From positions 17,829 through 81,828 of the forward strand of contig JALXCV010000023.1 of the NCBI GenBank assembly GCA_026990765.1: a stretch of DNA of 64,000 bases. The letters are read 5' to 3'. Both the position numbers and the translations under genes were made by a program. Source of the stretch: Hyphomicrobiales bacterium (GTDB lineage: Bacteria > Pseudomonadota > Alphaproteobacteria > Rhizobiales > Aestuariivirgaceae). This document shows positions 1 through 64,000 of this stretch, piece by piece. How positions within the stretch are numbered: the stretch's first letter is position 1; each line of letters opens with the position of its first letter. The notes beneath the pieces were generated by a model. The model had not been told where the DNA came from, did no database searches, and worked only from the letters and a program-made list of their open reading frames with translations.

Positions 1-224
1 TGCAAATAATTCAGCAATTGAACGCAATAAACAATGTGTCTGACCCAGATGAATGGAAACTGGCAATCCATACATTAAAGGGGAGTGCGCGAGGGGTGGG
101 AGCGCATGAAATTGCCCGAATATGCGCTGAACTTGAAAAGTCTGGACCCGGGGCTAACCTGACTGACCTGAAGGTTGCTTGCAAGCGATGTCTTGAGGAA
201 ATTGCCATATATATAAAAAGCTGA
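1..224 (+). CDS. Hpt (histidine phosphotransfer) domain protein, 5' end outside window
   Basis: The frame of ORF 18..224 stays open back to nt 3 with no upstream stop, so the gene starts before the window. It contains the Hpt signature HTLKGSARGVGA followed by a helical ARICAELE segment. Stop TGA at 222-224. Confidence 0.6.
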   Translation, partial: QIIQQLNAINNVSDPDEWKLAIHTLKGSARGVGAHEIARICAELEKSGPGANLTDLKVACKRCLEEIAIYIKS

Positions 225-308
225 AACAGGCGCTGATTTTCCATTGTTTTTTTTCTCCTGTAAGCTTAAACAGGTATATCAGAAATCTATAATATTCAGG
301 ATCAGCTT

Positions 309-629
309 ATGACCAAAGTAACTTTTGTGGAACATAATGGAACAACACATTCGCTTGAAGCTGAAAATGGCATGACACTCATGGAAGTGGCGCTTAAAAA
401 CGCTGTTCCAGGTGTTGATGCTGATTGCGGGGGGGCATGTGCCTGTGCAACCTGCCATGTCTATGTTGACCCTGAATGGATGGAAAAAACCGGCGAGGTC
501 AGCGAAACTGAAGAGGACATGCTGGATTTCGCCTTTGATGTGAGGGAAAATAGCCGACTTTCCTGTCAGATTAAGATCAGTGATGAACTGAACGGTCTGG
601 TAGTGAAGTTACCCGAAAAACAATTTTAA
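309..629 (+). CDS. 2Fe-2S ferredoxin, adrenodoxin/putidaredoxin type
   Basis: 106 aa. Cluster-ligand pattern C-x5-C-x2-C ([12 protein letters not shown]) plus the distal cysteine in SRLSCQI. Length and acidic character fit vertebrate-type ferredoxins. Confidence 0.8.
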
Positions 630-1673
<1,044 letters not shown>

Positions 1674-1703
1674 TCAGGTCTTCTGATTTTATTGCAATAT
1701 GTA

Positions 1704-1736
1704 ACCCGAAACCAGTATCCGGTTTCGGGTATTTTA
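1704..1736 (+). terminator. Intrinsic terminator after the ferredoxin reductase gene
   Basis: Perfect 10-bp stem ACCCGAAACC (1704-1713) / GGTTTCGGGT (1721-1730) with a 7-nt loop, followed by ATTTTA. Confidence 0.65.
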
Positions 1737-1900
1737 ATGTCTGCTGCTTAATTGGGCAAGTTCACTAACAGCAATACTGGTGATAATTAGCGGGAAATCG
1801 AATGTGCTTGCATCTTTATGGTTGAGCGCTCAATTGAATGACTGTTGATCGCCTGGAGTGGTGAATAATCGGCAAAACAGCCTGCCGCCCATACTGACAA

Positions 1901-1940
1901 ATTCACGAAAAAATGAACAAATCCACGAAAAACCTGGAAC
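1901..1940. promoter_or_regulatory. Two 20-bp-phased direct repeats (ATTCACGAAAAA / ATCCACGAAAAA)
   Basis: ATTCACGAAAAAATGAACAA at 1901-1920 and ATCCACGAAAAACCTGGAAC at 1921-1940. The unit matches the three repeats at 19929-19988. Lies about 410 bp upstream of the RTX-1 start. Confidence 0.45.
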
Positions 1941-2347
1941 GATCAACATGTGAGCGGGTTGACAATGGTTTTTTATACAGGTCATTATTACGCAACGGTA
2001 AATTTACTGGATGCTGACAGGCACAGCTGACAGGCCAAGCCTGATATTACAGACTTGGTCAGATATTTTTACCTGTGGCAGGCAAAAAAATGAAAACCGG
2101 AGGGAATATGCCAATCAACCGTGTAACAGGCAAGATGTATGGCTTTTCAAAAGCGGTGTGCATTTGGCGTGCGAAAAAACTGTGGTGACCTTCTTGGGTA
2201 AAGGCTCACAGATACAAACGGATTCAACTGAAATGAAAATTGTCAGCATGAATCACACGCTTACAAAAAGCTTAATTATCAGATGCTTAGGAATGATACA
2301 TGATTGACATGGCCTAAGCTGCATAAAGTGCATGATTGGAGAAAAAT

Positions 2348-5300
2348 ATGGCAATTCCCGTAGTATGGAAAGGGCCGTTTCATGTAAATAGTGGAACGGC
2401 AAACCTTGGGACTCAAAGTGACCCGCATATTATCGGTCTTAGCAATGGCAATATTCTGGTTGCCTGGCGAGAGGCTTCAAATGGCAGTATTTCAGGGCAG
2501 CCAGGTGATGATATTATCGGCAAAATCTATGATGCTGAAGGTAATGTTGTCCAGGATTCGTTTCGGTTAAATAATAATTGGGTAGTTAATGATGAGCGTG
2601 ATTATGATATAGCAGCGACACATTCGGGTGGATATGTGCTGGTATTTGTAGATGCTGACCTTACCAATACAAACAAGACCTCAATACGCTGGGAACATCA
2701 CAGTTCAGTCGGTTCGCTTTTGGCGTCAGCTACGGTTGAAACTGAAAATGTTGCAGCCAACAATCTGTCAAATCCGCAAGTTGCTGTCAATCAGCTGACA
2801 CATGAGTCAATTATTACATATGATGACAAGATAGGCACGAATACCAATGTCAAGGCCAAGGTTATAAGTAGTGCGGGAGTGACTGGCCTTGAGTTTGATG
2901 CGGCTCAAAACTCAACAGGCTATGATCGAGACAGCGAAGTAGCTGTTCTTAGAAATGGTAATATAGTATCGGTTTATGAAGAAGAAGATGCAGGCGGATC
3001 AAGTGTGGAATTCGTTGTCAGGACCCATACTGGCGCATCGGCTGTTGCAGCTGTACAGGTTGGTAATCCGACCAGTTATGACCCTGCTGTCGCATCATTG
3101 GCTGGTGGCGGATTTGTGGTGGCCTGGAAAGAAAATGACGGAACCAACACCAAGCTGTGGTATCAGGTTTTCAACAGCAATGGCACGACAGTTACATCCC
3201 CCCTTGTGCGTTCAGGCAGTTCCAATGCGTCAACTCCTGAAATAGTGGCACTTCCCGATGGTGATTTTGTCATTGGCATATGGGGAAATGCTCCATCTGA
3301 TGCAAGCAAAACAATAAGTGCTCAACGCTATAATGCTGATGGAACAACTGATGGCAGTGGTTTTGTAGTTTCCAATCAGTATGCTCATGCGCTCGAAATG
3401 GGGGCTACCAGTGACGGTCGGATATTGTTTACATGGAACCATGTTGTTCAGGGCAAGGTGTATGCTGTAATATGGGACCCGCGTTCATCGACGATAAATG
3501 CTTCTGACTATGATTTGAATCAAAAGAATGTTGTTGATACCGAGGTCATAACCGGACAGGTTTCCAGCACTACCATTAATGGTGATAATGATGACAATAT
3601 CATATATGGCCAGTTAAAGGGTGATACGATCTACGGTAATGGCGGTAATGATATTATTTATGGCGGAGATGCTGTTCAAAATAGCAGTGATGATGGGTCT
3701 GATAATATTTATGGCGGTGGCGGTGCAGATACAATCTTTGCCGGTGAAGGCAATGACAGCATTTATATTCTCAATTATGAATCTATAGATAATGTTGATG
3801 GTGGTCCCGGGATTGACCGGCTTGATATGAGCGCAGTTCTGGCTACCGGTTCGCAGGCGATTACAATTAATATGGTTACCGGTGTTTTCACCGGGTTTGG
3901 CGGCACCCGGACCATAACCGATATTGAGACTTTTTTTGGTACTCAGCAGAATGACACCATAATCGGTGATGACAGTGATGAGTTCATAAATGGCGGTGGT
4001 GGCGATGATATACTGACTGGCGGCGGCGGCGTTGACAACATTAATGGCAATGGTGGCAATGATACGATAAATGCTGAGGGCGATGGGGGAACCTATAATG
4101 GCCATAGCGGTAATGATATTATAAGGACCAATGGATTTCTTGTCGGCACAACATATGATGGTGGCAATGATACTGATACTTTTGACATCTTGGCAGTAGC
4201 CAGCGGGACAAACAGATGGCTGGTCAACCTTGATTTGCAAACTTTTAAGCAAGAGGGTGTTTCCGGGCTTGATTCAATAATGAATTTTGAAAATGTCAAT
4301 GGCTCCAACTTTGTCGATGTGATTACCGGAAATGCTGGTGCGAATGTAATTAATGGCAATGATGGCGCTGATGAAATAGATGCCGGAGACGGGGCTGATA
4401 CAGTTGATGGCGGTGCGGGCAATGATACGATAATTGATAATGATGGTCTGAATTCAGACCATTATGATGGTGGCAGCGGTGATAATATTATTGATTATTC
4501 CAATCTGTCGCTCGGGAGTGGTGTTACCATATCACTGGCATCATCCAGCGTATTTGCCAGTGGCGGCGGCAGTGATACGATTGTCAATTTCAAGCATATT
4601 CAGGGCAGCCAGTCGGGTGAAACCATTATTGGCAATAATTCAGGCAATGATCTGTTTGGAAATGGTGGTGGCGATACAATTGAAGGAGGATTTGGTGCTG
4701 ATACCATACATGGCGGTCTGGGTAATGACACAATATATTCAATGAGCCAGTCCAATATTGATGCTTCTGCTGCCAGCGATGAGCTGTGGGGTGATCAGGG
4801 TGATGATACACTGGTCGGCTCAGGTGGCGTTGATACCATGTATGGTGGTGATGACAATGATACGCTTGAGGGACGCGGTGGCATTGACAGTATGTATGGT
4901 CAGGCGGGCGATGATACATTCATCTATCGCGATGGCACCGGTGCCGGTGTCGGGGAAGTGATTGATGGGGCTGTTGGCCATGATCGTTTGCTGGCTGTAG
5001 CATCAACCACCACCACTTTTGATTTCAGAGGATTTTCAGTGCATCTGGTGGAAGAACTGGAATTTGAAGAAGCTGGAAATATCGATACCACCTTGATGTT
5101 CAATGCTGATGTCATTGAAGGTTTCCAGGCGTTCTCTCCAACGTTACTTGTTGATGGAAATTCATTTATCTATGCTGATAATAAAATCGAAATAACCATG
5201 GGTGGGCAAACTGATATTGACCTTTCAGGGTGGACTTTTCAGGACTGGGGGGGTGGTGATGACCTTATAAAAATCACTGGTGATGGTGATGATGAAACCT

Positions 5301-7816
5301 TTGTCGGTACTGTACAGGGCGACTATATTTTTGGTTCCGGGGGTGCTGACAATATTGATGGCAGGAGCGGTGATGACATCATCATAGGTGGTAGTGGCAG
5401 TGATGTTCTGGCTGGGGGAGCGGGTAATGATACTGTAAGCTATGGTAGTTCATTTGCCGGTGTAATTGTCAACCTGAGTAAACAGACTGTTGCTGGTGGT
5501 TATGCTGATGGAGATGTTATTTCCGGGTTTGAAAACGTTATTGGTTCGGGGGCTAAAGATAGTCTGGTTGGTACTGATCAGGTCAATAATATTCAAGGAC
5601 TGGCTGATGATGATGTAATTGAAGGTCTTGATGGTGGCGATACTCTAAATGGTGGGACCGGCCGTGATCTGGTCCGCTATGACAAGTCAACGGCGGCGGT
5701 TTCGGTTAATTTGCAAACCCAGACAGCATCGGGTGGTCATGCCGATGGTGATGTTATTTCCAATTTTGAAGATGTGTGGGGATCGTTGTTATACGGAGAT
5801 ACACTGATCGGAACAGCTCAAGCCAATGAAATAAAAGGTTATGGTGGTGATGATGGAATTACCGGTGGTGATGGCGGCGATGATCTGGACGGTGGGGATG
5901 GGGTTGATGATCTGCATTATGATGAGTCTGATGCCGCAGTTCAAATCTCTCTTGCAGATGAGACGGCAAGTGGAGGGTTTGCCGATGGTGATATTATCGC
6001 CAATTTTGAGAATATCTGGGGCTCAACCGGTTTTGGTGACGTGCTGACTGGCAGTGCTGTTGACAATGCTCTTTACGGTCAGGGTGGGGATGATAATATT
6101 GAAGGTGGTGCAGGTGCAGATATTATAGATGGCGGGGCAGGTAATGACACAGCTTCCTATGCCGGATCATCGGCCGGTGTGACTGTGCGGCTGGATATTG
6201 GCACTGGTGTTGGCGGAGATGCTCAAGGTGACATGCTGACCAGTATTGAAGATCTGGTTGGATCGGCGCAGATTGATACGCTGGTCGGTTCTGCCGGAGT
6301 GGATAATAATATTTCAGGGGGATCAGGTGGTGATTTTCTGTACGGTTTGAGCGGTGCAGACATTCTTGATGGTAATTCAGGAGATGACCTCATTGAAGGT
6401 GGAGCTGATGCTGATATTTTGAATGGAGGTAGTGGAACTGATACTGCCAGCTATGCCGGTTCTTCCGGATCGGTGACTATTCGTCTGTTTAATGGTACCG
6501 GGGTTGGTTCTGATGCTGATGGTGATACTCTGAGCAATTTTGAAAATGTTGTCGGGTCAATGTTTAATGATGTCCTGATCGGGGCCTATAATGTTAACAA
6601 CCTTCTGGAAGGTGGAGCAGGGACAGATTATATTGACGGTTTGAGTGGCACTGATACTGCTTCTTATGCAGGTTCAGCAGGCAGTGTTACGGTGCGGTTG
6701 TGGAATGGTACCGGTGTTGGTGGTGATGCTGATGGTGATATACTGGCCAATATCGAGAACCTGATCGGTTCAGCCAATAATGATGTGCTTATTGGTGCCT
6801 ATGGAGCCAATAATCTGCTGGAAGGCAGAGCCGGGGCTGACTATCTTAATGGCCTTACAGGCAATAACAGTGCCACCTATGCCGGATCGACAGACGGAGT
6901 GACAGTCAGGTTGTGGAATGGCACCGGGTCCGGTGGTGATGCTGAAGGTGATACAATAGCCAATATTCAAAATGCTATTGGATCAACCAATGCTGATATA
7001 CTGATCGGTACTTTTGCTGCCTCTAACTTCCTGTCTGGAGGTGAGGGCAATGATTTTCTGTTTGGCCTTTCCGGCAATGATGTCATTTATGGTGGCTGGG
7101 GAGATGATCTGCTTGATGGCGGTTCGGGATCTGATGCGCTCAATGGCGGGGTTGGAATTGATACAATAAGCTATGCAGCCTCATCCGGGGCAGTTACGGT
7201 CCGCCTGTATAATGGAACCGGATCTGGCAATGATGCCAATGGTGACAGCTATACCGGTATTGAAAATGCCAGAGGATCAGACTTTGCTGATGCAATTATA
7301 GGTGCCTATGGTGTTGATAATATTCTGGAAGGGGGAGCAGGGGCAGACTACCTGGACGGGTTGAGTGGCAATAATACGGTCAGCTATGCCAATTCGACGA
7401 ACAGTGTTACTGTGCGCTTGTGGAATGGCACCGGTATTGGAGGTGATGCCCAGGGTGATGTACTTGTTAATTTTGCCAATGTAACCGGTTCAAACAATAA
7501 TGACACCCTGCTTGGCAGTTTTGCCACTGACAATATCATCAATGGTGGTGGCGGTGATGACAATATGTTTGGTCTGTCAGGTAATGATACTTTTGCCTTT
7601 AATGACAATTTTGGCCATGACACTATTCATGACTTTGTTGATGGTAGTGAATTTATGGATATTAGCGACTCATCACTGACGCTGGCTGATCTCAGGATTG
7701 AGGTTGTCGGGGCTGATACGATTGTGCATTTTGATCAGGTGAATGCTGGCATTAGCGATACCATAACCTTGAGCGGCATTACATCTGGTATTGATGCTGG
7801 TGATTTTATCTCTTAG
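2348..7816 (+). CDS. RTX-1: giant Ca-binding repeat exoprotein (7-repeat propeller-like head + RTX arrays + shared C-terminal module)
   Basis: The ORF opens at TTG 2336, but ATG 2348 follows GGAG (2338-2341). Dozens of GGxGxD nonapeptides (GGNDIIYGG, GGAGNDT and similar). Longer units of the type VTVRLWNGTGxGGDAxGD..IEN..GS recur. The C-terminus matches the four other island proteins. Confidence 0.9.
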   Translation: MAIPVVWKGPFHVNSGTANLGTQSDPHIIGLSNGNILVAWREASNGSISGQPGDDIIGKIYDAEGNVVQDSFRLNNNWVVNDERDYDIAATHSGGYVLVFVDADLTNTNKTSIRWEHHSSVGSLLASATVETENVAANNLSNPQVAVNQLTHESIITYDDKIGTNTNVKAKVISSAGVTGLEFDAAQNSTGYDRDSEVAVLRNGNIVSVYEEEDAGGSSVEFVVRTHTGASAVAAVQVGNPTSYDPAVASLAGGGFVVAWKENDGTNTKLWYQVFNSNGTTVTSPLVRSGSSNASTPEIVALPDGDFVIGIWGNAPSDASKTISAQRYNADGTTDGSGFVVSNQYAHALEMGATSDGRILFTWNHVVQGKVYAVIWDPRSSTINASDYDLNQKNVVDTEVITGQVSSTTINGDNDDNIIYGQLKGDTIYGNGGNDIIYGGDAVQNSSDDGSDNIYGGGGADTIFAGEGNDSIYILNYESIDNVDGGPGIDRLDMSAVLATGSQAITINMVTGVFTGFGGTRTITDIETFFGTQQNDTIIGDDSDEFINGGGGDDILTGGGGVDNINGNGGNDTINAEGDGGTYNGHSGNDIIRTNGFLVGTTYDGGNDTDTFDILAVASGTNRWLVNLDLQTFKQEGVSGLDSIMNFENVNGSNFVDVITGNAGANVINGNDGADEIDAGDGADTVDGGAGNDTIIDNDGLNSDHYDGGSGDNIIDYSNLSLGSGVTISLASSSVFASGGGSDTIVNFKHIQGSQSGETIIGNNSGNDLFGNGGGDTIEGGFGADTIHGGLGNDTIYSMSQSNIDASAASDELWGDQGDDTLVGSGGVDTMYGGDDNDTLEGRGGIDSMYGQAGDDTFIYRDGTGAGVGEVIDGAVGHDRLLAVASTTTTFDFRGFSVHLVEELEFEEAGNIDTTLMFNADVIEGFQAFSPTLLVDGNSFIYADNKIEITMGGQTDIDLSGWTFQDWGGGDDLIKITGDGDDETFVGTVQGDYIFGSGGADNIDGRSGDDIIIGGSGSDVLAGGAGNDTVSYGSSFAGVIVNLSKQTVAGGYADGDVISGFENVIGSGAKDSLVGTDQVNNIQGLADDDVIEGLDGGDTLNGGTGRDLVRYDKSTAAVSVNLQTQTASGGHADGDVISNFEDVWGSLLYGDTLIGTAQANEIKGYGGDDGITGGDGGDDLDGGDGVDDLHYDESDAAVQISLADETASGGFADGDIIANFENIWGSTGFGDVLTGSAVDNALYGQGGDDNIEGGAGADIIDGGAGNDTASYAGSSAGVTVRLDIGTGVGGDAQGDMLTSIEDLVGSAQIDTLVGSAGVDNNISGGSGGDFLYGLSGADILDGNSGDDLIEGGADADILNGGSGTDTASYAGSSGSVTIRLFNGTGVGSDADGDTLSNFENVVGSMFNDVLIGAYNVNNLLEGGAGTDYIDGLSGTDTASYAGSAGSVTVRLWNGTGVGGDADGDILANIENLIGSANNDVLIGAYGANNLLEGRAGADYLNGLTGNNSATYAGSTDGVTVRLWNGTGSGGDAEGDTIANIQNAIGSTNADILIGTFAASNFLSGGEGNDFLFGLSGNDVIYGGWGDDLLDGGSGSDALNGGVGIDTISYAASSGAVTVRLYNGTGSGNDANGDSYTGIENARGSDFADAIIGAYGVDNILEGGAGADYLDGLSGNNTVSYANSTNSVTVRLWNGTGIGGDAQGDVLVNFANVTGSNNNDTLLGSFATDNIINGGGGDDNMFGLSGNDTFAFNDNFGHDTIHDFVDGSEFMDISDSSLTLADLRIEVVGADTIVHFDQVNAGISDTITLSGITSGIDAGDFIS

Positions 7817-8465
7817 GCTTTTGTCCGGGGTAATCGGCAAGCTGTTGTTTATGGCTAAGGGCAAAGTTCAACAAAGAATTTGCGCCACTCAAATGAAGCT
7901 TGCGTGAAATGTTCTGCCGGTGAGTCTGGATGGTTCTGATGCTAAGGCGCATTTCATCTGCAATCATATGGCTGGTCCAGGCATCGGCAATCCTTGATAA
8001 AACGGAAAGCTCGCTGGTTGTGAGTTGATCAAGACATAATGAGGGATTGATATACAGGTCGTGTTTGGAAAAATCCAGGTCTATGGTTGAACTGGTAAAA
8101 AAATCATCTGATGTGGACTTCATGGCTTCAATCAGATCGCAGCCGGTGTCTTCCTTGGCTATGAAGGCTGCAGCACCGTATTGCCGGGCTTTTTTCACAA
8201 AACCATAACTTGAATGCATGGACAAAATGATCACTCTGGTATCGGCAAGACTGGAATTTGCCCATCTGCATATTTCATAACCATCCATGATTTCCATGGA
8301 TATATCGGTAATGATTATGTCAGGCTTGTGCAGACTGGCCAGGTCTATGCAGTCTCTGCCATTATTTGCCTGGGCAATAATGTGAAATCCGGGTTTTTCT
8401 TCAATAATCTGGTGCAGCCCGGTAAGAAAGATTGGATGGTCATCAGCAAGTAACACTGTTTTCAT
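7806..8465 (-). CDS. Response regulator, NarL/LuxR (REC + GerE HTH) family
   Basis: Start MKTVLLADDHP at ATG 8465, which overlaps the kinase stop by 4 nt (ATGA). Acceptor region PDIIITDISM. C-terminal LuxR-type HTH LTTSELSVLSRIA..SIRTIQTHRQNISRKL. The 3' end overlaps the RTX-1 3' end by 11 nt (convergent genes). Confidence 0.85.
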   Translation of the reverse strand: MKTVLLADDHPIFLTGLHQIIEEKPGFHIIAQANNGRDCIDLASLHKPDIIITDISMEIMDGYEICRWANSSLADTRVIILSMHSSYGFVKKARQYGAAAFIAKEDTGCDLIEAMKSTSDDFFTSSTIDLDFSKHDLYINPSLCLDQLTTSELSVLSRIADAWTSHMIADEMRLSIRTIQTHRQNISRKLHLSGANSLLNFALSHKQQLADYPGQKPKR

Positions 8466-10324
8466 TGGCGTGTCTGTTCCTGGTTGGCTGATGCCGGGAT
8501 TTGTATTTCTATCTTCAGTCCCGGATTCAGGTTCTTTATGCTCCATTTGCCGGATAAAATGTCAATCCGGTTTTTTATAATTGTCTGACCCATCGAAACC
8601 TTCTCACCAGTATAATTCTCGTTGTTCTTGTGCTCTTTCATTCCTGAACCATTATCAGTTATTTCTATCATGACGGTGTCATCAATCAGTCTGAATACAG
8701 CTTTGCAGTGGGTGGCGTTGGAATGTTGCGCTATGTTGCTGGTCAGTTCCTGGATTATCCGGTAAAGGTGGAGCTGATGGGTTTTGTCGAGTATATTATC
8801 ATCAATTTCATTTGTATAATCTATAGATAAATCATGTGCCTGTTCAAGAGAAGTGAACAGGGTGTGAATTGCCTCGCTCCAGCCAAGGTGATCAATTACC
8901 GCCGGGTGCAACTCATGGGAAATTCGTCTTATATCTCCAATTATCTCCTGTGAGTTGGTTGCAGCCACAGTTATTGCCTTACGGATATCGTCATTTAGTT
9001 TGTACCGGGCTAAAATCTGTTTTATCTGACTGGTAACCATGACCAGCCCCTGACCGGCTGTATCATGCAAGTCTGAGGCGAAGCGACGCCTGTCTTCATC
9101 GATGGCTTCCAGAATATTTTTTCGTGCAGCTTTTTCAAACCCGGCCAGTTTTGCTCCTGCTTTTTCCCGCTCAGTTTCGGCAAGGCGGATACGAGAAGAC
9201 AGCGCCAGAGAAAATGCCAGTGCCTCCATTGTCAATGTTATGTTTAGCATATGATCACTGAACTCACCGAACTGTAATCCGTTCAGCTTTATCAGGAAGT
9301 TTATTGCAATACCTGGGAGAATAACCAAAATAGCTGGATACAGCAATATACGGGCGTGGCTGTTGCCTTTTATGGATTGCTGAAGAATCCATCCGCCTGG
9401 GTATATTGCCATTATGATGATTAATACTATTTCAAGCATGAACATTTGCCAGTGAGGCAATGCAATGCCGCCTGTTATCAGGATTACAGCAAGAATTATT
9501 AGTAGATAGCGGTTGCGGTTTGAAAGGGAACTGGACGATGATGGTAGCAGAAACACCAGCAGGAAAGCATTGCCGAAAAAAATGGCGCTGGCTATCGACC
9601 AGATCAAGGCGTAGTCGTTGATTACGGTGCTTTGTGGCCAGATATAGGCGAAGCCTGTTCCTGACAGGGTAATGCTCAACACCAAAAGAGAAGATATAGT
9701 CAAGGCATTCAGTAAAAACGCCAGTTGCCGGATGATTATTGATACTGTGATATTGAATAATATCATCATTGTAATCGCCCCAAACAGCATAATGTCAGCA
9801 TAGCTGTGTCGAGTGATAATGGTTTCAAACTGTTTTGAGCTGACAAAATTTAATGTGACAAAAAGGGGGTTTTGTTGCTCCAGACGTAAAAACAGATTTT
9901 TTCCAACCGTATTGCTGTCAATGGCAAAGGCTATTTTGGGGGATATTATTGATCGGCTCGATGCAGGGACATGATCACCTGAAATACCTATGGTGAATGG
10001 TTTGCCAGTATTGTCCAGCCTGTATAATTCTGCCCTGTCCACTCCGGATGAAAGGTAAAGAATACCGGTTTTCAGTAGTGGCCTGATTTTTACCCATATT
10101 GGTGCTGCGTGCATGCGGATGGATATTCCCTGGCTATCAATTGCGGTGAACAGGTTGCCGCCTGTCTGGCAGCATATATTATCTATCGTGGTAGAGGCAG
10201 GCAATTGATAGGCAACAGACAGGCCCAAATATTGTTTTTCCGGTTTGATGGTTTCTGCATTGGCTGAGTAACTGGATAATCCAATTGCAGTTAATAGTGT
10301 CATGATAAAAATGATACTATTCAT
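8462..10324 (-). CDS. Sensor histidine kinase, 7TMR-DISM type sensor + HisKA_3 + HATPase
   Basis: Probable start is ATG 10324 (MNSIIFIMTLLTAIGLSSYSANA, a signal-like segment); the ORF is open to 10471. A periplasmic region is followed by 7 hydrophobic helices. H-box RRFASDLHDTAGQGL, N-box IIQELTSNIAQH, G-box ITDNGSGM. Confidence 0.8.
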   Translation of the reverse strand: MNSIIFIMTLLTAIGLSSYSANAETIKPEKQYLGLSVAYQLPASTTIDNICCQTGGNLFTAIDSQGISIRMHAAPIWVKIRPLLKTGILYLSSGVDRAELYRLDNTGKPFTIGISGDHVPASSRSIISPKIAFAIDSNTVGKNLFLRLEQQNPLFVTLNFVSSKQFETIITRHSYADIMLFGAITMMILFNITVSIIIRQLAFLLNALTISSLLVLSITLSGTGFAYIWPQSTVINDYALIWSIASAIFFGNAFLLVFLLPSSSSSLSNRNRYLLIILAVILITGGIALPHWQMFMLEIVLIIIMAIYPGGWILQQSIKGNSHARILLYPAILVILPGIAINFLIKLNGLQFGEFSDHMLNITLTMEALAFSLALSSRIRLAETEREKAGAKLAGFEKAARKNILEAIDEDRRRFASDLHDTAGQGLVMVTSQIKQILARYKLNDDIRKAITVAATNSQEIIGDIRRISHELHPAVIDHLGWSEAIHTLFTSLEQAHDLSIDYTNEIDDNILDKTHQLHLYRIIQELTSNIAQHSNATHCKAVFRLIDDTVMIEITDNGSGMKEHKNNENYTGEKVSMGQTIIKNRIDILSGKWSIKNLNPGLKIEIQIPASANQEQTRQ

Positions 10325-10545
10325 AGGCGATGCAAGGTCTATAAATAATGAAAAATAATTACTCAGTGCAGATTTGTTAAGGTTTGGATTTAAGTACTGT
10401 GACGCCCCAAATTTGAGTGTTTGGTTGAGGGTTTGGCGCTGAGTAATCATTACAACTAAAGATATTAGCAAAATAATTCTTTAGATTCAACAGGTTCTGA
10501 TTTTCTAAGTAGGTTATCGTATTTTCATAACCTCCAGTAAGGTCT

Positions 10546-10591
10546 AAGCTTGTTTGAAAGCTTGTTTGAAAGCTTGTTTGAAAGCTTGTTT
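10546..10591. repeat. 12-bp tandem repeat AAGCTTGTTTGA, about 3.8 copies
   Basis: Perfect units at 10546-10557, 10558-10569 and 10570-10581, plus a partial unit AAGCTTGTTT at 10582-10591. Located in the divergent spacer between the kinase operon and RTX-2. Confidence 0.9.
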
Positions 10592-10958
10592 CTGAGTTTG
10601 AAATAATTGTCAACAAACGAAGATTCTTGATAACCGGGAGTTGTATTGAAAGGTGGGGTAATGGATGTGTGAAAATCGGCAATTATGAAAAATATCAAGT
10701 TTGATAGCGGTTTTAGACAAGAATAAAAAACCATTGCAAGAACCGTAGTCCTGACAGGCCGAACTGTACAAGCTGTTTTCTTCACAAGGCAGGGAGTGAA
10801 GCAAGGCAGACTTTGAATGTTGATGTGATAAGCGCTGTCGGAGGTTTCGTTGTCTACCATTCTTATCAATGAATTTCACCATGATAATTCTGGGATTGAA
10901 AGACCGAAACGAGCGGTTGCTTGGCTTTTAATCAGCTAGATATATCTGGAGAACTACT

Positions 10959-13900
10959 ATGGCATCACCTGTAATCATAAATCTTAGCGGCGATCGTGTA
11001 ACTTATACTAAAGGACTTGGAGCAATTTTGCTCGATGCTTCGGCAACTGGTACAGGTAGCCAAGGCGTGGCACCTGTAGCACTGGGTCTGTCTGACGCGG
11101 ATTCTGCGGATTTTAATATGGGCCGTCTTGCTGTGACTGTCATTGGCGGGGCTGTGGCCAGCGAGGATGTACTTGGTTTCGATGTTTCTGGTACTATATC
11201 TCTTTCGGGTATGGTTGCCGGATCTGATGTTCTGGTCTCGGGAACAGTGATTGGTACGCTGGTCCATGATATTGCGGCAGGAAACGATCTTGTTGTCAAC
11301 CTCAATGCCAACGCAACAGTGCCGCGAGTACAAGCGCTGATGCAAGCTGTGCAATATGAAAACTCCAATATGACTGATCCTGATATCGCTGCACGCACAG
11401 TGCGTGTCACTGTGAATGATGGCGGGATTGAGAGTAATGGCACGGCAGAAGTGACAGTTAATATTCAAGTTCCGGCAACGGGTGTGTTCACTGACAGCGG
11501 TCAGTCAATCGGAGCTGTAGGATCAAATAATTCCAGATCTACCGCTCTTGGTGATATTGATAATGATGGTGATCTCGACATGGTCATTGCCAATGAAGGT
11601 CAGGCAGATCAATTGTGGCTGAATGATGGGTCGGGAAGCTACAGTTTCAGCCAATGGATATGGTCGGGAACCAATGGTTTCGGTCGTGGCATAGCAATGG
11701 GAGATATAAATGGAGACGGTCATCTGGATGTTGTAACTGTTAATAAAAATTCCGGATCATTTGTGTGGTTGAATGATGGTACAGGAACTTTAGTTGATAG
11801 TGGTCAGTTACTGGGTAATTCCAGAAGCTTTGGTGTTGCTCTTGGGGATGTTGATGGCGATGGTGATCTGGATATGGCGGTCGCAAATGGTGATCTGAAT
11901 GCGTTGCAGGGAAATAAGATATGGCTAAATGATGGTTCTGGAACATTTACTGATAGTGGACAGTCTCTCGGGTCAAATGCAAGTAATGGTGTTGAGCTTG
12001 GTGATGTTGACGGTGACGGTGATCTCGACATGTTCGTGGCCAATACCCAATCTTGGTCAGGTTCGACTTCGAGCCAGGGAACCAGATTGTGGATTAATGA
12101 TGGCTCGGGCCACTATTTAGATAGTGGTCAGGATTTTGGATCGGGTACAACTCTGGGTATTGTTATGGGTGACCTGGATGGTGACGGTGACCTTGATGTG
12201 GTGCTTGCGGAGGGTACTTATGATGTCAATGATGTATGGCTGAATGATGGGTCGGGTGGCTATACAAATAGTGGTCAAGACCTCGGTAGCAACACTTACG
12301 GTGTTTCTCTGGGCGATATGGATGGTGATGGCGATCTTGATGTTGTTTTCACAAATTCTGGATATCGGGTTTGGTTAAACGATGGTTCTGCGACTTTTTC
12401 TACTACCCAGTATATATTTGAGACAGGTTTCAGTACAGCTAATGCGCTTGGTGATCTGGATGGTGATGGAAGTCTAGATATTGTCACAGCCAGGTATAAT
12501 ACGGGCAATACTGTGTGGATGAACGCCTTGCCGGCTGCCCCTGTTATTATCGATCTTGATGGCGATCGGGTTACCTTTACCAGCGGGCTTGGAGCTGTTA
12601 ATATTGATGCTGCTGGAACCGGTAGCGATAATCACCGTATGGCGCCGCTGGCGGCCGGATTGAGTGATGCGGATTCGGTTAATTTTAATGGTGGCAATAT
12701 CAGTGTTACCATTACCAATAATCACCAACCGGCAGAAGATCTGTTGAAGTTTGAAGATACTGGCCCTGTGGTTCTGGGTGGAACTGCTGCCGGTTCGGGA
12801 GTATCGGTATCAGGCACGCTAATAGGTACGCTTGCCAATGATATTGCCGTAGGCAATGATCTTGTTGTCAATTTCAATGCTAATGCCACAGTGGCTCTGG
12901 TACAGACGCTGATACGGGCTATGCAATATGAAAATACCAATACCACCAGTCTGGCAACTGAAGCACGTACTGTCAGCGTTACAGTTAATGATGGAGATGG
13001 TGGCACTTCTCAGGTCAGTGATATTACGGTCAACATCCAGATACCCGATGCCGGTATGCTTACACAGACAGCCCAGGGGCTTGGTTCAGATGAGAGTGTT
13101 GCTGTTGTTGTGGGTGATGTTGATGGTGATGGCGATCTGGATATGCTGTCGGTTAACTGGAATGATACCAATCGCCTTTGGTTGAATGATGGGCAGGGTA
13201 GCTTCTTCAATAGCGGCCTGTCGCTTGGTTCAGATTCCAGTGCTGATGCTGCCTTTGGTGATGTTGATGGTGATGGTGATCTGGATATGGCTCTGATGAG
13301 CTGGTTCGGTACAAATACTATGTGGCTGAATGACGGTACAGGTAGTTTCACCGATAGCGGCCAGTCGCTGGGTTCCAACAACAGCAGTAATGTTACCTTT
13401 GGTGATGTTGATGGCGATGGTGATCTGGATATGGTGGTTGCCAATCATCTTGTTGGTGATCGTGTCTGGCTGAATGATGGCAGTGGCGTGTTTGCCGATA
13501 GTGGTCAGTTGCTTGGTAATGCAGAAGCTGAAAATGTAACGCTTGGCGATGTTGATGGTGATGGTGATCTGGATCTGGCGGTTGCCAACTGGAATGATAA
13601 TAACCGGATCTGGCTCAATAATGGTGCAGGCGTTTTTACAGACAGCGGTCAGGCGCTTGCTTCGACCAACAACAGGGACGTAGAACTGGGTGATGTTGAT
13701 GGTGATGGCGATCTTGATGCGGTTATTGCTGTTGACGGGGCTGGAAATCAGGTTTGGCTGAATAATGGCAGCGGTACCTTTGCTGATACAGGCCAATTGC
13801 TTGGAACAGCAGACAGCAAGCAGCTTTCACTGGTTGATATGGATGGTGATGGCGATCTGGATATGGTGGTGGCCAATAACAATCAACCCAGCCGGGTCTG

Positions 13901-15356
13901 GCTCAATAATGGCACTGGAACCTTTACTGATTCTGGCCAGTCGCTTGGAGCTGGTGCTACCCGTGATCTTGCTACTGGTGATTTTGACATTGATGGTACG
14001 GTTGATGTGCTGTTTGCGCTGCAAAACCAGCTCAACAGGGTTTGGTTGAACAATGCAGAACCTTTTATAACCAGTTCTGCAACGGCCAATGTTGATGAAA
14101 ATACAACTGCGGTGATGAGCGTTACCGCCAATGATCTTGATGGTGATACACCGACATTCTCGATCAGTGGCGGTGATGATGCGGCACTGTTTGCCATTAA
14201 TGCTACAACCGGTGCGTTAAGCTTTCTTGCAGCACCCGACTTTGAAGCACCCGGTGATGCCGGGGCCAATAATGTCTATGAGGTTGAGGTTACAGCCAGT
14301 GATGGCAGTGGTGGTAGTGATGCGCAGTTGATCTCGGTGACCGTTGATGATGTTTCCGGCAATTTCCTTGGAACGCCGGATGTGGATGTTTTCAATGGTT
14401 CGATCGAAACAGACACGGTCACCTATGGTGGTTCATCCGGGGTCACGGTGCATCTGTGGAGTGGTACTGGGGAACGCGGTGATGCTGCAGGTGACAGTTA
14501 TACCAGCATTGAAAATGCCGTAGGCACTGATTCTTCCGATATTCTGGTTGGCACATTTAATGAGACCAATCAGCTGGATGGCAGGGCGGGGGATGATTAT
14601 CTGTTTGGCCTGTCAGGTGATGACGAAATGCGCGGCGGTGATGGTGATGATCTGCTGGTAGGCGGTGCCGGGGCTGACCAGATGGATGGTGGTGAAGGAG
14701 ATGACACCATATCCTATGTTGACTCAACCAGTGTTATTGTCCGTTTGTGGAACGGCACCGGTTCCAGTGGTGAGGCTGCTGGTGATCAATATGTCAGCAT
14801 TGAAAATGTCAGGGGTTCTGACAGCAATGATGCGATTATCGGCTCCAACTTTTCTGATAATTTCATCGAAGGTGGCGGCGGGGCTGATTATATAAATGGC
14901 CTTGGCGGCAATAATGCTGCTTCCTATAAGCATTCTGAAACCGGAGTTACGGTGCGTTTGTGGAACGGCACTGGTTCTGGCGGTGATGCAGAAGGTGATA
15001 CGCTGGTCAATATTGTCAATGTCAGGGGTTCAGAATTTGGCGATACACTGCTAGGCAGTTTTGGCACTGACAACATCCTGTTTGGCGGTGGTGGCGGTGA
15101 CCATCTGTTCGGGCTATCCGGCAATGATACCTTCATGTTCAGCGATAATTTCGGCAATGACGTAATCCACGACTTCACCGATGGCAGCGAGTTCATGGAT
15201 ATGACTGAATCAAGCCTGAGTGCGGCTGATTTACGGATTGAGGTTGTTGGTGCTGACACCATCGTTCATTTCGACCAGGTGCACGCCACAATTACCGATA
15301 CCATCACCATAGAAGGTGTGGCAGCGGGAATTGATGCGGGTGACTTCCTGTTCTGA
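10959..15356 (+). CDS. RTX-2: exoprotein with two [~170-aa module + 7 FG-GAP/VCBS repeats] units, a cadherin-like domain, RTX arrays and the shared C-terminal module
   Basis: GGAGA lies 8 nt before the ATG. 14 repeats of the type GDVDGDGDLDM..AN....WLNDGSG. Cadherin-like segment VDENTTAVMSVTANDLDGD...YEVEVTASDG. RTX nonapeptides. Ends ...GIDAGDFLF. Confidence 0.9.
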   Translation: MASPVIINLSGDRVTYTKGLGAILLDASATGTGSQGVAPVALGLSDADSADFNMGRLAVTVIGGAVASEDVLGFDVSGTISLSGMVAGSDVLVSGTVIGTLVHDIAAGNDLVVNLNANATVPRVQALMQAVQYENSNMTDPDIAARTVRVTVNDGGIESNGTAEVTVNIQVPATGVFTDSGQSIGAVGSNNSRSTALGDIDNDGDLDMVIANEGQADQLWLNDGSGSYSFSQWIWSGTNGFGRGIAMGDINGDGHLDVVTVNKNSGSFVWLNDGTGTLVDSGQLLGNSRSFGVALGDVDGDGDLDMAVANGDLNALQGNKIWLNDGSGTFTDSGQSLGSNASNGVELGDVDGDGDLDMFVANTQSWSGSTSSQGTRLWINDGSGHYLDSGQDFGSGTTLGIVMGDLDGDGDLDVVLAEGTYDVNDVWLNDGSGGYTNSGQDLGSNTYGVSLGDMDGDGDLDVVFTNSGYRVWLNDGSATFSTTQYIFETGFSTANALGDLDGDGSLDIVTARYNTGNTVWMNALPAAPVIIDLDGDRVTFTSGLGAVNIDAAGTGSDNHRMAPLAAGLSDADSVNFNGGNISVTITNNHQPAEDLLKFEDTGPVVLGGTAAGSGVSVSGTLIGTLANDIAVGNDLVVNFNANATVALVQTLIRAMQYENTNTTSLATEARTVSVTVNDGDGGTSQVSDITVNIQIPDAGMLTQTAQGLGSDESVAVVVGDVDGDGDLDMLSVNWNDTNRLWLNDGQGSFFNSGLSLGSDSSADAAFGDVDGDGDLDMALMSWFGTNTMWLNDGTGSFTDSGQSLGSNNSSNVTFGDVDGDGDLDMVVANHLVGDRVWLNDGSGVFADSGQLLGNAEAENVTLGDVDGDGDLDLAVANWNDNNRIWLNNGAGVFTDSGQALASTNNRDVELGDVDGDGDLDAVIAVDGAGNQVWLNNGSGTFADTGQLLGTADSKQLSLVDMDGDGDLDMVVANNNQPSRVWLNNGTGTFTDSGQSLGAGATRDLATGDFDIDGTVDVLFALQNQLNRVWLNNAEPFITSSATANVDENTTAVMSVTANDLDGDTPTFSISGGDDAALFAINATTGALSFLAAPDFEAPGDAGANNVYEVEVTASDGSGGSDAQLISVTVDDVSGNFLGTPDVDVFNGSIETDTVTYGGSSGVTVHLWSGTGERGDAAGDSYTSIENAVGTDSSDILVGTFNETNQLDGRAGDDYLFGLSGDDEMRGGDGDDLLVGGAGADQMDGGEGDDTISYVDSTSVIVRLWNGTGSSGEAAGDQYVSIENVRGSDSNDAIIGSNFSDNFIEGGGGADYINGLGGNNAASYKHSETGVTVRLWNGTGSGGDAEGDTLVNIVNVRGSEFGDTLLGSFGTDNILFGGGGGDHLFGLSGNDTFMFSDNFGNDVIHDFTDGSEFMDMTESSLSAADLRIEVVGADTIVHFDQVHATITDTITIEGVAAGIDAGDFLF
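14826..15356 (+). repeat. 3' block of RTX-2, colinear with the 3' block of RTX-3
   Basis: Ungapped hand alignment with 18509-19039 gives about 44 mismatches in 531 nt, mostly at third codon positions. Confidence 0.85.
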
Positions 15357-15364
15357 TGCAGTAA

Positions 15365-15395
15365 TGAAGGTCAGGTTTTATAAATCTGACCTTCA
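15365..15395 (+). terminator. Hairpin after RTX-2 (possible terminator)
   Basis: Perfect 10-bp stem TGAAGGTCAG (15365-15374) / CTGACCTTCA (15386-15395) starting 9 nt after the stop. No clear T-run follows. Confidence 0.4.
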
Positions 15396-15715
15396 AACGA
15401 CCCTTTTACATCCTGAAACCATTCACTTATTTTGAACGGGCAAGCAAGGAATTGCCCTCCATAGGTGAAGCCAGATGCTTGTCATGATGAAAAAGCTTGT
15501 TTTTTCCCGGTAATATAGTATTAAAGTAATGGCTTTGCAGATTCAATTATAAGTTGAGATACTTTTTGAAAATGTGTTTTATAAAATAGTCTGATCTTGG
15601 CTATGCTGGTGACGATCTATTTGCCAGGGAAGAATCTGAAATTTGAGTTTTACCGGAGTTTTATATCTGATAAAAATTATCGGTATTTAACTACAAACAA
15701 GAACAGGATTTAATC

Positions 15716-18700
15716 ATGTCCATATCCTTCAGTGCAACTTTTGATCTTTCCACGATTAATGGCTCAAACGGTTTTCGGCTTGATGGTATTGATTCTTATG
15801 ATGAGAGTGGTGTGTCGGTCAGTGGGGCAGGGGATGTTAATGGCGACGGTATTGATGATATCATCATCGGCTCACTTGCTAATTCGGGCGGAAATACTCG
15901 CGCGGGTGAGACATATGTGGTGTTTGGCACCAGTTCCGGTTTTTCAGCCAGCTTTGATCTTTCCACACTAAACGGTTCAAACGGTTTCCGGCTTGATGGT
16001 ATTGATGCTGAAGATAGAAGTGGCAGATCGGTAAGTGGAGCCGGTGATCTCAATGGTGATGGCATTGACGATATTATTATAGGCGCACCCCAAGCCGATC
16101 CGGGTGGAGATTCACGTGCGGGTGAGACATATGTGGTGTTTGGCACCAGTTCCGGTTTTTCGGCCAGCCTTGATCTTTCCACACTGAACGGTTCAAACGG
16201 TTTCCGGCTTGACGGCATTGATGTTATTGACTTTAGCGGTCTCTCGGTCAGTGGAGCCGGAGATGTTAATGGTGATGGTATTGATGATGCAATCATTGGC
16301 GCTTATGGGGGCAAGCAGGGCGATAATTTCAGAGCAGGCGAAACTTATGTTTTATTTGGCACCAGTACCGGCTTTTCGGCCAGCCTTGATCTTTCCACGC
16401 TAAATGGCTCCAACGGCTTCAAGCTCAATGGCATTGATGCTGAGGATCGTAGCGGCTGGTCAGTCAGCGGGGCCGGGGATGTTAATGGCGATGGTGTTGA
16501 TGATATAATTATCGGCGCTTACCTGGCAGATCAGACAGGAGACACTAACGCAGGTGAGACTTATGTTGTATTTGGCTCCAGTTCGGGTTTTTCTGCCAGT
16601 TTTGAGCTTTCCTCGATTAATGGAACAAACGGCTTTCGCCTCGATGGTATTGATGCTGAAGACCAAAGTGGCAGGGCGGTTAGCGGGGCCGGAGATGTTA
16701 ATGGCGATGGCATTGACGATATAATTATCGGCGCACGTGAAGCTGATCCAGGCGGGGAATCAAATGCAGGCGAGACGTATGTTGTATTTGGCTCCAGTAC
16801 CGGATTCTCTACAAGCCTTGATCTTTCTACACTTAACGGCACAAATGGTTTTCGGCTCAATGGCATAGCAGCCGGAGATATTAGCGGCACATCAGTCAGT
16901 AATGCTGGAGACGTCAATGGCGATGGCATTGATGATATTATTATTGGAGCTCACGATGCTGATCCAGGTGGGGATTCAAGCGCAGGTGCAACCTATGTTG
17001 TATTTGGCTCCAGTTCGGGTTTTTCTGCCAGCTTTGACCTGACTGGCCTTAACGGTTCAAACGGCTTCCGGCTTGATGGTATTGATGTTGATGACAGGAG
17101 CGGCTGGTCAGTCAGCGCAGCCGGGGATGTTAATGGCGATGGTGTTGACGATATAATAATCGGCACTGATGCGGGTGATCCGGACGGGCATTACAACGCA
17201 GGTGAAACATATGTGGTGTTTGGCAATGCTCCGCCGGTGTTTACCAGTTCAGACACGGCTATGGTCGATGAGGGCACAACAACGGTAATGACCGTCATTG
17301 CCAATGATTCCAGTCCAGGTGGTACTCTGGGCTATTCAATTAGCGGAGGTGATGATCAGGCGCTGTTTGCCATTGATGCGGGGACAGGTGAATTGAGCTT
17401 TCTTGATTCACCTGATTATGATAACCCCGGTGATGCCGGTGCCAACAATATATATGAAGTTGAGATAACTGCCACTGATGGTGTGGGTGGCAGTGATACG
17501 CAGATGATCTCGGTGACTGTTGATGAGGTCAATCTGAACCCGACCATGACCTCTCCTGCTACGGCCAGTGTGGATGAAAACACCACGGCGGTTATGACAG
17601 TGACGGCGAGTGATCCTGATGCTGGTGATATACCGGTGTTCTCGATCAGTGGCGGGGCAGATCAGGCAATGTTTGGCATTGATACAAATAGCGGTGCGTT
17701 GAGCTTCCTTGCAGCGCCGGATTTTGAGAATCCCGGTGATGCCGGGGCCAATAATGTCTATGAGGTTGAGGTTACAGCCAGTGATGGCAATGGCGGCAGT
17801 GATGCTCAATTGATCTCGGTTACGGTTGATAATGTTTCCGGCAATTTCATTGGAACGCCGGATATGGATGTTTTTAATGGTTCGGTGGAAGAAGATATGG
17901 TCACTTATGGTGGCTCATCAGGGGTGACTGTTCGACTATGGAATGGTACCGGAGAACGCGGTGATGCTGAGGGTGATACATACACGATGGTAGAAAGCGT
18001 CACAGGTACTGATTTCAGCGATATTCTGATTGGAACCTTTGGTGAAGCCAATATACTGAATGGTCAAGCCGGAGACGATTTTCTGTTCGGGTTGACCGGG
18101 GATGATGTAATATCTGGCGGTTTGGGTGATGATTTTCTGGTAGGCGGTGCCGGAGCTGACAATTTGGATGGTGGCGCTGGTTCCGACACAGTATCTTATA
18201 TGAACTCACAGAGTGTTTTTGTCAGACTATGGAATGGTACCGCATCTGATGGTGATGCTCTGGCAAGTATTGAGAATGTTATCGGCTCATCTCACGATGA
18301 TGCGATTATCGGTTCCAACATGGTGGATAATATTATCGAAGGTGGTGGAGGAGCTGACTATATAAATGGTCTTGGAGGTGATGATACGGTTTCATATCAG
18401 GGGTCGAGTAATGGCGTCGTGGTCAGATTGTGGAATGGTACCGGTTCGAGTGGTGATGCCGAAGGTGATGTTCTGGTAGATATCGAAAATGTTACTGGCT
18501 CAAATCACAATGATGCGATTATTGGTTCCAATATGGTAGATAATTTCATCGAAGGTGGTGGCGGGGCTGATTATATAAACGGTCTTGGCGGCAACAATGC
18601 TGCTTCCTATAAACATTCTGAAACCGGAGTTACGGTGCGTCTGTGGAACGGCACCGGCACGGGCGGTGATGCAGAAGGTGATACGCTGGTCAATATTGTC

Positions 18701-19039
18701 AATGTCAGGGGTTCAGAATTTGGCGATACACTGCTTGGCAGTTTTGGCACTGACAACATCCTGTTTGGCGGTGGTGGCGGTGACCATCTGTTCGGGCTTT
18801 CCGGCAATGATACCTTTATGTTTAGCGACAATTTCGGCAATGACGTAATCCACGATTTCGCCGATGGCAGCGAGTTCATGGACATGACTGAATCAAGCCT
18901 GAGTGCGGCTGATTTGCGGATTGAGGTTGTTGGTGCTGATACCATTGTTCATTTCGACCAGGTGGATGCGACAATTACCGACACGATTACCATAGAAGGT
19001 GTGGCAGCTGGCATTGATGCGGGTGACTTTATCTTTTAG
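15716..19039 (+). CDS. RTX-3: exoprotein with integrin-alpha-like 7x FG-GAP head, two cadherin-like domains, RTX arrays and the shared C-terminal module
   Basis: Seven units of about 70 aa: LSTLNGSNGFRLDGID..D.SG.SVSGAGDVNGDGIDDIIIGA......AGETYVVFG. Two cadherin-like repeats (VDEGTTTVMTV..., VDENTTAVMTV...). RTX nonapeptides. Ends ...GIDAGDFIF. Confidence 0.9.
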   Translation: MSISFSATFDLSTINGSNGFRLDGIDSYDESGVSVSGAGDVNGDGIDDIIIGSLANSGGNTRAGETYVVFGTSSGFSASFDLSTLNGSNGFRLDGIDAEDRSGRSVSGAGDLNGDGIDDIIIGAPQADPGGDSRAGETYVVFGTSSGFSASLDLSTLNGSNGFRLDGIDVIDFSGLSVSGAGDVNGDGIDDAIIGAYGGKQGDNFRAGETYVLFGTSTGFSASLDLSTLNGSNGFKLNGIDAEDRSGWSVSGAGDVNGDGVDDIIIGAYLADQTGDTNAGETYVVFGSSSGFSASFELSSINGTNGFRLDGIDAEDQSGRAVSGAGDVNGDGIDDIIIGAREADPGGESNAGETYVVFGSSTGFSTSLDLSTLNGTNGFRLNGIAAGDISGTSVSNAGDVNGDGIDDIIIGAHDADPGGDSSAGATYVVFGSSSGFSASFDLTGLNGSNGFRLDGIDVDDRSGWSVSAAGDVNGDGVDDIIIGTDAGDPDGHYNAGETYVVFGNAPPVFTSSDTAMVDEGTTTVMTVIANDSSPGGTLGYSISGGDDQALFAIDAGTGELSFLDSPDYDNPGDAGANNIYEVEITATDGVGGSDTQMISVTVDEVNLNPTMTSPATASVDENTTAVMTVTASDPDAGDIPVFSISGGADQAMFGIDTNSGALSFLAAPDFENPGDAGANNVYEVEVTASDGNGGSDAQLISVTVDNVSGNFIGTPDMDVFNGSVEEDMVTYGGSSGVTVRLWNGTGERGDAEGDTYTMVESVTGTDFSDILIGTFGEANILNGQAGDDFLFGLTGDDVISGGLGDDFLVGGAGADNLDGGAGSDTVSYMNSQSVFVRLWNGTASDGDALASIENVIGSSHDDAIIGSNMVDNIIEGGGGADYINGLGGDDTVSYQGSSNGVVVRLWNGTGSSGDAEGDVLVDIENVTGSNHNDAIIGSNMVDNFIEGGGGADYINGLGGNNAASYKHSETGVTVRLWNGTGTGGDAEGDTLVNIVNVRGSEFGDTLLGSFGTDNILFGGGGGDHLFGLSGNDTFMFSDNFGNDVIHDFADGSEFMDMTESSLSAADLRIEVVGADTIVHFDQVDATITDTITIEGVAAGIDAGDFIF
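18509..19039 (+). repeat. 3' block of RTX-3, colinear with the 3' block of RTX-2
   Basis: Partner of 14826-15356. Same length, no indels, about 92 percent identical by hand count. Confidence 0.85.
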
Positions 19040-19124
19040 GCGGGTTTTGCCGGAAGCTATATTTCCGGGGTTATGATTGGTAAACGTGTAGCTGCCTGAT
19101 CACATGGGGTTGCTGGTTTGTCTT

Positions 19125-19913
19125 TTATTTCGGGGAATCAGGCAGTAGTTGTTTGACTGATCGGCGATAAGGGCTGCTAACCGGGATTTTCCTATTATCA
19201 CTGGTTACAGCCAACATGGTCCGGTTGTAATATTCTATGGAATGTAATGCGTCTTTGGCAATCCAGTGGGAGCGGTGGATCTGGATGCCGGGATAATTGG
19301 CAAGTTCTTCCATTGCCTGGGAGAATTTGAGATGCAGCATCTGGCTTCCCTTGCTGGTGGTTACCTCAACATAATGATCGTTCATGGAAAGAGAGATCAG
19401 TTTGTTTCCCAGATGTTCGGGCAGGCGTTGCATAAATCTTGCAGAATTATTGGCGATATCGTCCTGGCTGTCTGCTTCAGGCAGGTTATAGGGCAACATG
19501 AAGTTGAGGTAGGCAATAATGCTGGTGAAAACCAGAACGGTCAGCCACAGGAAGAAATAATGATCGAAACCGTGGACCCGGTCCCGGAATGAATAATCAA
19601 CGATCAGAAAAACTCCCAGACCGGGAAATGAAACCACAGATGATCCAGCCAGCAGTCTGACCAGACGTGGAAGCTGTGCCAGGCGCGGGTGCATCAGTAC
19701 GTAAAGAATTGTCACATGGGCAAATAATCCGCAGCCACCTATCAATGCCAACCAGAAAGCAAATCTTTTGCCTGCTGACATTGTCTGGTAGGTGTTGAAG
19801 GGGCCGATAAAGGTGGACAGTAATACTGCAGCCATCAGTATCACCAATAATCTTGGCCATTCAATATGATTAAAAGCCTGCTTCATAGGGGTTATAGGTA
19901 GTAGCTCAATCAT
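19125..19913 (-). CDS. Membrane-anchored LytTR DNA-binding domain protein (4 TM helices + LytTR, no receiver domain)
   Basis: 262 aa. Four hydrophobic helices (WPRLLVILMAAVLL.., RFAFWLALIGGCGLF.., LVRLLAGSSVVSF.., YFFLWLTVLVFTSII..). LytTR-like C-terminus LISLSMNDHYVEVTTSKGSQMLHLKFSQAMEEL...IQIHRSHWIAKDAL. An alternative start is ATG 19886. Confidence 0.7.
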   Translation of the reverse strand: MIELLPITPMKQAFNHIEWPRLLVILMAAVLLSTFIGPFNTYQTMSAGKRFAFWLALIGGCGLFAHVTILYVLMHPRLAQLPRLVRLLAGSSVVSFPGLGVFLIVDYSFRDRVHGFDHYFFLWLTVLVFTSIIAYLNFMLPYNLPEADSQDDIANNSARFMQRLPEHLGNKLISLSMNDHYVEVTTSKGSQMLHLKFSQAMEELANYPGIQIHRSHWIAKDALHSIEYYNRTMLAVTSDNRKIPVSSPYRRSVKQLLPDSPK

Positions 19914-19928
19914 TGAGTGTGGATTTCA

Positions 19929-29020: not shown

Positions 29021-29644
29021 ATGAGCCGATTATATGACAGATATGTACTGCCGCGCCTGATCAATATTGCCTGTGGCAGCTCAACCATAGTTGCACAGCG
29101 CCAGATAGTGGTGCCAAGGGTTTCAGGAACCGTGCTTGAGGTTGGTATTGGACCGGGGCTTAATCTGCCATTTTACGACCGGGACAGGGTGAAAAAGGTC
29201 ATTGGTATTGATCCGGCAACTGGAGTGCTGAAGCTGGGCGAAAAGCATTTTGCCGGTTCGGACCTTGACCTTGAGGTCTTGCAGGCATCGGCTGAAGATA
29301 TTCCGCTGGAGGCCAATCAGGTTGACAGTATTCTGCTGACCTGGTCGGGTTGTTCCATACCAGATATTGAAAAGGGGCTAAGCGAGATGCGCCGGGTATT
29401 AAAACCGGGTGGTGAACTGGTGTTTTGTGAACATGGTCGCTCCAAAGACCCCAATATTGCCAAGTGGCAGGACCGGTTGAACCCGCTTTGGTCGAGGATC
29501 GGGGGAGGTTGTCAGCTTAACCGCGATATGGCTGTCTTGATCAGCGATGCCGGGTTCAGGATCAATGAGCTGGAGATGTTTTATTCGGACAAATATCTGA
29601 AACCGATGACTTTTCACTTTCGCGGGACAGCGATTGCCGAGTGA
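29021..29644 (+). CDS. Class I SAM-dependent methyltransferase
   Basis: Probable start is ATG 29021 after GGAG; the ORF is open from 28961. Motif I VLEVGIGPGLNL and a post-motif LKPGGELVFCEH. Confidence 0.65.
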   Translation: MSRLYDRYVLPRLINIACGSSTIVAQRQIVVPRVSGTVLEVGIGPGLNLPFYDRDRVKKVIGIDPATGVLKLGEKHFAGSDLDLEVLQASAEDIPLEANQVDSILLTWSGCSIPDIEKGLSEMRRVLKPGGELVFCEHGRSKDPNIAKWQDRLNPLWSRIGGGCQLNRDMAVLISDAGFRINELEMFYSDKYLKPMTFHFRGTAIAE

Positions 29645-29686
29645 AGCACTTCCAAAATTTCCAATTCCCGGCTATCACCTGTTCTC

Positions 29687-30673
29687 ATGAATAACAGGCA
29701 ATTGCTTATATGGGCGCTGCATGGCAAGCGGGCCGGGGATAATTCGCAGGTTTCGGTTATAGCCGATGCTGTGGCGAAAGCCTGTGACGGCAAAGTCCTG
29801 GTGAAAAAGATGCAGTTTCATCGCGGATTTGGCTTGCCGAACCTGCTGTTCAGCTCCGGGAGAATGCCACTCAAAGGGGAAATGGAACCGCCATGGCCTG
29901 ATCTGGTGGTGGCAGCAGGCAGACGTTCGGTGCCGGTAGTGAAGAAAATTCAGAAACTTTCAGAGGGCAAGACCAAAACTGTTCATATTGGCCGCCCGCG
30001 CGCACCACTTGGCTGGTTTGATCTGGTGGTGACTACGCCGCAATATGGATTGCCGGCTGATGATAATGTTGCAGTAATACCGCTACCCTTTAGCCAGGCC
30101 GGCAAAGGCACAGGCAATGAAGATGAGTGGGACAGGGTGTTTCGATCATATAAACAGCCATTTCTCGGGGTGTTGGTCGGGGCTGGAAAATACCCGTTTG
30201 TGTTGAATGAATTGGCTGTTGACCGGATGATTGAGCGGCTGATCGAGCATGGCAAAGCAACCGGCGGCAGCTCGCTGGTGGCCACTTCGCCCAGAACTCC
30301 AGAAAATATTAAAAATGCGATTTTGCGCAAATTGCCGACAGGCAGTTATTTTTATGACTGGCAAAAGGCAACGGATAACCCGCTGGCAGCAATTCTGGCA
30401 AAAGCGGAGAGTTTTTTGGTGACCGGTGAAAGTGCTTCAATGATTTCTGATGCCATGATGACTGGCAGGCCGGTTGAAGTATTTGAACTGCCGGTTGGCT
30501 ATCCGTTTATCCGCTGGCGGGCTGATGGCGGACTTATTGCAAGCCTGGCCCGCAACGGTATTCTGACACCGCCACGCGATATGACAAGGTTGCACAGGCA
30601 GCTTGGTGAAAGCGGTTATGATCAAGGTGAGCAGCTTGAACGGGTGGTAAAGCGGGTTCTGGCGCTGTTTTGA
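29687..30673 (+). CDS. ELM1/DUF1022-like family protein (function uncertain)
   Basis: 328 aa. The N-terminus LLIWALHGKRAGDNSQV and overall size resemble alphaproteobacterial ELM1-family proteins. The assignment is from memory of the family only. Confidence 0.35.
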   Translation: MNNRQLLIWALHGKRAGDNSQVSVIADAVAKACDGKVLVKKMQFHRGFGLPNLLFSSGRMPLKGEMEPPWPDLVVAAGRRSVPVVKKIQKLSEGKTKTVHIGRPRAPLGWFDLVVTTPQYGLPADDNVAVIPLPFSQAGKGTGNEDEWDRVFRSYKQPFLGVLVGAGKYPFVLNELAVDRMIERLIEHGKATGGSSLVATSPRTPENIKNAILRKLPTGSYFYDWQKATDNPLAAILAKAESFLVTGESASMISDAMMTGRPVEVFELPVGYPFIRWRADGGLIASLARNGILTPPRDMTRLHRQLGESGYDQGEQLERVVKRVLALF

Positions 30674-30706
30674 TGTTTTGTCCGTAAAAAATGTCCGGGC
30701 AAAATA

Positions 30707-30746
30707 AAAACGCGGAACTGCCTTAAAAGACAATCCCGCGCTTTTT
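30707..30746. terminator. Hairpin with T-runs on both strands (bidirectional terminator candidate)
   Basis: CGCGG (30711-30715) pairs with CCGCG (30736-30740), extended by A/T pairs. On the minus strand the stem is followed by TTTTTATTTT, on the plus strand by CTTTTT. The loop is about 20 nt, so the structure is not strong. Confidence 0.4.
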
Positions 30747-31083
30747 AGCTGTGATTCAGGTCCAACAGCGCTGCAGCCATTTCAGGCGCGGCATTTGCTG
30801 TCGCATTATCACAACATGCACTGCTCATTTTCAACTTTCACATGTTGCCATGTTTCTGCTTTGATGAGCCAGAATAAAGTTCTGTTTCACTTTTCAACCT
30901 GACTTTTACGGTCCTATATCAATTGCAAGCAATTTCTATTGTACCAAAGCCTGAAATCCAAGTTTCTTTTCACTTTGTTCTGCCAACCACCTTGGCGGTT
31001 TGTGCAAGTGTATTATTGCGCAGATAATTGGGTTTGTCATTAACTGATTCGAGTTGTCCACATTCTGTCCACAGGCAGGTGAT

Positions 31084-32280
31084 TCAGTGTTTCAAGATGG
31101 TTTCCCTGCCCGGTTTTGGGTTGCGCGGAACCAGCAGCGCCAGGATTAGTGAGGTTGTGGCTATGGCGGTGCCGATCAGGAAAACTGCTGCCGGGTTTTC
31201 AAGCCAGATGAAACCCAATATTACCGGAATGATTACAGCTGCTATGTGATTTATTGAAAAGGCAATACCGGCAGTTGGTGCCATATCTGCCGGATCACCG
31301 ATTTTCTGGAAATAGGTGCGCATGGCAATGGCAAGGGCAAAAAATGCGTGATCAATAATATACAGGCCTGATGCCACCCATGGGTTGGTGACGAAAGCAT
31401 AGGCAGTAAATACGCCTATCAGGCCGGTATATTCAAATATCATGGCATTGCGCTCACCCCATTTGCCTATCAACCGGCCTATCAGGGGAGCGAAAAAGAT
31501 ATTGAATACTTCATTGGCCAGAAACATGGCGATGATGGCTGGAACTGTGAAGTTAAATTTTTCAACCATCAAGAATCCGGCAAATACCACAAATATCTGG
31601 CGCCGGGCGCCGCCCATGAAGGTCAGGGCATAATACAGCCAGTAGCGCGATCTGAGGATAAGCTTTTTATGCTGGATAACCTTTTCCTCATAGTCGGGAA
31701 AGGCAAACCAGGCGATGGCTGCTATGATTATGGCAAAAAAGCCGCCAATCAGATAAACGGTTTTAAATTCGGGGTGAAACAGCCACCATCCAGCCCCGAT
31801 AAGCGTAAAGGCTGTTACCCTTCCAATTGAGGTTATTGACAAAATTCTTCCCATCAAGGCCGGGGCCTCATCTCTGGGCAGCCATTGCAGGGTCAGGGAA
31901 TGGTTTATGGTCTCGAAATAGTGAAAACCTGCCGACATGATGATTGTGGTGGTATAAAAGCCCAGCTCATTGGGGAAATAACCGGTAAGTCCTGTGCCGA
32001 TCCCAAGAGTTACCAGTGCCAGAATGGCAAAGGTCTGTTCGCGAAAAATCAGCAAAAAGCCGATGGCGGTGAAGGCCAAAAGGCCAGGTATCTCGCGTAA
32101 TGATTGCAGGATACCGATTTCGCGTCCGGTAAAATGCACCTGTTCAATCGAGAAATTATTGAGCAAGGCGCTCCAGGCTGAAAATGTTATCCAGTTGGCA
32201 AGAACGGTAATGACAAGAAACACGAAAGGGCGCTGCCAGCCGGTTGCTAGATCAATGGGGATGGATTTGCGTTGTATCAT
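31084..32280 (-). CDS. MFS transporter
   Basis: 398 aa, about 12 hydrophobic segments, ATG start at 32280. No substrate can be assigned. Confidence 0.7.
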   Translation of the reverse strand: MIQRKSIPIDLATGWQRPFVFLVITVLANWITFSAWSALLNNFSIEQVHFTGREIGILQSLREIPGLLAFTAIGFLLIFREQTFAILALVTLGIGTGLTGYFPNELGFYTTTIIMSAGFHYFETINHSLTLQWLPRDEAPALMGRILSITSIGRVTAFTLIGAGWWLFHPEFKTVYLIGGFFAIIIAAIAWFAFPDYEEKVIQHKKLILRSRYWLYYALTFMGGARRQIFVVFAGFLMVEKFNFTVPAIIAMFLANEVFNIFFAPLIGRLIGKWGERNAMIFEYTGLIGVFTAYAFVTNPWVASGLYIIDHAFFALAIAMRTYFQKIGDPADMAPTAGIAFSINHIAAVIIPVILGFIWLENPAAVFLIGTAIATTSLILALLVPRNPKPGRETILKH

Positions 32281-32335
32281 CCATCGCCTGTAGCATGTAG
32301 AGGCTCTACAGGATAGCTGAAACAGCCTGGAACAT

Positions 32336-33592
32336 TCAGTCTGAGCTGGTATCGCAAATCAGATGAATGATACGGGACCGCCATTTGGGGCTCATTGCGT
32401 GATAGGCTTTTTTGATCATGGGGCGAACCATTGCCAGATATACTCTTGCATACAGGCTGCCCAGTCCGGTCAGAGGCATGCAGAAATCGCATGTCGTAAC
32501 GCTGCCGCTGCTCCACGACAATTTGTGGCGATCACCGGGAACCATCAGGTCGAATACATCCATGCCATCCAAAAGGGCTTTTCTTTGTGAAAGATCCATA
32601 TGCAGGCGGGCAGGAGAAGCATTGGTCATGTCATTATTATGTGAAGTGACATAGCCAAAATGCCGATTTTTGTAGCGCAAGCCGATTTCAACCGAAACAG
32701 TCTTTTTGTTGATGCTCATGACAGAAACCGTGGTTTCAAGGCCGCTCGCCTTGTTTCCAAGATTGCCAAGAAAGTCGATGATACTGCCGGAACGCACGGG
32801 CGAGGATTGCAGGCCGCGTTCATTGAGCCATTTGCGTTTTTCGATTATCGCATGTTTGATTTCGCGCTGTTTGCCTTGAGGGTCATCCATCATGGAAAAT
32901 TCCAGCGGTCCGGCTTTTTCCAGACCTGCCCGGATACGTTTGCGGCGGCGGCGCTGCGATTTGCTGTATCTTGCTTCATAGTCCTGTTCGTTTTTATATT
33001 GGGTCAGGTCCATGTAGGGAGCGGTATCAGGTTCACCGACCATATGTGCTTTGGTATGCAAAAAATCGTGTATCAGGCTGTCCTTGCGAACATGGCGCAG
33101 GCGAATGGCGTCAACTTCTTCAGTTGCAGTCAATTCCTGCCAGGCCAGTTCAAAAACCTGCTGGTGGTCAATGTCCTTGTCGATAAGCACATCGCCATAT
33201 TGGGCAAAGGGATCAGAAAGCCATCTTAGAATGCAAATCGGGCCGACACAGGTGGTCATCATTGGCCAGACCATAATGAGGCGGTCCTGCAGGTGGACAG
33301 TTAAAATGTGAATTTTATATGCGTCACTATTGGTGGCGATATGTTCTACCCAGCTGGCGCACCAGTCAAAGCTCTGGAAAACCTGGGTTGCAATGGCTGA
33401 CCGCTTTTCCAGCTCTACCCAGTCCATGTGCAGAGCAACCATATCTTCAAGTGATGTGGCGATTTTTATTTTAAAATCACCTGCGGTCTTTGCTGAGCGG
33501 CTGGAAGTTTCGGTTTTTGAGTGAATGTCACGATCCCCATCGATATCAAAACCCGTTGTGTTCCTGGTCAGCGTTTGTGTCAGTATCCCCAT
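32336..33592 (-). CDS. CelD/BioF2-like GNAT-fold acetyltransferase family protein (uncertain)
   Basis: About 418 aa. Segment DWVELEKRSAIATQVFQSFDWCASWVEH and the length resemble the CelD-like (Acetyltransf_6) family. The start is ambiguous (ATG 33592 or TTG 33604). Confidence 0.4.
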   Translation of the reverse strand: MGILTQTLTRNTTGFDIDGDRDIHSKTETSSRSAKTAGDFKIKIATSLEDMVALHMDWVELEKRSAIATQVFQSFDWCASWVEHIATNSDAYKIHILTVHLQDRLIMVWPMMTTCVGPICILRWLSDPFAQYGDVLIDKDIDHQQVFELAWQELTATEEVDAIRLRHVRKDSLIHDFLHTKAHMVGEPDTAPYMDLTQYKNEQDYEARYSKSQRRRRKRIRAGLEKAGPLEFSMMDDPQGKQREIKHAIIEKRKWLNERGLQSSPVRSGSIIDFLGNLGNKASGLETTVSVMSINKKTVSVEIGLRYKNRHFGYVTSHNNDMTNASPARLHMDLSQRKALLDGMDVFDLMVPGDRHKLSWSSGSVTTCDFCMPLTGLGSLYARVYLAMVRPMIKKAYHAMSPKWRSRIIHLICDTSSD

Positions 33593-33679
33593 CGGACGCC
33601 CCAATACATTAGTCTGTATCTTATATAATGGCGCAAAAAACTTTAATGTTTGTTACAAACTGTTCGAATTTTATCTGTA

Positions 33680-34855
33680 TTAGCGGGTTAATTCGCGCAT
33701 TGCGGCGTCAATTCCCTCCAAAGTCAAGGGAAACATGCGTCCTTCAAAGCTTTGGGAAACCATTTTGATGGATTGGGTGAAGCCCCAATATTGTTCAGGA
33801 GACGGGTTGAGCCAGACAGATGAGGGCCAGGTCTGTCGTACTCTGTGCAGCCATGTAAGGCCTGCCTCATCATTGATATGTTCAACCGAACCACCTGCAT
33901 GGGTCAGTTCATATGGCGACATGGAAGCATCGCCAATGAAGATCACCTTGTAGTCTGACGGGTATGTGTGCAGCAGATCAATTGTGTCTATGGTTTCGGT
34001 ATGGCGGCGTGAATTATTGCGCCATACCTTTTCATACAGACAATTGTGGAAGTAAAAATATTCCATATGTTTGAACTGGGAACGCGCGGCTGAAAACAGC
34101 TCTTCGCAGGTTCTGACAAACGGGTCCATCGAGCCGCCAACATCAAAAAACAGCAATACCTTGACGGTGTTGCGGCGTTCAGGGATCATTTTGAGGTCGA
34201 GATATCCCTTATTGGCTGATGAGCGGATAGTGTCATCAAGATCAAGCTTGTCAGCATGGCCTTTGCGGGCAAACTGGCGCAGTCGGCGAAGGGCAATCTT
34301 GATATTGCGGGTGCCAAGTTCAACTGAATCATCAAGGTCTTTATATTCGCGCCGGTCCCAGACCTTGATAGCCCGCTTGTGACGGCTTTCATGCTGGCCG
34401 ATGCGGATGCCTGCCGGGTTATAGCCATAGGCGCCAAATGGTGAGGTGCCTCCAGTGCCAATCCATTTATTGCCGCCCTGATGGCGGCCCTGTTGTTCAG
34501 CCAGCCGCTTTTTCAATTCCTCCATGATCTTTTCCCAGCCGCCAAGCGCTTTGATCTGGGCTTTTTCTTCTTCAGTGAGGAATTTTTCGGTTAGTGCGCG
34601 CAGCCATTCATCTGGAATTTCGGCCAGAATATCATCACAAAGTGATTCAATTCCTTCAAATATGTGACTGAAAACACGATCAAATTTATCAATGTTGCGT
34701 TCGTCCTTTACCAGGCATGAACGCGACAGATAATAAAAATCTTCCATCCGGTAATTGGCAGCACCAGCTTGCAGTGCTTCCATTAAAGTCAGATATTCTC
34801 TCAAAGTCACCGGTATCTGGGCAGCCTTGAGTTCATAGAAGAAATTCAAAAACAT
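33680..34855 (-). CDS. VWA domain protein, CoxE-like (COG3825 type)
   Basis: 391 aa. The N-terminus MFLNFFYELKAAQIPVTLREYLTLMEAL is typical of CoxE-like VWA proteins. A VWA/MIDAS-like core VLLFFDVGGSMD. Confidence 0.7.
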   Translation of the reverse strand: MFLNFFYELKAAQIPVTLREYLTLMEALQAGAANYRMEDFYYLSRSCLVKDERNIDKFDRVFSHIFEGIESLCDDILAEIPDEWLRALTEKFLTEEEKAQIKALGGWEKIMEELKKRLAEQQGRHQGGNKWIGTGGTSPFGAYGYNPAGIRIGQHESRHKRAIKVWDRREYKDLDDSVELGTRNIKIALRRLRQFARKGHADKLDLDDTIRSSANKGYLDLKMIPERRNTVKVLLFFDVGGSMDPFVRTCEELFSAARSQFKHMEYFYFHNCLYEKVWRNNSRRHTETIDTIDLLHTYPSDYKVIFIGDASMSPYELTHAGGSVEHINDEAGLTWLHRVRQTWPSSVWLNPSPEQYWGFTQSIKMVSQSFEGRMFPLTLEGIDAAMRELTR

Positions 34856-34938
34856 GTTGTGGAACTGACTCCTTGTTTATGCAGGTCTTATAAAAGACTG
34901 CCGGGATGGCGTAAACAATGAGTGTTCGCATTTTTGGG

Positions 34939-35430
34939 TTATTTGGCGGTTGCTTCAGCGGCCAGTGATGCAAACAGCTTGTCGAGTTCTTTTGCCAGAT
35001 TTTTCAGCTTGTCGCCACCTTCTTTCATATAGGGAGCAAAAACAAAGGATGGGGTTTTGTAGGACAGGGTGGCGGTGCCATCTGAATTTTCAGTTATGTA
35101 AACCCTGATCGGGGCTTCAATGCCAGCCGCGATTGAGGCTTCAAGCATGGGAATGGCAAAACGGGGATGATAAAGGCCAATCACCATATTGCCGGGGATT
35201 TTCTTTTTCAGAACCTTCATGGCACCGACTGTTGCCGATGCACGGGTAACAACTCCGATCTTGTGAGATTTGGCAGCTGCATTTACCCGCTTTACCAAAG
35301 TGGCATAATCATGAGTTGATCTTGCAGTTTTCCAGCCAGACTGATTGCCAGGACCCATGGCAGATGCCGGAGTTGATATTGCCATGACCAGCATGGTGAG
35401 AGCTGTGATGAGTTTGATAAATGGATTCAT
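34939..35430 (-). CDS. DUF302 domain protein with signal peptide
   Basis: 163 aa. Signal-like N-terminus MNPFIKLITALTMLVMAISTPASA. DUF302-like core GLYHPRFAIPMLEASIAAGIEAPIRVYITE. Confidence 0.6.
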   Translation of the reverse strand: MNPFIKLITALTMLVMAISTPASAMGPGNQSGWKTARSTHDYATLVKRVNAAAKSHKIGVVTRASATVGAMKVLKKKIPGNMVIGLYHPRFAIPMLEASIAAGIEAPIRVYITENSDGTATLSYKTPSFVFAPYMKEGGDKLKNLAKELDKLFASLAAEATAK

Positions 35431-35721
35431 TGTTATTGTTCCTTGTTGATTATTGTGGGTCTTTGATACCGACGGCAGGGTTTGACAACAACAAGCAGTT
35501 GATCAAATGATGGTAACTTTGCGGTGATCTGATGAATTGTGGTCGGTAGATATAAGGCGCCACATATTTCCTGAAAGCCTGCTGAGAATACGCATGTTTG
35601 ACCAACAGCCATTGGCAAGTTGAAATAATTACCACGGCTTTGCCGAAAATCTGATTGTTTATTCCGGTGCTGATGGTTTATGACAGACGCAAGCTGGAAT
35701 TCAAGAAACAGGATAAAGATC

Positions 35722-37572
35722 ATGCCGCAATATCGCTCCAAAACTTCCACCCATGGCCGTAATATGGCAGGTGCACGTGCCTTGTGGCGCGCTACCGGGG
35801 TCAAGAACAATGATTTTGGCAAGCCGATAATTGCGGTGGTCAACTCCTTTACCCAGTTTGTACCCGGCCATGTGCATTTGAAAGACCTTGGGCAGATGGT
35901 GGCACGCGAGATCGAAGCTGCTGGCGCTATTGCCAAGGAATTTAACACTATTGCCATAGATGACGGTATCGCCATGGGGCATGACGGCATGCTTTATTCA
36001 CTGCCAAGCCGCGAGATTATTGCAGATTCAGTAGAATATATGGTCAATGCCCATTGCGCCGATGCGATGGTGTGCATTTCCAATTGTGACAAGATAACTC
36101 CCGGCATGATGATGGCAGCGATGCGGCTGAATATCCCTTCAGTTTTCGTGTCAGGCGGGCCGATGGAAGCAGGGCGCGATGACAGTATCAATCACGGGCT
36201 TGATCTGGTTGATGCGATTATTATGGGGACTGATCCGCAAGTATCTGATGAAACGGTTGAACTGGTTGAAGAGAGCGCCTGTCCGACTTGCGGTTCGTGT
36301 TCTGGCATGTTCACAGCCAATTCCATGAACTGTCTGGCCGAGGCTTTGGGCTTTGCCTTGCCCGGCAATGGCACCATTGTTGCAACCCATGCTGATCGCA
36401 AGGGGCTGTTCCTTGACGCCGCACGCAAGGTGGTGGAGCTGTGTGAGCGTTATTACAAGGGTGATGACAGTTCGGTACTGCCGCGCAATCTGGCCAGTTT
36501 TGAAGCATTTGAAAATGCCATGACGCTGGATATTGCCATGGGTGGTTCAACCAATACGGTATTGCATCTTTTGGCCATTGCCCGGGAAGGCGGGATTGAT
36601 TTTAGCATGGCTGATATTGACCGGCTGTCAAAACAGGTGCCAAATCTGTGCAAGCTGGCCCCGTCAACCCAGCAATATCACATGGAAGACTGCCACCGCG
36701 CTGGTGGGATCATGGGGATTTTGGCCGAGTTGAACCGGGCCGGGCTGGTGCATGGTGAGTGTACAACGGTGCATGCGCCAAGCATGGGTGAAGCGATCGA
36801 GCGCCATGACATCATGAATTCACCGGATGCAGAAATTAGCAAAATGTATAGTGCGGCACCTGGCGGGGTTCATTCGATCAAGGCATTTTCGCAGGACAAA
36901 CGCTATCGTGAACTCGACAGGGACCGTGAAAGCGGCTGTATCCGTGACAAGGCCCATGCCTATAGTCAGGATGGCGGGCTGGCGGTGCTATATGGCAATA
37001 TTGCGGTAGATGGCTGTATCGTCAAGACAGCTGGCGTTGATGAGGATAATCTGACCTTTTCCGGTCCGGCAGTGATTTTCGAAAGTCAGGATGCAGCAGT
37101 TAAAGCCATTACCGGCAATAAGGTGAAATCCGGTGATGTAGTGCTTATCCGCTATGAGGGACCGCGCGGCGGGCCGGGCATGCAGGAAATGCTGTATCCG
37201 ACCTCATATCTCAAATCCATGGGGCTGGGCACGCAATGCGCCCTGATTACTGATGGCCGTTTCTCTGGTGGCACCTCTGGCCTGTCAATCGGCCACATAT
37301 CACCAGAAGCGGCATCAGGCGGCAATATCGGTCTGGTTGAGAATGGCGATATAATCGAAATCGATATTCCGGGCAGGATTATCCGGGCAAATGTCAGCGA
37401 TGAAGAATTTGACGCACGCCGCACAGCGATGAATGAACGCGGAGATGAAGCCTGGAAACCGGCAGAAAAACGCGACCGCATTGTATCGCGCTCACTTGAA
37501 GCTTACGGCCTGATGGCTACATCGGCAGACAAGGGAGCGGTACGGGATTTGACGGGGCTGAAAAGGGTGTAG
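35722..37572 (+). CDS. ilvD: Dihydroxy-acid dehydratase
   Basis: 616 aa from ATG 35722 ([26 protein letters not shown]); the ORF is open from 35680. Conserved [30 protein letters not shown] and [14 protein letters not shown] motifs. Confidence 0.95.
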
Positions 37573-37985
37573 ATGATTTGTGATCGTAAGCATGATGGGC
37601 TGGACAAAGCCTGTTTCAGCTTGATAACAGCATTGTTCATTGGCTTGAGTTGCATAACTATTCATGACGGGAGCAAAACTCCATTTTTGTCTATGGTTTA
37701 GGCAACTTAGACAACCAAAACATATTACTCATGACAAATTGACTTTGCAGATATGAACAGTAAATCTGATTGAAAGAATAATATCATAATTGGCATCTCC
37801 TGCTACAAATAACAAAGTGGTATTGCTTGTAATTATAGCTTTTATTGTGCTATGATGAATATGTTATTATATGTCAATATGTGGGATTGCTGCCACATTA
37901 TGAAATGTTTTGACCGGGGAAAGTCAAAAGTGAAGGTAAGCTTGTGTCTTGTCCCCCGGGAAAGGGGTTTGGGGAGGAGTTTACC

Positions 37986-40900
37986 ATGGCTGATATCGGT
38001 TTTCGTAGTCCAGTTGACAGTTTGATCTCCAATTTCAAGAATGATATAAGCAGCGGTTATGCCGGTAACGGGTGGTGGCGAAATTTCAGTCGGGATTTTT
38101 CAGACGGCACTGGTATATATAATGTACATTATGGATACGACTTAAACTGGACCAAGAATGGTGGTGTAAATGATGATGTAGGTGCTCCTGTATATGCCAC
38201 CTATGCCGGAACAGTGGTTCGTTCACAAGGTGGGCTAAGTTGGAATAAAGGAGGAAACACCGGCTATGGAAATGTTATTGCTATAAAGCATGATATGAGC
38301 AGGTTTTATGATTGGGACGATTATTTAGATGAAAATGGCGATCAACGGTTTGTTTATTCTGAATATGAACATATGTATGATTTTGATACAAATACTAACA
38401 CCGTTGACTATCGAGCCTATTCCGAAGATTTTTTTGAAAACATTTTAACAGAAAAAACCAACGAAGATGGCGATACATACACAGTTGGCCCCGAAGACTT
38501 AGCAGGTGAAAATCACTCTATCTCAGTTGATGACACAATTGGTGCCTTCTTTGGTACCAGATATGGTCATTCTCAACAAATTGGTAATATAGCAAGTTCC
38601 GGTGCAAGTGATGGCGCACACCTTCACTTTCAAATGTGGGTTGGAGGTAAAAATGATACAAAAAAGGATTTTAACGAAGGAGAAGAAGAAGGCTCAATTG
38701 ATGCATTTGTCTTCATTCGGGAACATTCCTTTTCCGATTATGAAAGTTTGGCTTACAGGGATCTATTGCCAGCATTCTACGGGGTAGTTCCACCAGAAAA
38801 CGAGCCTACCAAACTTGCCCATACATTAGATATTGATAACACCACTGATAATAGAAATGGTTCATTGAATTATTATGGCAGGTTGTATAATGACGAAGAT
38901 GTAGATAATTATACTATTTCACTGGATGCCGGGAATTACTACTTTACACTTGTTGAAGAATCTTTGTTTCGTTATGAGAACGCAGCCAAGGGCTTGCAGT
39001 ATGGATTTTCCAATCTGGATATTTTCTATCTGGATAGTTTCAGAAGTAACCATACTCAGATTGCGTTTTTTAAATTAGATGAAAGAACAGACGTAAACTT
39101 TTCGATTGGGTCAACTATCGATCCCTCCTTTTTTTCAACAGAAGACTATAGATTTTCATTTAGAGAATCGCCGTTTCAATTAGAAAATATAACTCTCCCT
39201 AATGAAAATACACAAAACCACCCACCAGCACTTGAATTCGGCGGCGGTGGTAACCAAACCCCCATTATACCGTCACTACCTTCCCAACCACCAGCTTCAG
39301 GTGATGTTTATGTCAGAAGCATCAATCGCGAAGAGCATTTCTCTGTTGGTGAGGAAGACTCATTCAGTGCCGGGATTGGATCAGGTAATAGCTGGGTGTA
39401 CAGGTTGACGACACTTTATGCCGGTGACCTTGATGTTTCAGCCACACTGTGGGGCGGTGCCGGGGCTACGGTTTCGCTTGCTCGTGATAATAACCGGGAT
39501 GGCTACATACAATCTGGTGAGATCATTCAGCAGATTAGTCTTGCCTCTGTTTCATCCGGGACTTTGGGAATAAGTGAATCACTTTCCGGTTCTGCCGAGC
39601 GCTACTTGATCGTGACATCAACGGGTAATGGTGGTGCTTCAAGTGAAATTCGGATATCTGCGAAGCTCAATGATCCTGGAACCGGAAATGGCACACCCGC
39701 GGTCAGTAATCCACCGCTCCCCTTGCCTCAAGATGAATCTTCGCAATCCAGCCCGTCTTCAATAAGTGATGATGGTTACTCCAGATTTGCCCGCATTGGC
39801 ATAAGCGGTGATCTTGATTATTTCCGTACCAACCTGCTTGAAGGTGGTCGTTCTTATTCATTTACTGCAATGCCATCAGGTTCGCAGGCTCTTTCAGATT
39901 TGCGGATGTTTATATACGATAGCGCCGGAAATTATGTAAGTTCGGCTTCGGCAACTCCAGGCAATGTTGCTCATTTCAATGTGGATATCCCAACAGGCAA
40001 TTCGCAGCCTTATTATACAATAGAAATTCTAGGTGCAAATGGGGCCACCGGTGGTTATGCAATCAGCTATCTGGATACAGGTGCCATTGTGCCCCCCGAT
40101 GATCATCCAGATGGTTCTTTTACACCTATTGCCATTGGAGGTACTGACACAGCATATATAGGATCTGCTGATGATGTGGATAATTTCAGTTTCACAACAG
40201 CTTATGGTCATCAATATACAGTAACGATAACACCTGTAGCTGGTACACTTGCCCCACTGACATATGGACGAATTGCAGTTTCTGATACAGACGGAGATAT
40301 GGTTGTTACCCGCTCTGTTGAATCGGCATCGACATTTGCCGTTCAGTTCGTTGCTTATGAAGCTGGTGATTTCAAACTGGCGCTGGATGCTTTGCGACAG
40401 GCAACCGGGCAGGCAAATATATCGATAACAGATAATGGTCAGGTAGTGTATCCGGCACCAACTGTTGCTGGAGCAACCTTCGAAGGTAACCTGACAAGCC
40501 AGTCATCATGGACCCCAATCAGTTGGAGTTATGATAACTTTACCCCCAATGGTGATGTTTATGACCTGTTCGTCTCGATGGGTAGTGAAGCAACCATTTA
40601 TGTCAAGGAAAATGGCAATGAGTATGGGGGGGTTGATGTTCAGGTCTTTACTCAGGGCGGAGAGATTATAACACCTGAATATCACGGTAATTATCCCGGT
40701 GACGGGCATGAGTATACTTTTTCTTCCAGCCCTGATCTTGGAGTCTTTTACAAAGTGCTTGTTTCCTACTCAGGCAATGGAAACAATACTGATTTTTCTT
40801 ATGGTATTGCATCGGTTCAAACTGATGACAAACCTGAAATTCCCAATGAAATTTTTACATTGGATGTGAATGGAATAGCTACTGGCCAGATAGAGAATTA

Positions 40901-42692
40901 TGATAATGGCGATGTTTTCCAATATACAGGTCCGCGAGGTTCGGTTCGGTTTGTTGTGACCGAAGGAGATGTTGCCCCTGGTTCATCATTCCCTACTATT
41001 CATGATGCCTCAATCCGAATCTTTGATGATGAAGGAAATGTTTATGGTGTTGAGTATATTGACAACTTTGCAGTTGAAGACATGCGTGTTTATATTCCAG
41101 AAGGGCCTTCCCACATTTACTTTGAAATTGGGGAGCGTTCATCAGAAGGTTATTATCAACTATCAGCCTTTACTGTGACCGATGACTTTGCTGGTGAAAG
41201 CTCAACAACTGGTGAGCTTTTGATTGGCGGAACTGTTTCAGGTCAACTGGAAACATATGGTGACGTAGATGCCTTTTCTGCCCGTTTTGTTGGCGGTGCC
41301 AGCTATGAAATAAACCGGCCAAATATTACAAACGCAGCCCACGGCACCTACTTGGCAATTATCGATCCTGAAACAGGTGAGGAAATAATCCGAACAGGTT
41401 CCAGTACCTTAAATTTCCAGACACCTCTGACAGGAAATGATAGCTATATGGATGTTCTTGTTGTCATAGGGCATAACAGATCAGTTGTACCCAATGAAAC
41501 ATCTGACTACACGGGTGCTTACATACTTGAGCTAAATGATACTACTCCGGATGATCATGGAAATGATGTTGCCGGATCAACCGCAATCGCACTCGGTGAA
41601 ACAGTAAATGCCTTTGCTGAAAAAATTAATGATATTGATGCCTTTACGGTTTCTGATCTGACCATCGGGGATGTATATCAAATCAATCTGGGAGTTGATG
41701 AAAGTGCAACTCTGCAAATGGTTTCAACTGCAGTCGATATACTTGACATTGATGGAATACCAATCTCAACAGTCGCAAGTGATGATAATGGTAATCTTGT
41801 GTATAATTTTGTTGCTCAAGAAACATCACAGACTTTCCTTATTCGCCCATTTGGCGGTCAGCGATTAGGTGGTGTTGAGTTTTCGGTAGATGCCGTAAAT
41901 ATTGCTCCAACCCTGGTTACAGGTTCTGCAATTGTTTCTACTGGTGAATCTGTTGACCTATCCGTGCTAATGGCCTTTTCTGATGAAAATGGAGATAGTA
42001 TTTCTCAGGTTGAGTTTAAAAACCTCTCGCCAAATCTTGGTAAACTGGTGGGGCCTGATAATCTACCTGTTGACGAGCTTAGTGTTACTACTAATGAGCA
42101 TGTTTCATTCCTGGCAGATCAGGAAAATGATGAAGCTCTGATTGTTGTTAGGGTCTATGATGGCACTGACTGGAGTGACTGGTGTGCTTTACCAGTCTCA
42201 GTCATTCGTGATGATATAGTCGATTTGCAAGGAGATGATCAGCCAAACAGTATCTTTGGGACATCTGGTGCAGACAATATATTTGGTTATCAGGGAAATG
42301 ACAGCCTTTATGGTGGTGCTGGTAATGATATCCTGGATGGCGGTAGCGGTATCAATAATATATATGGTGGACCGGGGTCTGATACCTTCAATTTCAGCTT
42401 TATGGATACAACCACCATTATTTCTGATTTTGAGACAGGCGTTGATTCTTTTGACTTCAGTGGTGTTAGGTCGCAAGCAGAAGCAGTATTTGTTGTGATG
42501 GGTGATGAGGCCTATGGATTGACAAATGAAATTAGTAGTGAATATCAATACACGAATCTAACATTGGATGTAGATCAAAACGGAAGTGATATGGAAGTTA
42601 CTACATATTATTCAAATACTTCTGTTTCTGAAGAATCTCTTATCACTTTTCAGGATGTCTCAATGTCAAATTTCGATTTTCATGATTTCTAG
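37986..42692 (+). CDS. Giant exoprotein: N-terminal M23 (LytM/lysostaphin-type) peptidase + multiple PPC-like domains + C-terminal RTX repeats
   Basis: ATG 37986 follows GGAGGAG. M23 motifs HYGYD (HxxxD), PVYATYAGTVV, GYGNVIAIKH and GAHLHFQM (HxH). At least 5-7 PPC-type motifs (EDVDNYTISL, GDLDYFRTNL, DDVDNFSFT, GDVDAFSARF, NDIDAFTVSDL). C-terminal GTSGADNIFGYQGNDSLYGGAGNDILDGGSG. Confidence 0.85.
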   Translation: MADIGFRSPVDSLISNFKNDISSGYAGNGWWRNFSRDFSDGTGIYNVHYGYDLNWTKNGGVNDDVGAPVYATYAGTVVRSQGGLSWNKGGNTGYGNVIAIKHDMSRFYDWDDYLDENGDQRFVYSEYEHMYDFDTNTNTVDYRAYSEDFFENILTEKTNEDGDTYTVGPEDLAGENHSISVDDTIGAFFGTRYGHSQQIGNIASSGASDGAHLHFQMWVGGKNDTKKDFNEGEEEGSIDAFVFIREHSFSDYESLAYRDLLPAFYGVVPPENEPTKLAHTLDIDNTTDNRNGSLNYYGRLYNDEDVDNYTISLDAGNYYFTLVEESLFRYENAAKGLQYGFSNLDIFYLDSFRSNHTQIAFFKLDERTDVNFSIGSTIDPSFFSTEDYRFSFRESPFQLENITLPNENTQNHPPALEFGGGGNQTPIIPSLPSQPPASGDVYVRSINREEHFSVGEEDSFSAGIGSGNSWVYRLTTLYAGDLDVSATLWGGAGATVSLARDNNRDGYIQSGEIIQQISLASVSSGTLGISESLSGSAERYLIVTSTGNGGASSEIRISAKLNDPGTGNGTPAVSNPPLPLPQDESSQSSPSSISDDGYSRFARIGISGDLDYFRTNLLEGGRSYSFTAMPSGSQALSDLRMFIYDSAGNYVSSASATPGNVAHFNVDIPTGNSQPYYTIEILGANGATGGYAISYLDTGAIVPPDDHPDGSFTPIAIGGTDTAYIGSADDVDNFSFTTAYGHQYTVTITPVAGTLAPLTYGRIAVSDTDGDMVVTRSVESASTFAVQFVAYEAGDFKLALDALRQATGQANISITDNGQVVYPAPTVAGATFEGNLTSQSSWTPISWSYDNFTPNGDVYDLFVSMGSEATIYVKENGNEYGGVDVQVFTQGGEIITPEYHGNYPGDGHEYTFSSSPDLGVFYKVLVSYSGNGNNTDFSYGIASVQTDDKPEIPNEIFTLDVNGIATGQIENYDNGDVFQYTGPRGSVRFVVTEGDVAPGSSFPTIHDASIRIFDDEGNVYGVEYIDNFAVEDMRVYIPEGPSHIYFEIGERSSEGYYQLSAFTVTDDFAGESSTTGELLIGGTVSGQLETYGDVDAFSARFVGGASYEINRPNITNAAHGTYLAIIDPETGEEIIRTGSSTLNFQTPLTGNDSYMDVLVVIGHNRSVVPNETSDYTGAYILELNDTTPDDHGNDVAGSTAIALGETVNAFAEKINDIDAFTVSDLTIGDVYQINLGVDESATLQMVSTAVDILDIDGIPISTVASDDNGNLVYNFVAQETSQTFLIRPFGGQRLGGVEFSVDAVNIAPTLVTGSAIVSTGESVDLSVLMAFSDENGDSISQVEFKNLSPNLGKLVGPDNLPVDELSVTTNEHVSFLADQENDEALIVVRVYDGTDWSDWCALPVSVIRDDIVDLQGDDQPNSIFGTSGADNIFGYQGNDSLYGGAGNDILDGGSGINNIYGGPGSDTFNFSFMDTTTIISDFETGVDSFDFSGVRSQAEAVFVVMGDEAYGLTNEISSEYQYTNLTLDVDQNGSDMEVTTYYSNTSVSEESLITFQDVSMSNFDFHDF

Positions 42693-43244
42693 TTTATTGG
42701 TATTAGACTTTGATGAGGTATTATTCTTTTGGTAGTCCCACGTGAAGTATTCACAACCCATTGATCTGACAAAATAAAACGGTATTTTGAAGTATAGGCT
42801 TTTGCAAGGAAAGTACAGCTTGGCTGGCATTTCCTTGCAATTTGCATTTGCTGATTTTATGTGATTCACTGCTCCAAAGAGCGAATTGGAGGGTGATATG
42901 AAGCCGAAGGAACCTGTATACACTGGCCAGAACGACATGTTTCGTTCGCGACTGGATCAGATTATCGATATGGGCCACGAAAAGGTGGTTTTGGTCGGGG
43001 CGATTGACTGGCAGTTTTTGTCAGAAAAATGTGGTGAGAACTACGACCCCAAACCCGGACATCCAGCGCTTTCGACGCGGCTGATGGCGGGGCTGCATAT
43101 TCTCAAATTTGCCGACAATCTGTCGGACGAAGAACTCTGCGCGCGTTGGGTGGAGAACCCGTATTACCAGTATTTTTGTGGCGAAGAGTTTTTCTGCCAT
43201 GAACTGCCATTTGATCGCTCATCCCTGACCCGCTGGCGCCAGCG

Positions 43245-43282
43245 CCCCTCTCGGTGATTGCTGCTCATTCACCTGCCGGGCA
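43245..43282 (+). repeat. 38-nt structured insert, copy 1 (CCCCTCTC - hairpin - TGCCGGGCA)
   Basis: CCCCTCTC GGTGATTGCTGCTCATTCACC TGCCGGGCA. Sits at the first frame break of the transposase and contains GGTGA/TCACC stem arms. Confidence 0.5.
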
Positions 43283-43774
43283 ACGATGGGCTAGGACCAG
43301 ATTGAAGCATTATTGGCCGAGAGCATGAACGTAGCCCTCAAGCTGGGGGCAGCAAAGCCGTCTGACTTCACCAAGGTGATTGTTGACACCACGGTTGCCG
43401 AAAAGAACATCACCTTCCCGACAGATGCCAAGCTTTGCCACAAGGCGCGCGAACGGCTGGTGAAAATGGCTAAAAAACACGACATCAAGCTGCGCCAAAC
43501 GTACAAGCGGGTCGGCAAATATGCCCTGATCATGTATGGGCGCTATGCCCATGCAAAGCAGTACAAGCGGGCCAGACGCCAGTTGAGGAGGCTCAAAACC
43601 TGGCTTGGCCGGACCATTCGTGACATTGGCCGCCAGATCAAAGGCAACGGCATGCTGGAAGACATCTTCCGGGCCGAATTGTGGAAGGCCGAACGGGTGC
43701 GCACCCAGAAACCACGTGATGACATCCCCAAAAAGATTTACTCTTTGCACGCGCCCGAGGTTGAGTGCATTCAC

Positions 43775-43810
43775 TGCCCGGCAAGCGATACAAAGTATCG
43801 CTGAGAGGGG
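43775..43810 (-). repeat. 36-nt structured insert, copy 2, inverted relative to copy 1
   Basis: The reverse complement reads CCCCTCTC AGCGATACTTTGTATCGCT TGCCGGGCA. Sits at the second frame break and contains a perfect 8-bp stem AGCGATAC/GTATCGCT. Confidence 0.5.
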
Positions 43811-44385
43811 GGAAGGCAAAGCCCACAAGCCTTATGAGTTCGGTGTCAAGGCTTCCATCGCCACCACGCTCAACCGTTGCAAGGGCGGCCAGTTCGCTGT
43901 TCATGCCAAAGCCCTGCCGGGAAACCCATATGACGGACACACGCTTGAAACCATCCTGCCACAGATCGAGGCTTTAACCGGCGGGGTTCTCAAGCGGGTT
44001 CTGGCAGATGCCGGATACAGAGGCCACAATGCCCGCCTTGAGCACAAGTTCAAGGTCTTTACCACTGGCCAGAAGCGGAGGGTAACGCCAGCCATCAAAC
44101 GAAAGATGAAACGGCGCGCCGCCGTCGAGCCGGTCATTGGCCATATCAAAAACGAACACAGAATGACCAAAAACTACCTCGCCCACAAGCACGGCGATGC
44201 CATCAACCCGATCCTGGCCGCCGCAGGATACAACTTCCACCTGCTCCTCAAATGGATCAGGTCTCTTTGGGCTGTTTTGCTGTGGGCTGCCTGGTCGTCA
44301 ATGTCGCTGAAATCTGCGTAAATCACGAGGGACTTGATAATAGATGCATCGCAGGATAAATTCCTATATCGGGTCTGGGCTACGT

Positions 44386-44901
44386 TCAGTCGCGTACCAG
44401 CTTTTTGATCGCTGCCACATCAAGGATTTCTGACTGGGCGTCTATAAGGAAATGTCGGGTTGGATTTGTGGTTTTCAGGATTATCCAGGGGGCGTTGACG
44501 CTTATTACTCCAGAAGAGCGCATTACTGTCATTTGGCCGGAATGATGGCTGCTGGAGGTGATATCTGCCGGGTTCAAGGTCAGGGGAGTTTTATGCAGTG
44601 AAGTTGTTATCTGCAAAATATCACCATTGCGGCTTATGGAAATTACATAGATATGGCGATAGTAAATTATGCCTGCAACTATCGACATGGCCATTATCAG
44701 CAAGCTGCCAGAAAATATCAAACGCTGGTTGAAGGGCTTTAACTGCCCGCCATCGGCAGGTGAAATCCCCCAGCTGTTGAAAATGGTAAAGGCGGCATAG
44801 ACAATGGCGATGCTGGCGAGCATCAGGACCCAAGATGCCAGCTTGACTTTCAGGGCCTGTTTCTTGTTGAGAACTATCAGTTTTCCGGGTCTGGCTGCCA
44901 T
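44386..44901 (-). CDS. Hypothetical membrane protein (two TM helices + C-terminal soluble domain)
   Basis: ORF 44386..44943; the start is either ATG 44901 or TTG 44943. Hydrophobic segments WVLMLASIAIVYAAFTIF and LIFSGSLLIMAMSIVAGIIYY. Same strand as, and directly downstream of, ycjF. No family recognised. Confidence 0.4.
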   Translation of the reverse strand: MAARPGKLIVLNKKQALKVKLASWVLMLASIAIVYAAFTIFNSWGISPADGGQLKPFNQRLIFSGSLLIMAMSIVAGIIYYRHIYVISISRNGDILQITTSLHKTPLTLNPADITSSSHHSGQMTVMRSSGVISVNAPWIILKTTNPTRHFLIDAQSEILDVAAIKKLVRD

Positions 44902-44993
44902 GGCAGGGGATTTTATAACATATCGGCTGTGGTTTGAAGCCAAAATGGCAACAATGCTGATTGCACGATTTGTTATGTGGTGCGGGCCTGACT

Positions 44994-46028
44994 CTAATCA
45001 TTTTTACCATCATCAAAGGAGATTACATTTTTCAGCTGTTCGGCAAGGCTGGGTCTGGTCATGTCTCGGAAGGGGATGGGGCGGGTAAGATCGAGGGCGG
45101 CAAGGCCTATTCTGGTGGTCAGTATTCCATTTACGGTGCCTTCGCCAAGGCGTGATGACAGGCGGCCCATCAGGCCTTTGCCGATTATTGACTGGACAAG
45201 GCCGTCAGTCAGGGCCAGACCGCCGGTTATCGCCAGGTGCGAGATTACCATGCGGCCCAGCTTCATGGTGCCGAATGTGCCGGGGCGGCCACCATATAAT
45301 GTGGCGAGGCGGCGCAACATCATCAGGTTCTGGGCGGCAACGAACAGAACGTCCAGCATGGCAGCAGGTGTGATGGCGGTGAGCACTGTTACCCTGCGCG
45401 AGGATGCGGCGATGATCCGGCCTGCCTGCTCATCAAGCGGTACAAGCAGATCGCGTTCGGCCAGATCAATGCGGTCAGCGGCATCGATAATATCCTTGTC
45501 ATGTTCTTTAAGTGCTGCCAGTCCCCATTGAGTATCGGGGCGGTTGGCATATAGTTTCTTCAATGATCTGATGACGCTGGCTGCGGTTTTTTCATCATTT
45601 TCATTGCGGGCCTTGCTGGCCAGATCGCGCAGGGTTGATAATTTGCGCAGGCGCATCAAGCCGAATGTTTCGCGCAGGAACAGGGCTGCTGCGGCAATCC
45701 CGGCAATGGATAACAGGGCAAATCCGGCCCAGCCAAGCATGGGGGAGCGGGCAAACAGTTCATCGATCAGCCGCATGAAGGTGACAGACAGCCACAGGGT
45801 GAACAGGGAAATACTGGCAGACAGGAACAGACCACCCCAGCGAAAGGTTTTTTCTATGGCTGCTTCTTCGGGCAGGCTGGTGGCAATGGGTTGTTCGGGG
45901 ATATCTTCTTCGATGATGATTTCAGGGGCAGGCATGGCCCTTGGTTTACGCGGCTTTTTGACTGGCTTTTGTTTGGGGGCCGGGTCCGGTTTGGCATCAA
46001 GCTTGAAGCTGGTGGGTTTTCTGGTCAT
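44994..46028 (-). CDS. ycjF: YcjF-family membrane protein (UPF0283/DUF697)
   Basis: 344 aa. Its ATG overlaps the ycjX stop (ATGA at 46025-46028). Basic, Pro-rich N-terminus, two or more TM helices (WGGLFLSASISLFTLWLSV, LGWAGFALLSIAGIAAAALFL) and a conserved C-terminal helical domain. Confidence 0.7.
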   Translation of the reverse strand: MTRKPTSFKLDAKPDPAPKQKPVKKPRKPRAMPAPEIIIEEDIPEQPIATSLPEEAAIEKTFRWGGLFLSASISLFTLWLSVTFMRLIDELFARSPMLGWAGFALLSIAGIAAAALFLRETFGLMRLRKLSTLRDLASKARNENDEKTAASVIRSLKKLYANRPDTQWGLAALKEHDKDIIDAADRIDLAERDLLVPLDEQAGRIIAASSRRVTVLTAITPAAMLDVLFVAAQNLMMLRRLATLYGGRPGTFGTMKLGRMVISHLAITGGLALTDGLVQSIIGKGLMGRLSSRLGEGTVNGILTTRIGLAALDLTRPIPFRDMTRPSLAEQLKNVISFDDGKND

Positions 46029-47479
46029 TTGAACTGGTCTCCGAGCAGGAATTCAATGGCCCGGTCAAGCCTTATATGCGGCAGGGACGGGGGCGGTTGC
46101 ATCGGTTTTGGTTCCTCCAGAACCGGTGGGCGAAAGCGGACAAATTTTATTGCCCCCTTTAATGAACCATCAAGTGCCTTTAGCGGATCAGCGGGCAAGT
46201 CTCCGGGAAAGATTGCCGCTTCGGTTTCACCGTCAAAGGTTTCACCATCTATGACTTCACCCTTTTGCGGAATGCCGGCGATGCAGGCCAGTTCCTCACC
46301 TTCAAATTCGACCCTGGCTTCGCGGGTGGCGCGAATGGCGGCTATGGCGGTAACATCAATTTCAGCCCCTGCATCCTGGGCGCTGCTGGCGGCCTGTTCG
46401 ATTGACAGGCGCAAGATGTCTTGCAACCGGTCATGGGATTCATGGTGCAGCATATCGGCTTTGGTGGCGGCAAACAGCACCTTGTCGATGCGTTTGGCAA
46501 AGATGGTGGACAGGATGGAATTTGATCCTTGCCGGAAACTGGCCAGCACGTCAGACAGGGCAGCGCGCAGATCGGTGATGGCAACAGGTCCGGCATTAAG
46601 GGCAGTAAGCGTATCGACCAGTACAATCTGGCGGTCAAGCCGGGCAAAGTGGTTTACATAAAACGGGCGGACAATATTGTCGATATAGGCGTTATAGCGG
46701 CGTTGCATCATGGCATGCAGGGAACCGGTAGTTGCCAGTGTGTCCGGGTCCAGTTGCAGCGGGGCAAAGGTTAAAAGCGGGGAGCCAAGCAGGTCACCGG
46801 GCATCAGGAAGCGGCCAGGGGGCAGGGTGGACAGGGCATAGGCATCCTCACGGCATGAGGCCAGATATTCTGTGAACAGCTTTGCCGCCTTGACGGCATC
46901 AAGCTCATCTGCCGGTTCTGCCGGTTCAAGCGTTTGGGTGAACTGGTGCCATTGTCTGGCCAGAGTATCGCGAGGTGGCTGGTTACTGGCTTTTATGGCA
47001 TTGGCCGACCATTGCTCATAGGACTGGTTGAGCAGGGGCAAATCCAGCAGCCATTCACCGGGATAATCGATTATGTCCAGATGCAGCTTGCCACCATGGA
47101 AATTGCGGGCGTAAAAGCCTTGCGGGCTATATTCGATAGTGATGCGTAGCTGCGACAGGCGGTGAGTGCTTTGCGGCCATTGCCGATCTTTGCCCAGCAG
47201 GTGTTTTAGATGGTCTTCATAGGCAAAGCGCGGCAGATCATCATCCGGCTGGGGTTCCAGATAAGCCCGCTTGATGGCACCTTTGGCTGATGCGGTAAAC
47301 ATTGGCAGGCGGCCATTATGGATCAGATTATGCACAAGGGCGGTGATGAATACAGTTTTGCCGGAACGTGACAGGCCGGTGACCCCCAGACGAATAGACG
47401 GGGTGACCATATCGCCGGTGAAATCAGCCAGATTGGAGAAAGCGATCCTGGCGCCGTCTGTGAGGTTGGACAGTTTCAT
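46025..47479 (-). CDS. ycjX: YcjX-family P-loop NTPase
   Basis: 484 aa. N-terminus IRLGVTGLSRSGKTVFITALVHNL (Walker A) and the length typical of YcjX. Paired with ycjF, as in enterobacteria. Confidence 0.8.
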   Translation of the reverse strand: MKLSNLTDGARIAFSNLADFTGDMVTPSIRLGVTGLSRSGKTVFITALVHNLIHNGRLPMFTASAKGAIKRAYLEPQPDDDLPRFAYEDHLKHLLGKDRQWPQSTHRLSQLRITIEYSPQGFYARNFHGGKLHLDIIDYPGEWLLDLPLLNQSYEQWSANAIKASNQPPRDTLARQWHQFTQTLEPAEPADELDAVKAAKLFTEYLASCREDAYALSTLPPGRFLMPGDLLGSPLLTFAPLQLDPDTLATTGSLHAMMQRRYNAYIDNIVRPFYVNHFARLDRQIVLVDTLTALNAGPVAITDLRAALSDVLASFRQGSNSILSTIFAKRIDKVLFAATKADMLHHESHDRLQDILRLSIEQAASSAQDAGAEIDVTAIAAIRATREARVEFEGEELACIAGIPQKGEVIDGETFDGETEAAIFPGDLPADPLKALDGSLKGAIKFVRFRPPVLEEPKPMQPPPSLPHIRLDRAIEFLLGDQFK

Positions 47480-47548
47480 GTGCCTGACCTGACCTGTTTG
47501 ATAAACTGATTCACCTATTCCCCCTAACTGTATGAATTACAATAATTA

Positions 47549-48058
47549 TTATAAATCCCGAGGGCGGATGAAATGTACTAGCGTACCGATGCCGGTTTGC
47601 AGATGCTTCCATTCGGGGATGTCAAACTCCAATACAGCAAGGGCGGCGGTCGGGAATTTTTCAGCCAGACGGGCGCGGGCCGAACTGCTGCCGGTAGCGG
47701 TCAGGTCTTTGGTTAGATATTCAAGGCTTGGATTATGGGCTACGATCATCAGGGGTGATGGTTGCTGTTTGCGGATGATATTGACCAGCTTGTGAGTGCC
47801 GCCAAAACTGTACAGATCGTCTGTTATATCAATTTGAGGTGAGGTAGACAGCTCTGGCAAAACCAGTTGCATTGTCTGCTGTGCCCGTTTGGCGCTGGAG
47901 CACATGACAAGAGCTGGATGCAAATCATGCTTTTCCATATAGCGACCGATTTGAGGTGCTGCCTTTTCACCGCGTTTTGACAGGGGGCGATCAAAATCAT
48001 CTTCGCCCGGACTGCTCCAGTCGGACTTGGCATGGCGTAGCAGAAACAGTTGCAGCAC
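47549..48058 (-). CDS. sixA: Phosphohistidine phosphatase SixA-like (histidine phosphatase superfamily)
   Basis: 169 aa with a GTG start. N-terminus LQLFLLRHAKSDW (catalytic RHA/RHG motif) and the downstream segment MIVAHNPSLE. Confidence 0.7.
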   Translation of the reverse strand: MLQLFLLRHAKSDWSSPGEDDFDRPLSKRGEKAAPQIGRYMEKHDLHPALVMCSSAKRAQQTMQLVLPELSTSPQIDITDDLYSFGGTHKLVNIIRKQQPSPLMIVAHNPSLEYLTKDLTATGSSSARARLAEKFPTAALAVLEFDIPEWKHLQTGIGTLVHFIRPRDL

Positions 48059-48061
48059 GGC

Positions 48062-48979
48062 TCAGGTTCCAATCTTGTTACGGTCAAAGGGAACGGTCTG
48101 ATACATTTCATTTATCCAGTTGCCAAACAACAGATGGGCATGGCTGCGCCAGCGATTTTCGGGCACGGAATTGGGATCATCATTTTGGAAATAATTTACC
48201 GGGATGGCAATGGATTTACCGGCATTGCGGTCGCGCCAATACTCCTCGGCCAGCGAGTTGCTGTCATATTCAAGATGGTTGAACATGTAGAGCGCGCGGT
48301 GGTCCGGGTCATGCACCAGACAAAGACCGGAAGCAGGAGATTCAATCAGCACTTCCAGATTGCTGTCTTTGGGCAAATCTTCAGTCCGCACTTCTGTCCA
48401 GCGGGATACCGGAATGGAGAAATCATCAGAAAATCCACGCAAGAAAGGGGATGATGGTTTCAGGTTATTATGGCGGTAAACCCCGAATGCCTTTTGTGAC
48501 AATTCATGTTTGGGAACACCATAAAAATGGTGGATGGCAGCCTGCGCACCCCAGCAGATATTGAAGGTGGAGTGAACATGGGTTCTGCTCCATTCAAATA
48601 TTTCTGTCAGTTCATCCCAGTAGGTGACCTGTTCAAAATCCAGAAGTTCTATCGGAGCGCCGGTGATGATGAAGCCATCAAATTTCTCATGTTTTATCTT
48701 CTGAAAATCCTGATAGAAGGCCAGCATATGTTCCTGTGAAGTGTTTTTGGACTTGTGCGAAGTCATCTTTATCAGGGTGAACTCGATCTGCAGCGGAGTG
48801 GCACCGGCAAGCCGGGCAATCTGGGTCTCGGTGCGGATCTTGTTGGGCATCAGGTTCAACAGGCCGATATGCAGGGCGCGGATATCCTGACGGGCCGCAG
48901 TCTTTTGCGACATTACCATCACGCCTTCTTGTTCAAGTATTTTGCGGGCGGGCAGGTTATCTGGAATTCTTATTGGCAT
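48062..48979 (-). CDS. metA: Homoserine O-acyltransferase (MetA family)
   Basis: 305 aa. The N-terminus [20 protein letters not shown], the [10 protein letters not shown] segment and the NICWGAQAA active-site Cys region are typical of MetA. Confidence 0.9.
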
Positions 48980-49013
48980 ATCAGGTCTCTATGTGGAGCT
49001 TTGCCGGAAAAAA

Positions 49014-49877
49014 TCAACTGTTGCTGATCGTGTCGGCTATAAGGGTAAGAAAATCATCTGCGGTCTTGATATCGGGTATGTCATCCATGGCAATGGTGAT
49101 ACCTTCAGTGGCGTTGATAATAGCCTCATAGCGAGGCATTCGATCATGCAATAATTGCTCAAACCCCCAAATGGCAAAATCATCAGGATCGACCTTGTCA
49201 TCATCGCTGATTGCATTTTGCTGTTTGTAGTTCTCCCAGCTGCTATCAAGGAATGAGGGCAGGTAATACATCGGTTTTGGGTCGCTGGCGAAACGGTCGG
49301 TCAGCATTCTGGCATGATCAGCCGTTCCCTTTATGTAGACAACAAGAGTATTGTCCCTAAGGGTTTGCAGCACTTCATCGTCCTGATTGTCAAAATCGAT
49401 GACTTCACAAACCGATCCGCCGGTGTCACAGAAAAAATGATCATAACCATATATGTCATGGGCGCGCTGAATGAATTGCGGAATGTCTTTCAGGGCGGCA
49501 ATTTCGGCCTTTCTGTGCCGGGCCTGACGGATTTTGTATTCATCAAAGCTCAAACCACCCTTGGCCGGGTTGCCGGGTTTGCCAAGATAGGTGGAAAGCG
49601 GGGCCAGATTTTCAAAGGTGATATTGGATGAAATATAGATAGAATCAGAGCGCAAAAGGTCGCGCAATAGCGGTACTTTCATGGCTTCACGCTTGAAATT
49701 GTCGACAATATGCTCACCCATATAGCGGGTGCCAATGCGGTAATCGACATTGTAGGTGAACCATTGCCGGGTTCGCAGCAGGTTGGAAAGGGTGGTTTTG
49801 CCAACACCTGACATACCGATGATGGTTATGGCCTTGTTGGGCCAGTTAAGAAACTGCTCGCGACTGGTGAATTTCAT
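49014..49877 (-). CDS. P-loop NTPase/kinase-like protein, function unknown
   Basis: 287 aa with Walker A GMSGVGKTT near the N-terminus. Upstream of, and co-oriented with, metA and sixA. Confidence 0.55.
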   Translation of the reverse strand: MKFTSREQFLNWPNKAITIIGMSGVGKTTLSNLLRTRQWFTYNVDYRIGTRYMGEHIVDNFKREAMKVPLLRDLLRSDSIYISSNITFENLAPLSTYLGKPGNPAKGGLSFDEYKIRQARHRKAEIAALKDIPQFIQRAHDIYGYDHFFCDTGGSVCEVIDFDNQDDEVLQTLRDNTLVVYIKGTADHARMLTDRFASDPKPMYYLPSFLDSSWENYKQQNAISDDDKVDPDDFAIWGFEQLLHDRMPRYEAIINATEGITIAMDDIPDIKTADDFLTLIADTISNS

Positions 49878-49959
49878 CTGCCCTGCTCAGTTGGTTGTTG
49901 CTGGCGCATATGTAGCGCGAAGCAGGTATTGGCGGCAAGGGTTCAACTGGTGATTTACT

Positions 49960-51384
49960 TCAAAAGCCTTTGGTCATTGTAATATTGGCACCCCAGCTTG
50001 AATAATCAGAAAATGGCGAGTTTGACATGTTCCTGACATAGGTAATATCCAGTCGCGGGGCAACCCCCATAAAATCCCAGTCTCGTTTGGTGAAGGAAGC
50101 AAGCAGGGAGATTTTTGTATCTTTTTGCGGGGCGCTCAGCAGGGGATAATCTCCATCATGCAGCTTGCGATAGATTTTACCTTCTGCATACAGGTTTAAC
50201 CCGAAAATCGAGGTTTCGCGGTAAAGGGCGGCACCGACATAACCCATCCAGAAATCAAGATGCTTGCGTTTGGTGATAGTGCGCTGGGCACCGCTCAGCA
50301 GATAGACGGCACTGTCTGCTCCAAAGCCCTGCGATAAGCGAATGTCAGATGTGGTCGTGTAACCATTGCGGAATTTTGAGGTTTTGAAACGTGATTGCAA
50401 ATGTCGTGTTCTGATCTGCAATGAAGTGGATTTGTCGAGGCGCTGGGTTATGGCAAGTTCGGGGCCGATTTCATGGATAAATTCATCAGCGCCCGACCAG
50501 CGCTGATTGGCGGATACTCCAACAGAGATTTTCCCCTGTTTGTGGGTACGTACCACTGACAGTGACTGGGAAATCATGGTGTCGTCAAAATCGCGACCTT
50601 TATACTGGGTAAGATTTATCCCGGCAGCGGCAATCACTGACAGATCCTTGCCCGGGTGCAGGGTGTAGGATGCGTTGGCACCGGCGCGAATCCCGATGCC
50701 GCTTTGTTTTAGTCCATTGCCGGTTATGGTGAATGGCAGACCATTCAGGGTGACCTGGCGGGTGGTGGTGCCGTTGGTGTAGTTGGTACTTGGTGCCATG
50801 GCGACATAGGCGCTGGCCTTGAACGGGCGGCGGGCATCAATGGCATCAAGGAAATTGTCAAACTGTTTGGCCTGATCGGTGGTCGGGGCGGCTTTTGACA
50901 GCAATTGGAGGTGGTGTTTTGCACCATCATCATTTTCTGTCAGAAACAGAGTGTGGGCAAGTTCGGCCCGAACAAGTGTCAGCTTGGGATCATTTGACAG
51001 GGCCTTGCGGAATTTTGATATTGCCAGATCGTAATTCTGGCGCAGTTTGGCAATCAGCCCCTGAAGAAACAGGGTGCGATTTTCAGCATGTTTGCCGGTG
51101 AACGGATTGGCATTCAGTAATTGTTCGGCATCATCAAGTGCATTGGCCCTGATCATTCTCATCAGAATATGCAACCGGGCTTTTTCCGGCAGTTGCGAGA
51201 ATTGCGGGGCTTTTGCTGATTTGCCGGAAGTGAGCGGTGTCTGAACTGTCTGGGCTTTGGCAAAAGAAGGGGAAACAGAGATAATCAGCACAAATAAAAG
51301 TGCTGAGAAAAACAGACAAGGAGCACTTGTGAAAAAGTGCTCCTTACCGGTTATTTTGTTCTGCTCATATTGCCTTGAGATCAC
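49960..51384 (-). CDS. Slam-like outer-membrane protein (TPR region + DUF560 beta-barrel)
   Basis: 474 aa. Signal-like FFSALLFVLIISVSPSFAKA. An N-terminal helical TPR-like region is followed by alternating beta-strand sequence ending in ...GANITMTKGF (terminal Phe, as in OMPs). The GTG start overlaps the stop of the upstream lipoprotein gene by 1 nt. Confidence 0.55.
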   Translation of the reverse strand: MISRQYEQNKITGKEHFFTSAPCLFFSALLFVLIISVSPSFAKAQTVQTPLTSGKSAKAPQFSQLPEKARLHILMRMIRANALDDAEQLLNANPFTGKHAENRTLFLQGLIAKLRQNYDLAISKFRKALSNDPKLTLVRAELAHTLFLTENDDGAKHHLQLLSKAAPTTDQAKQFDNFLDAIDARRPFKASAYVAMAPSTNYTNGTTTRQVTLNGLPFTITGNGLKQSGIGIRAGANASYTLHPGKDLSVIAAAGINLTQYKGRDFDDTMISQSLSVVRTHKQGKISVGVSANQRWSGADEFIHEIGPELAITQRLDKSTSLQIRTRHLQSRFKTSKFRNGYTTTSDIRLSQGFGADSAVYLLSGAQRTITKRKHLDFWMGYVGAALYRETSIFGLNLYAEGKIYRKLHDGDYPLLSAPQKDTKISLLASFTKRDWDFMGVAPRLDITYVRNMSNSPFSDYSSWGANITMTKGF

Positions 51385-52466
51385 TACCTGTTTCCCTGGA
51401 AAACACCGCGCAGTTTAATTGAGGCCCGCCGATTGGTATCATTTGGTGCGGAACCGTCATATGGGGAAACTGCTGCGGAGTGTGAATAAATGGCGCCTGC
51501 GACCTCATCAGCGGCTGGACCATAGAAACCGCCCTTGATTGCTGAAGAGCTGGTCAGGCGCCGGTCGACCGGAGCCTTGACTGTGCCTGAAAAAGTGTTG
51601 TCGGTAATTGTTCCGTCAATTGTGTAATCGGTAAACGGTTTGGCAGTCTCAGCCGGTAAAATGGTGATAAAACCGTCAGGACTGGTGTTTGATGCGGTAA
51701 ATTTGCGCCATGTGGTGTTGCTGACTGTTCCGTTTACGGTTCCATTATTGAAATCTGCGTTGATCTGAACATTGCCAACAACGCGCCAGTCACCATTGGG
51801 ATCATATTCAGAGCCGGCAGTTCCAGCTGTATCAAACGGGTCATCGATTGTTCTTGTTGCGGGTAACCAGTTATCAACAACAGCTGTGCCACCAAATTTG
51901 CCATTATAAGTAGCGTTGCCAGCTGGCAGGGCGGTTGTCGGGGTTGCAGAGCCGCTATAATACATTGCCACGCTCTTGGTGGTGGAAGAAGATGGGGAAT
52001 TGTAGACAGTGTAAGTACCAATTTCACTGTTGGTATATGACCAGACCTGCAGTTCGGTATCGGTGTCGTCGGTGAATGTGTGATATTCCTTGTAGCCTGT
52101 GAAGTTGGCGCTGTTACCCAGATTGTCGGTGGCTACACCTGATATATTGTCGCGAAACAGTTTCATTTCTACCGGATCAGCCCATCCCATGGATGAACCT
52201 GTGCTTACGGCAACGGTTGCTGATTCATTGCCAACACCGGTTCCAGCTCCGGTTATGGTAATCTGGGTCTTGGCTGAACCGGTAATATTGGATTCGCTGT
52301 CATTAAAGACAAAAGCAGCGCCTTCTGAGGAAGCACCAGCACCGCCGCCACCGCCACCTGGATTTATGGCCTGTCCACCACTGGTCAGGTCAATTTTATC
52401 ACTTGATGCACAACCTGACAGGGCGGTGCCTGCCAATAATAACGCAACTACAATACTCGAACGCAT
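51384..52466 (-). CDS. Surface-lipoprotein candidate with TbpB/HpuA-like C-terminal barrel motif
   Basis: 360 aa. Lipobox LLLAGTALSGC followed by a Gly-rich linker (NPGGGGGGAGASS). C-terminal GGFYGPAADEVAGAIYS ... LRGVFQGNR resembles the G.FYG..A.E.aG motif of Slam-dependent lipoproteins. Confidence 0.55.
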   Translation of the reverse strand: MRSSIVVALLLAGTALSGCASSDKIDLTSGGQAINPGGGGGGAGASSEGAAFVFNDSESNITGSAKTQITITGAGTGVGNESATVAVSTGSSMGWADPVEMKLFRDNISGVATDNLGNSANFTGYKEYHTFTDDTDTELQVWSYTNSEIGTYTVYNSPSSSTTKSVAMYYSGSATPTTALPAGNATYNGKFGGTAVVDNWLPATRTIDDPFDTAGTAGSEYDPNGDWRVVGNVQINADFNNGTVNGTVSNTTWRKFTASNTSPDGFITILPAETAKPFTDYTIDGTITDNTFSGTVKAPVDRRLTSSSAIKGGFYGPAADEVAGAIYSHSAAVSPYDGSAPNDTNRRASIKLRGVFQGNR

Positions 52467-52564
52467 GCCATATGCCTCACTTGGAATACTTACAAACTGG
52501 TGAGGTTGACAATGAACTGTTAAGGTTAATATTGCCTGAACAGTATTTGCATGATCAGGTTTTT

Positions 52565-53410
52565 TTACCGGCCTTCGCGCCGGGCCATGAATGCTAGACG
52601 CTCAAAAATCGATACATCCTGTTCGTTTTTCAACAGGGCACCATGCAGCGGAGGGATGATTTTGCGGGCATCAGTCTCTCTAAGGGTTTGTGGCGATACA
52701 TCTTCGTTCATCAACAGCTTGATCCAGTCAAGAAGTTCAGATGTTGACGGTTTTTTCTTCAATCCGGGGATTTCACGTATATTATAAAAGACATTAAGGG
52801 CTTCACTGACGAGGTGTTTTTTCAGGTCCGGGAAGTGCACATTGACGATCTCGGCCATGGTTTCAGGTCCGGGAAACTTTATATAGTGAAAAAAGCAGCG
52901 GCGCAGGAAAGCATCGGGCAGTTCTTTTTCATTATTGGAGGTTATAACCACCACCGGGCGCTGTTCGGCCTTGATGGTTTCACCGGTTTCATAAACAAAG
53001 AATTCCATGCGGTCGAGTTCCTGCAGCAGATCATTTGGAAACTCGATATCTGCCTTGTCGATCTCGTCAATCAGCAGGACAGGGCGGGTTTTATGGGAAA
53101 AGCTTTCCCATAATTTGCCCTTTTTGATGTAATTGGCAATGTCATGTACCTTGTCATCACCCAGTTGACTGTCACGCAGGCGCGATACGGCATCATACTC
53201 ATAAAGGCCCTGCTGGGCTTTGGTTGTGGATTTGATATGCCATTCAATCAGGTCAGCACCGGTTGATTTGGCGATTTCATGGGCCAGCACAGTTTTGCCG
53301 GTCCCCGGTTCTCCCTTGATGAGCAATGGTCTTTCAAGAACAATTGCAGCATTTACAGCCACTTCAAGGTCGCTGGTAGTGATGTAGCTGTTAGTACCTT
53401 CAAATTGCAT
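52565..53410 (-). CDS. MoxR-family AAA+ ATPase
   Basis: Probable start is ATG 53410 (MQFEGTNSY...), giving 281 aa; the ORF is open to 53620. Walker A GEPGTGKT and Walker B VLLIDEIDKA. Confidence 0.8.
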   Translation of the reverse strand: MQFEGTNSYITTSDLEVAVNAAIVLERPLLIKGEPGTGKTVLAHEIAKSTGADLIEWHIKSTTKAQQGLYEYDAVSRLRDSQLGDDKVHDIANYIKKGKLWESFSHKTRPVLLIDEIDKADIEFPNDLLQELDRMEFFVYETGETIKAEQRPVVVITSNNEKELPDAFLRRCFFHYIKFPGPETMAEIVNVHFPDLKKHLVSEALNVFYNIREIPGLKKKPSTSELLDWIKLLMNEDVSPQTLRETDARKIIPPLHGALLKNEQDVSIFERLAFMARREGR

Positions 53411-53597
53411 GTTGATTTTCCTGATGAGCAAAAATTGTAGCTTATTGTCATGAAGCAGCTGCCATTTCAAGTATATTGGCCATGGGTGAATATTCACACA
53501 GCTGGTGTTTAAGCAATTTTTCTGGTTGCCCAAGCCTTGCTGGAAAGTTATAAGCGCGCTGGGAATAGAAACTTCAAGATTAAAAAGGGCTGGTGCA

Positions 53598-54014
53598 ATG
53601 CTTGCTAAAAGTGGCTCCAACTATACGCCAAGTGATGATGAGCCTTTCATGAACGACAGGCAGAAAGCTTATTTTCGTGACAAGCTGATTGCCTGGAAAG
53701 AAGATATTCTGCGTGAAAGCAAGAATACGATTGAGAATCTGAAACAGGAAAATAATCAGCAGGCGGATATTGCTGATCGCGCGTCCAGTGAAACTGACCG
53801 GGCGCTAGAGCTTCGAACCAGGGACAGACAGAGAAAACTGATAGCCAAAATTGATGCAGCGCTGATGCGTATCAAGGAAGATACTTATGGCTATTGTGAG
53901 GTAACCGGAGAGCCGATTGGCTTGCGCCGACTCGATGCAAGGCCTATTGCCACCTTGTCAATCGAGGCTCAAGAAGCGCATGAATTGCGTGAAAAAGTCC
54001 ACCGGGACGATTAA
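53598..54014 (+). CDS. dksA: RNA polymerase-binding factor DksA (Cys-poor alpha-type)
   Basis: 138 aa from ATG 53598. Coiled-coil tip DIADRASSETD (DxxDxA). C-terminal YGYCEVTGEPIGLRRLDARPIATLSIEAQ has only one of the four canonical zinc-finger Cys residues. Confidence 0.85.
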   Translation: MLAKSGSNYTPSDDEPFMNDRQKAYFRDKLIAWKEDILRESKNTIENLKQENNQQADIADRASSETDRALELRTRDRQRKLIAKIDAALMRIKEDTYGYCEVTGEPIGLRRLDARPIATLSIEAQEAHELREKVHRDD

Positions 54015-54171
54015 CCACCAAAGATGTCATAACTAAAGTTTGTCATCTTGCCTCTGGTGTTTTTTCCTCAAATACTGTTAATATACTAATATCGTAATAT
54101 GTTCTGGCGTTAGCCGGAGGATATTAAGGTTCATAAATCAGTTATAAAAACAACAAGAGGGATACGAGGAA

Positions 54172-55440
54172 ATGGCTCATATAGTGGTACTTGGAGCGGG
54201 TCTTGGCGGCATCCCCATGGCTTATGAAGCAAAAGCCATGGCAGGACGGGATGACAAGATCACCGTGATCAATGAGAATCCGTTTTTCCAGTTCACGCCA
54301 TCAAATCCATGGGTTGGTGTTGGCTGGCGCAAGAAAAAAGATGTAACCATTGAACTGGCACCGGTGTTCAAGAAGCACGGGATTGAATTCATCGAGGGAA
54401 GAGCAACCAAGCTGCACCCCGATGACAACAAGGTTGAACTGGCAAGCGGTCAGGAAGTTGCATATGACTATCTGGTGATTGCAACAGGCCCGGAGCTGGC
54501 ATTTGATGATATTGAAGGTCTTGGTCCAGAAGGCTTTACCCAGTCAGTTTGTCATGTTGACCATGCGGTGAATGCCAATGATGACTGGGAAAAATTCTGT
54601 GATGATCCCGGTCCGATCATTGTTGGTGCAGTGCAGGGGGCATCATGTTATGGCCCGGCCTATGAATATTCAATGATCATGGATACTGATCTGCGCAAGC
54701 GTCGCTTGCGTCGCAAGGTGCCAATGACATTTGTTACTGCTGAACCCTATATCGGCCATCTGGGTCTTGGCGGGGTTGGTGATACCAATGGCATGCTGGA
54801 ATCTGAAATGCGCGAAAGGCATATTAAATGGATTACCAATGCCAAGGTTGACAAGGTTGAAGAAGGCATGATGCACGTGACTGAACATAATACTGATGGT
54901 TCAGTAAAGCAGACACATGAACTGCCGTTCAAATATTCAATGATGCTGCCGTCATTCCGCGGTATTCCAGCTGTTATGGGTATCGAAGGACTGGTTAATC
55001 CCAAGGGATTTATCATTGTTGACAAGAATCAGCGCAATCCGAAATATCAGAACATTTTTGCAGTTGGCGTATGTATTGCCATTGCACCACTGGAAGAAAC
55101 TGCTGTGCCGGTCGGGGTTCCCAAAACCGGTTACATGATTGAAAGCATGGTGACTGCAACGGCTGAGAACCTGCGTGAGTTGCTGGATGGCAAAGAACCC
55201 ACACATCAACCTACATGGAATGCGTTCTGTCTGGCTGATCTTGGTAACAAGGGTATTGCCTTTATTGCCCGCCCACAAAATCCGCCGCGTAATGTCAACT
55301 GGTCATCTGAAGGTAAATGGGTGCATCTGGCCAAGATCGCATTTGAGAAATACTTCATGCGCAAGATCAGAATTGGCAAATCGGAACCATTCTATGAGAA
55401 ATACATCATGGATATGATCCGGGTTCGCAAGATTCGTTAA
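54172..55440 (+). CDS. sqr: Sulfide:quinone oxidoreductase-like flavoprotein
   Basis: 422 aa. FAD fold IVVLGAGLGGIPMAYE. FQFTPSNPWVGVGW, a Cys in GASCYGPAYE and a second Cys in VGVCIAI resemble SQR catalytic sites. Confidence 0.7.
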   Translation: MAHIVVLGAGLGGIPMAYEAKAMAGRDDKITVINENPFFQFTPSNPWVGVGWRKKKDVTIELAPVFKKHGIEFIEGRATKLHPDDNKVELASGQEVAYDYLVIATGPELAFDDIEGLGPEGFTQSVCHVDHAVNANDDWEKFCDDPGPIIVGAVQGASCYGPAYEYSMIMDTDLRKRRLRRKVPMTFVTAEPYIGHLGLGGVGDTNGMLESEMRERHIKWITNAKVDKVEEGMMHVTEHNTDGSVKQTHELPFKYSMMLPSFRGIPAVMGIEGLVNPKGFIIVDKNQRNPKYQNIFAVGVCIAIAPLEETAVPVGVPKTGYMIESMVTATAENLRELLDGKEPTHQPTWNAFCLADLGNKGIAFIARPQNPPRNVNWSSEGKWVHLAKIAFEKYFMRKIRIGKSEPFYEKYIMDMIRVRKIR

Positions 55441-55455
55441 ATTACAATAAAACTC

Positions 55456-55494
55456 AACCGCCATATGAGTTCAGTATCATATGGCGGTTTTTTT
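55456..55494 (+). terminator. Intrinsic terminator after sqr
   Basis: Perfect 13-bp stem AACCGCCATATGA (55456-55468) / TCATATGGCGGTT (55477-55489) with an 8-nt loop, running into a T-run that extends to 55494. Confidence 0.9.
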
Positions 55495-55516
55495 GTGTCT
55501 GAAATTTAAGATAATC

Positions 55517-55690
55517 AGCGCGTGAGGCGTTGAAATGAATTCACTTGCTTGAATTCAGGAAAACACGACGGAATCTAGCGCCTGTCGCGTTAAGTTGAAT
55601 TCACTTTGCTGATATGAACGGCCTTGCTTTGCAAGACCTGCCTCATATCTGCAAGTGAATACCTGAATCCATTCAAACGCGACATGCGCT
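55517..55690. repeat. Three copies of a 32-40-nt imperfect repeat (two direct, one inverted)
   Basis: A 55517-55548 is AGCGCGTGAGGCGTTGAAATGAATTCACTTGC. B 55577-55609 is AGCGCCTGTCGCGTTAAGTTGAATTCACTTTGC. C 55651-55690 reads AGCGCATGTCGCGTTTGAATGGATTCAGGTATTCACTTGC as reverse complement. Confidence 0.7.
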
Positions 55691-56120
55691 AGTAGTCTCT
55701 TTCAACCGGACCAAGACCTGGAGGTTCACGCCTTACCGGCCTGATGTTTGGAGCGCGGTCGCCGAAAACAGCCGGGCGGGGTGGTGGCCGGGATTCTTCC
55801 TCATAGGTTGTTTCAGCTTCAACAGCTGGAGCTGGTGGTGATGAATATTGGTTGTCATAATCAGCAAAGCCGGATGTGATATTCTGTTCAATAACCAGAT
55901 CCTGTCCGCCACCGATAAGGACCAGATGCTCCACATCATCACGGCGCACCAGCAATAACCGGCGTGACTGGTCAATTTCACGAAATTCGCTGATTCCAAG
56001 GCGTTTGCCGCGCTTGCCTCTGGTACGGGTTTTCAGGAAGCGCATTATCATGATCAGTATGACAATCGCCACCAGTACTGCTAATGCTGTATAGATCAGT
56101 GACTTGTATTCTTCTGGCAT
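55689..56120 (-). CDS. Small membrane-anchored protein, FliO-like pattern (uncertain)
   Basis: 143 aa. One TM helix (LIYTALAVLVAIVILIMIM), a basic stretch, then RRLLLVRRDDVEHLVLIGGGQDLVIE, which resembles the FliO core. Pro-rich tail. No flagellar genes nearby. Confidence 0.35.
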   Translation of the reverse strand: MPEEYKSLIYTALAVLVAIVILIMIMRFLKTRTRGKRGKRLGISEFREIDQSRRLLLVRRDDVEHLVLIGGGQDLVIEQNITSGFADYDNQYSSPPAPAVEAETTYEEESRPPPRPAVFGDRAPNIRPVRREPPGLGPVERDY

Positions 56121-56279
56121 TGTTCAGGCCCCCTTTTGCCTGTTTCATGGAAAACTTGATCCAAAATAGCTCAAAAACAGTAAATTTACCATAAAACTGT
56201 TTGTCAGCGGGGAAACACTTAGTCGGAAATCAGTTATTTGACTATACTCAAAGGTGATTCGGACAAATCCAGATTTAAT

Positions 56280-58835
56280 ATGACTGATACAGAAGCCACC
56301 AGGACTGCTCAAAGAGGCACAGTGCCAACAGATGTCAGAAAGCCGCGGGAGCAGGCGGGAAAACCGTTGCTTGCAGCCGGTCTTGTGTTGCTGCTTGCTG
56401 TCAGTGTCCTGATGTTTGTTCGCAGCTATAGCGGTGCGTTACCGCTATGGGGGCTGGTCATTCTGGGGGTGCTGGCCTTTTCCGGTCTGGTTGTGCTGGT
56501 GGGGCTGATTGCCGGTTTTGTGCATTTCGGGCGTATGCCCAGGCAGCGGGCATTTTTTGACAGCCTGATAAATGGCCTTGGCGAAGCATGTATGATCTGT
56601 GACAAGAACGGTCATGTAATTTATTCCAATGATGATTACCGCGATATGGTGGACAATGCCGGGTTTTCCCGTCTGGTGGCCATGGATAATCTTTATGCCG
56701 GATATCCTGATATTTCCGGGCATATTTACCGGCTTTCGCAAATGGCTCGCGAAAAGCAGTCAGGGGCGGAAGAATTCAGACTGGCAGCGGGTTCATCGGC
56801 TGCCGGTGCGCAGCCGGACAGGCCATCATGGTTCAGACTGTCAGTTGCACCGGTTGGCGCCTCACTGGGGCGGCAATATATCATGTGGCGGCTGAAAGAC
56901 ATAAGCGGGGAGCGGGCAGATCAGGAAAGCGCGTTTTCGCATCTGCAATATATCATCAACTATCTCGATCATGCTCCAGCCGGATTCTTTTCAACAAGGG
57001 CCAATGGCAAGATTGCCTATATAAATGCCACATTGGCCAGCTGGCTGGGGCTTGATGTTACAGCTGCTGAGGAAGGCGAGATCACACTTTCCGATATTGT
57101 CGGCAAAAAAGATGCAGCCCTGATATCTGATTTGCACCCAAGGCCGCAGGAAACCACAACGGCGGTGTTTGATGTTGATCTCAAACCTGAAAACGGCAAG
57201 GTGATTCCGGTCAGGATTCTGCATCTGACTGATTTTGATCAAAATGGTCGACCGCAACCATCACGTTCCCTGGTGCTCGACCGGCGGATGGGCAATATTG
57301 ACAGGGATGGTTCGGGCGATGATCTGCGCTTTACGCGTTTGATGAACAATTCGCCTCTGGGGATTGTAGAACTTTCACTGGACGGCAAGATAACCGGCAG
57401 TAATAGCGCCTTTGTTGAAGCCAGCAGCGGTAAGCTGGGGATTGGCGGCAAGCTGAGTGATCTGCTGACCAATCAGGATGATGGCAGTATTGTTGATGCC
57501 ATCATGCAGGCATCGGAAAATGACGGCTCACCAATTATGGTAAATGTTGCCTTCAAAAACGACAAAGAGCGCAAGGCAACACTGGTTATTGTCCGGCTTG
57601 ATCTTGAAAGTGAAAAGGCAGACAGCGTATTTGCCTTTGTGGTTGATACGACCAAGCATTTATCACTGGAAGAACAGCTGGCACAGAGCCAGAAAATGCA
57701 GGCAGTGGGTCAACTGGCTGGCGGGGTGGCGCATGATTTCAATAATGTCTTGACCGCAATTATCGGATTTTCCGATCTGTTGCTGGCCAAACATCGCCCG
57801 TCTGATCCTTCATTTGCCGATATTATGAATATCAAGCAGAATGCCAACCGCGCGGCAAATCTGGTGCGCCAGTTACTGGCGTTTTCACGCCGCCAGACCT
57901 TGCGCCCGCAAGTCATGCTGTTAAGCGATGTGCTGAGTGATCTGGGCAATCTGCTGGGGCGGTTGCTGGGCGAGACGGTGGAGCTGAAAGTCATGCACGG
58001 GCGCGACTTGTGGCCGGTCAAGGTGGATATCAACCAGTTTGAACAGGTAGTTATCAATCTGTGTGTGAATGCACGCGATGCGATGAACAACAAGGGACGA
58101 TTGAGCATCAGGACTGCCAATATTTCCGAAGAAGAATCTGCCAGCATTGCCCCCAGCATCATGTCGGCTGGTGAATATGTGCTGTGCGAAGTAAGTGATA
58201 CCGGTTCGGGCATGCCAGCTGAAGTTATTGAAAAGATCTATGAACCATTCTTTTCCACCAAGGATGTGGGCAAGGGGACAGGGCTTGGCCTTTCCACAGT
58301 GTATGGAATTGTAAAACAGACGGGCGGGTTCATTTTCTGTGACAGTGAAGTGGGCAAGGGAACTACATTCAGCATATATCTGCCTCGACATATTCCCCGG
58401 GAAAATGAAGCTGAAGAAGCTCATGAAGATGTCAAGGACGTAGATGCCGGGAAGGCAGATATGACTGGTAATGGCATGATCTTGCTGGTTGAGGATGAAG
58501 ATGCGGTGCGCGCCTTTGCATCAAGAGCGCTGGAGACGCGCGGCTTTACCGTGGTTCAGGCAGATTGTGGCGAGGCAGCGCTGGCGATTGTTGAAGACAT
58601 CAAGGATGAAATACAGCTGGTTCTGTCAGATGTGGTAATGCCGGAAATGGATGGCCCGACCATGCTGAAGGAAATGCGCAAACGCGGCATAAATACCAAA
58701 TTTATCTTCATATCCGGTTATGCAGAAGATGCTTTTGAGAAAAACCTTGAAGGGGAGCATGATTTTGCCTTCCTGCCCAAGCCGTTTTCCTTGAAGCAAT
58801 TGACCGAGGCTGTTAAGGATGCCATGCAGTCTTGA
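56280..58835 (+). CDS. cckA: Hybrid sensor histidine kinase, CckA-like (TM + PAS + HisKA + HATPase + REC)
   Basis: ATG 56280; the ORF is open from TTG 56238. Two TM helices and PAS-like regions. H-box SQKMQAVGQLAGGVAHDFNNVLTAI, G-boxes SDTGSGM and GKGTGLGLS, and a receiver with LVLSDVVMPEMDG. Confidence 0.8.
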   Translation: MTDTEATRTAQRGTVPTDVRKPREQAGKPLLAAGLVLLLAVSVLMFVRSYSGALPLWGLVILGVLAFSGLVVLVGLIAGFVHFGRMPRQRAFFDSLINGLGEACMICDKNGHVIYSNDDYRDMVDNAGFSRLVAMDNLYAGYPDISGHIYRLSQMAREKQSGAEEFRLAAGSSAAGAQPDRPSWFRLSVAPVGASLGRQYIMWRLKDISGERADQESAFSHLQYIINYLDHAPAGFFSTRANGKIAYINATLASWLGLDVTAAEEGEITLSDIVGKKDAALISDLHPRPQETTTAVFDVDLKPENGKVIPVRILHLTDFDQNGRPQPSRSLVLDRRMGNIDRDGSGDDLRFTRLMNNSPLGIVELSLDGKITGSNSAFVEASSGKLGIGGKLSDLLTNQDDGSIVDAIMQASENDGSPIMVNVAFKNDKERKATLVIVRLDLESEKADSVFAFVVDTTKHLSLEEQLAQSQKMQAVGQLAGGVAHDFNNVLTAIIGFSDLLLAKHRPSDPSFADIMNIKQNANRAANLVRQLLAFSRRQTLRPQVMLLSDVLSDLGNLLGRLLGETVELKVMHGRDLWPVKVDINQFEQVVINLCVNARDAMNNKGRLSIRTANISEEESASIAPSIMSAGEYVLCEVSDTGSGMPAEVIEKIYEPFFSTKDVGKGTGLGLSTVYGIVKQTGGFIFCDSEVGKGTTFSIYLPRHIPRENEAEEAHEDVKDVDAGKADMTGNGMILLVEDEDAVRAFASRALETRGFTVVQADCGEAALAIVEDIKDEIQLVLSDVVMPEMDGPTMLKEMRKRGINTKFIFISGYAEDAFEKNLEGEHDFAFLPKPFSLKQLTEAVKDAMQS

Positions 58836-58906
58836 GCCTGCCTGTATTATTGCAGGTTGTGGAGGTTCACTGATTGCCAGCATAGTCAGGACAGGAATTA
58901 TAACTA

Positions 58907-60220
58907 ATGGATCGCGCTACGAAACAGCTTGAGGTATTTCGCAAGTGGCTGAAAGAAGCTGCGCCCAAACTGAACAGTGACTTGTCAGTTCGGTTGTGGG
59001 ATGGCAGTATCGTTGCACTTGGCGATGAAGCCAAAGATGATATCGTGCTTGCAATAAATTCGCCGCAAGCTGTTCGCCGGTTGATCTTTTCGCCCAAGCT
59101 GATGACGGTTTTTGAACTTTATGCTGAAAATCTGATTGATGTTGAAGGCGGCACACCGCTGGAGGCAGCAAGGCGCTGGGATCATATTGCAGTGCTCAAC
59201 TTTGCCAAAACCATGAGCAAGGTCAAGCTGGCCAAAACCCTGATGCCATTTGTCATCAAGGCCAAAGACAAGGATGACGGCAATGATTATGGCTATGACA
59301 AAAAGATTGCCGAAAAGATTTCTGAAGGGCGCAATGATCAGGATCTGATCCAGTTTCACTATGATGTTTCGAATGAATTTTTCAGCCTGTTTCTTGATCC
59401 TGAAATGGTCTATTCATCGGCCTATTTCAAAACCCCTGAAACTTCTCTGGAAGATGCCCAGATTGCCAAGCTGGACATGATCTGCAAGCGGTTGCGGCTA
59501 AAACCGGGTGATCGCCTGTTTGATTGTGGCTGTGGCTGGGGCGGGCTGGTCTGTCATGCAGCGCTGAATTATGGGGTTACAGCTTACGGGGTGACGCTTT
59601 CACAGGCCCAGCTTGATTATGCAACGGCCAAGATCAAGAGACTGGGGCTGGAAGACAGGGTGAAGGTGGAGTTGCGCGATTATCGCGAAGTTGATGAACC
59701 GGAAAGCTTTGACAAGATTGCCCAGATCGAAATGTTTGAACATGTGGGTTTTGACAATCATGACAGGCATTTCCAGCAGATGTACTCCCTGTTGCGCGAA
59801 CGAGGACTGTATCTGCATCAGGCAAGTACGCGCATGGCAACCCGTGATATTTCCGCGTTTCGCAAAAAGACGGCTTATCAGGATGTGATTACCAAGTTTA
59901 TTTTCCCTGGTGGTGAGCTTGATTATATCGGCCTGACAGTTACCAATCTGGAGCGGCACAGGTTTGAGGTGCATGATGTTGAATCATGGCGCGAGCATTT
60001 CCAGCTTACCCTTGAACACTGGGTGCAGCGATTATGGGATAATCGTGAACAGGCACGCAAGGAAGTCGGGTGGCCAAAAACCCGGCTGTGGCTGTTATAT
60101 TTCTCGCTGTTTGCCGTAGCCTTCCAGCGCAATACGGTTTCGGTGTTCCAGACACTTGCCTCCAAGCGGCGAACCGGCCCGTCGCGACTGCCACTAACCC
60201 GGGAAGATTTATATAAATGA
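58907..60220 (+). CDS. Cyclopropane-fatty-acyl-phospholipid synthase family methyltransferase
   Basis: 437 aa. HYDVSNEFFSLFLDPEMVYSSAYF and the SAM motif LFDCGCGWGGL are typical of the CFA/mycolic acid synthase family. Confidence 0.8.
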   Translation: MDRATKQLEVFRKWLKEAAPKLNSDLSVRLWDGSIVALGDEAKDDIVLAINSPQAVRRLIFSPKLMTVFELYAENLIDVEGGTPLEAARRWDHIAVLNFAKTMSKVKLAKTLMPFVIKAKDKDDGNDYGYDKKIAEKISEGRNDQDLIQFHYDVSNEFFSLFLDPEMVYSSAYFKTPETSLEDAQIAKLDMICKRLRLKPGDRLFDCGCGWGGLVCHAALNYGVTAYGVTLSQAQLDYATAKIKRLGLEDRVKVELRDYREVDEPESFDKIAQIEMFEHVGFDNHDRHFQQMYSLLRERGLYLHQASTRMATRDISAFRKKTAYQDVITKFIFPGGELDYIGLTVTNLERHRFEVHDVESWREHFQLTLEHWVQRLWDNREQARKEVGWPKTRLWLLYFSLFAVAFQRNTVSVFQTLASKRRTGPSRLPLTREDLYK

Positions 60221-61554
60221 AACTAGGGCAGTTGGCGGACAGGCTGGAATCGGGTGAGACTAGTGCAAGAGAACTGGCAGAGGCTTCACTTGCCAATATC
60301 AGGCAGATGCAGCCTGAAGGTGGGCCGGTATTTGTGCAGGTCGATGAAGGTCAGGTGCTGGCAGATGCCGATTATATTGACAGACTGCGCAAGGCGGGAA
60401 GGGCGCCATCGCGCTTTGCTGGCATTCCATTTTCGGTAAAAGACCTGTTTGATCAGGCCGGCGTGGTAACAAGAGTTGGATCAGTGGTATTGGAGAATGA
60501 TGCCCCGGCAAGTCGTGATGCCGAGGTGGTGGTACGGCTGAAAGCATACGGGTTCATTGCTTTGGGTCGTACCAACATGACCGAATTTGCCTATTCCGGT
60601 GTCGGGCTTAATCCGCATTACGGTACTCCCAAATCCATATGGGACCGCCAGTGCGGGCGCATACCTGGCGGCTCTACGGCAGGTGGCGGGGTTTCGGTGG
60701 CTGATGGAACGGTGCCACTGGCAATTGGTACTGATACGGGTGGGTCTTGCCGGGTGCCTGCTGCCTATAATTCGATAGTTGGTTACAAATCATCTTTTGG
60801 CAGGGTGCCAATGGCTGGGGTATATCCGCTGGCAGTATCGTTTGACACGGTTGGGCCGCTGGCTCGTTCGGTCTCATGCTGTGCACAGGCAGATGCGATC
60901 ATGGCAGGCGACTGGGACGGGCGAATATTACCGCGCGATGTTTCAAGCCTGCGACTGGGCATTCCAACCAGTCTGGTGCTGGATGATCTGGATGATGAGG
61001 TTGCCAGAGTATTTGAAAAAACCGTTTCCCTGCTGTCACGGGCCGGGGCCAAGATTATTGATGTGGAATTTCCCGAACTGGCAGCGCTGCCTGAAATAAA
61101 TGCCAGCGGCGGTATTGGTTCAGTTGAAGCTTTTGCCCTGCACGGGCAAAGAATAGCTGATCAGGGTGAACGCTTTGATCAAAGGGTCAAGGTGCGCATT
61201 TTGTCTGGTGAGAAAATTCTGGCACATCAGATGGTGACACTGGAAAAGCAACGCCGGGCGATGATCGTTCGCATGAATGAACTTATGAGGGGGTTTGACG
61301 GGTTTATTATGCCTACATGTCCGATGATACCGCCAGCTATTGCCGAGCTTGATGATGATGCAGCCTATGGTCATAATAATTTCCGCTCCCTGCGCAATAC
61401 ATTTGTGGCAAATTTTCTTGATCGCTGTGCAATCAGCCTGCCGGTAAATGAAAGCGGCAAGGCTCCTGTCGGGCTGATGATAATGGCACCGCTGATGCAG
61501 GATCAATCACTGTTTGCAACATCCAGGGCGGTTGAAAATTGTATCAGGACCTGA
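60217..61554 (+). CDS. Amidase-signature family amidase
   Basis: 445 aa. Its ATG overlaps the cfa-like stop (ATGA). Contains PFSVKDLFD (catalytic Lys region) and GGSTAGGGVSVA (GGSS-type signature). Confidence 0.8.
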   Translation: MKLGQLADRLESGETSARELAEASLANIRQMQPEGGPVFVQVDEGQVLADADYIDRLRKAGRAPSRFAGIPFSVKDLFDQAGVVTRVGSVVLENDAPASRDAEVVVRLKAYGFIALGRTNMTEFAYSGVGLNPHYGTPKSIWDRQCGRIPGGSTAGGGVSVADGTVPLAIGTDTGGSCRVPAAYNSIVGYKSSFGRVPMAGVYPLAVSFDTVGPLARSVSCCAQADAIMAGDWDGRILPRDVSSLRLGIPTSLVLDDLDDEVARVFEKTVSLLSRAGAKIIDVEFPELAALPEINASGGIGSVEAFALHGQRIADQGERFDQRVKVRILSGEKILAHQMVTLEKQRRAMIVRMNELMRGFDGFIMPTCPMIPPAIAELDDDAAYGHNNFRSLRNTFVANFLDRCAISLPVNESGKAPVGLMIMAPLMQDQSLFATSRAVENCIRT

Positions 61555-61816
61555 CTCCAGACCTGACATTATAAAAGCCCGTGCCATGTATATCTGCTTC
61601 CACAAGAGGCTGCCCCCCCTCAAACTGCCAAGCGTAAATTTATAATCAGATCATGTTTACACACGCATAGAGAGTGTGTTGCTAATCCGACACAATCTTT
61701 AATTTTATTTTACAACCTTGATTAAGGGTTGCTTAAATAATGCACTCTATAGTAGCTATTATACGAGCGATTCGTCTTATGCGTGTGGCTTGGAGCCAAG
61801 GGTGGAGGAAAAACAG

Positions 61817-64000
61817 GTGACAAATAAAAAGTGCGGTATCGAAAAATGGCTGGCAAAGAATACGAAACAGCAGGGCAATTGTGATAGTGGCGTAGCTGCT
61901 TCCCTGCTGGCACTGGAGCCAAGAATCCTGTTTGATGGTGCAGCATTTGCTACCGGGCTGGAAGCCTTTGACAATGGTGGCACTGATGCGGTGGTTGACA
62001 ATGCTGGCGATGATGTATCTGCAAGCGCCGGGCATACAGCATTATTTGATGCACTTGCCGCTAGCCCTGTGCAACCGGCAGAACGCAATGAAATAGCTTT
62101 TGTTGATACAAGCGTTAAAGACTACCAGCAAATCCTTGCTGCCATTGATCCTGCTGTAGAAATTATCCTGATTGACAACACCGGGGACGGGGTAGAGCAA
62201 ATCGCCTCAGCCCTCGGTGGCCGGTCAGATATTGATGCCATACATATCATATCGCATGGTCGCTCCGGTACGCTTGATCTGGGCACGGCCAAACTGACAC
62301 AAGCTTCCATGGCTACGCGTCATGCAGATGAAATGGCAATTATTGCCAGTTCGATGAGTGAGGATGGCGATATTCTCATATATGGTTGTGAATTTGGCAA
62401 AAACTCACGCGGACAAAGTGCGGTTGAGGCTCTGTCGGCGGCTACGGGGGCCGATGTTGCCGCGTCTGATGATTTGACCGGTGCTGTTGACAGGGGCGGG
62501 GACTGGGATCTGGAAACCCGCTCCGGCTTTATTGAGGCAACCGGTATCAAAGCGGTTGACTATGATGGTGTTTTGCTTCCTGTCAATATCAGCGCCGCAA
62601 ATGGCAGCCTGTCAATTGTTGACAGTGGCGGCAATGCATCAGCCGTTGCCAATCCGGTTGGTGTTGGCTATGTGGCTACATGGTCAAATGCCGGCACGGT
62701 CGGCGCCAATGTCATAGATGTCAGGGCAACGGTTCTGGCTATCGGTCCGGGTGATACGCTTTATTTTGAAGACCCCTCGACCATAGGCAGCGATGATCTT
62801 TCAGTATTGCTAGGATCGGGTGGCACAAACCAGCCAGGCCAGGCCAGTATTCGCTGGGAGATTGTTCTGGCAGGAACAACAATACAGGCGCAAGGGGATA
62901 TAGAATTCACCATTGCCGATATTGACGGTATTGGCGGCAATCCATATACGCGCGAAACCGTACAACCTTCACTGCAACATCTGTCGCGTTATGGTCATGA
63001 ACAGCCTACCAATCTGGTTTTTAATGCCAGCCCGGCAGGGGTAACGGCTTCTGGTACCCAGAATCAGAATGGTGAAACCAATTCGGCAGCCAATTTTTTA
63101 TGGAATGGTGTGTCAACCTGGGATGTAACCTACAAGGTGGAACCCAACGGACTGACAGCATGGGCACGCTCAACTCATGACGGGGATGGAGATTTTGTCT
63201 TTGCCAACCGGCAGGATACCTATCTTTTGTCGATTGATAATGATGGTGATGATTCAACCGCTGGCGGGTATGATTATGCCGGTGCCTTTGTAGAAGATGC
63301 CGGTCCGGTATCTGTTGTTGATAGCGATGCCACCATATCCCAGAACGTGGCGCTTGGTGGAACCCTGGACAGTGCCACGATCAGGCTGACCAATGCGCAG
63401 GCAAATGATGTGCTGGCAGCTGGGGCTTTGCCGGGCGGAATAGCTGCCAATATAGACACCAGTGTTCCCGGTGAAATTACGGTGACATTGAGCGGAAACG
63501 CATCGGTTGCTGATTATGAGACAGCAATCAGGGCGGTGAGTTTCGATAATACGTCCGATACTCCAGATACTACAAATCGAAATCTGGAAGTTTCAGTTTT
63601 CAATGCAACTTATGGAACGTCAAGCAATGTTGCAAATTCAGTCTTGTCAGTTACGGCGGTAAATGATGCACCATCGCTCAGCAATGATGTTGATGGCTCA
63701 TCACCAGCACCGGTTGATGATTTTGAAGATACCTATATTGAAAATGGTACGGCAATTTCGCTGGTTGATGTCGATGTAGCGGTAAGTGATCCAGAAGACA
63801 ATATTGTTGAGATGGTGGTAACGCTGACAGATGGTCAGATTGGCGATACTATCAATTTCCCCTCCGGCTTGCCGGGTAATATTTCAGCAGCAGTGGTTCC
63901 AGCGGCAACTCTGGTAGCACCAGGTGCATTGACAATCACCTTTACCGGTGATGCTTCAACCACCAATGCCGATTGGGACTCAGTGTTGCAATCACTGACA
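61817..64000 (+). CDS. Giant adhesin-like protein with N-terminal DUF4347 domain, 3' end outside window
   Basis: Not in the ORF track because no stop occurs before nt 64000. I translated the frame by hand: GTG 61817 follows GGAGGA (61804-61809). LALEPRILFDGAA, then IAFVDTSVKDYQQIL..IDAIHIISHGRSGTLDLG (DUF4347-like). Later AIRAVSFDNTSDTP...SVTAVNDAPS, which is adhesin-type repeat logic. Confidence 0.75.
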   Translation, partial: MTNKKCGIEKWLAKNTKQQGNCDSGVAASLLALEPRILFDGAAFATGLEAFDNGGTDAVVDNAGDDVSASAGHTALFDALAASPVQPAERNEIAFVDTSVKDYQQILAAIDPAVEIILIDNTGDGVEQIASALGGRSDIDAIHIISHGRSGTLDLGTAKLTQASMATRHADEMAIIASSMSEDGDILIYGCEFGKNSRGQSAVEALSAATGADVAASDDLTGAVDRGGDWDLETRSGFIEATGIKAVDYDGVLLPVNISAANGSLSIVDSGGNASAVANPVGVGYVATWSNAGTVGANVIDVRATVLAIGPGDTLYFEDPSTIGSDDLSVLLGSGGTNQPGQASIRWEIVLAGTTIQAQGDIEFTIADIDGIGGNPYTRETVQPSLQHLSRYGHEQPTNLVFNASPAGVTASGTQNQNGETNSAANFLWNGVSTWDVTYKVEPNGLTAWARSTHDGDGDFVFANRQDTYLLSIDNDGDDSTAGGYDYAGAFVEDAGPVSVVDSDATISQNVALGGTLDSATIRLTNAQANDVLAAGALPGGIAANIDTSVPGEITVTLSGNASVADYETAIRAVSFDNTSDTPDTTNRNLEVSVFNATYGTSSNVANSVLSVTAVNDAPSLSNDVDGSSPAPVDDFEDTYIENGTAISLVDVDVAVSDPEDNIVEMVVTLTDGQIGDTINFPSGLPGNISAAVVPAATLVAPGALTITFTGDASTTNADWDSVLQSLT

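Follow-up and report, generated by a model that had tools for sequence, protein, structure and literature searches.

A candidate M23-family endopeptidase with a PPC-type stalk and an RTX C-terminus encoded between ilvD and ycjF/ycjX

Introduction

What is the product of the 4.7-kb gene between ilvD and ycjF/ycjX in this Hyphomicrobiales bacterium, and what might it do outside the cell? The gene lies in a window of 64 kb, the whole stretch of DNA that was analysed. A preliminary description recognized an M23 peptidase fused to PPC-type units and an RTX C-terminus, and proposed a bacteriolytic weapon or a matrix protease. The combination of an M23 domain, a PPC-type stalk, and an RTX block is rare and uncharacterized, and each part is of a known kind. 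The product is most probably a zinc endopeptidase of the M23 (LytM/lysostaphin) type that acts outside the cell and depends on calcium, with a type I secretion system (T1SS) as its likeliest export route. This reading is given a probability of roughly 0.55.

Gene and reading frame

A plus-strand open reading frame spans positions 37944-42692 of the window, and the ATG at 37986 yields a product of 1568 amino acids. The ribosome-binding site was identified by direct reading of the sequence.

37973..37979, plus strand: ribosome-binding site GGAGGAG, with the ATG 6 nt downstream
37986..42692, plus strand: complete coding sequence, 1568 residues plus stop, comprising an M23 head, a nine-unit beta-domain stalk, an RTX block, and a C-terminal tail

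The Shine-Dalgarno sequence is strong, and the frame contains no internal stop or frameshift. Promoter and terminator signals near the gene were not convincing above shuffled expectation. The identical protein sequence is encoded in three independent assemblies, with independent gene calls in an ENA metagenome scaffold and a Logan assembly; the gene is therefore not an assembly artefact. Window annotation bears out the placement described earlier, with ilvD upstream (35722-37572) and ycjF and ycjX downstream on the minus strand. The sequence motifs quoted in the preliminary description were all located: HYGYD (residues 48-52), PVYATYAGTVV (68-78), GYGNVIAIKH (93-102), and GAHLHFQM (210-217) in the head; two Pro/Ser linkers (429-439 and 575-592); five D-x-D-aromatic motifs (at 303, 608, 729, 1092, and 1215); and, at the C-terminal end, the GGxGxD block (~1425-1465) and the DF..G.D.FDFS tail.

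The M23 head

37986..38660, plus strand: M23 (LytM-type) metallopeptidase domain, residues 1-225, Pfam PF01551
38661..38831, plus strand: conserved post-M23 segment S-x-D-x4-I-x2-H-S-x-S-D-x-E, residues 226-282, specific to a small family

The M23 domain begins at residue 1, without a signal peptide or propeptide, and its canonical "P-V..." strand starts at residue 9. The Peptidase_M23 (PF01551) match, at 30.3 bits, clears its cut-off of 28.7 by only 1.6 bits and falls into two stretches separated by inserts; lineage-specific inserts occupy residues ~104-121 and ~131-190. The zinc and catalytic set is complete (5/5), with His48, Asp52, and His214 as predicted zinc ligands and His129 and His212 as predicted catalytic histidines. 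In an alignment of the three M23-bearing family members, His48, Asp52, Glu128-His129, and His212-Leu-His214 are invariant, and Asp52, His129, His212, and His214 remain so over 48 M23 sequences. A profile built from the three family sequences finds 652 M23 proteins, each of which carries the PF01551 annotation, and also matches 21 solved M23 chains.

The fold leads to the same assignment. The AF2 model of the core has pLDDT values of 80-91, and all 48 Foldseek matches at E <= 0.001 are M23/LytM-fold entries, including ShyA, LytM, lysostaphin, Csd3, EnpA, StM23, and phage-particle entries carrying such a domain (target-normalized TM-scores up to 0.67-0.72). The original M23 assignment is thus upheld by a Pfam score above threshold, a full catalytic set on alignment, and an M23 fold in the model. 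The bacteriolytic role of the proposed weapon is presumed. Directly after the head, the family-specific segment has invariant columns at Ser237, Asp239, Ile244, His247, Ser248, Ser250, Asp251, and Glu253 in the three-member alignment, and a helix is modelled at residues 240-246.

The stalk and its relatives

The middle of the protein consists of nine units, each of about 110-130 amino acids.

38832..39170, plus strand: unit A, D-V-D-x-Y motif, residues 283-395, PPC assignment uncertain
39171..39296, plus strand: linker 1, a GGGGN Gly run followed by a Pro/Ser stretch, residues 396-437
39297..39680, plus strand: unit B, DxNxDGxIxxxE calcium-loop-like motif, residues 438-565, no Pfam or PPC match
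39753..40439, plus strand: units C and D, two divergent PPC-type domains, residues 590-818, by hhalign over 92-102 columns
40440..40829, plus strand: unit E, the most conserved unit of the family, residues 819-948, no Pfam or PPC match
40830..41897, plus strand: units F, G, and H, three divergent PPC-type domains, residues 949-1304, by hhalign
41898..42215, plus strand: unit I, at most weakly Ig-like, residues 1305-1410, Pfam Big_9 E = 0.049, below threshold

The hmmscan search that the preliminary description had proposed for PPC (PF04151) was negative for the whole protein and for every isolated unit, and the PPC label therefore rested on profile-profile evidence. Compared with a genuine PPC profile by hhalign, units C, D, F, G, and H match with probabilities of 96.0, 93.6, 91.4, 97.6, and 95.0%. 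Four of the five motif sites cited earlier as PPC-type (C, D, G, and H, 93-98%) therefore stand, while the fifth, EDVDNYTISL in unit A, reaches only 38.6% over only 31 columns and has no Pfam match; unit F (91%) had gone unmentioned. Units B, E, and I have no PPC match by Pfam or hhalign, and unit I compares with the Big_9/cadherin domains of the window itself at 0.7% (hhalign). With residues 270-1410 as query, an exhaustive phmmer search found 779 proteins at E <= 0.001, those sampled being strong multi-PPC proteins, and units F-H are the part of the query that aligns to hundreds of them.

PPC domains are known in secreted proteases as binders of insoluble substrates or as removable C-terminal extensions. 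A possible, though doubtful, alternative is a protein-degrading enzyme: the head would cut structural proteins rich in Gly, such as elastin-, collagen-, or matrix-like material of a host or of marine particles, and the PPC array would bind and swell insoluble protein, as in marine collagenolytic proteases. LasA and beta-lytic protease are elastin-active M23A enzymes; neither they nor pseudoalterin, also elastin-active and M23A, appears among the matches listed for the head, whose sequence and fold neighbours are overwhelmingly M23B/LytM peptidoglycan hydrolases (ShyA, LytM, lysostaphin, EnpA, and phage lysins). On the other side, PPC domains typify secreted proteases whose substrate is insoluble protein, such as a collagen-swelling M4 protease (PMC7426729), and the top TM-score of the poor unit G model belongs to the collagenase PPC domain 5sv5, with ColG collagen-binding domains also listed and none of these matches significant. 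In addition, the homolog from Hellea sp. adjoins another RTX protein, whose similarity to metalloproteases is weak and under the cut-offs (17.5 bits for Peptidase_M10, cut-off 24). M23 enzymes such as pseudoalterin are reported to cleave elastin besides peptidoglycan (PMC6273387, PMC6271819), which makes a peptidoglycan substrate of the head tentative.

Full-length relatives are very rare and come from metagenome-assembled genomes labelled Rhodobacter sp. and Hellea sp.; a partial Paracoccaceae protein has an unrelated 560-residue region in place of the M23 head. Linker 1, in which Pro414, Gly420-Gly422, and Asn423 are invariant, is the border between a variable head and a conserved scaffold. 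Identity to the Rhodobacter sp. protein is ~30% before it and 54-66% after it (unit B 54%, C and D 60-64%, E 65.9%); the M23 head, at 30-31%, is the family's least conserved region. Unit I is missing from the Hellea sp. homolog. The Rhodobacter sp. ortholog lacks any RTX repeats and ends instead in an unassigned module of about 270 amino acids; RTX-dependent export is therefore not a family-wide constant. For the housekeeping proteins of the window, no named relative reaches >=90% identity.

RTX block and secretion

42216..42380, plus strand: RTX calcium-binding nonapeptide block, residues 1411-1465, about 4-5 repeats
42381..42692, plus strand: serralysin-like post-RTX region, presumed uncleaved C-terminal T1SS signal, residues 1466-1568 plus stop codon

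HemolysinCabind (Pfam) matches the protein at E = 3.6e-15, with repeat starts at residues 1425, 1443, 1452, and 1461 by regular expression. The tail matches positions 323-438 of 462 of the NCBIfam Zn_serralysin model (E = 3.3e-11) and scores 18.1 bits against Pfam Peptidase_M10_C, under the cut-off of 20.7. Protease- and lipase-type T1SS substrates typically end in an acidic residue and then hydrophobic ones; the homologs end in this way (...DMDALI and ...YDYDLFL), and the present protein ends in ...SNFDFHDF. The N-terminus has no signal peptide and no hydrophobic signal segment. The T1SS-substrate-like C-terminus first described is thus supported: RTX repeats, a serralysin-type C-terminal region, and the lack of an N-terminal signal peptide all fit such a substrate. 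The shortness of the RTX block counts against a T1SS-exported peptidase. Genes for an ABC transporter, membrane-fusion protein, or TolC-like protein are absent from the 64-kb window, as are T1SS component genes within +/-10 kb of two homologs. Five further RTX proteins are encoded in the window, and a T1SS is therefore implied in the organism. The RTX neighbour of the Hellea sp. homolog likewise speaks for export of this kind.

The same architecture could belong to a giant RTX protein held at the cell surface, although this is improbable. Export, which runs C-terminus first, would stall as in LapA- or MpIBP-type adhesins; the M23 domain would remain in the periplasm and bind, or locally cut, the cell's own peptidoglycan as an anchor, and the PPC stalk and RTX tip would be displayed as an adhesin. 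T1SS exports the N-terminus last, in line with this arrangement. In size, repetitive beta-domain stalk, and C-terminal RTX block the protein resembles RTX adhesins; other RTX giants of the window are adhesin-like, with FG-GAP and cadherin domains; and conservation is higher in units B-E than in the head, as expected if selection acts on the displayed stalk. However, the active site is typically degenerate in non-catalytic peptidoglycan-binding LytM factors such as EnvC and NlpD, whereas the catalytic residues are fully kept in the three M23-bearing members. Pfam and NCBIfam scans of the protein list no retention or adhesin module, and the unrelated head of the Paracoccaceae relative fits poorly with a conserved anchor.

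Composition and horizontal acquisition

42886..44321, plus strand: decayed IS5-family (ISRsp18-like) element outside the gene, at least 3 ORF fragments

The decayed IS5 element reported downstream is present, with DUF772 (42886-43257) and DDE_Tnp_1 (43605-44321) on separate ORFs and DNA 64-70% identical to IS5-family elements of alphaproteobacterial plasmids. The gene is, as had been noted, more AT-rich than ilvD (42.2% versus 52.8% G+C; GC3 0.316 versus 0.552), the whole window having 47.7% G+C. Because the IS is G+C-rich (53-56%) and the gene AT-rich, the element is a separate event and not the vehicle. As a sign of horizontal transfer, composition is unspecific: GC3 is the lowest of the window (z = -4.7 versus 26 core genes), yet values are low in the other five RTX genes too (0.345-0.426), and these genes span codon-usage distances from the core genes (0.107-0.133) that include the value of the present gene (0.128). 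Horizontal acquisition of the gene is a plausible hypothesis.

A recently acquired, poorly expressed passenger beside an IS, decaying or with no current role in its host, is very improbable. The minimal GC3, the adjoining degraded element, the unconvincing promoter and terminator signals, and a very patchy distribution, with relatives at unrelated loci, are what such a passenger would display. Against this, an intact 4.7-kb frame with a strong Shine-Dalgarno sequence would not persist long without selection, the three assemblies carry an identical sequence, and catalytic residues and long stalk stretches are kept in three lineages whose G+C contents span 20 points.

Proposed mechanism

For the favoured reading, a secreted M23 endopeptidase, the secretion route, calcium dependence, substrate, and ecological role are predicted as follows. 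The protein lacks a Sec signal, and its uncleaved C-terminal region would be recognized by an ABC/MFP/TolC apparatus whose genes lie elsewhere in the genome; it would then be threaded out unfolded with its C-terminus leading. On meeting extracellular calcium, the RTX block would form a beta-roll, and the nine beta-rich units, at least five of them PPC-type, would next fold into a long stalk. The M23 head would emerge last, with a full catalytic set and no occluding prodomain, and would cut Gly/Ala-rich peptide bonds outside the cell.

No obvious immunity gene is found among the neighbours, as the preliminary description had also noted. Export by this route would skip the periplasm, and folding would depend on calcium outside the cell; the wall of the producer itself would therefore at no time be exposed, which would explain this absence. 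Against a cell-wall target, Gram-negative peptidoglycan is out of reach for a free M23 enzyme as long as the cells are intact. Marine Pseudoalteromonas sp. CF6-2 kills Gram-positive bacteria via the secreted M23 protease pseudoalterin (PMC6962226). The most probable substrate of the present enzyme would be the peptide stems or cross-bridges of peptidoglycan, from other bacteria or cell-wall debris, and the enzyme may serve its producer in killing or in nutrient scavenging.

Overall architecture

An uninterrupted plus-strand reading frame spans 37944–42692, and an ATG at 37986, 6 nt after GGAGGAG, begins the 1568-residue protein termed here the M23 protein. Exactly the same protein is predicted by gene callers in two public assemblies that are independent of each other, one an ENA metagenome scaffold and the other the Logan assembly of SRR14510437. 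The preliminary description viewed it as an M23, multi-PPC and RTX fusion, and every motif quoted there lies where it was placed. Profile searches recover both ends of the proposed fusion, with Peptidase_M23 (PF01551) scoring 30.3 bits against a gathering cut-off of 28.7 (E = 4.9e-07) and HemolysinCabind matching residues 1424–1457 (E = 3.6e-15). An Rfam scan of the window returned no RNA family match, and a promoter and terminator scan for the gene found nothing exceeding the shuffled expectation. The parts of the gene and its downstream flank are as follows.

37986–42692, plus strand: M23 gene
37986–39170, plus strand: M23 head (residues 1–225) and unit A
39297–40829, plus strand: units B–E of the nine middle units A–I
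42802–42840, plus strand: imperfect hairpin
42886–44321, plus strand: IS5-family remnant
44386–44943, minus strand: 185-aa open reading frame

The M23 head

Judged from its sequence and model, the head is a divergent, M23B-like enzyme with a complete catalytic residue set and a predicted LytM-type beta-sheet fold. The Pfam match falls into two stretches divided by lineage-specific inserts at about residues 104–121 (~18 aa) and 131–190 (~60 aa), which explain its low score. Alignment with M23 enzymes runs from the first strand, where 'P-V' at residues 9–10 matches the 'P-[LV]...S-x-F-G' opening typical of M23, and the protein therefore appears to have no signal peptide, propeptide or occluding domain.

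The catalytic set comprises H48-x3-D52, H129 (within YEH), and H212-L-H214. H48, D52, G93-Y-G-N96, E128-H129, and H212-L-H-F-Q-M217 are invariant in an alignment with two full-length relatives, and D52, H129, H212, and H214 are also invariant in a 48-sequence alignment that includes ordinary M23 proteins. The HxxxD, H, and HxH residues line up with the equivalent motifs of solved M23 proteins. By the roles established for LytM and lysostaphin, H48, D52, and H214 correspond to the zinc ligands and H129 and H212 to the catalytic histidines; in LytM numbering these are H210, D214, and H293, and H260 and H291, respectively. Since all catalytic residues are present and conserved, a non-catalytic (degenerate) LytM-factor reading of the head was rejected.

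The head alone found nothing at E ≤ 1e-3 in a word-index homology search. A three-member family profile retrieved 652 proteins, all with PF01551 (best E = 3.9e-9, for a database size of 5.8 billion), and 21 solved M23 chains, including phage Gp16, NMB0315, ShyA, LytM, zoocin A, and DipM. The AF2 model computed from the 48-row alignment reaches a mean pLDDT of 64.6, with core blocks at 80–91 and poorly modelled inserts and tail. All 48 of its Foldseek matches in the PDB at E ≤ 0.001 are M23/LytM-fold entries, and target-normalised TM-scores reach 0.65–0.72 for the catalytic domains of LytM and StM23 taken on their own.

The PPC-type stalk

Nine units of ~110–130 aa each lie between the head and the RTX block. 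PF04151 (PPC) matches neither the whole protein at E ≤ 1 nor, at E ≤ 10, any of the nine units when these are cut out by hand and scanned singly, and Pfam as a whole returns nothing for isolated units A–H at E ≤ 10. BLASTP of the protein against itself reveals no off-diagonal matches, so the units are old and not recent duplications. When eight of the units are aligned by hand, all they have in common is a D-x-D-aromatic and a G-x-Y-x-[IL] pattern, and the profile built from this alignment gives only chance-level matches to PDB sequences.

More sensitive comparison assigns part of the array. Exhaustive phmmer with residues 270–1410 against 1.84 billion representative proteins produced 779 matches at E ≤ 0.001, down to 1e-50; three are true relatives and the rest are multi-stretch matches, and each of the five sampled from among these has an array that PF04151 recognises strongly (E = 1e-12 to 1e-57). 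An ortholog-based profile of each unit was then aligned by hhalign with a profile from five Pfam-verified PPC domains, giving 96.0% for unit C, 93.6% for D, 91.4% for F, 97.6% for G, and 95.0% for H. Unit A reached 38.6%, in the motif region only, and units B, E, and I stayed below 1%. At the profile level, units C, D, F, G, and H are thus identified as PPC homologs, an assignment that does not extend to A, B, E, and I. The multi-PPC label accordingly holds for five units, covering four of the five sites first proposed and one new site; it is unproven for A, and for B, E, and I it is wrong or has no assignment behind it.

Structure prediction adds little for these units. The AF2 model of unit G, from an eight-row alignment of internal repeats, has a pLDDT of 54, too poor for fold assignment; Foldseek found nothing for it at E ≤ 0.001, and its best match, at TM-scores of 0.42/0.46 and E = 0.55, is the collagenase PPC domain 5sv5. 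For unit I, Pfam Big_9 gives a sub-threshold score (E = 0.049), and assignment of the unit as a Big_9/cadherin domain, such as those of neighbouring FG-GAP RTX proteins, was rejected on an hhalign value of 0.7%. A rival explanation, in which the long stalk belongs to a surface-retained adhesin and the M23 domain acts as an anchor, has to be set beside the intact catalytic set of the head.

C-terminus and proposed export

The C-terminus resembles that of a type I secretion (T1SS) substrate. It contains four to five RTX nonapeptides, four of which are found by a regular expression at residues 1425–1461. The block is followed by a 'ISDFETGVDSFDFS' segment and then by about 90 further residues ending in FDFHDF. 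Positions 323–438 of NCBIfam Zn_serralysin, its C-terminal third, align with residues 1424–1529 (E = 3.3e-11), and the isolated tail scores 18.1 bits against Peptidase_M10_C, slightly below the cut-off; the C-terminal 105 aa are serralysin C-terminus-like. At the other end, the N-terminus (MADIGFRSPVDSLISNFKND...) has no hydrophobic segment by eye. T1SS signals are not known to have a diagnostic motif.

Genes for an ABC transporter, membrane-fusion protein, or TolC-like protein do not occur among window reading frames of at least 150 aa, nor do ABC, MFP, or TolC genes lie within 10 kb of either homolog, that of Rhodobacter sp. or that of Hellea sp. T1SS genes are commonly unlinked to their cargo, and their absence nearby therefore does not exclude secretion. 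The window encodes five other giant RTX proteins, all on the plus strand.

2336–7816, plus strand: giant RTX protein
10959–15356, plus strand: giant RTX protein
15716–19039, plus strand: giant RTX protein
20051–24532, plus strand: giant RTX protein
24700–26901, plus strand: giant RTX protein

Two of these carry FG-GAP with cadherin/Big_9 domains, one carries a CAP domain, and two are RTX-only. Their C-terminal ~100 aa are nearly identical (…DFxDGSEFMDM…GIDAGDFIF), which suggests that duplication or recombination has spread a shared secretion module. The M23 protein lacks this GIDAGDFIF-type tail. The organism clearly invests in T1SS cargo, and the M23 gene has a separate history.

Two further observations concern the surroundings. 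Genes for a 7TMR-DISM histidine kinase, accompanied by a response regulator of the LuxR type, and for a LytTR regulator sit among the RTX giants (7806–10471 and 19125–19913, minus strand) and are possible regulators of the RTX gene set. Elsewhere, a gene for the surface lipoprotein assembly modifier Slam adjoins a gene for a TbpB-like beta-barrel lipoprotein (49960–51384 and 51384–52466, minus strand), forming a Slam-dependent surface-lipoprotein pair.

Relatives and mosaic conservation

A word-index homology search with the full-length query returned the protein itself and RTX-only matches, no family; the family emerged from an exhaustive HMMER search.

Relatives of the M23 protein and databases covered
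MDJ0628340.1: Rhodobacter sp. MAG, annotated 'M23 family metallopeptidase'; 1726 aa, 50% identical, with the M23 head through unit I in colinear order
MEP3890985.1: Hellea sp. MAG, hypothetical protein; 1834 aa, 31% identity, M23 head to unit H
MFK7945012.1: Paracoccaceae MAG, partial; unrelated ~560-aa head (residues 1–560) on units B–F
185,579 species-representative genomes: the loci of Rhodobacter sp. and Hellea sp. and no others
JGI metagenomes: a single locus of the Rhodobacter type
IMG/VR: none

The head and units A–H are colinear in the Rhodobacter sp. and Hellea sp. proteins over about 1100 aa. With full-length relatives in only two species among the representative genomes, the family is extremely rare. 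A phage origin was rejected, as IMG/VR holds no relative and PHROGs matches are only to generic M23-type peptidases or endolysins.

The Hellea sp. protein has no unit I and carries about 12 Pfam RTX stretches after unit H. The Rhodobacter sp. protein has no RTX repeats and ends instead in a ~270-aa module (14201–15181 of its locus), present in one copy there and as a tandem duplicate in a 1981-aa cluster-mate. Neither this module nor the ~560-aa head of the Paracoccaceae protein has a Pfam or PDB sequence match. The occurrence of the B–F scaffold under different heads hints at exchangeable heads. Along the Rhodobacter sp. locus (10001–15181), identity to the window protein is 29–31% over the head and unit A, 54–66% over units B–E, and 44–49% over units F–H, and the conservation step coincides with an invariant GGGGN/Pro-rich linker.

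The Hellea sp. homolog has two neighbours of note. Before it lies a gene for a 1210-aa RTX protein (6052–9684 of its locus) whose metalloprotease matches are weak, Peptidase_M10 being below cut-off; after it comes a gene (16045–16773) for an Rce1/CPBP-like membrane protease. This arrangement is not conserved at the other loci. The Rce1/CPBP family is sometimes linked to bacteriocin immunity.

Genomic setting and possible acquisition

Horizontal acquisition, as put forward in the preliminary description, is plausible, and the evidence points both ways. In its favour are a low GC3 (0.316, against a mean of 0.520 with sd 0.044 for 26 core genes; z = −4.7), homologs whose neighbourhoods differ and are in all cases unrelated to ilvD and ycjX, and a patchy taxonomic distribution. 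Against it, the five other RTX genes are also low in GC3 (0.345–0.426), and their codon-usage distances to the core genes (0.107–0.133) bracket that of the M23 gene (0.128). The composition of the Rhodobacter sp. ortholog is native to its 63% G+C genome. For the housekeeping proteins of the window, clustering at 90% identity gave no named cluster-mates. That the gene is an inert passenger is a further rival explanation, to be weighed with the patchy distribution on one side and the invariant catalytic residues of the relatives on the other.

The IS5-family (ISRsp18-like) element comprises at least three reading-frame fragments (42886–43257, 43313–43804, and 43605–44321). The decayed IS5 element first described beside the gene is borne out in that DUF772 and DDE_Tnp_1 are both present, but they lie on separate fragments and not in one intact frame; by its sequence the element is classed as a remnant, not an active copy. 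Its DNA is 64–70% identical to IS5/ISRsp18-like elements, the most similar being alphaproteobacterial, and at 53–56% G+C it is richer than its surroundings. These two properties indicate that it arrived independently of the M23 gene. Carriage by a composite transposon was rejected, since only a single copy of the IS was found, the 413-bp upstream spacer contains no copy, and the G+C bias of the IS is opposite. Two other public contigs with the M23 gene end within the first ~100 bp of the element, which suggests several copies in the genome.

The hairpin lies 110 nt past the stop codon and has 18-nt arms (TTGCAAGGAAAGTACAGC / GCTGGCATTTCCTTGCAA) that are 83% complementary; it may act as a terminator or instead mark the left IS end. 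Between the remnant and ycjF, the 185-aa frame, which has a TTG start and no family match, may or may not be a real gene. No obvious small immunity gene adjoins the M23 gene, as had been noted at the outset.

Comparison with known M23 and RTX proteins

The nearest sequence and structure neighbours of the head are M23B endopeptidases of the lysostaphin/LytM/ShyA type (MEROPS M23, PF01551), which share its catalytic fold and its HxxxD ... H ... HxH set. As in lysostaphin, a catalytic head is joined to non-catalytic targeting modules. Unlike these enzymes, the window protein has its head at the extreme N-terminus, apparently free of signal peptide, propeptide, and occluding domain, and interrupted by the two inserts; its modules are PPC-type and RTX, whereas theirs are SH3b, LysM, or Csd3-like. 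A 2022 review of M23 architectures does not mention RTX or type I secretion (PMC9662197).

Extracellular M23 enzymes made by Gram-negative producers and used against bacteria also include pseudoalterin of Pseudoalteromonas sp. CF6-2, LasA, and beta-lytic protease. These bacteriolytic and elastinolytic proteases are pre-pro-enzymes of about 20–40 kDa. They belong to subfamily M23A and, unlike the window protein, have no PPC array and no RTX. Pseudoalterin is a marine predator–prey example whose export depends on the type II secretion system, not T1SS (PMC6962226).

The C-terminal half of the comparison is with serralysins and other RTX proteases and lipases, which share the GGxGxD beta-roll, a 'DFxxGxDxxDxS'-type region, a presumed uncleaved signal, a catalytic domain N-terminal to the RTX block, and an apparent lack of a Sec signal. 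The window protein differs in that its catalytic domain is M23 and not M10, that about 1100 aa of stalk separate enzyme from RTX, and that neither adjacent ABC/MFP genes nor an inhibitor gene were found at its locus. Multi-PPC secreted proteins (PF04151 arrays, among them vibriolysins and clostridial collagenases with their PPC and collagen-binding domains) share G-D-x-D-x-F/Y ... G-x-Y with units C, D, F, G, and H. Unlike those arrays, the window units are too divergent for the Pfam model, are interleaved with A, B, E, and I, and are joined to an M23 head. A full-text literature search for M23 together with PPC had as its sole match a paper on an M4 protease.

Proposed function and significance

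In the best-supported reading, the M23 protein would be a T1SS-exported, calcium-folded extracellular M23 endopeptidase. The PPC-type stalk may bind an insoluble substrate, or may be trimmed off after export. Peptidoglycan is most likely the substrate, judging by sequence and analogy, because of the M23B/LytM-type neighbours of the head and the marine precedent of pseudoalterin (PMC6962226). The rival here is a matrix or elastin-type protease, which the same neighbours of the head speak against. If the protein is an exported endopeptidase, direct passage from cytoplasm to outside could make an immunity gene unnecessary.

A bolder reading is that the three or four relatives constitute a bacteriocin-like family of modular effectors in marine proteobacteria. 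Scaffold B–E would be a targeting or receptor-binding module, combined with exchangeable heads (M23 in three, the 560-aa region in Paracoccaceae) and export tails (RTX or the 270-aa module). The M23-RTX member would then be a T1SS-delivered, peptidoglycan-degrading killer that could do without an immunity gene, since it would never fold within its producer. This reading is improbable on present evidence; if true, it would represent a previously undescribed type of interbacterial weapon. Of the points left over, the modular pattern of head, scaffold, and tail is the most intriguing.

All the modules are of known kinds, and automatic annotation already labels the Rhodobacter sp. homolog an M23 peptidase. 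A fusion of M23 head with PPC-type stalk and RTX tail did not turn up in full-text literature searches and is absent from the M23 review (PMC9662197). Lysostaphin, pseudoalterin, and other secreted M23 peptidases count among the most thoroughly studied bacteriolytic enzymes and are antimicrobial leads. Those mentioned here either are phage-borne or reach the outside through Sec-dependent routes. For enzymes of this family, a catalytically complete M23 head followed by an 1100-aa PPC-type stalk and an RTX/T1SS tail would represent a new route of delivery, and this architecture would explain the missing immunity gene, in that export would bypass the periplasm and folding would be calcium-gated. 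The stalk would also add new candidate cell-wall- or particle-binding modules. As the family is extremely rare, the finding matters, rather than for a long-standing question, mainly for enzyme discovery and for the modular evolution of T1SS cargo.
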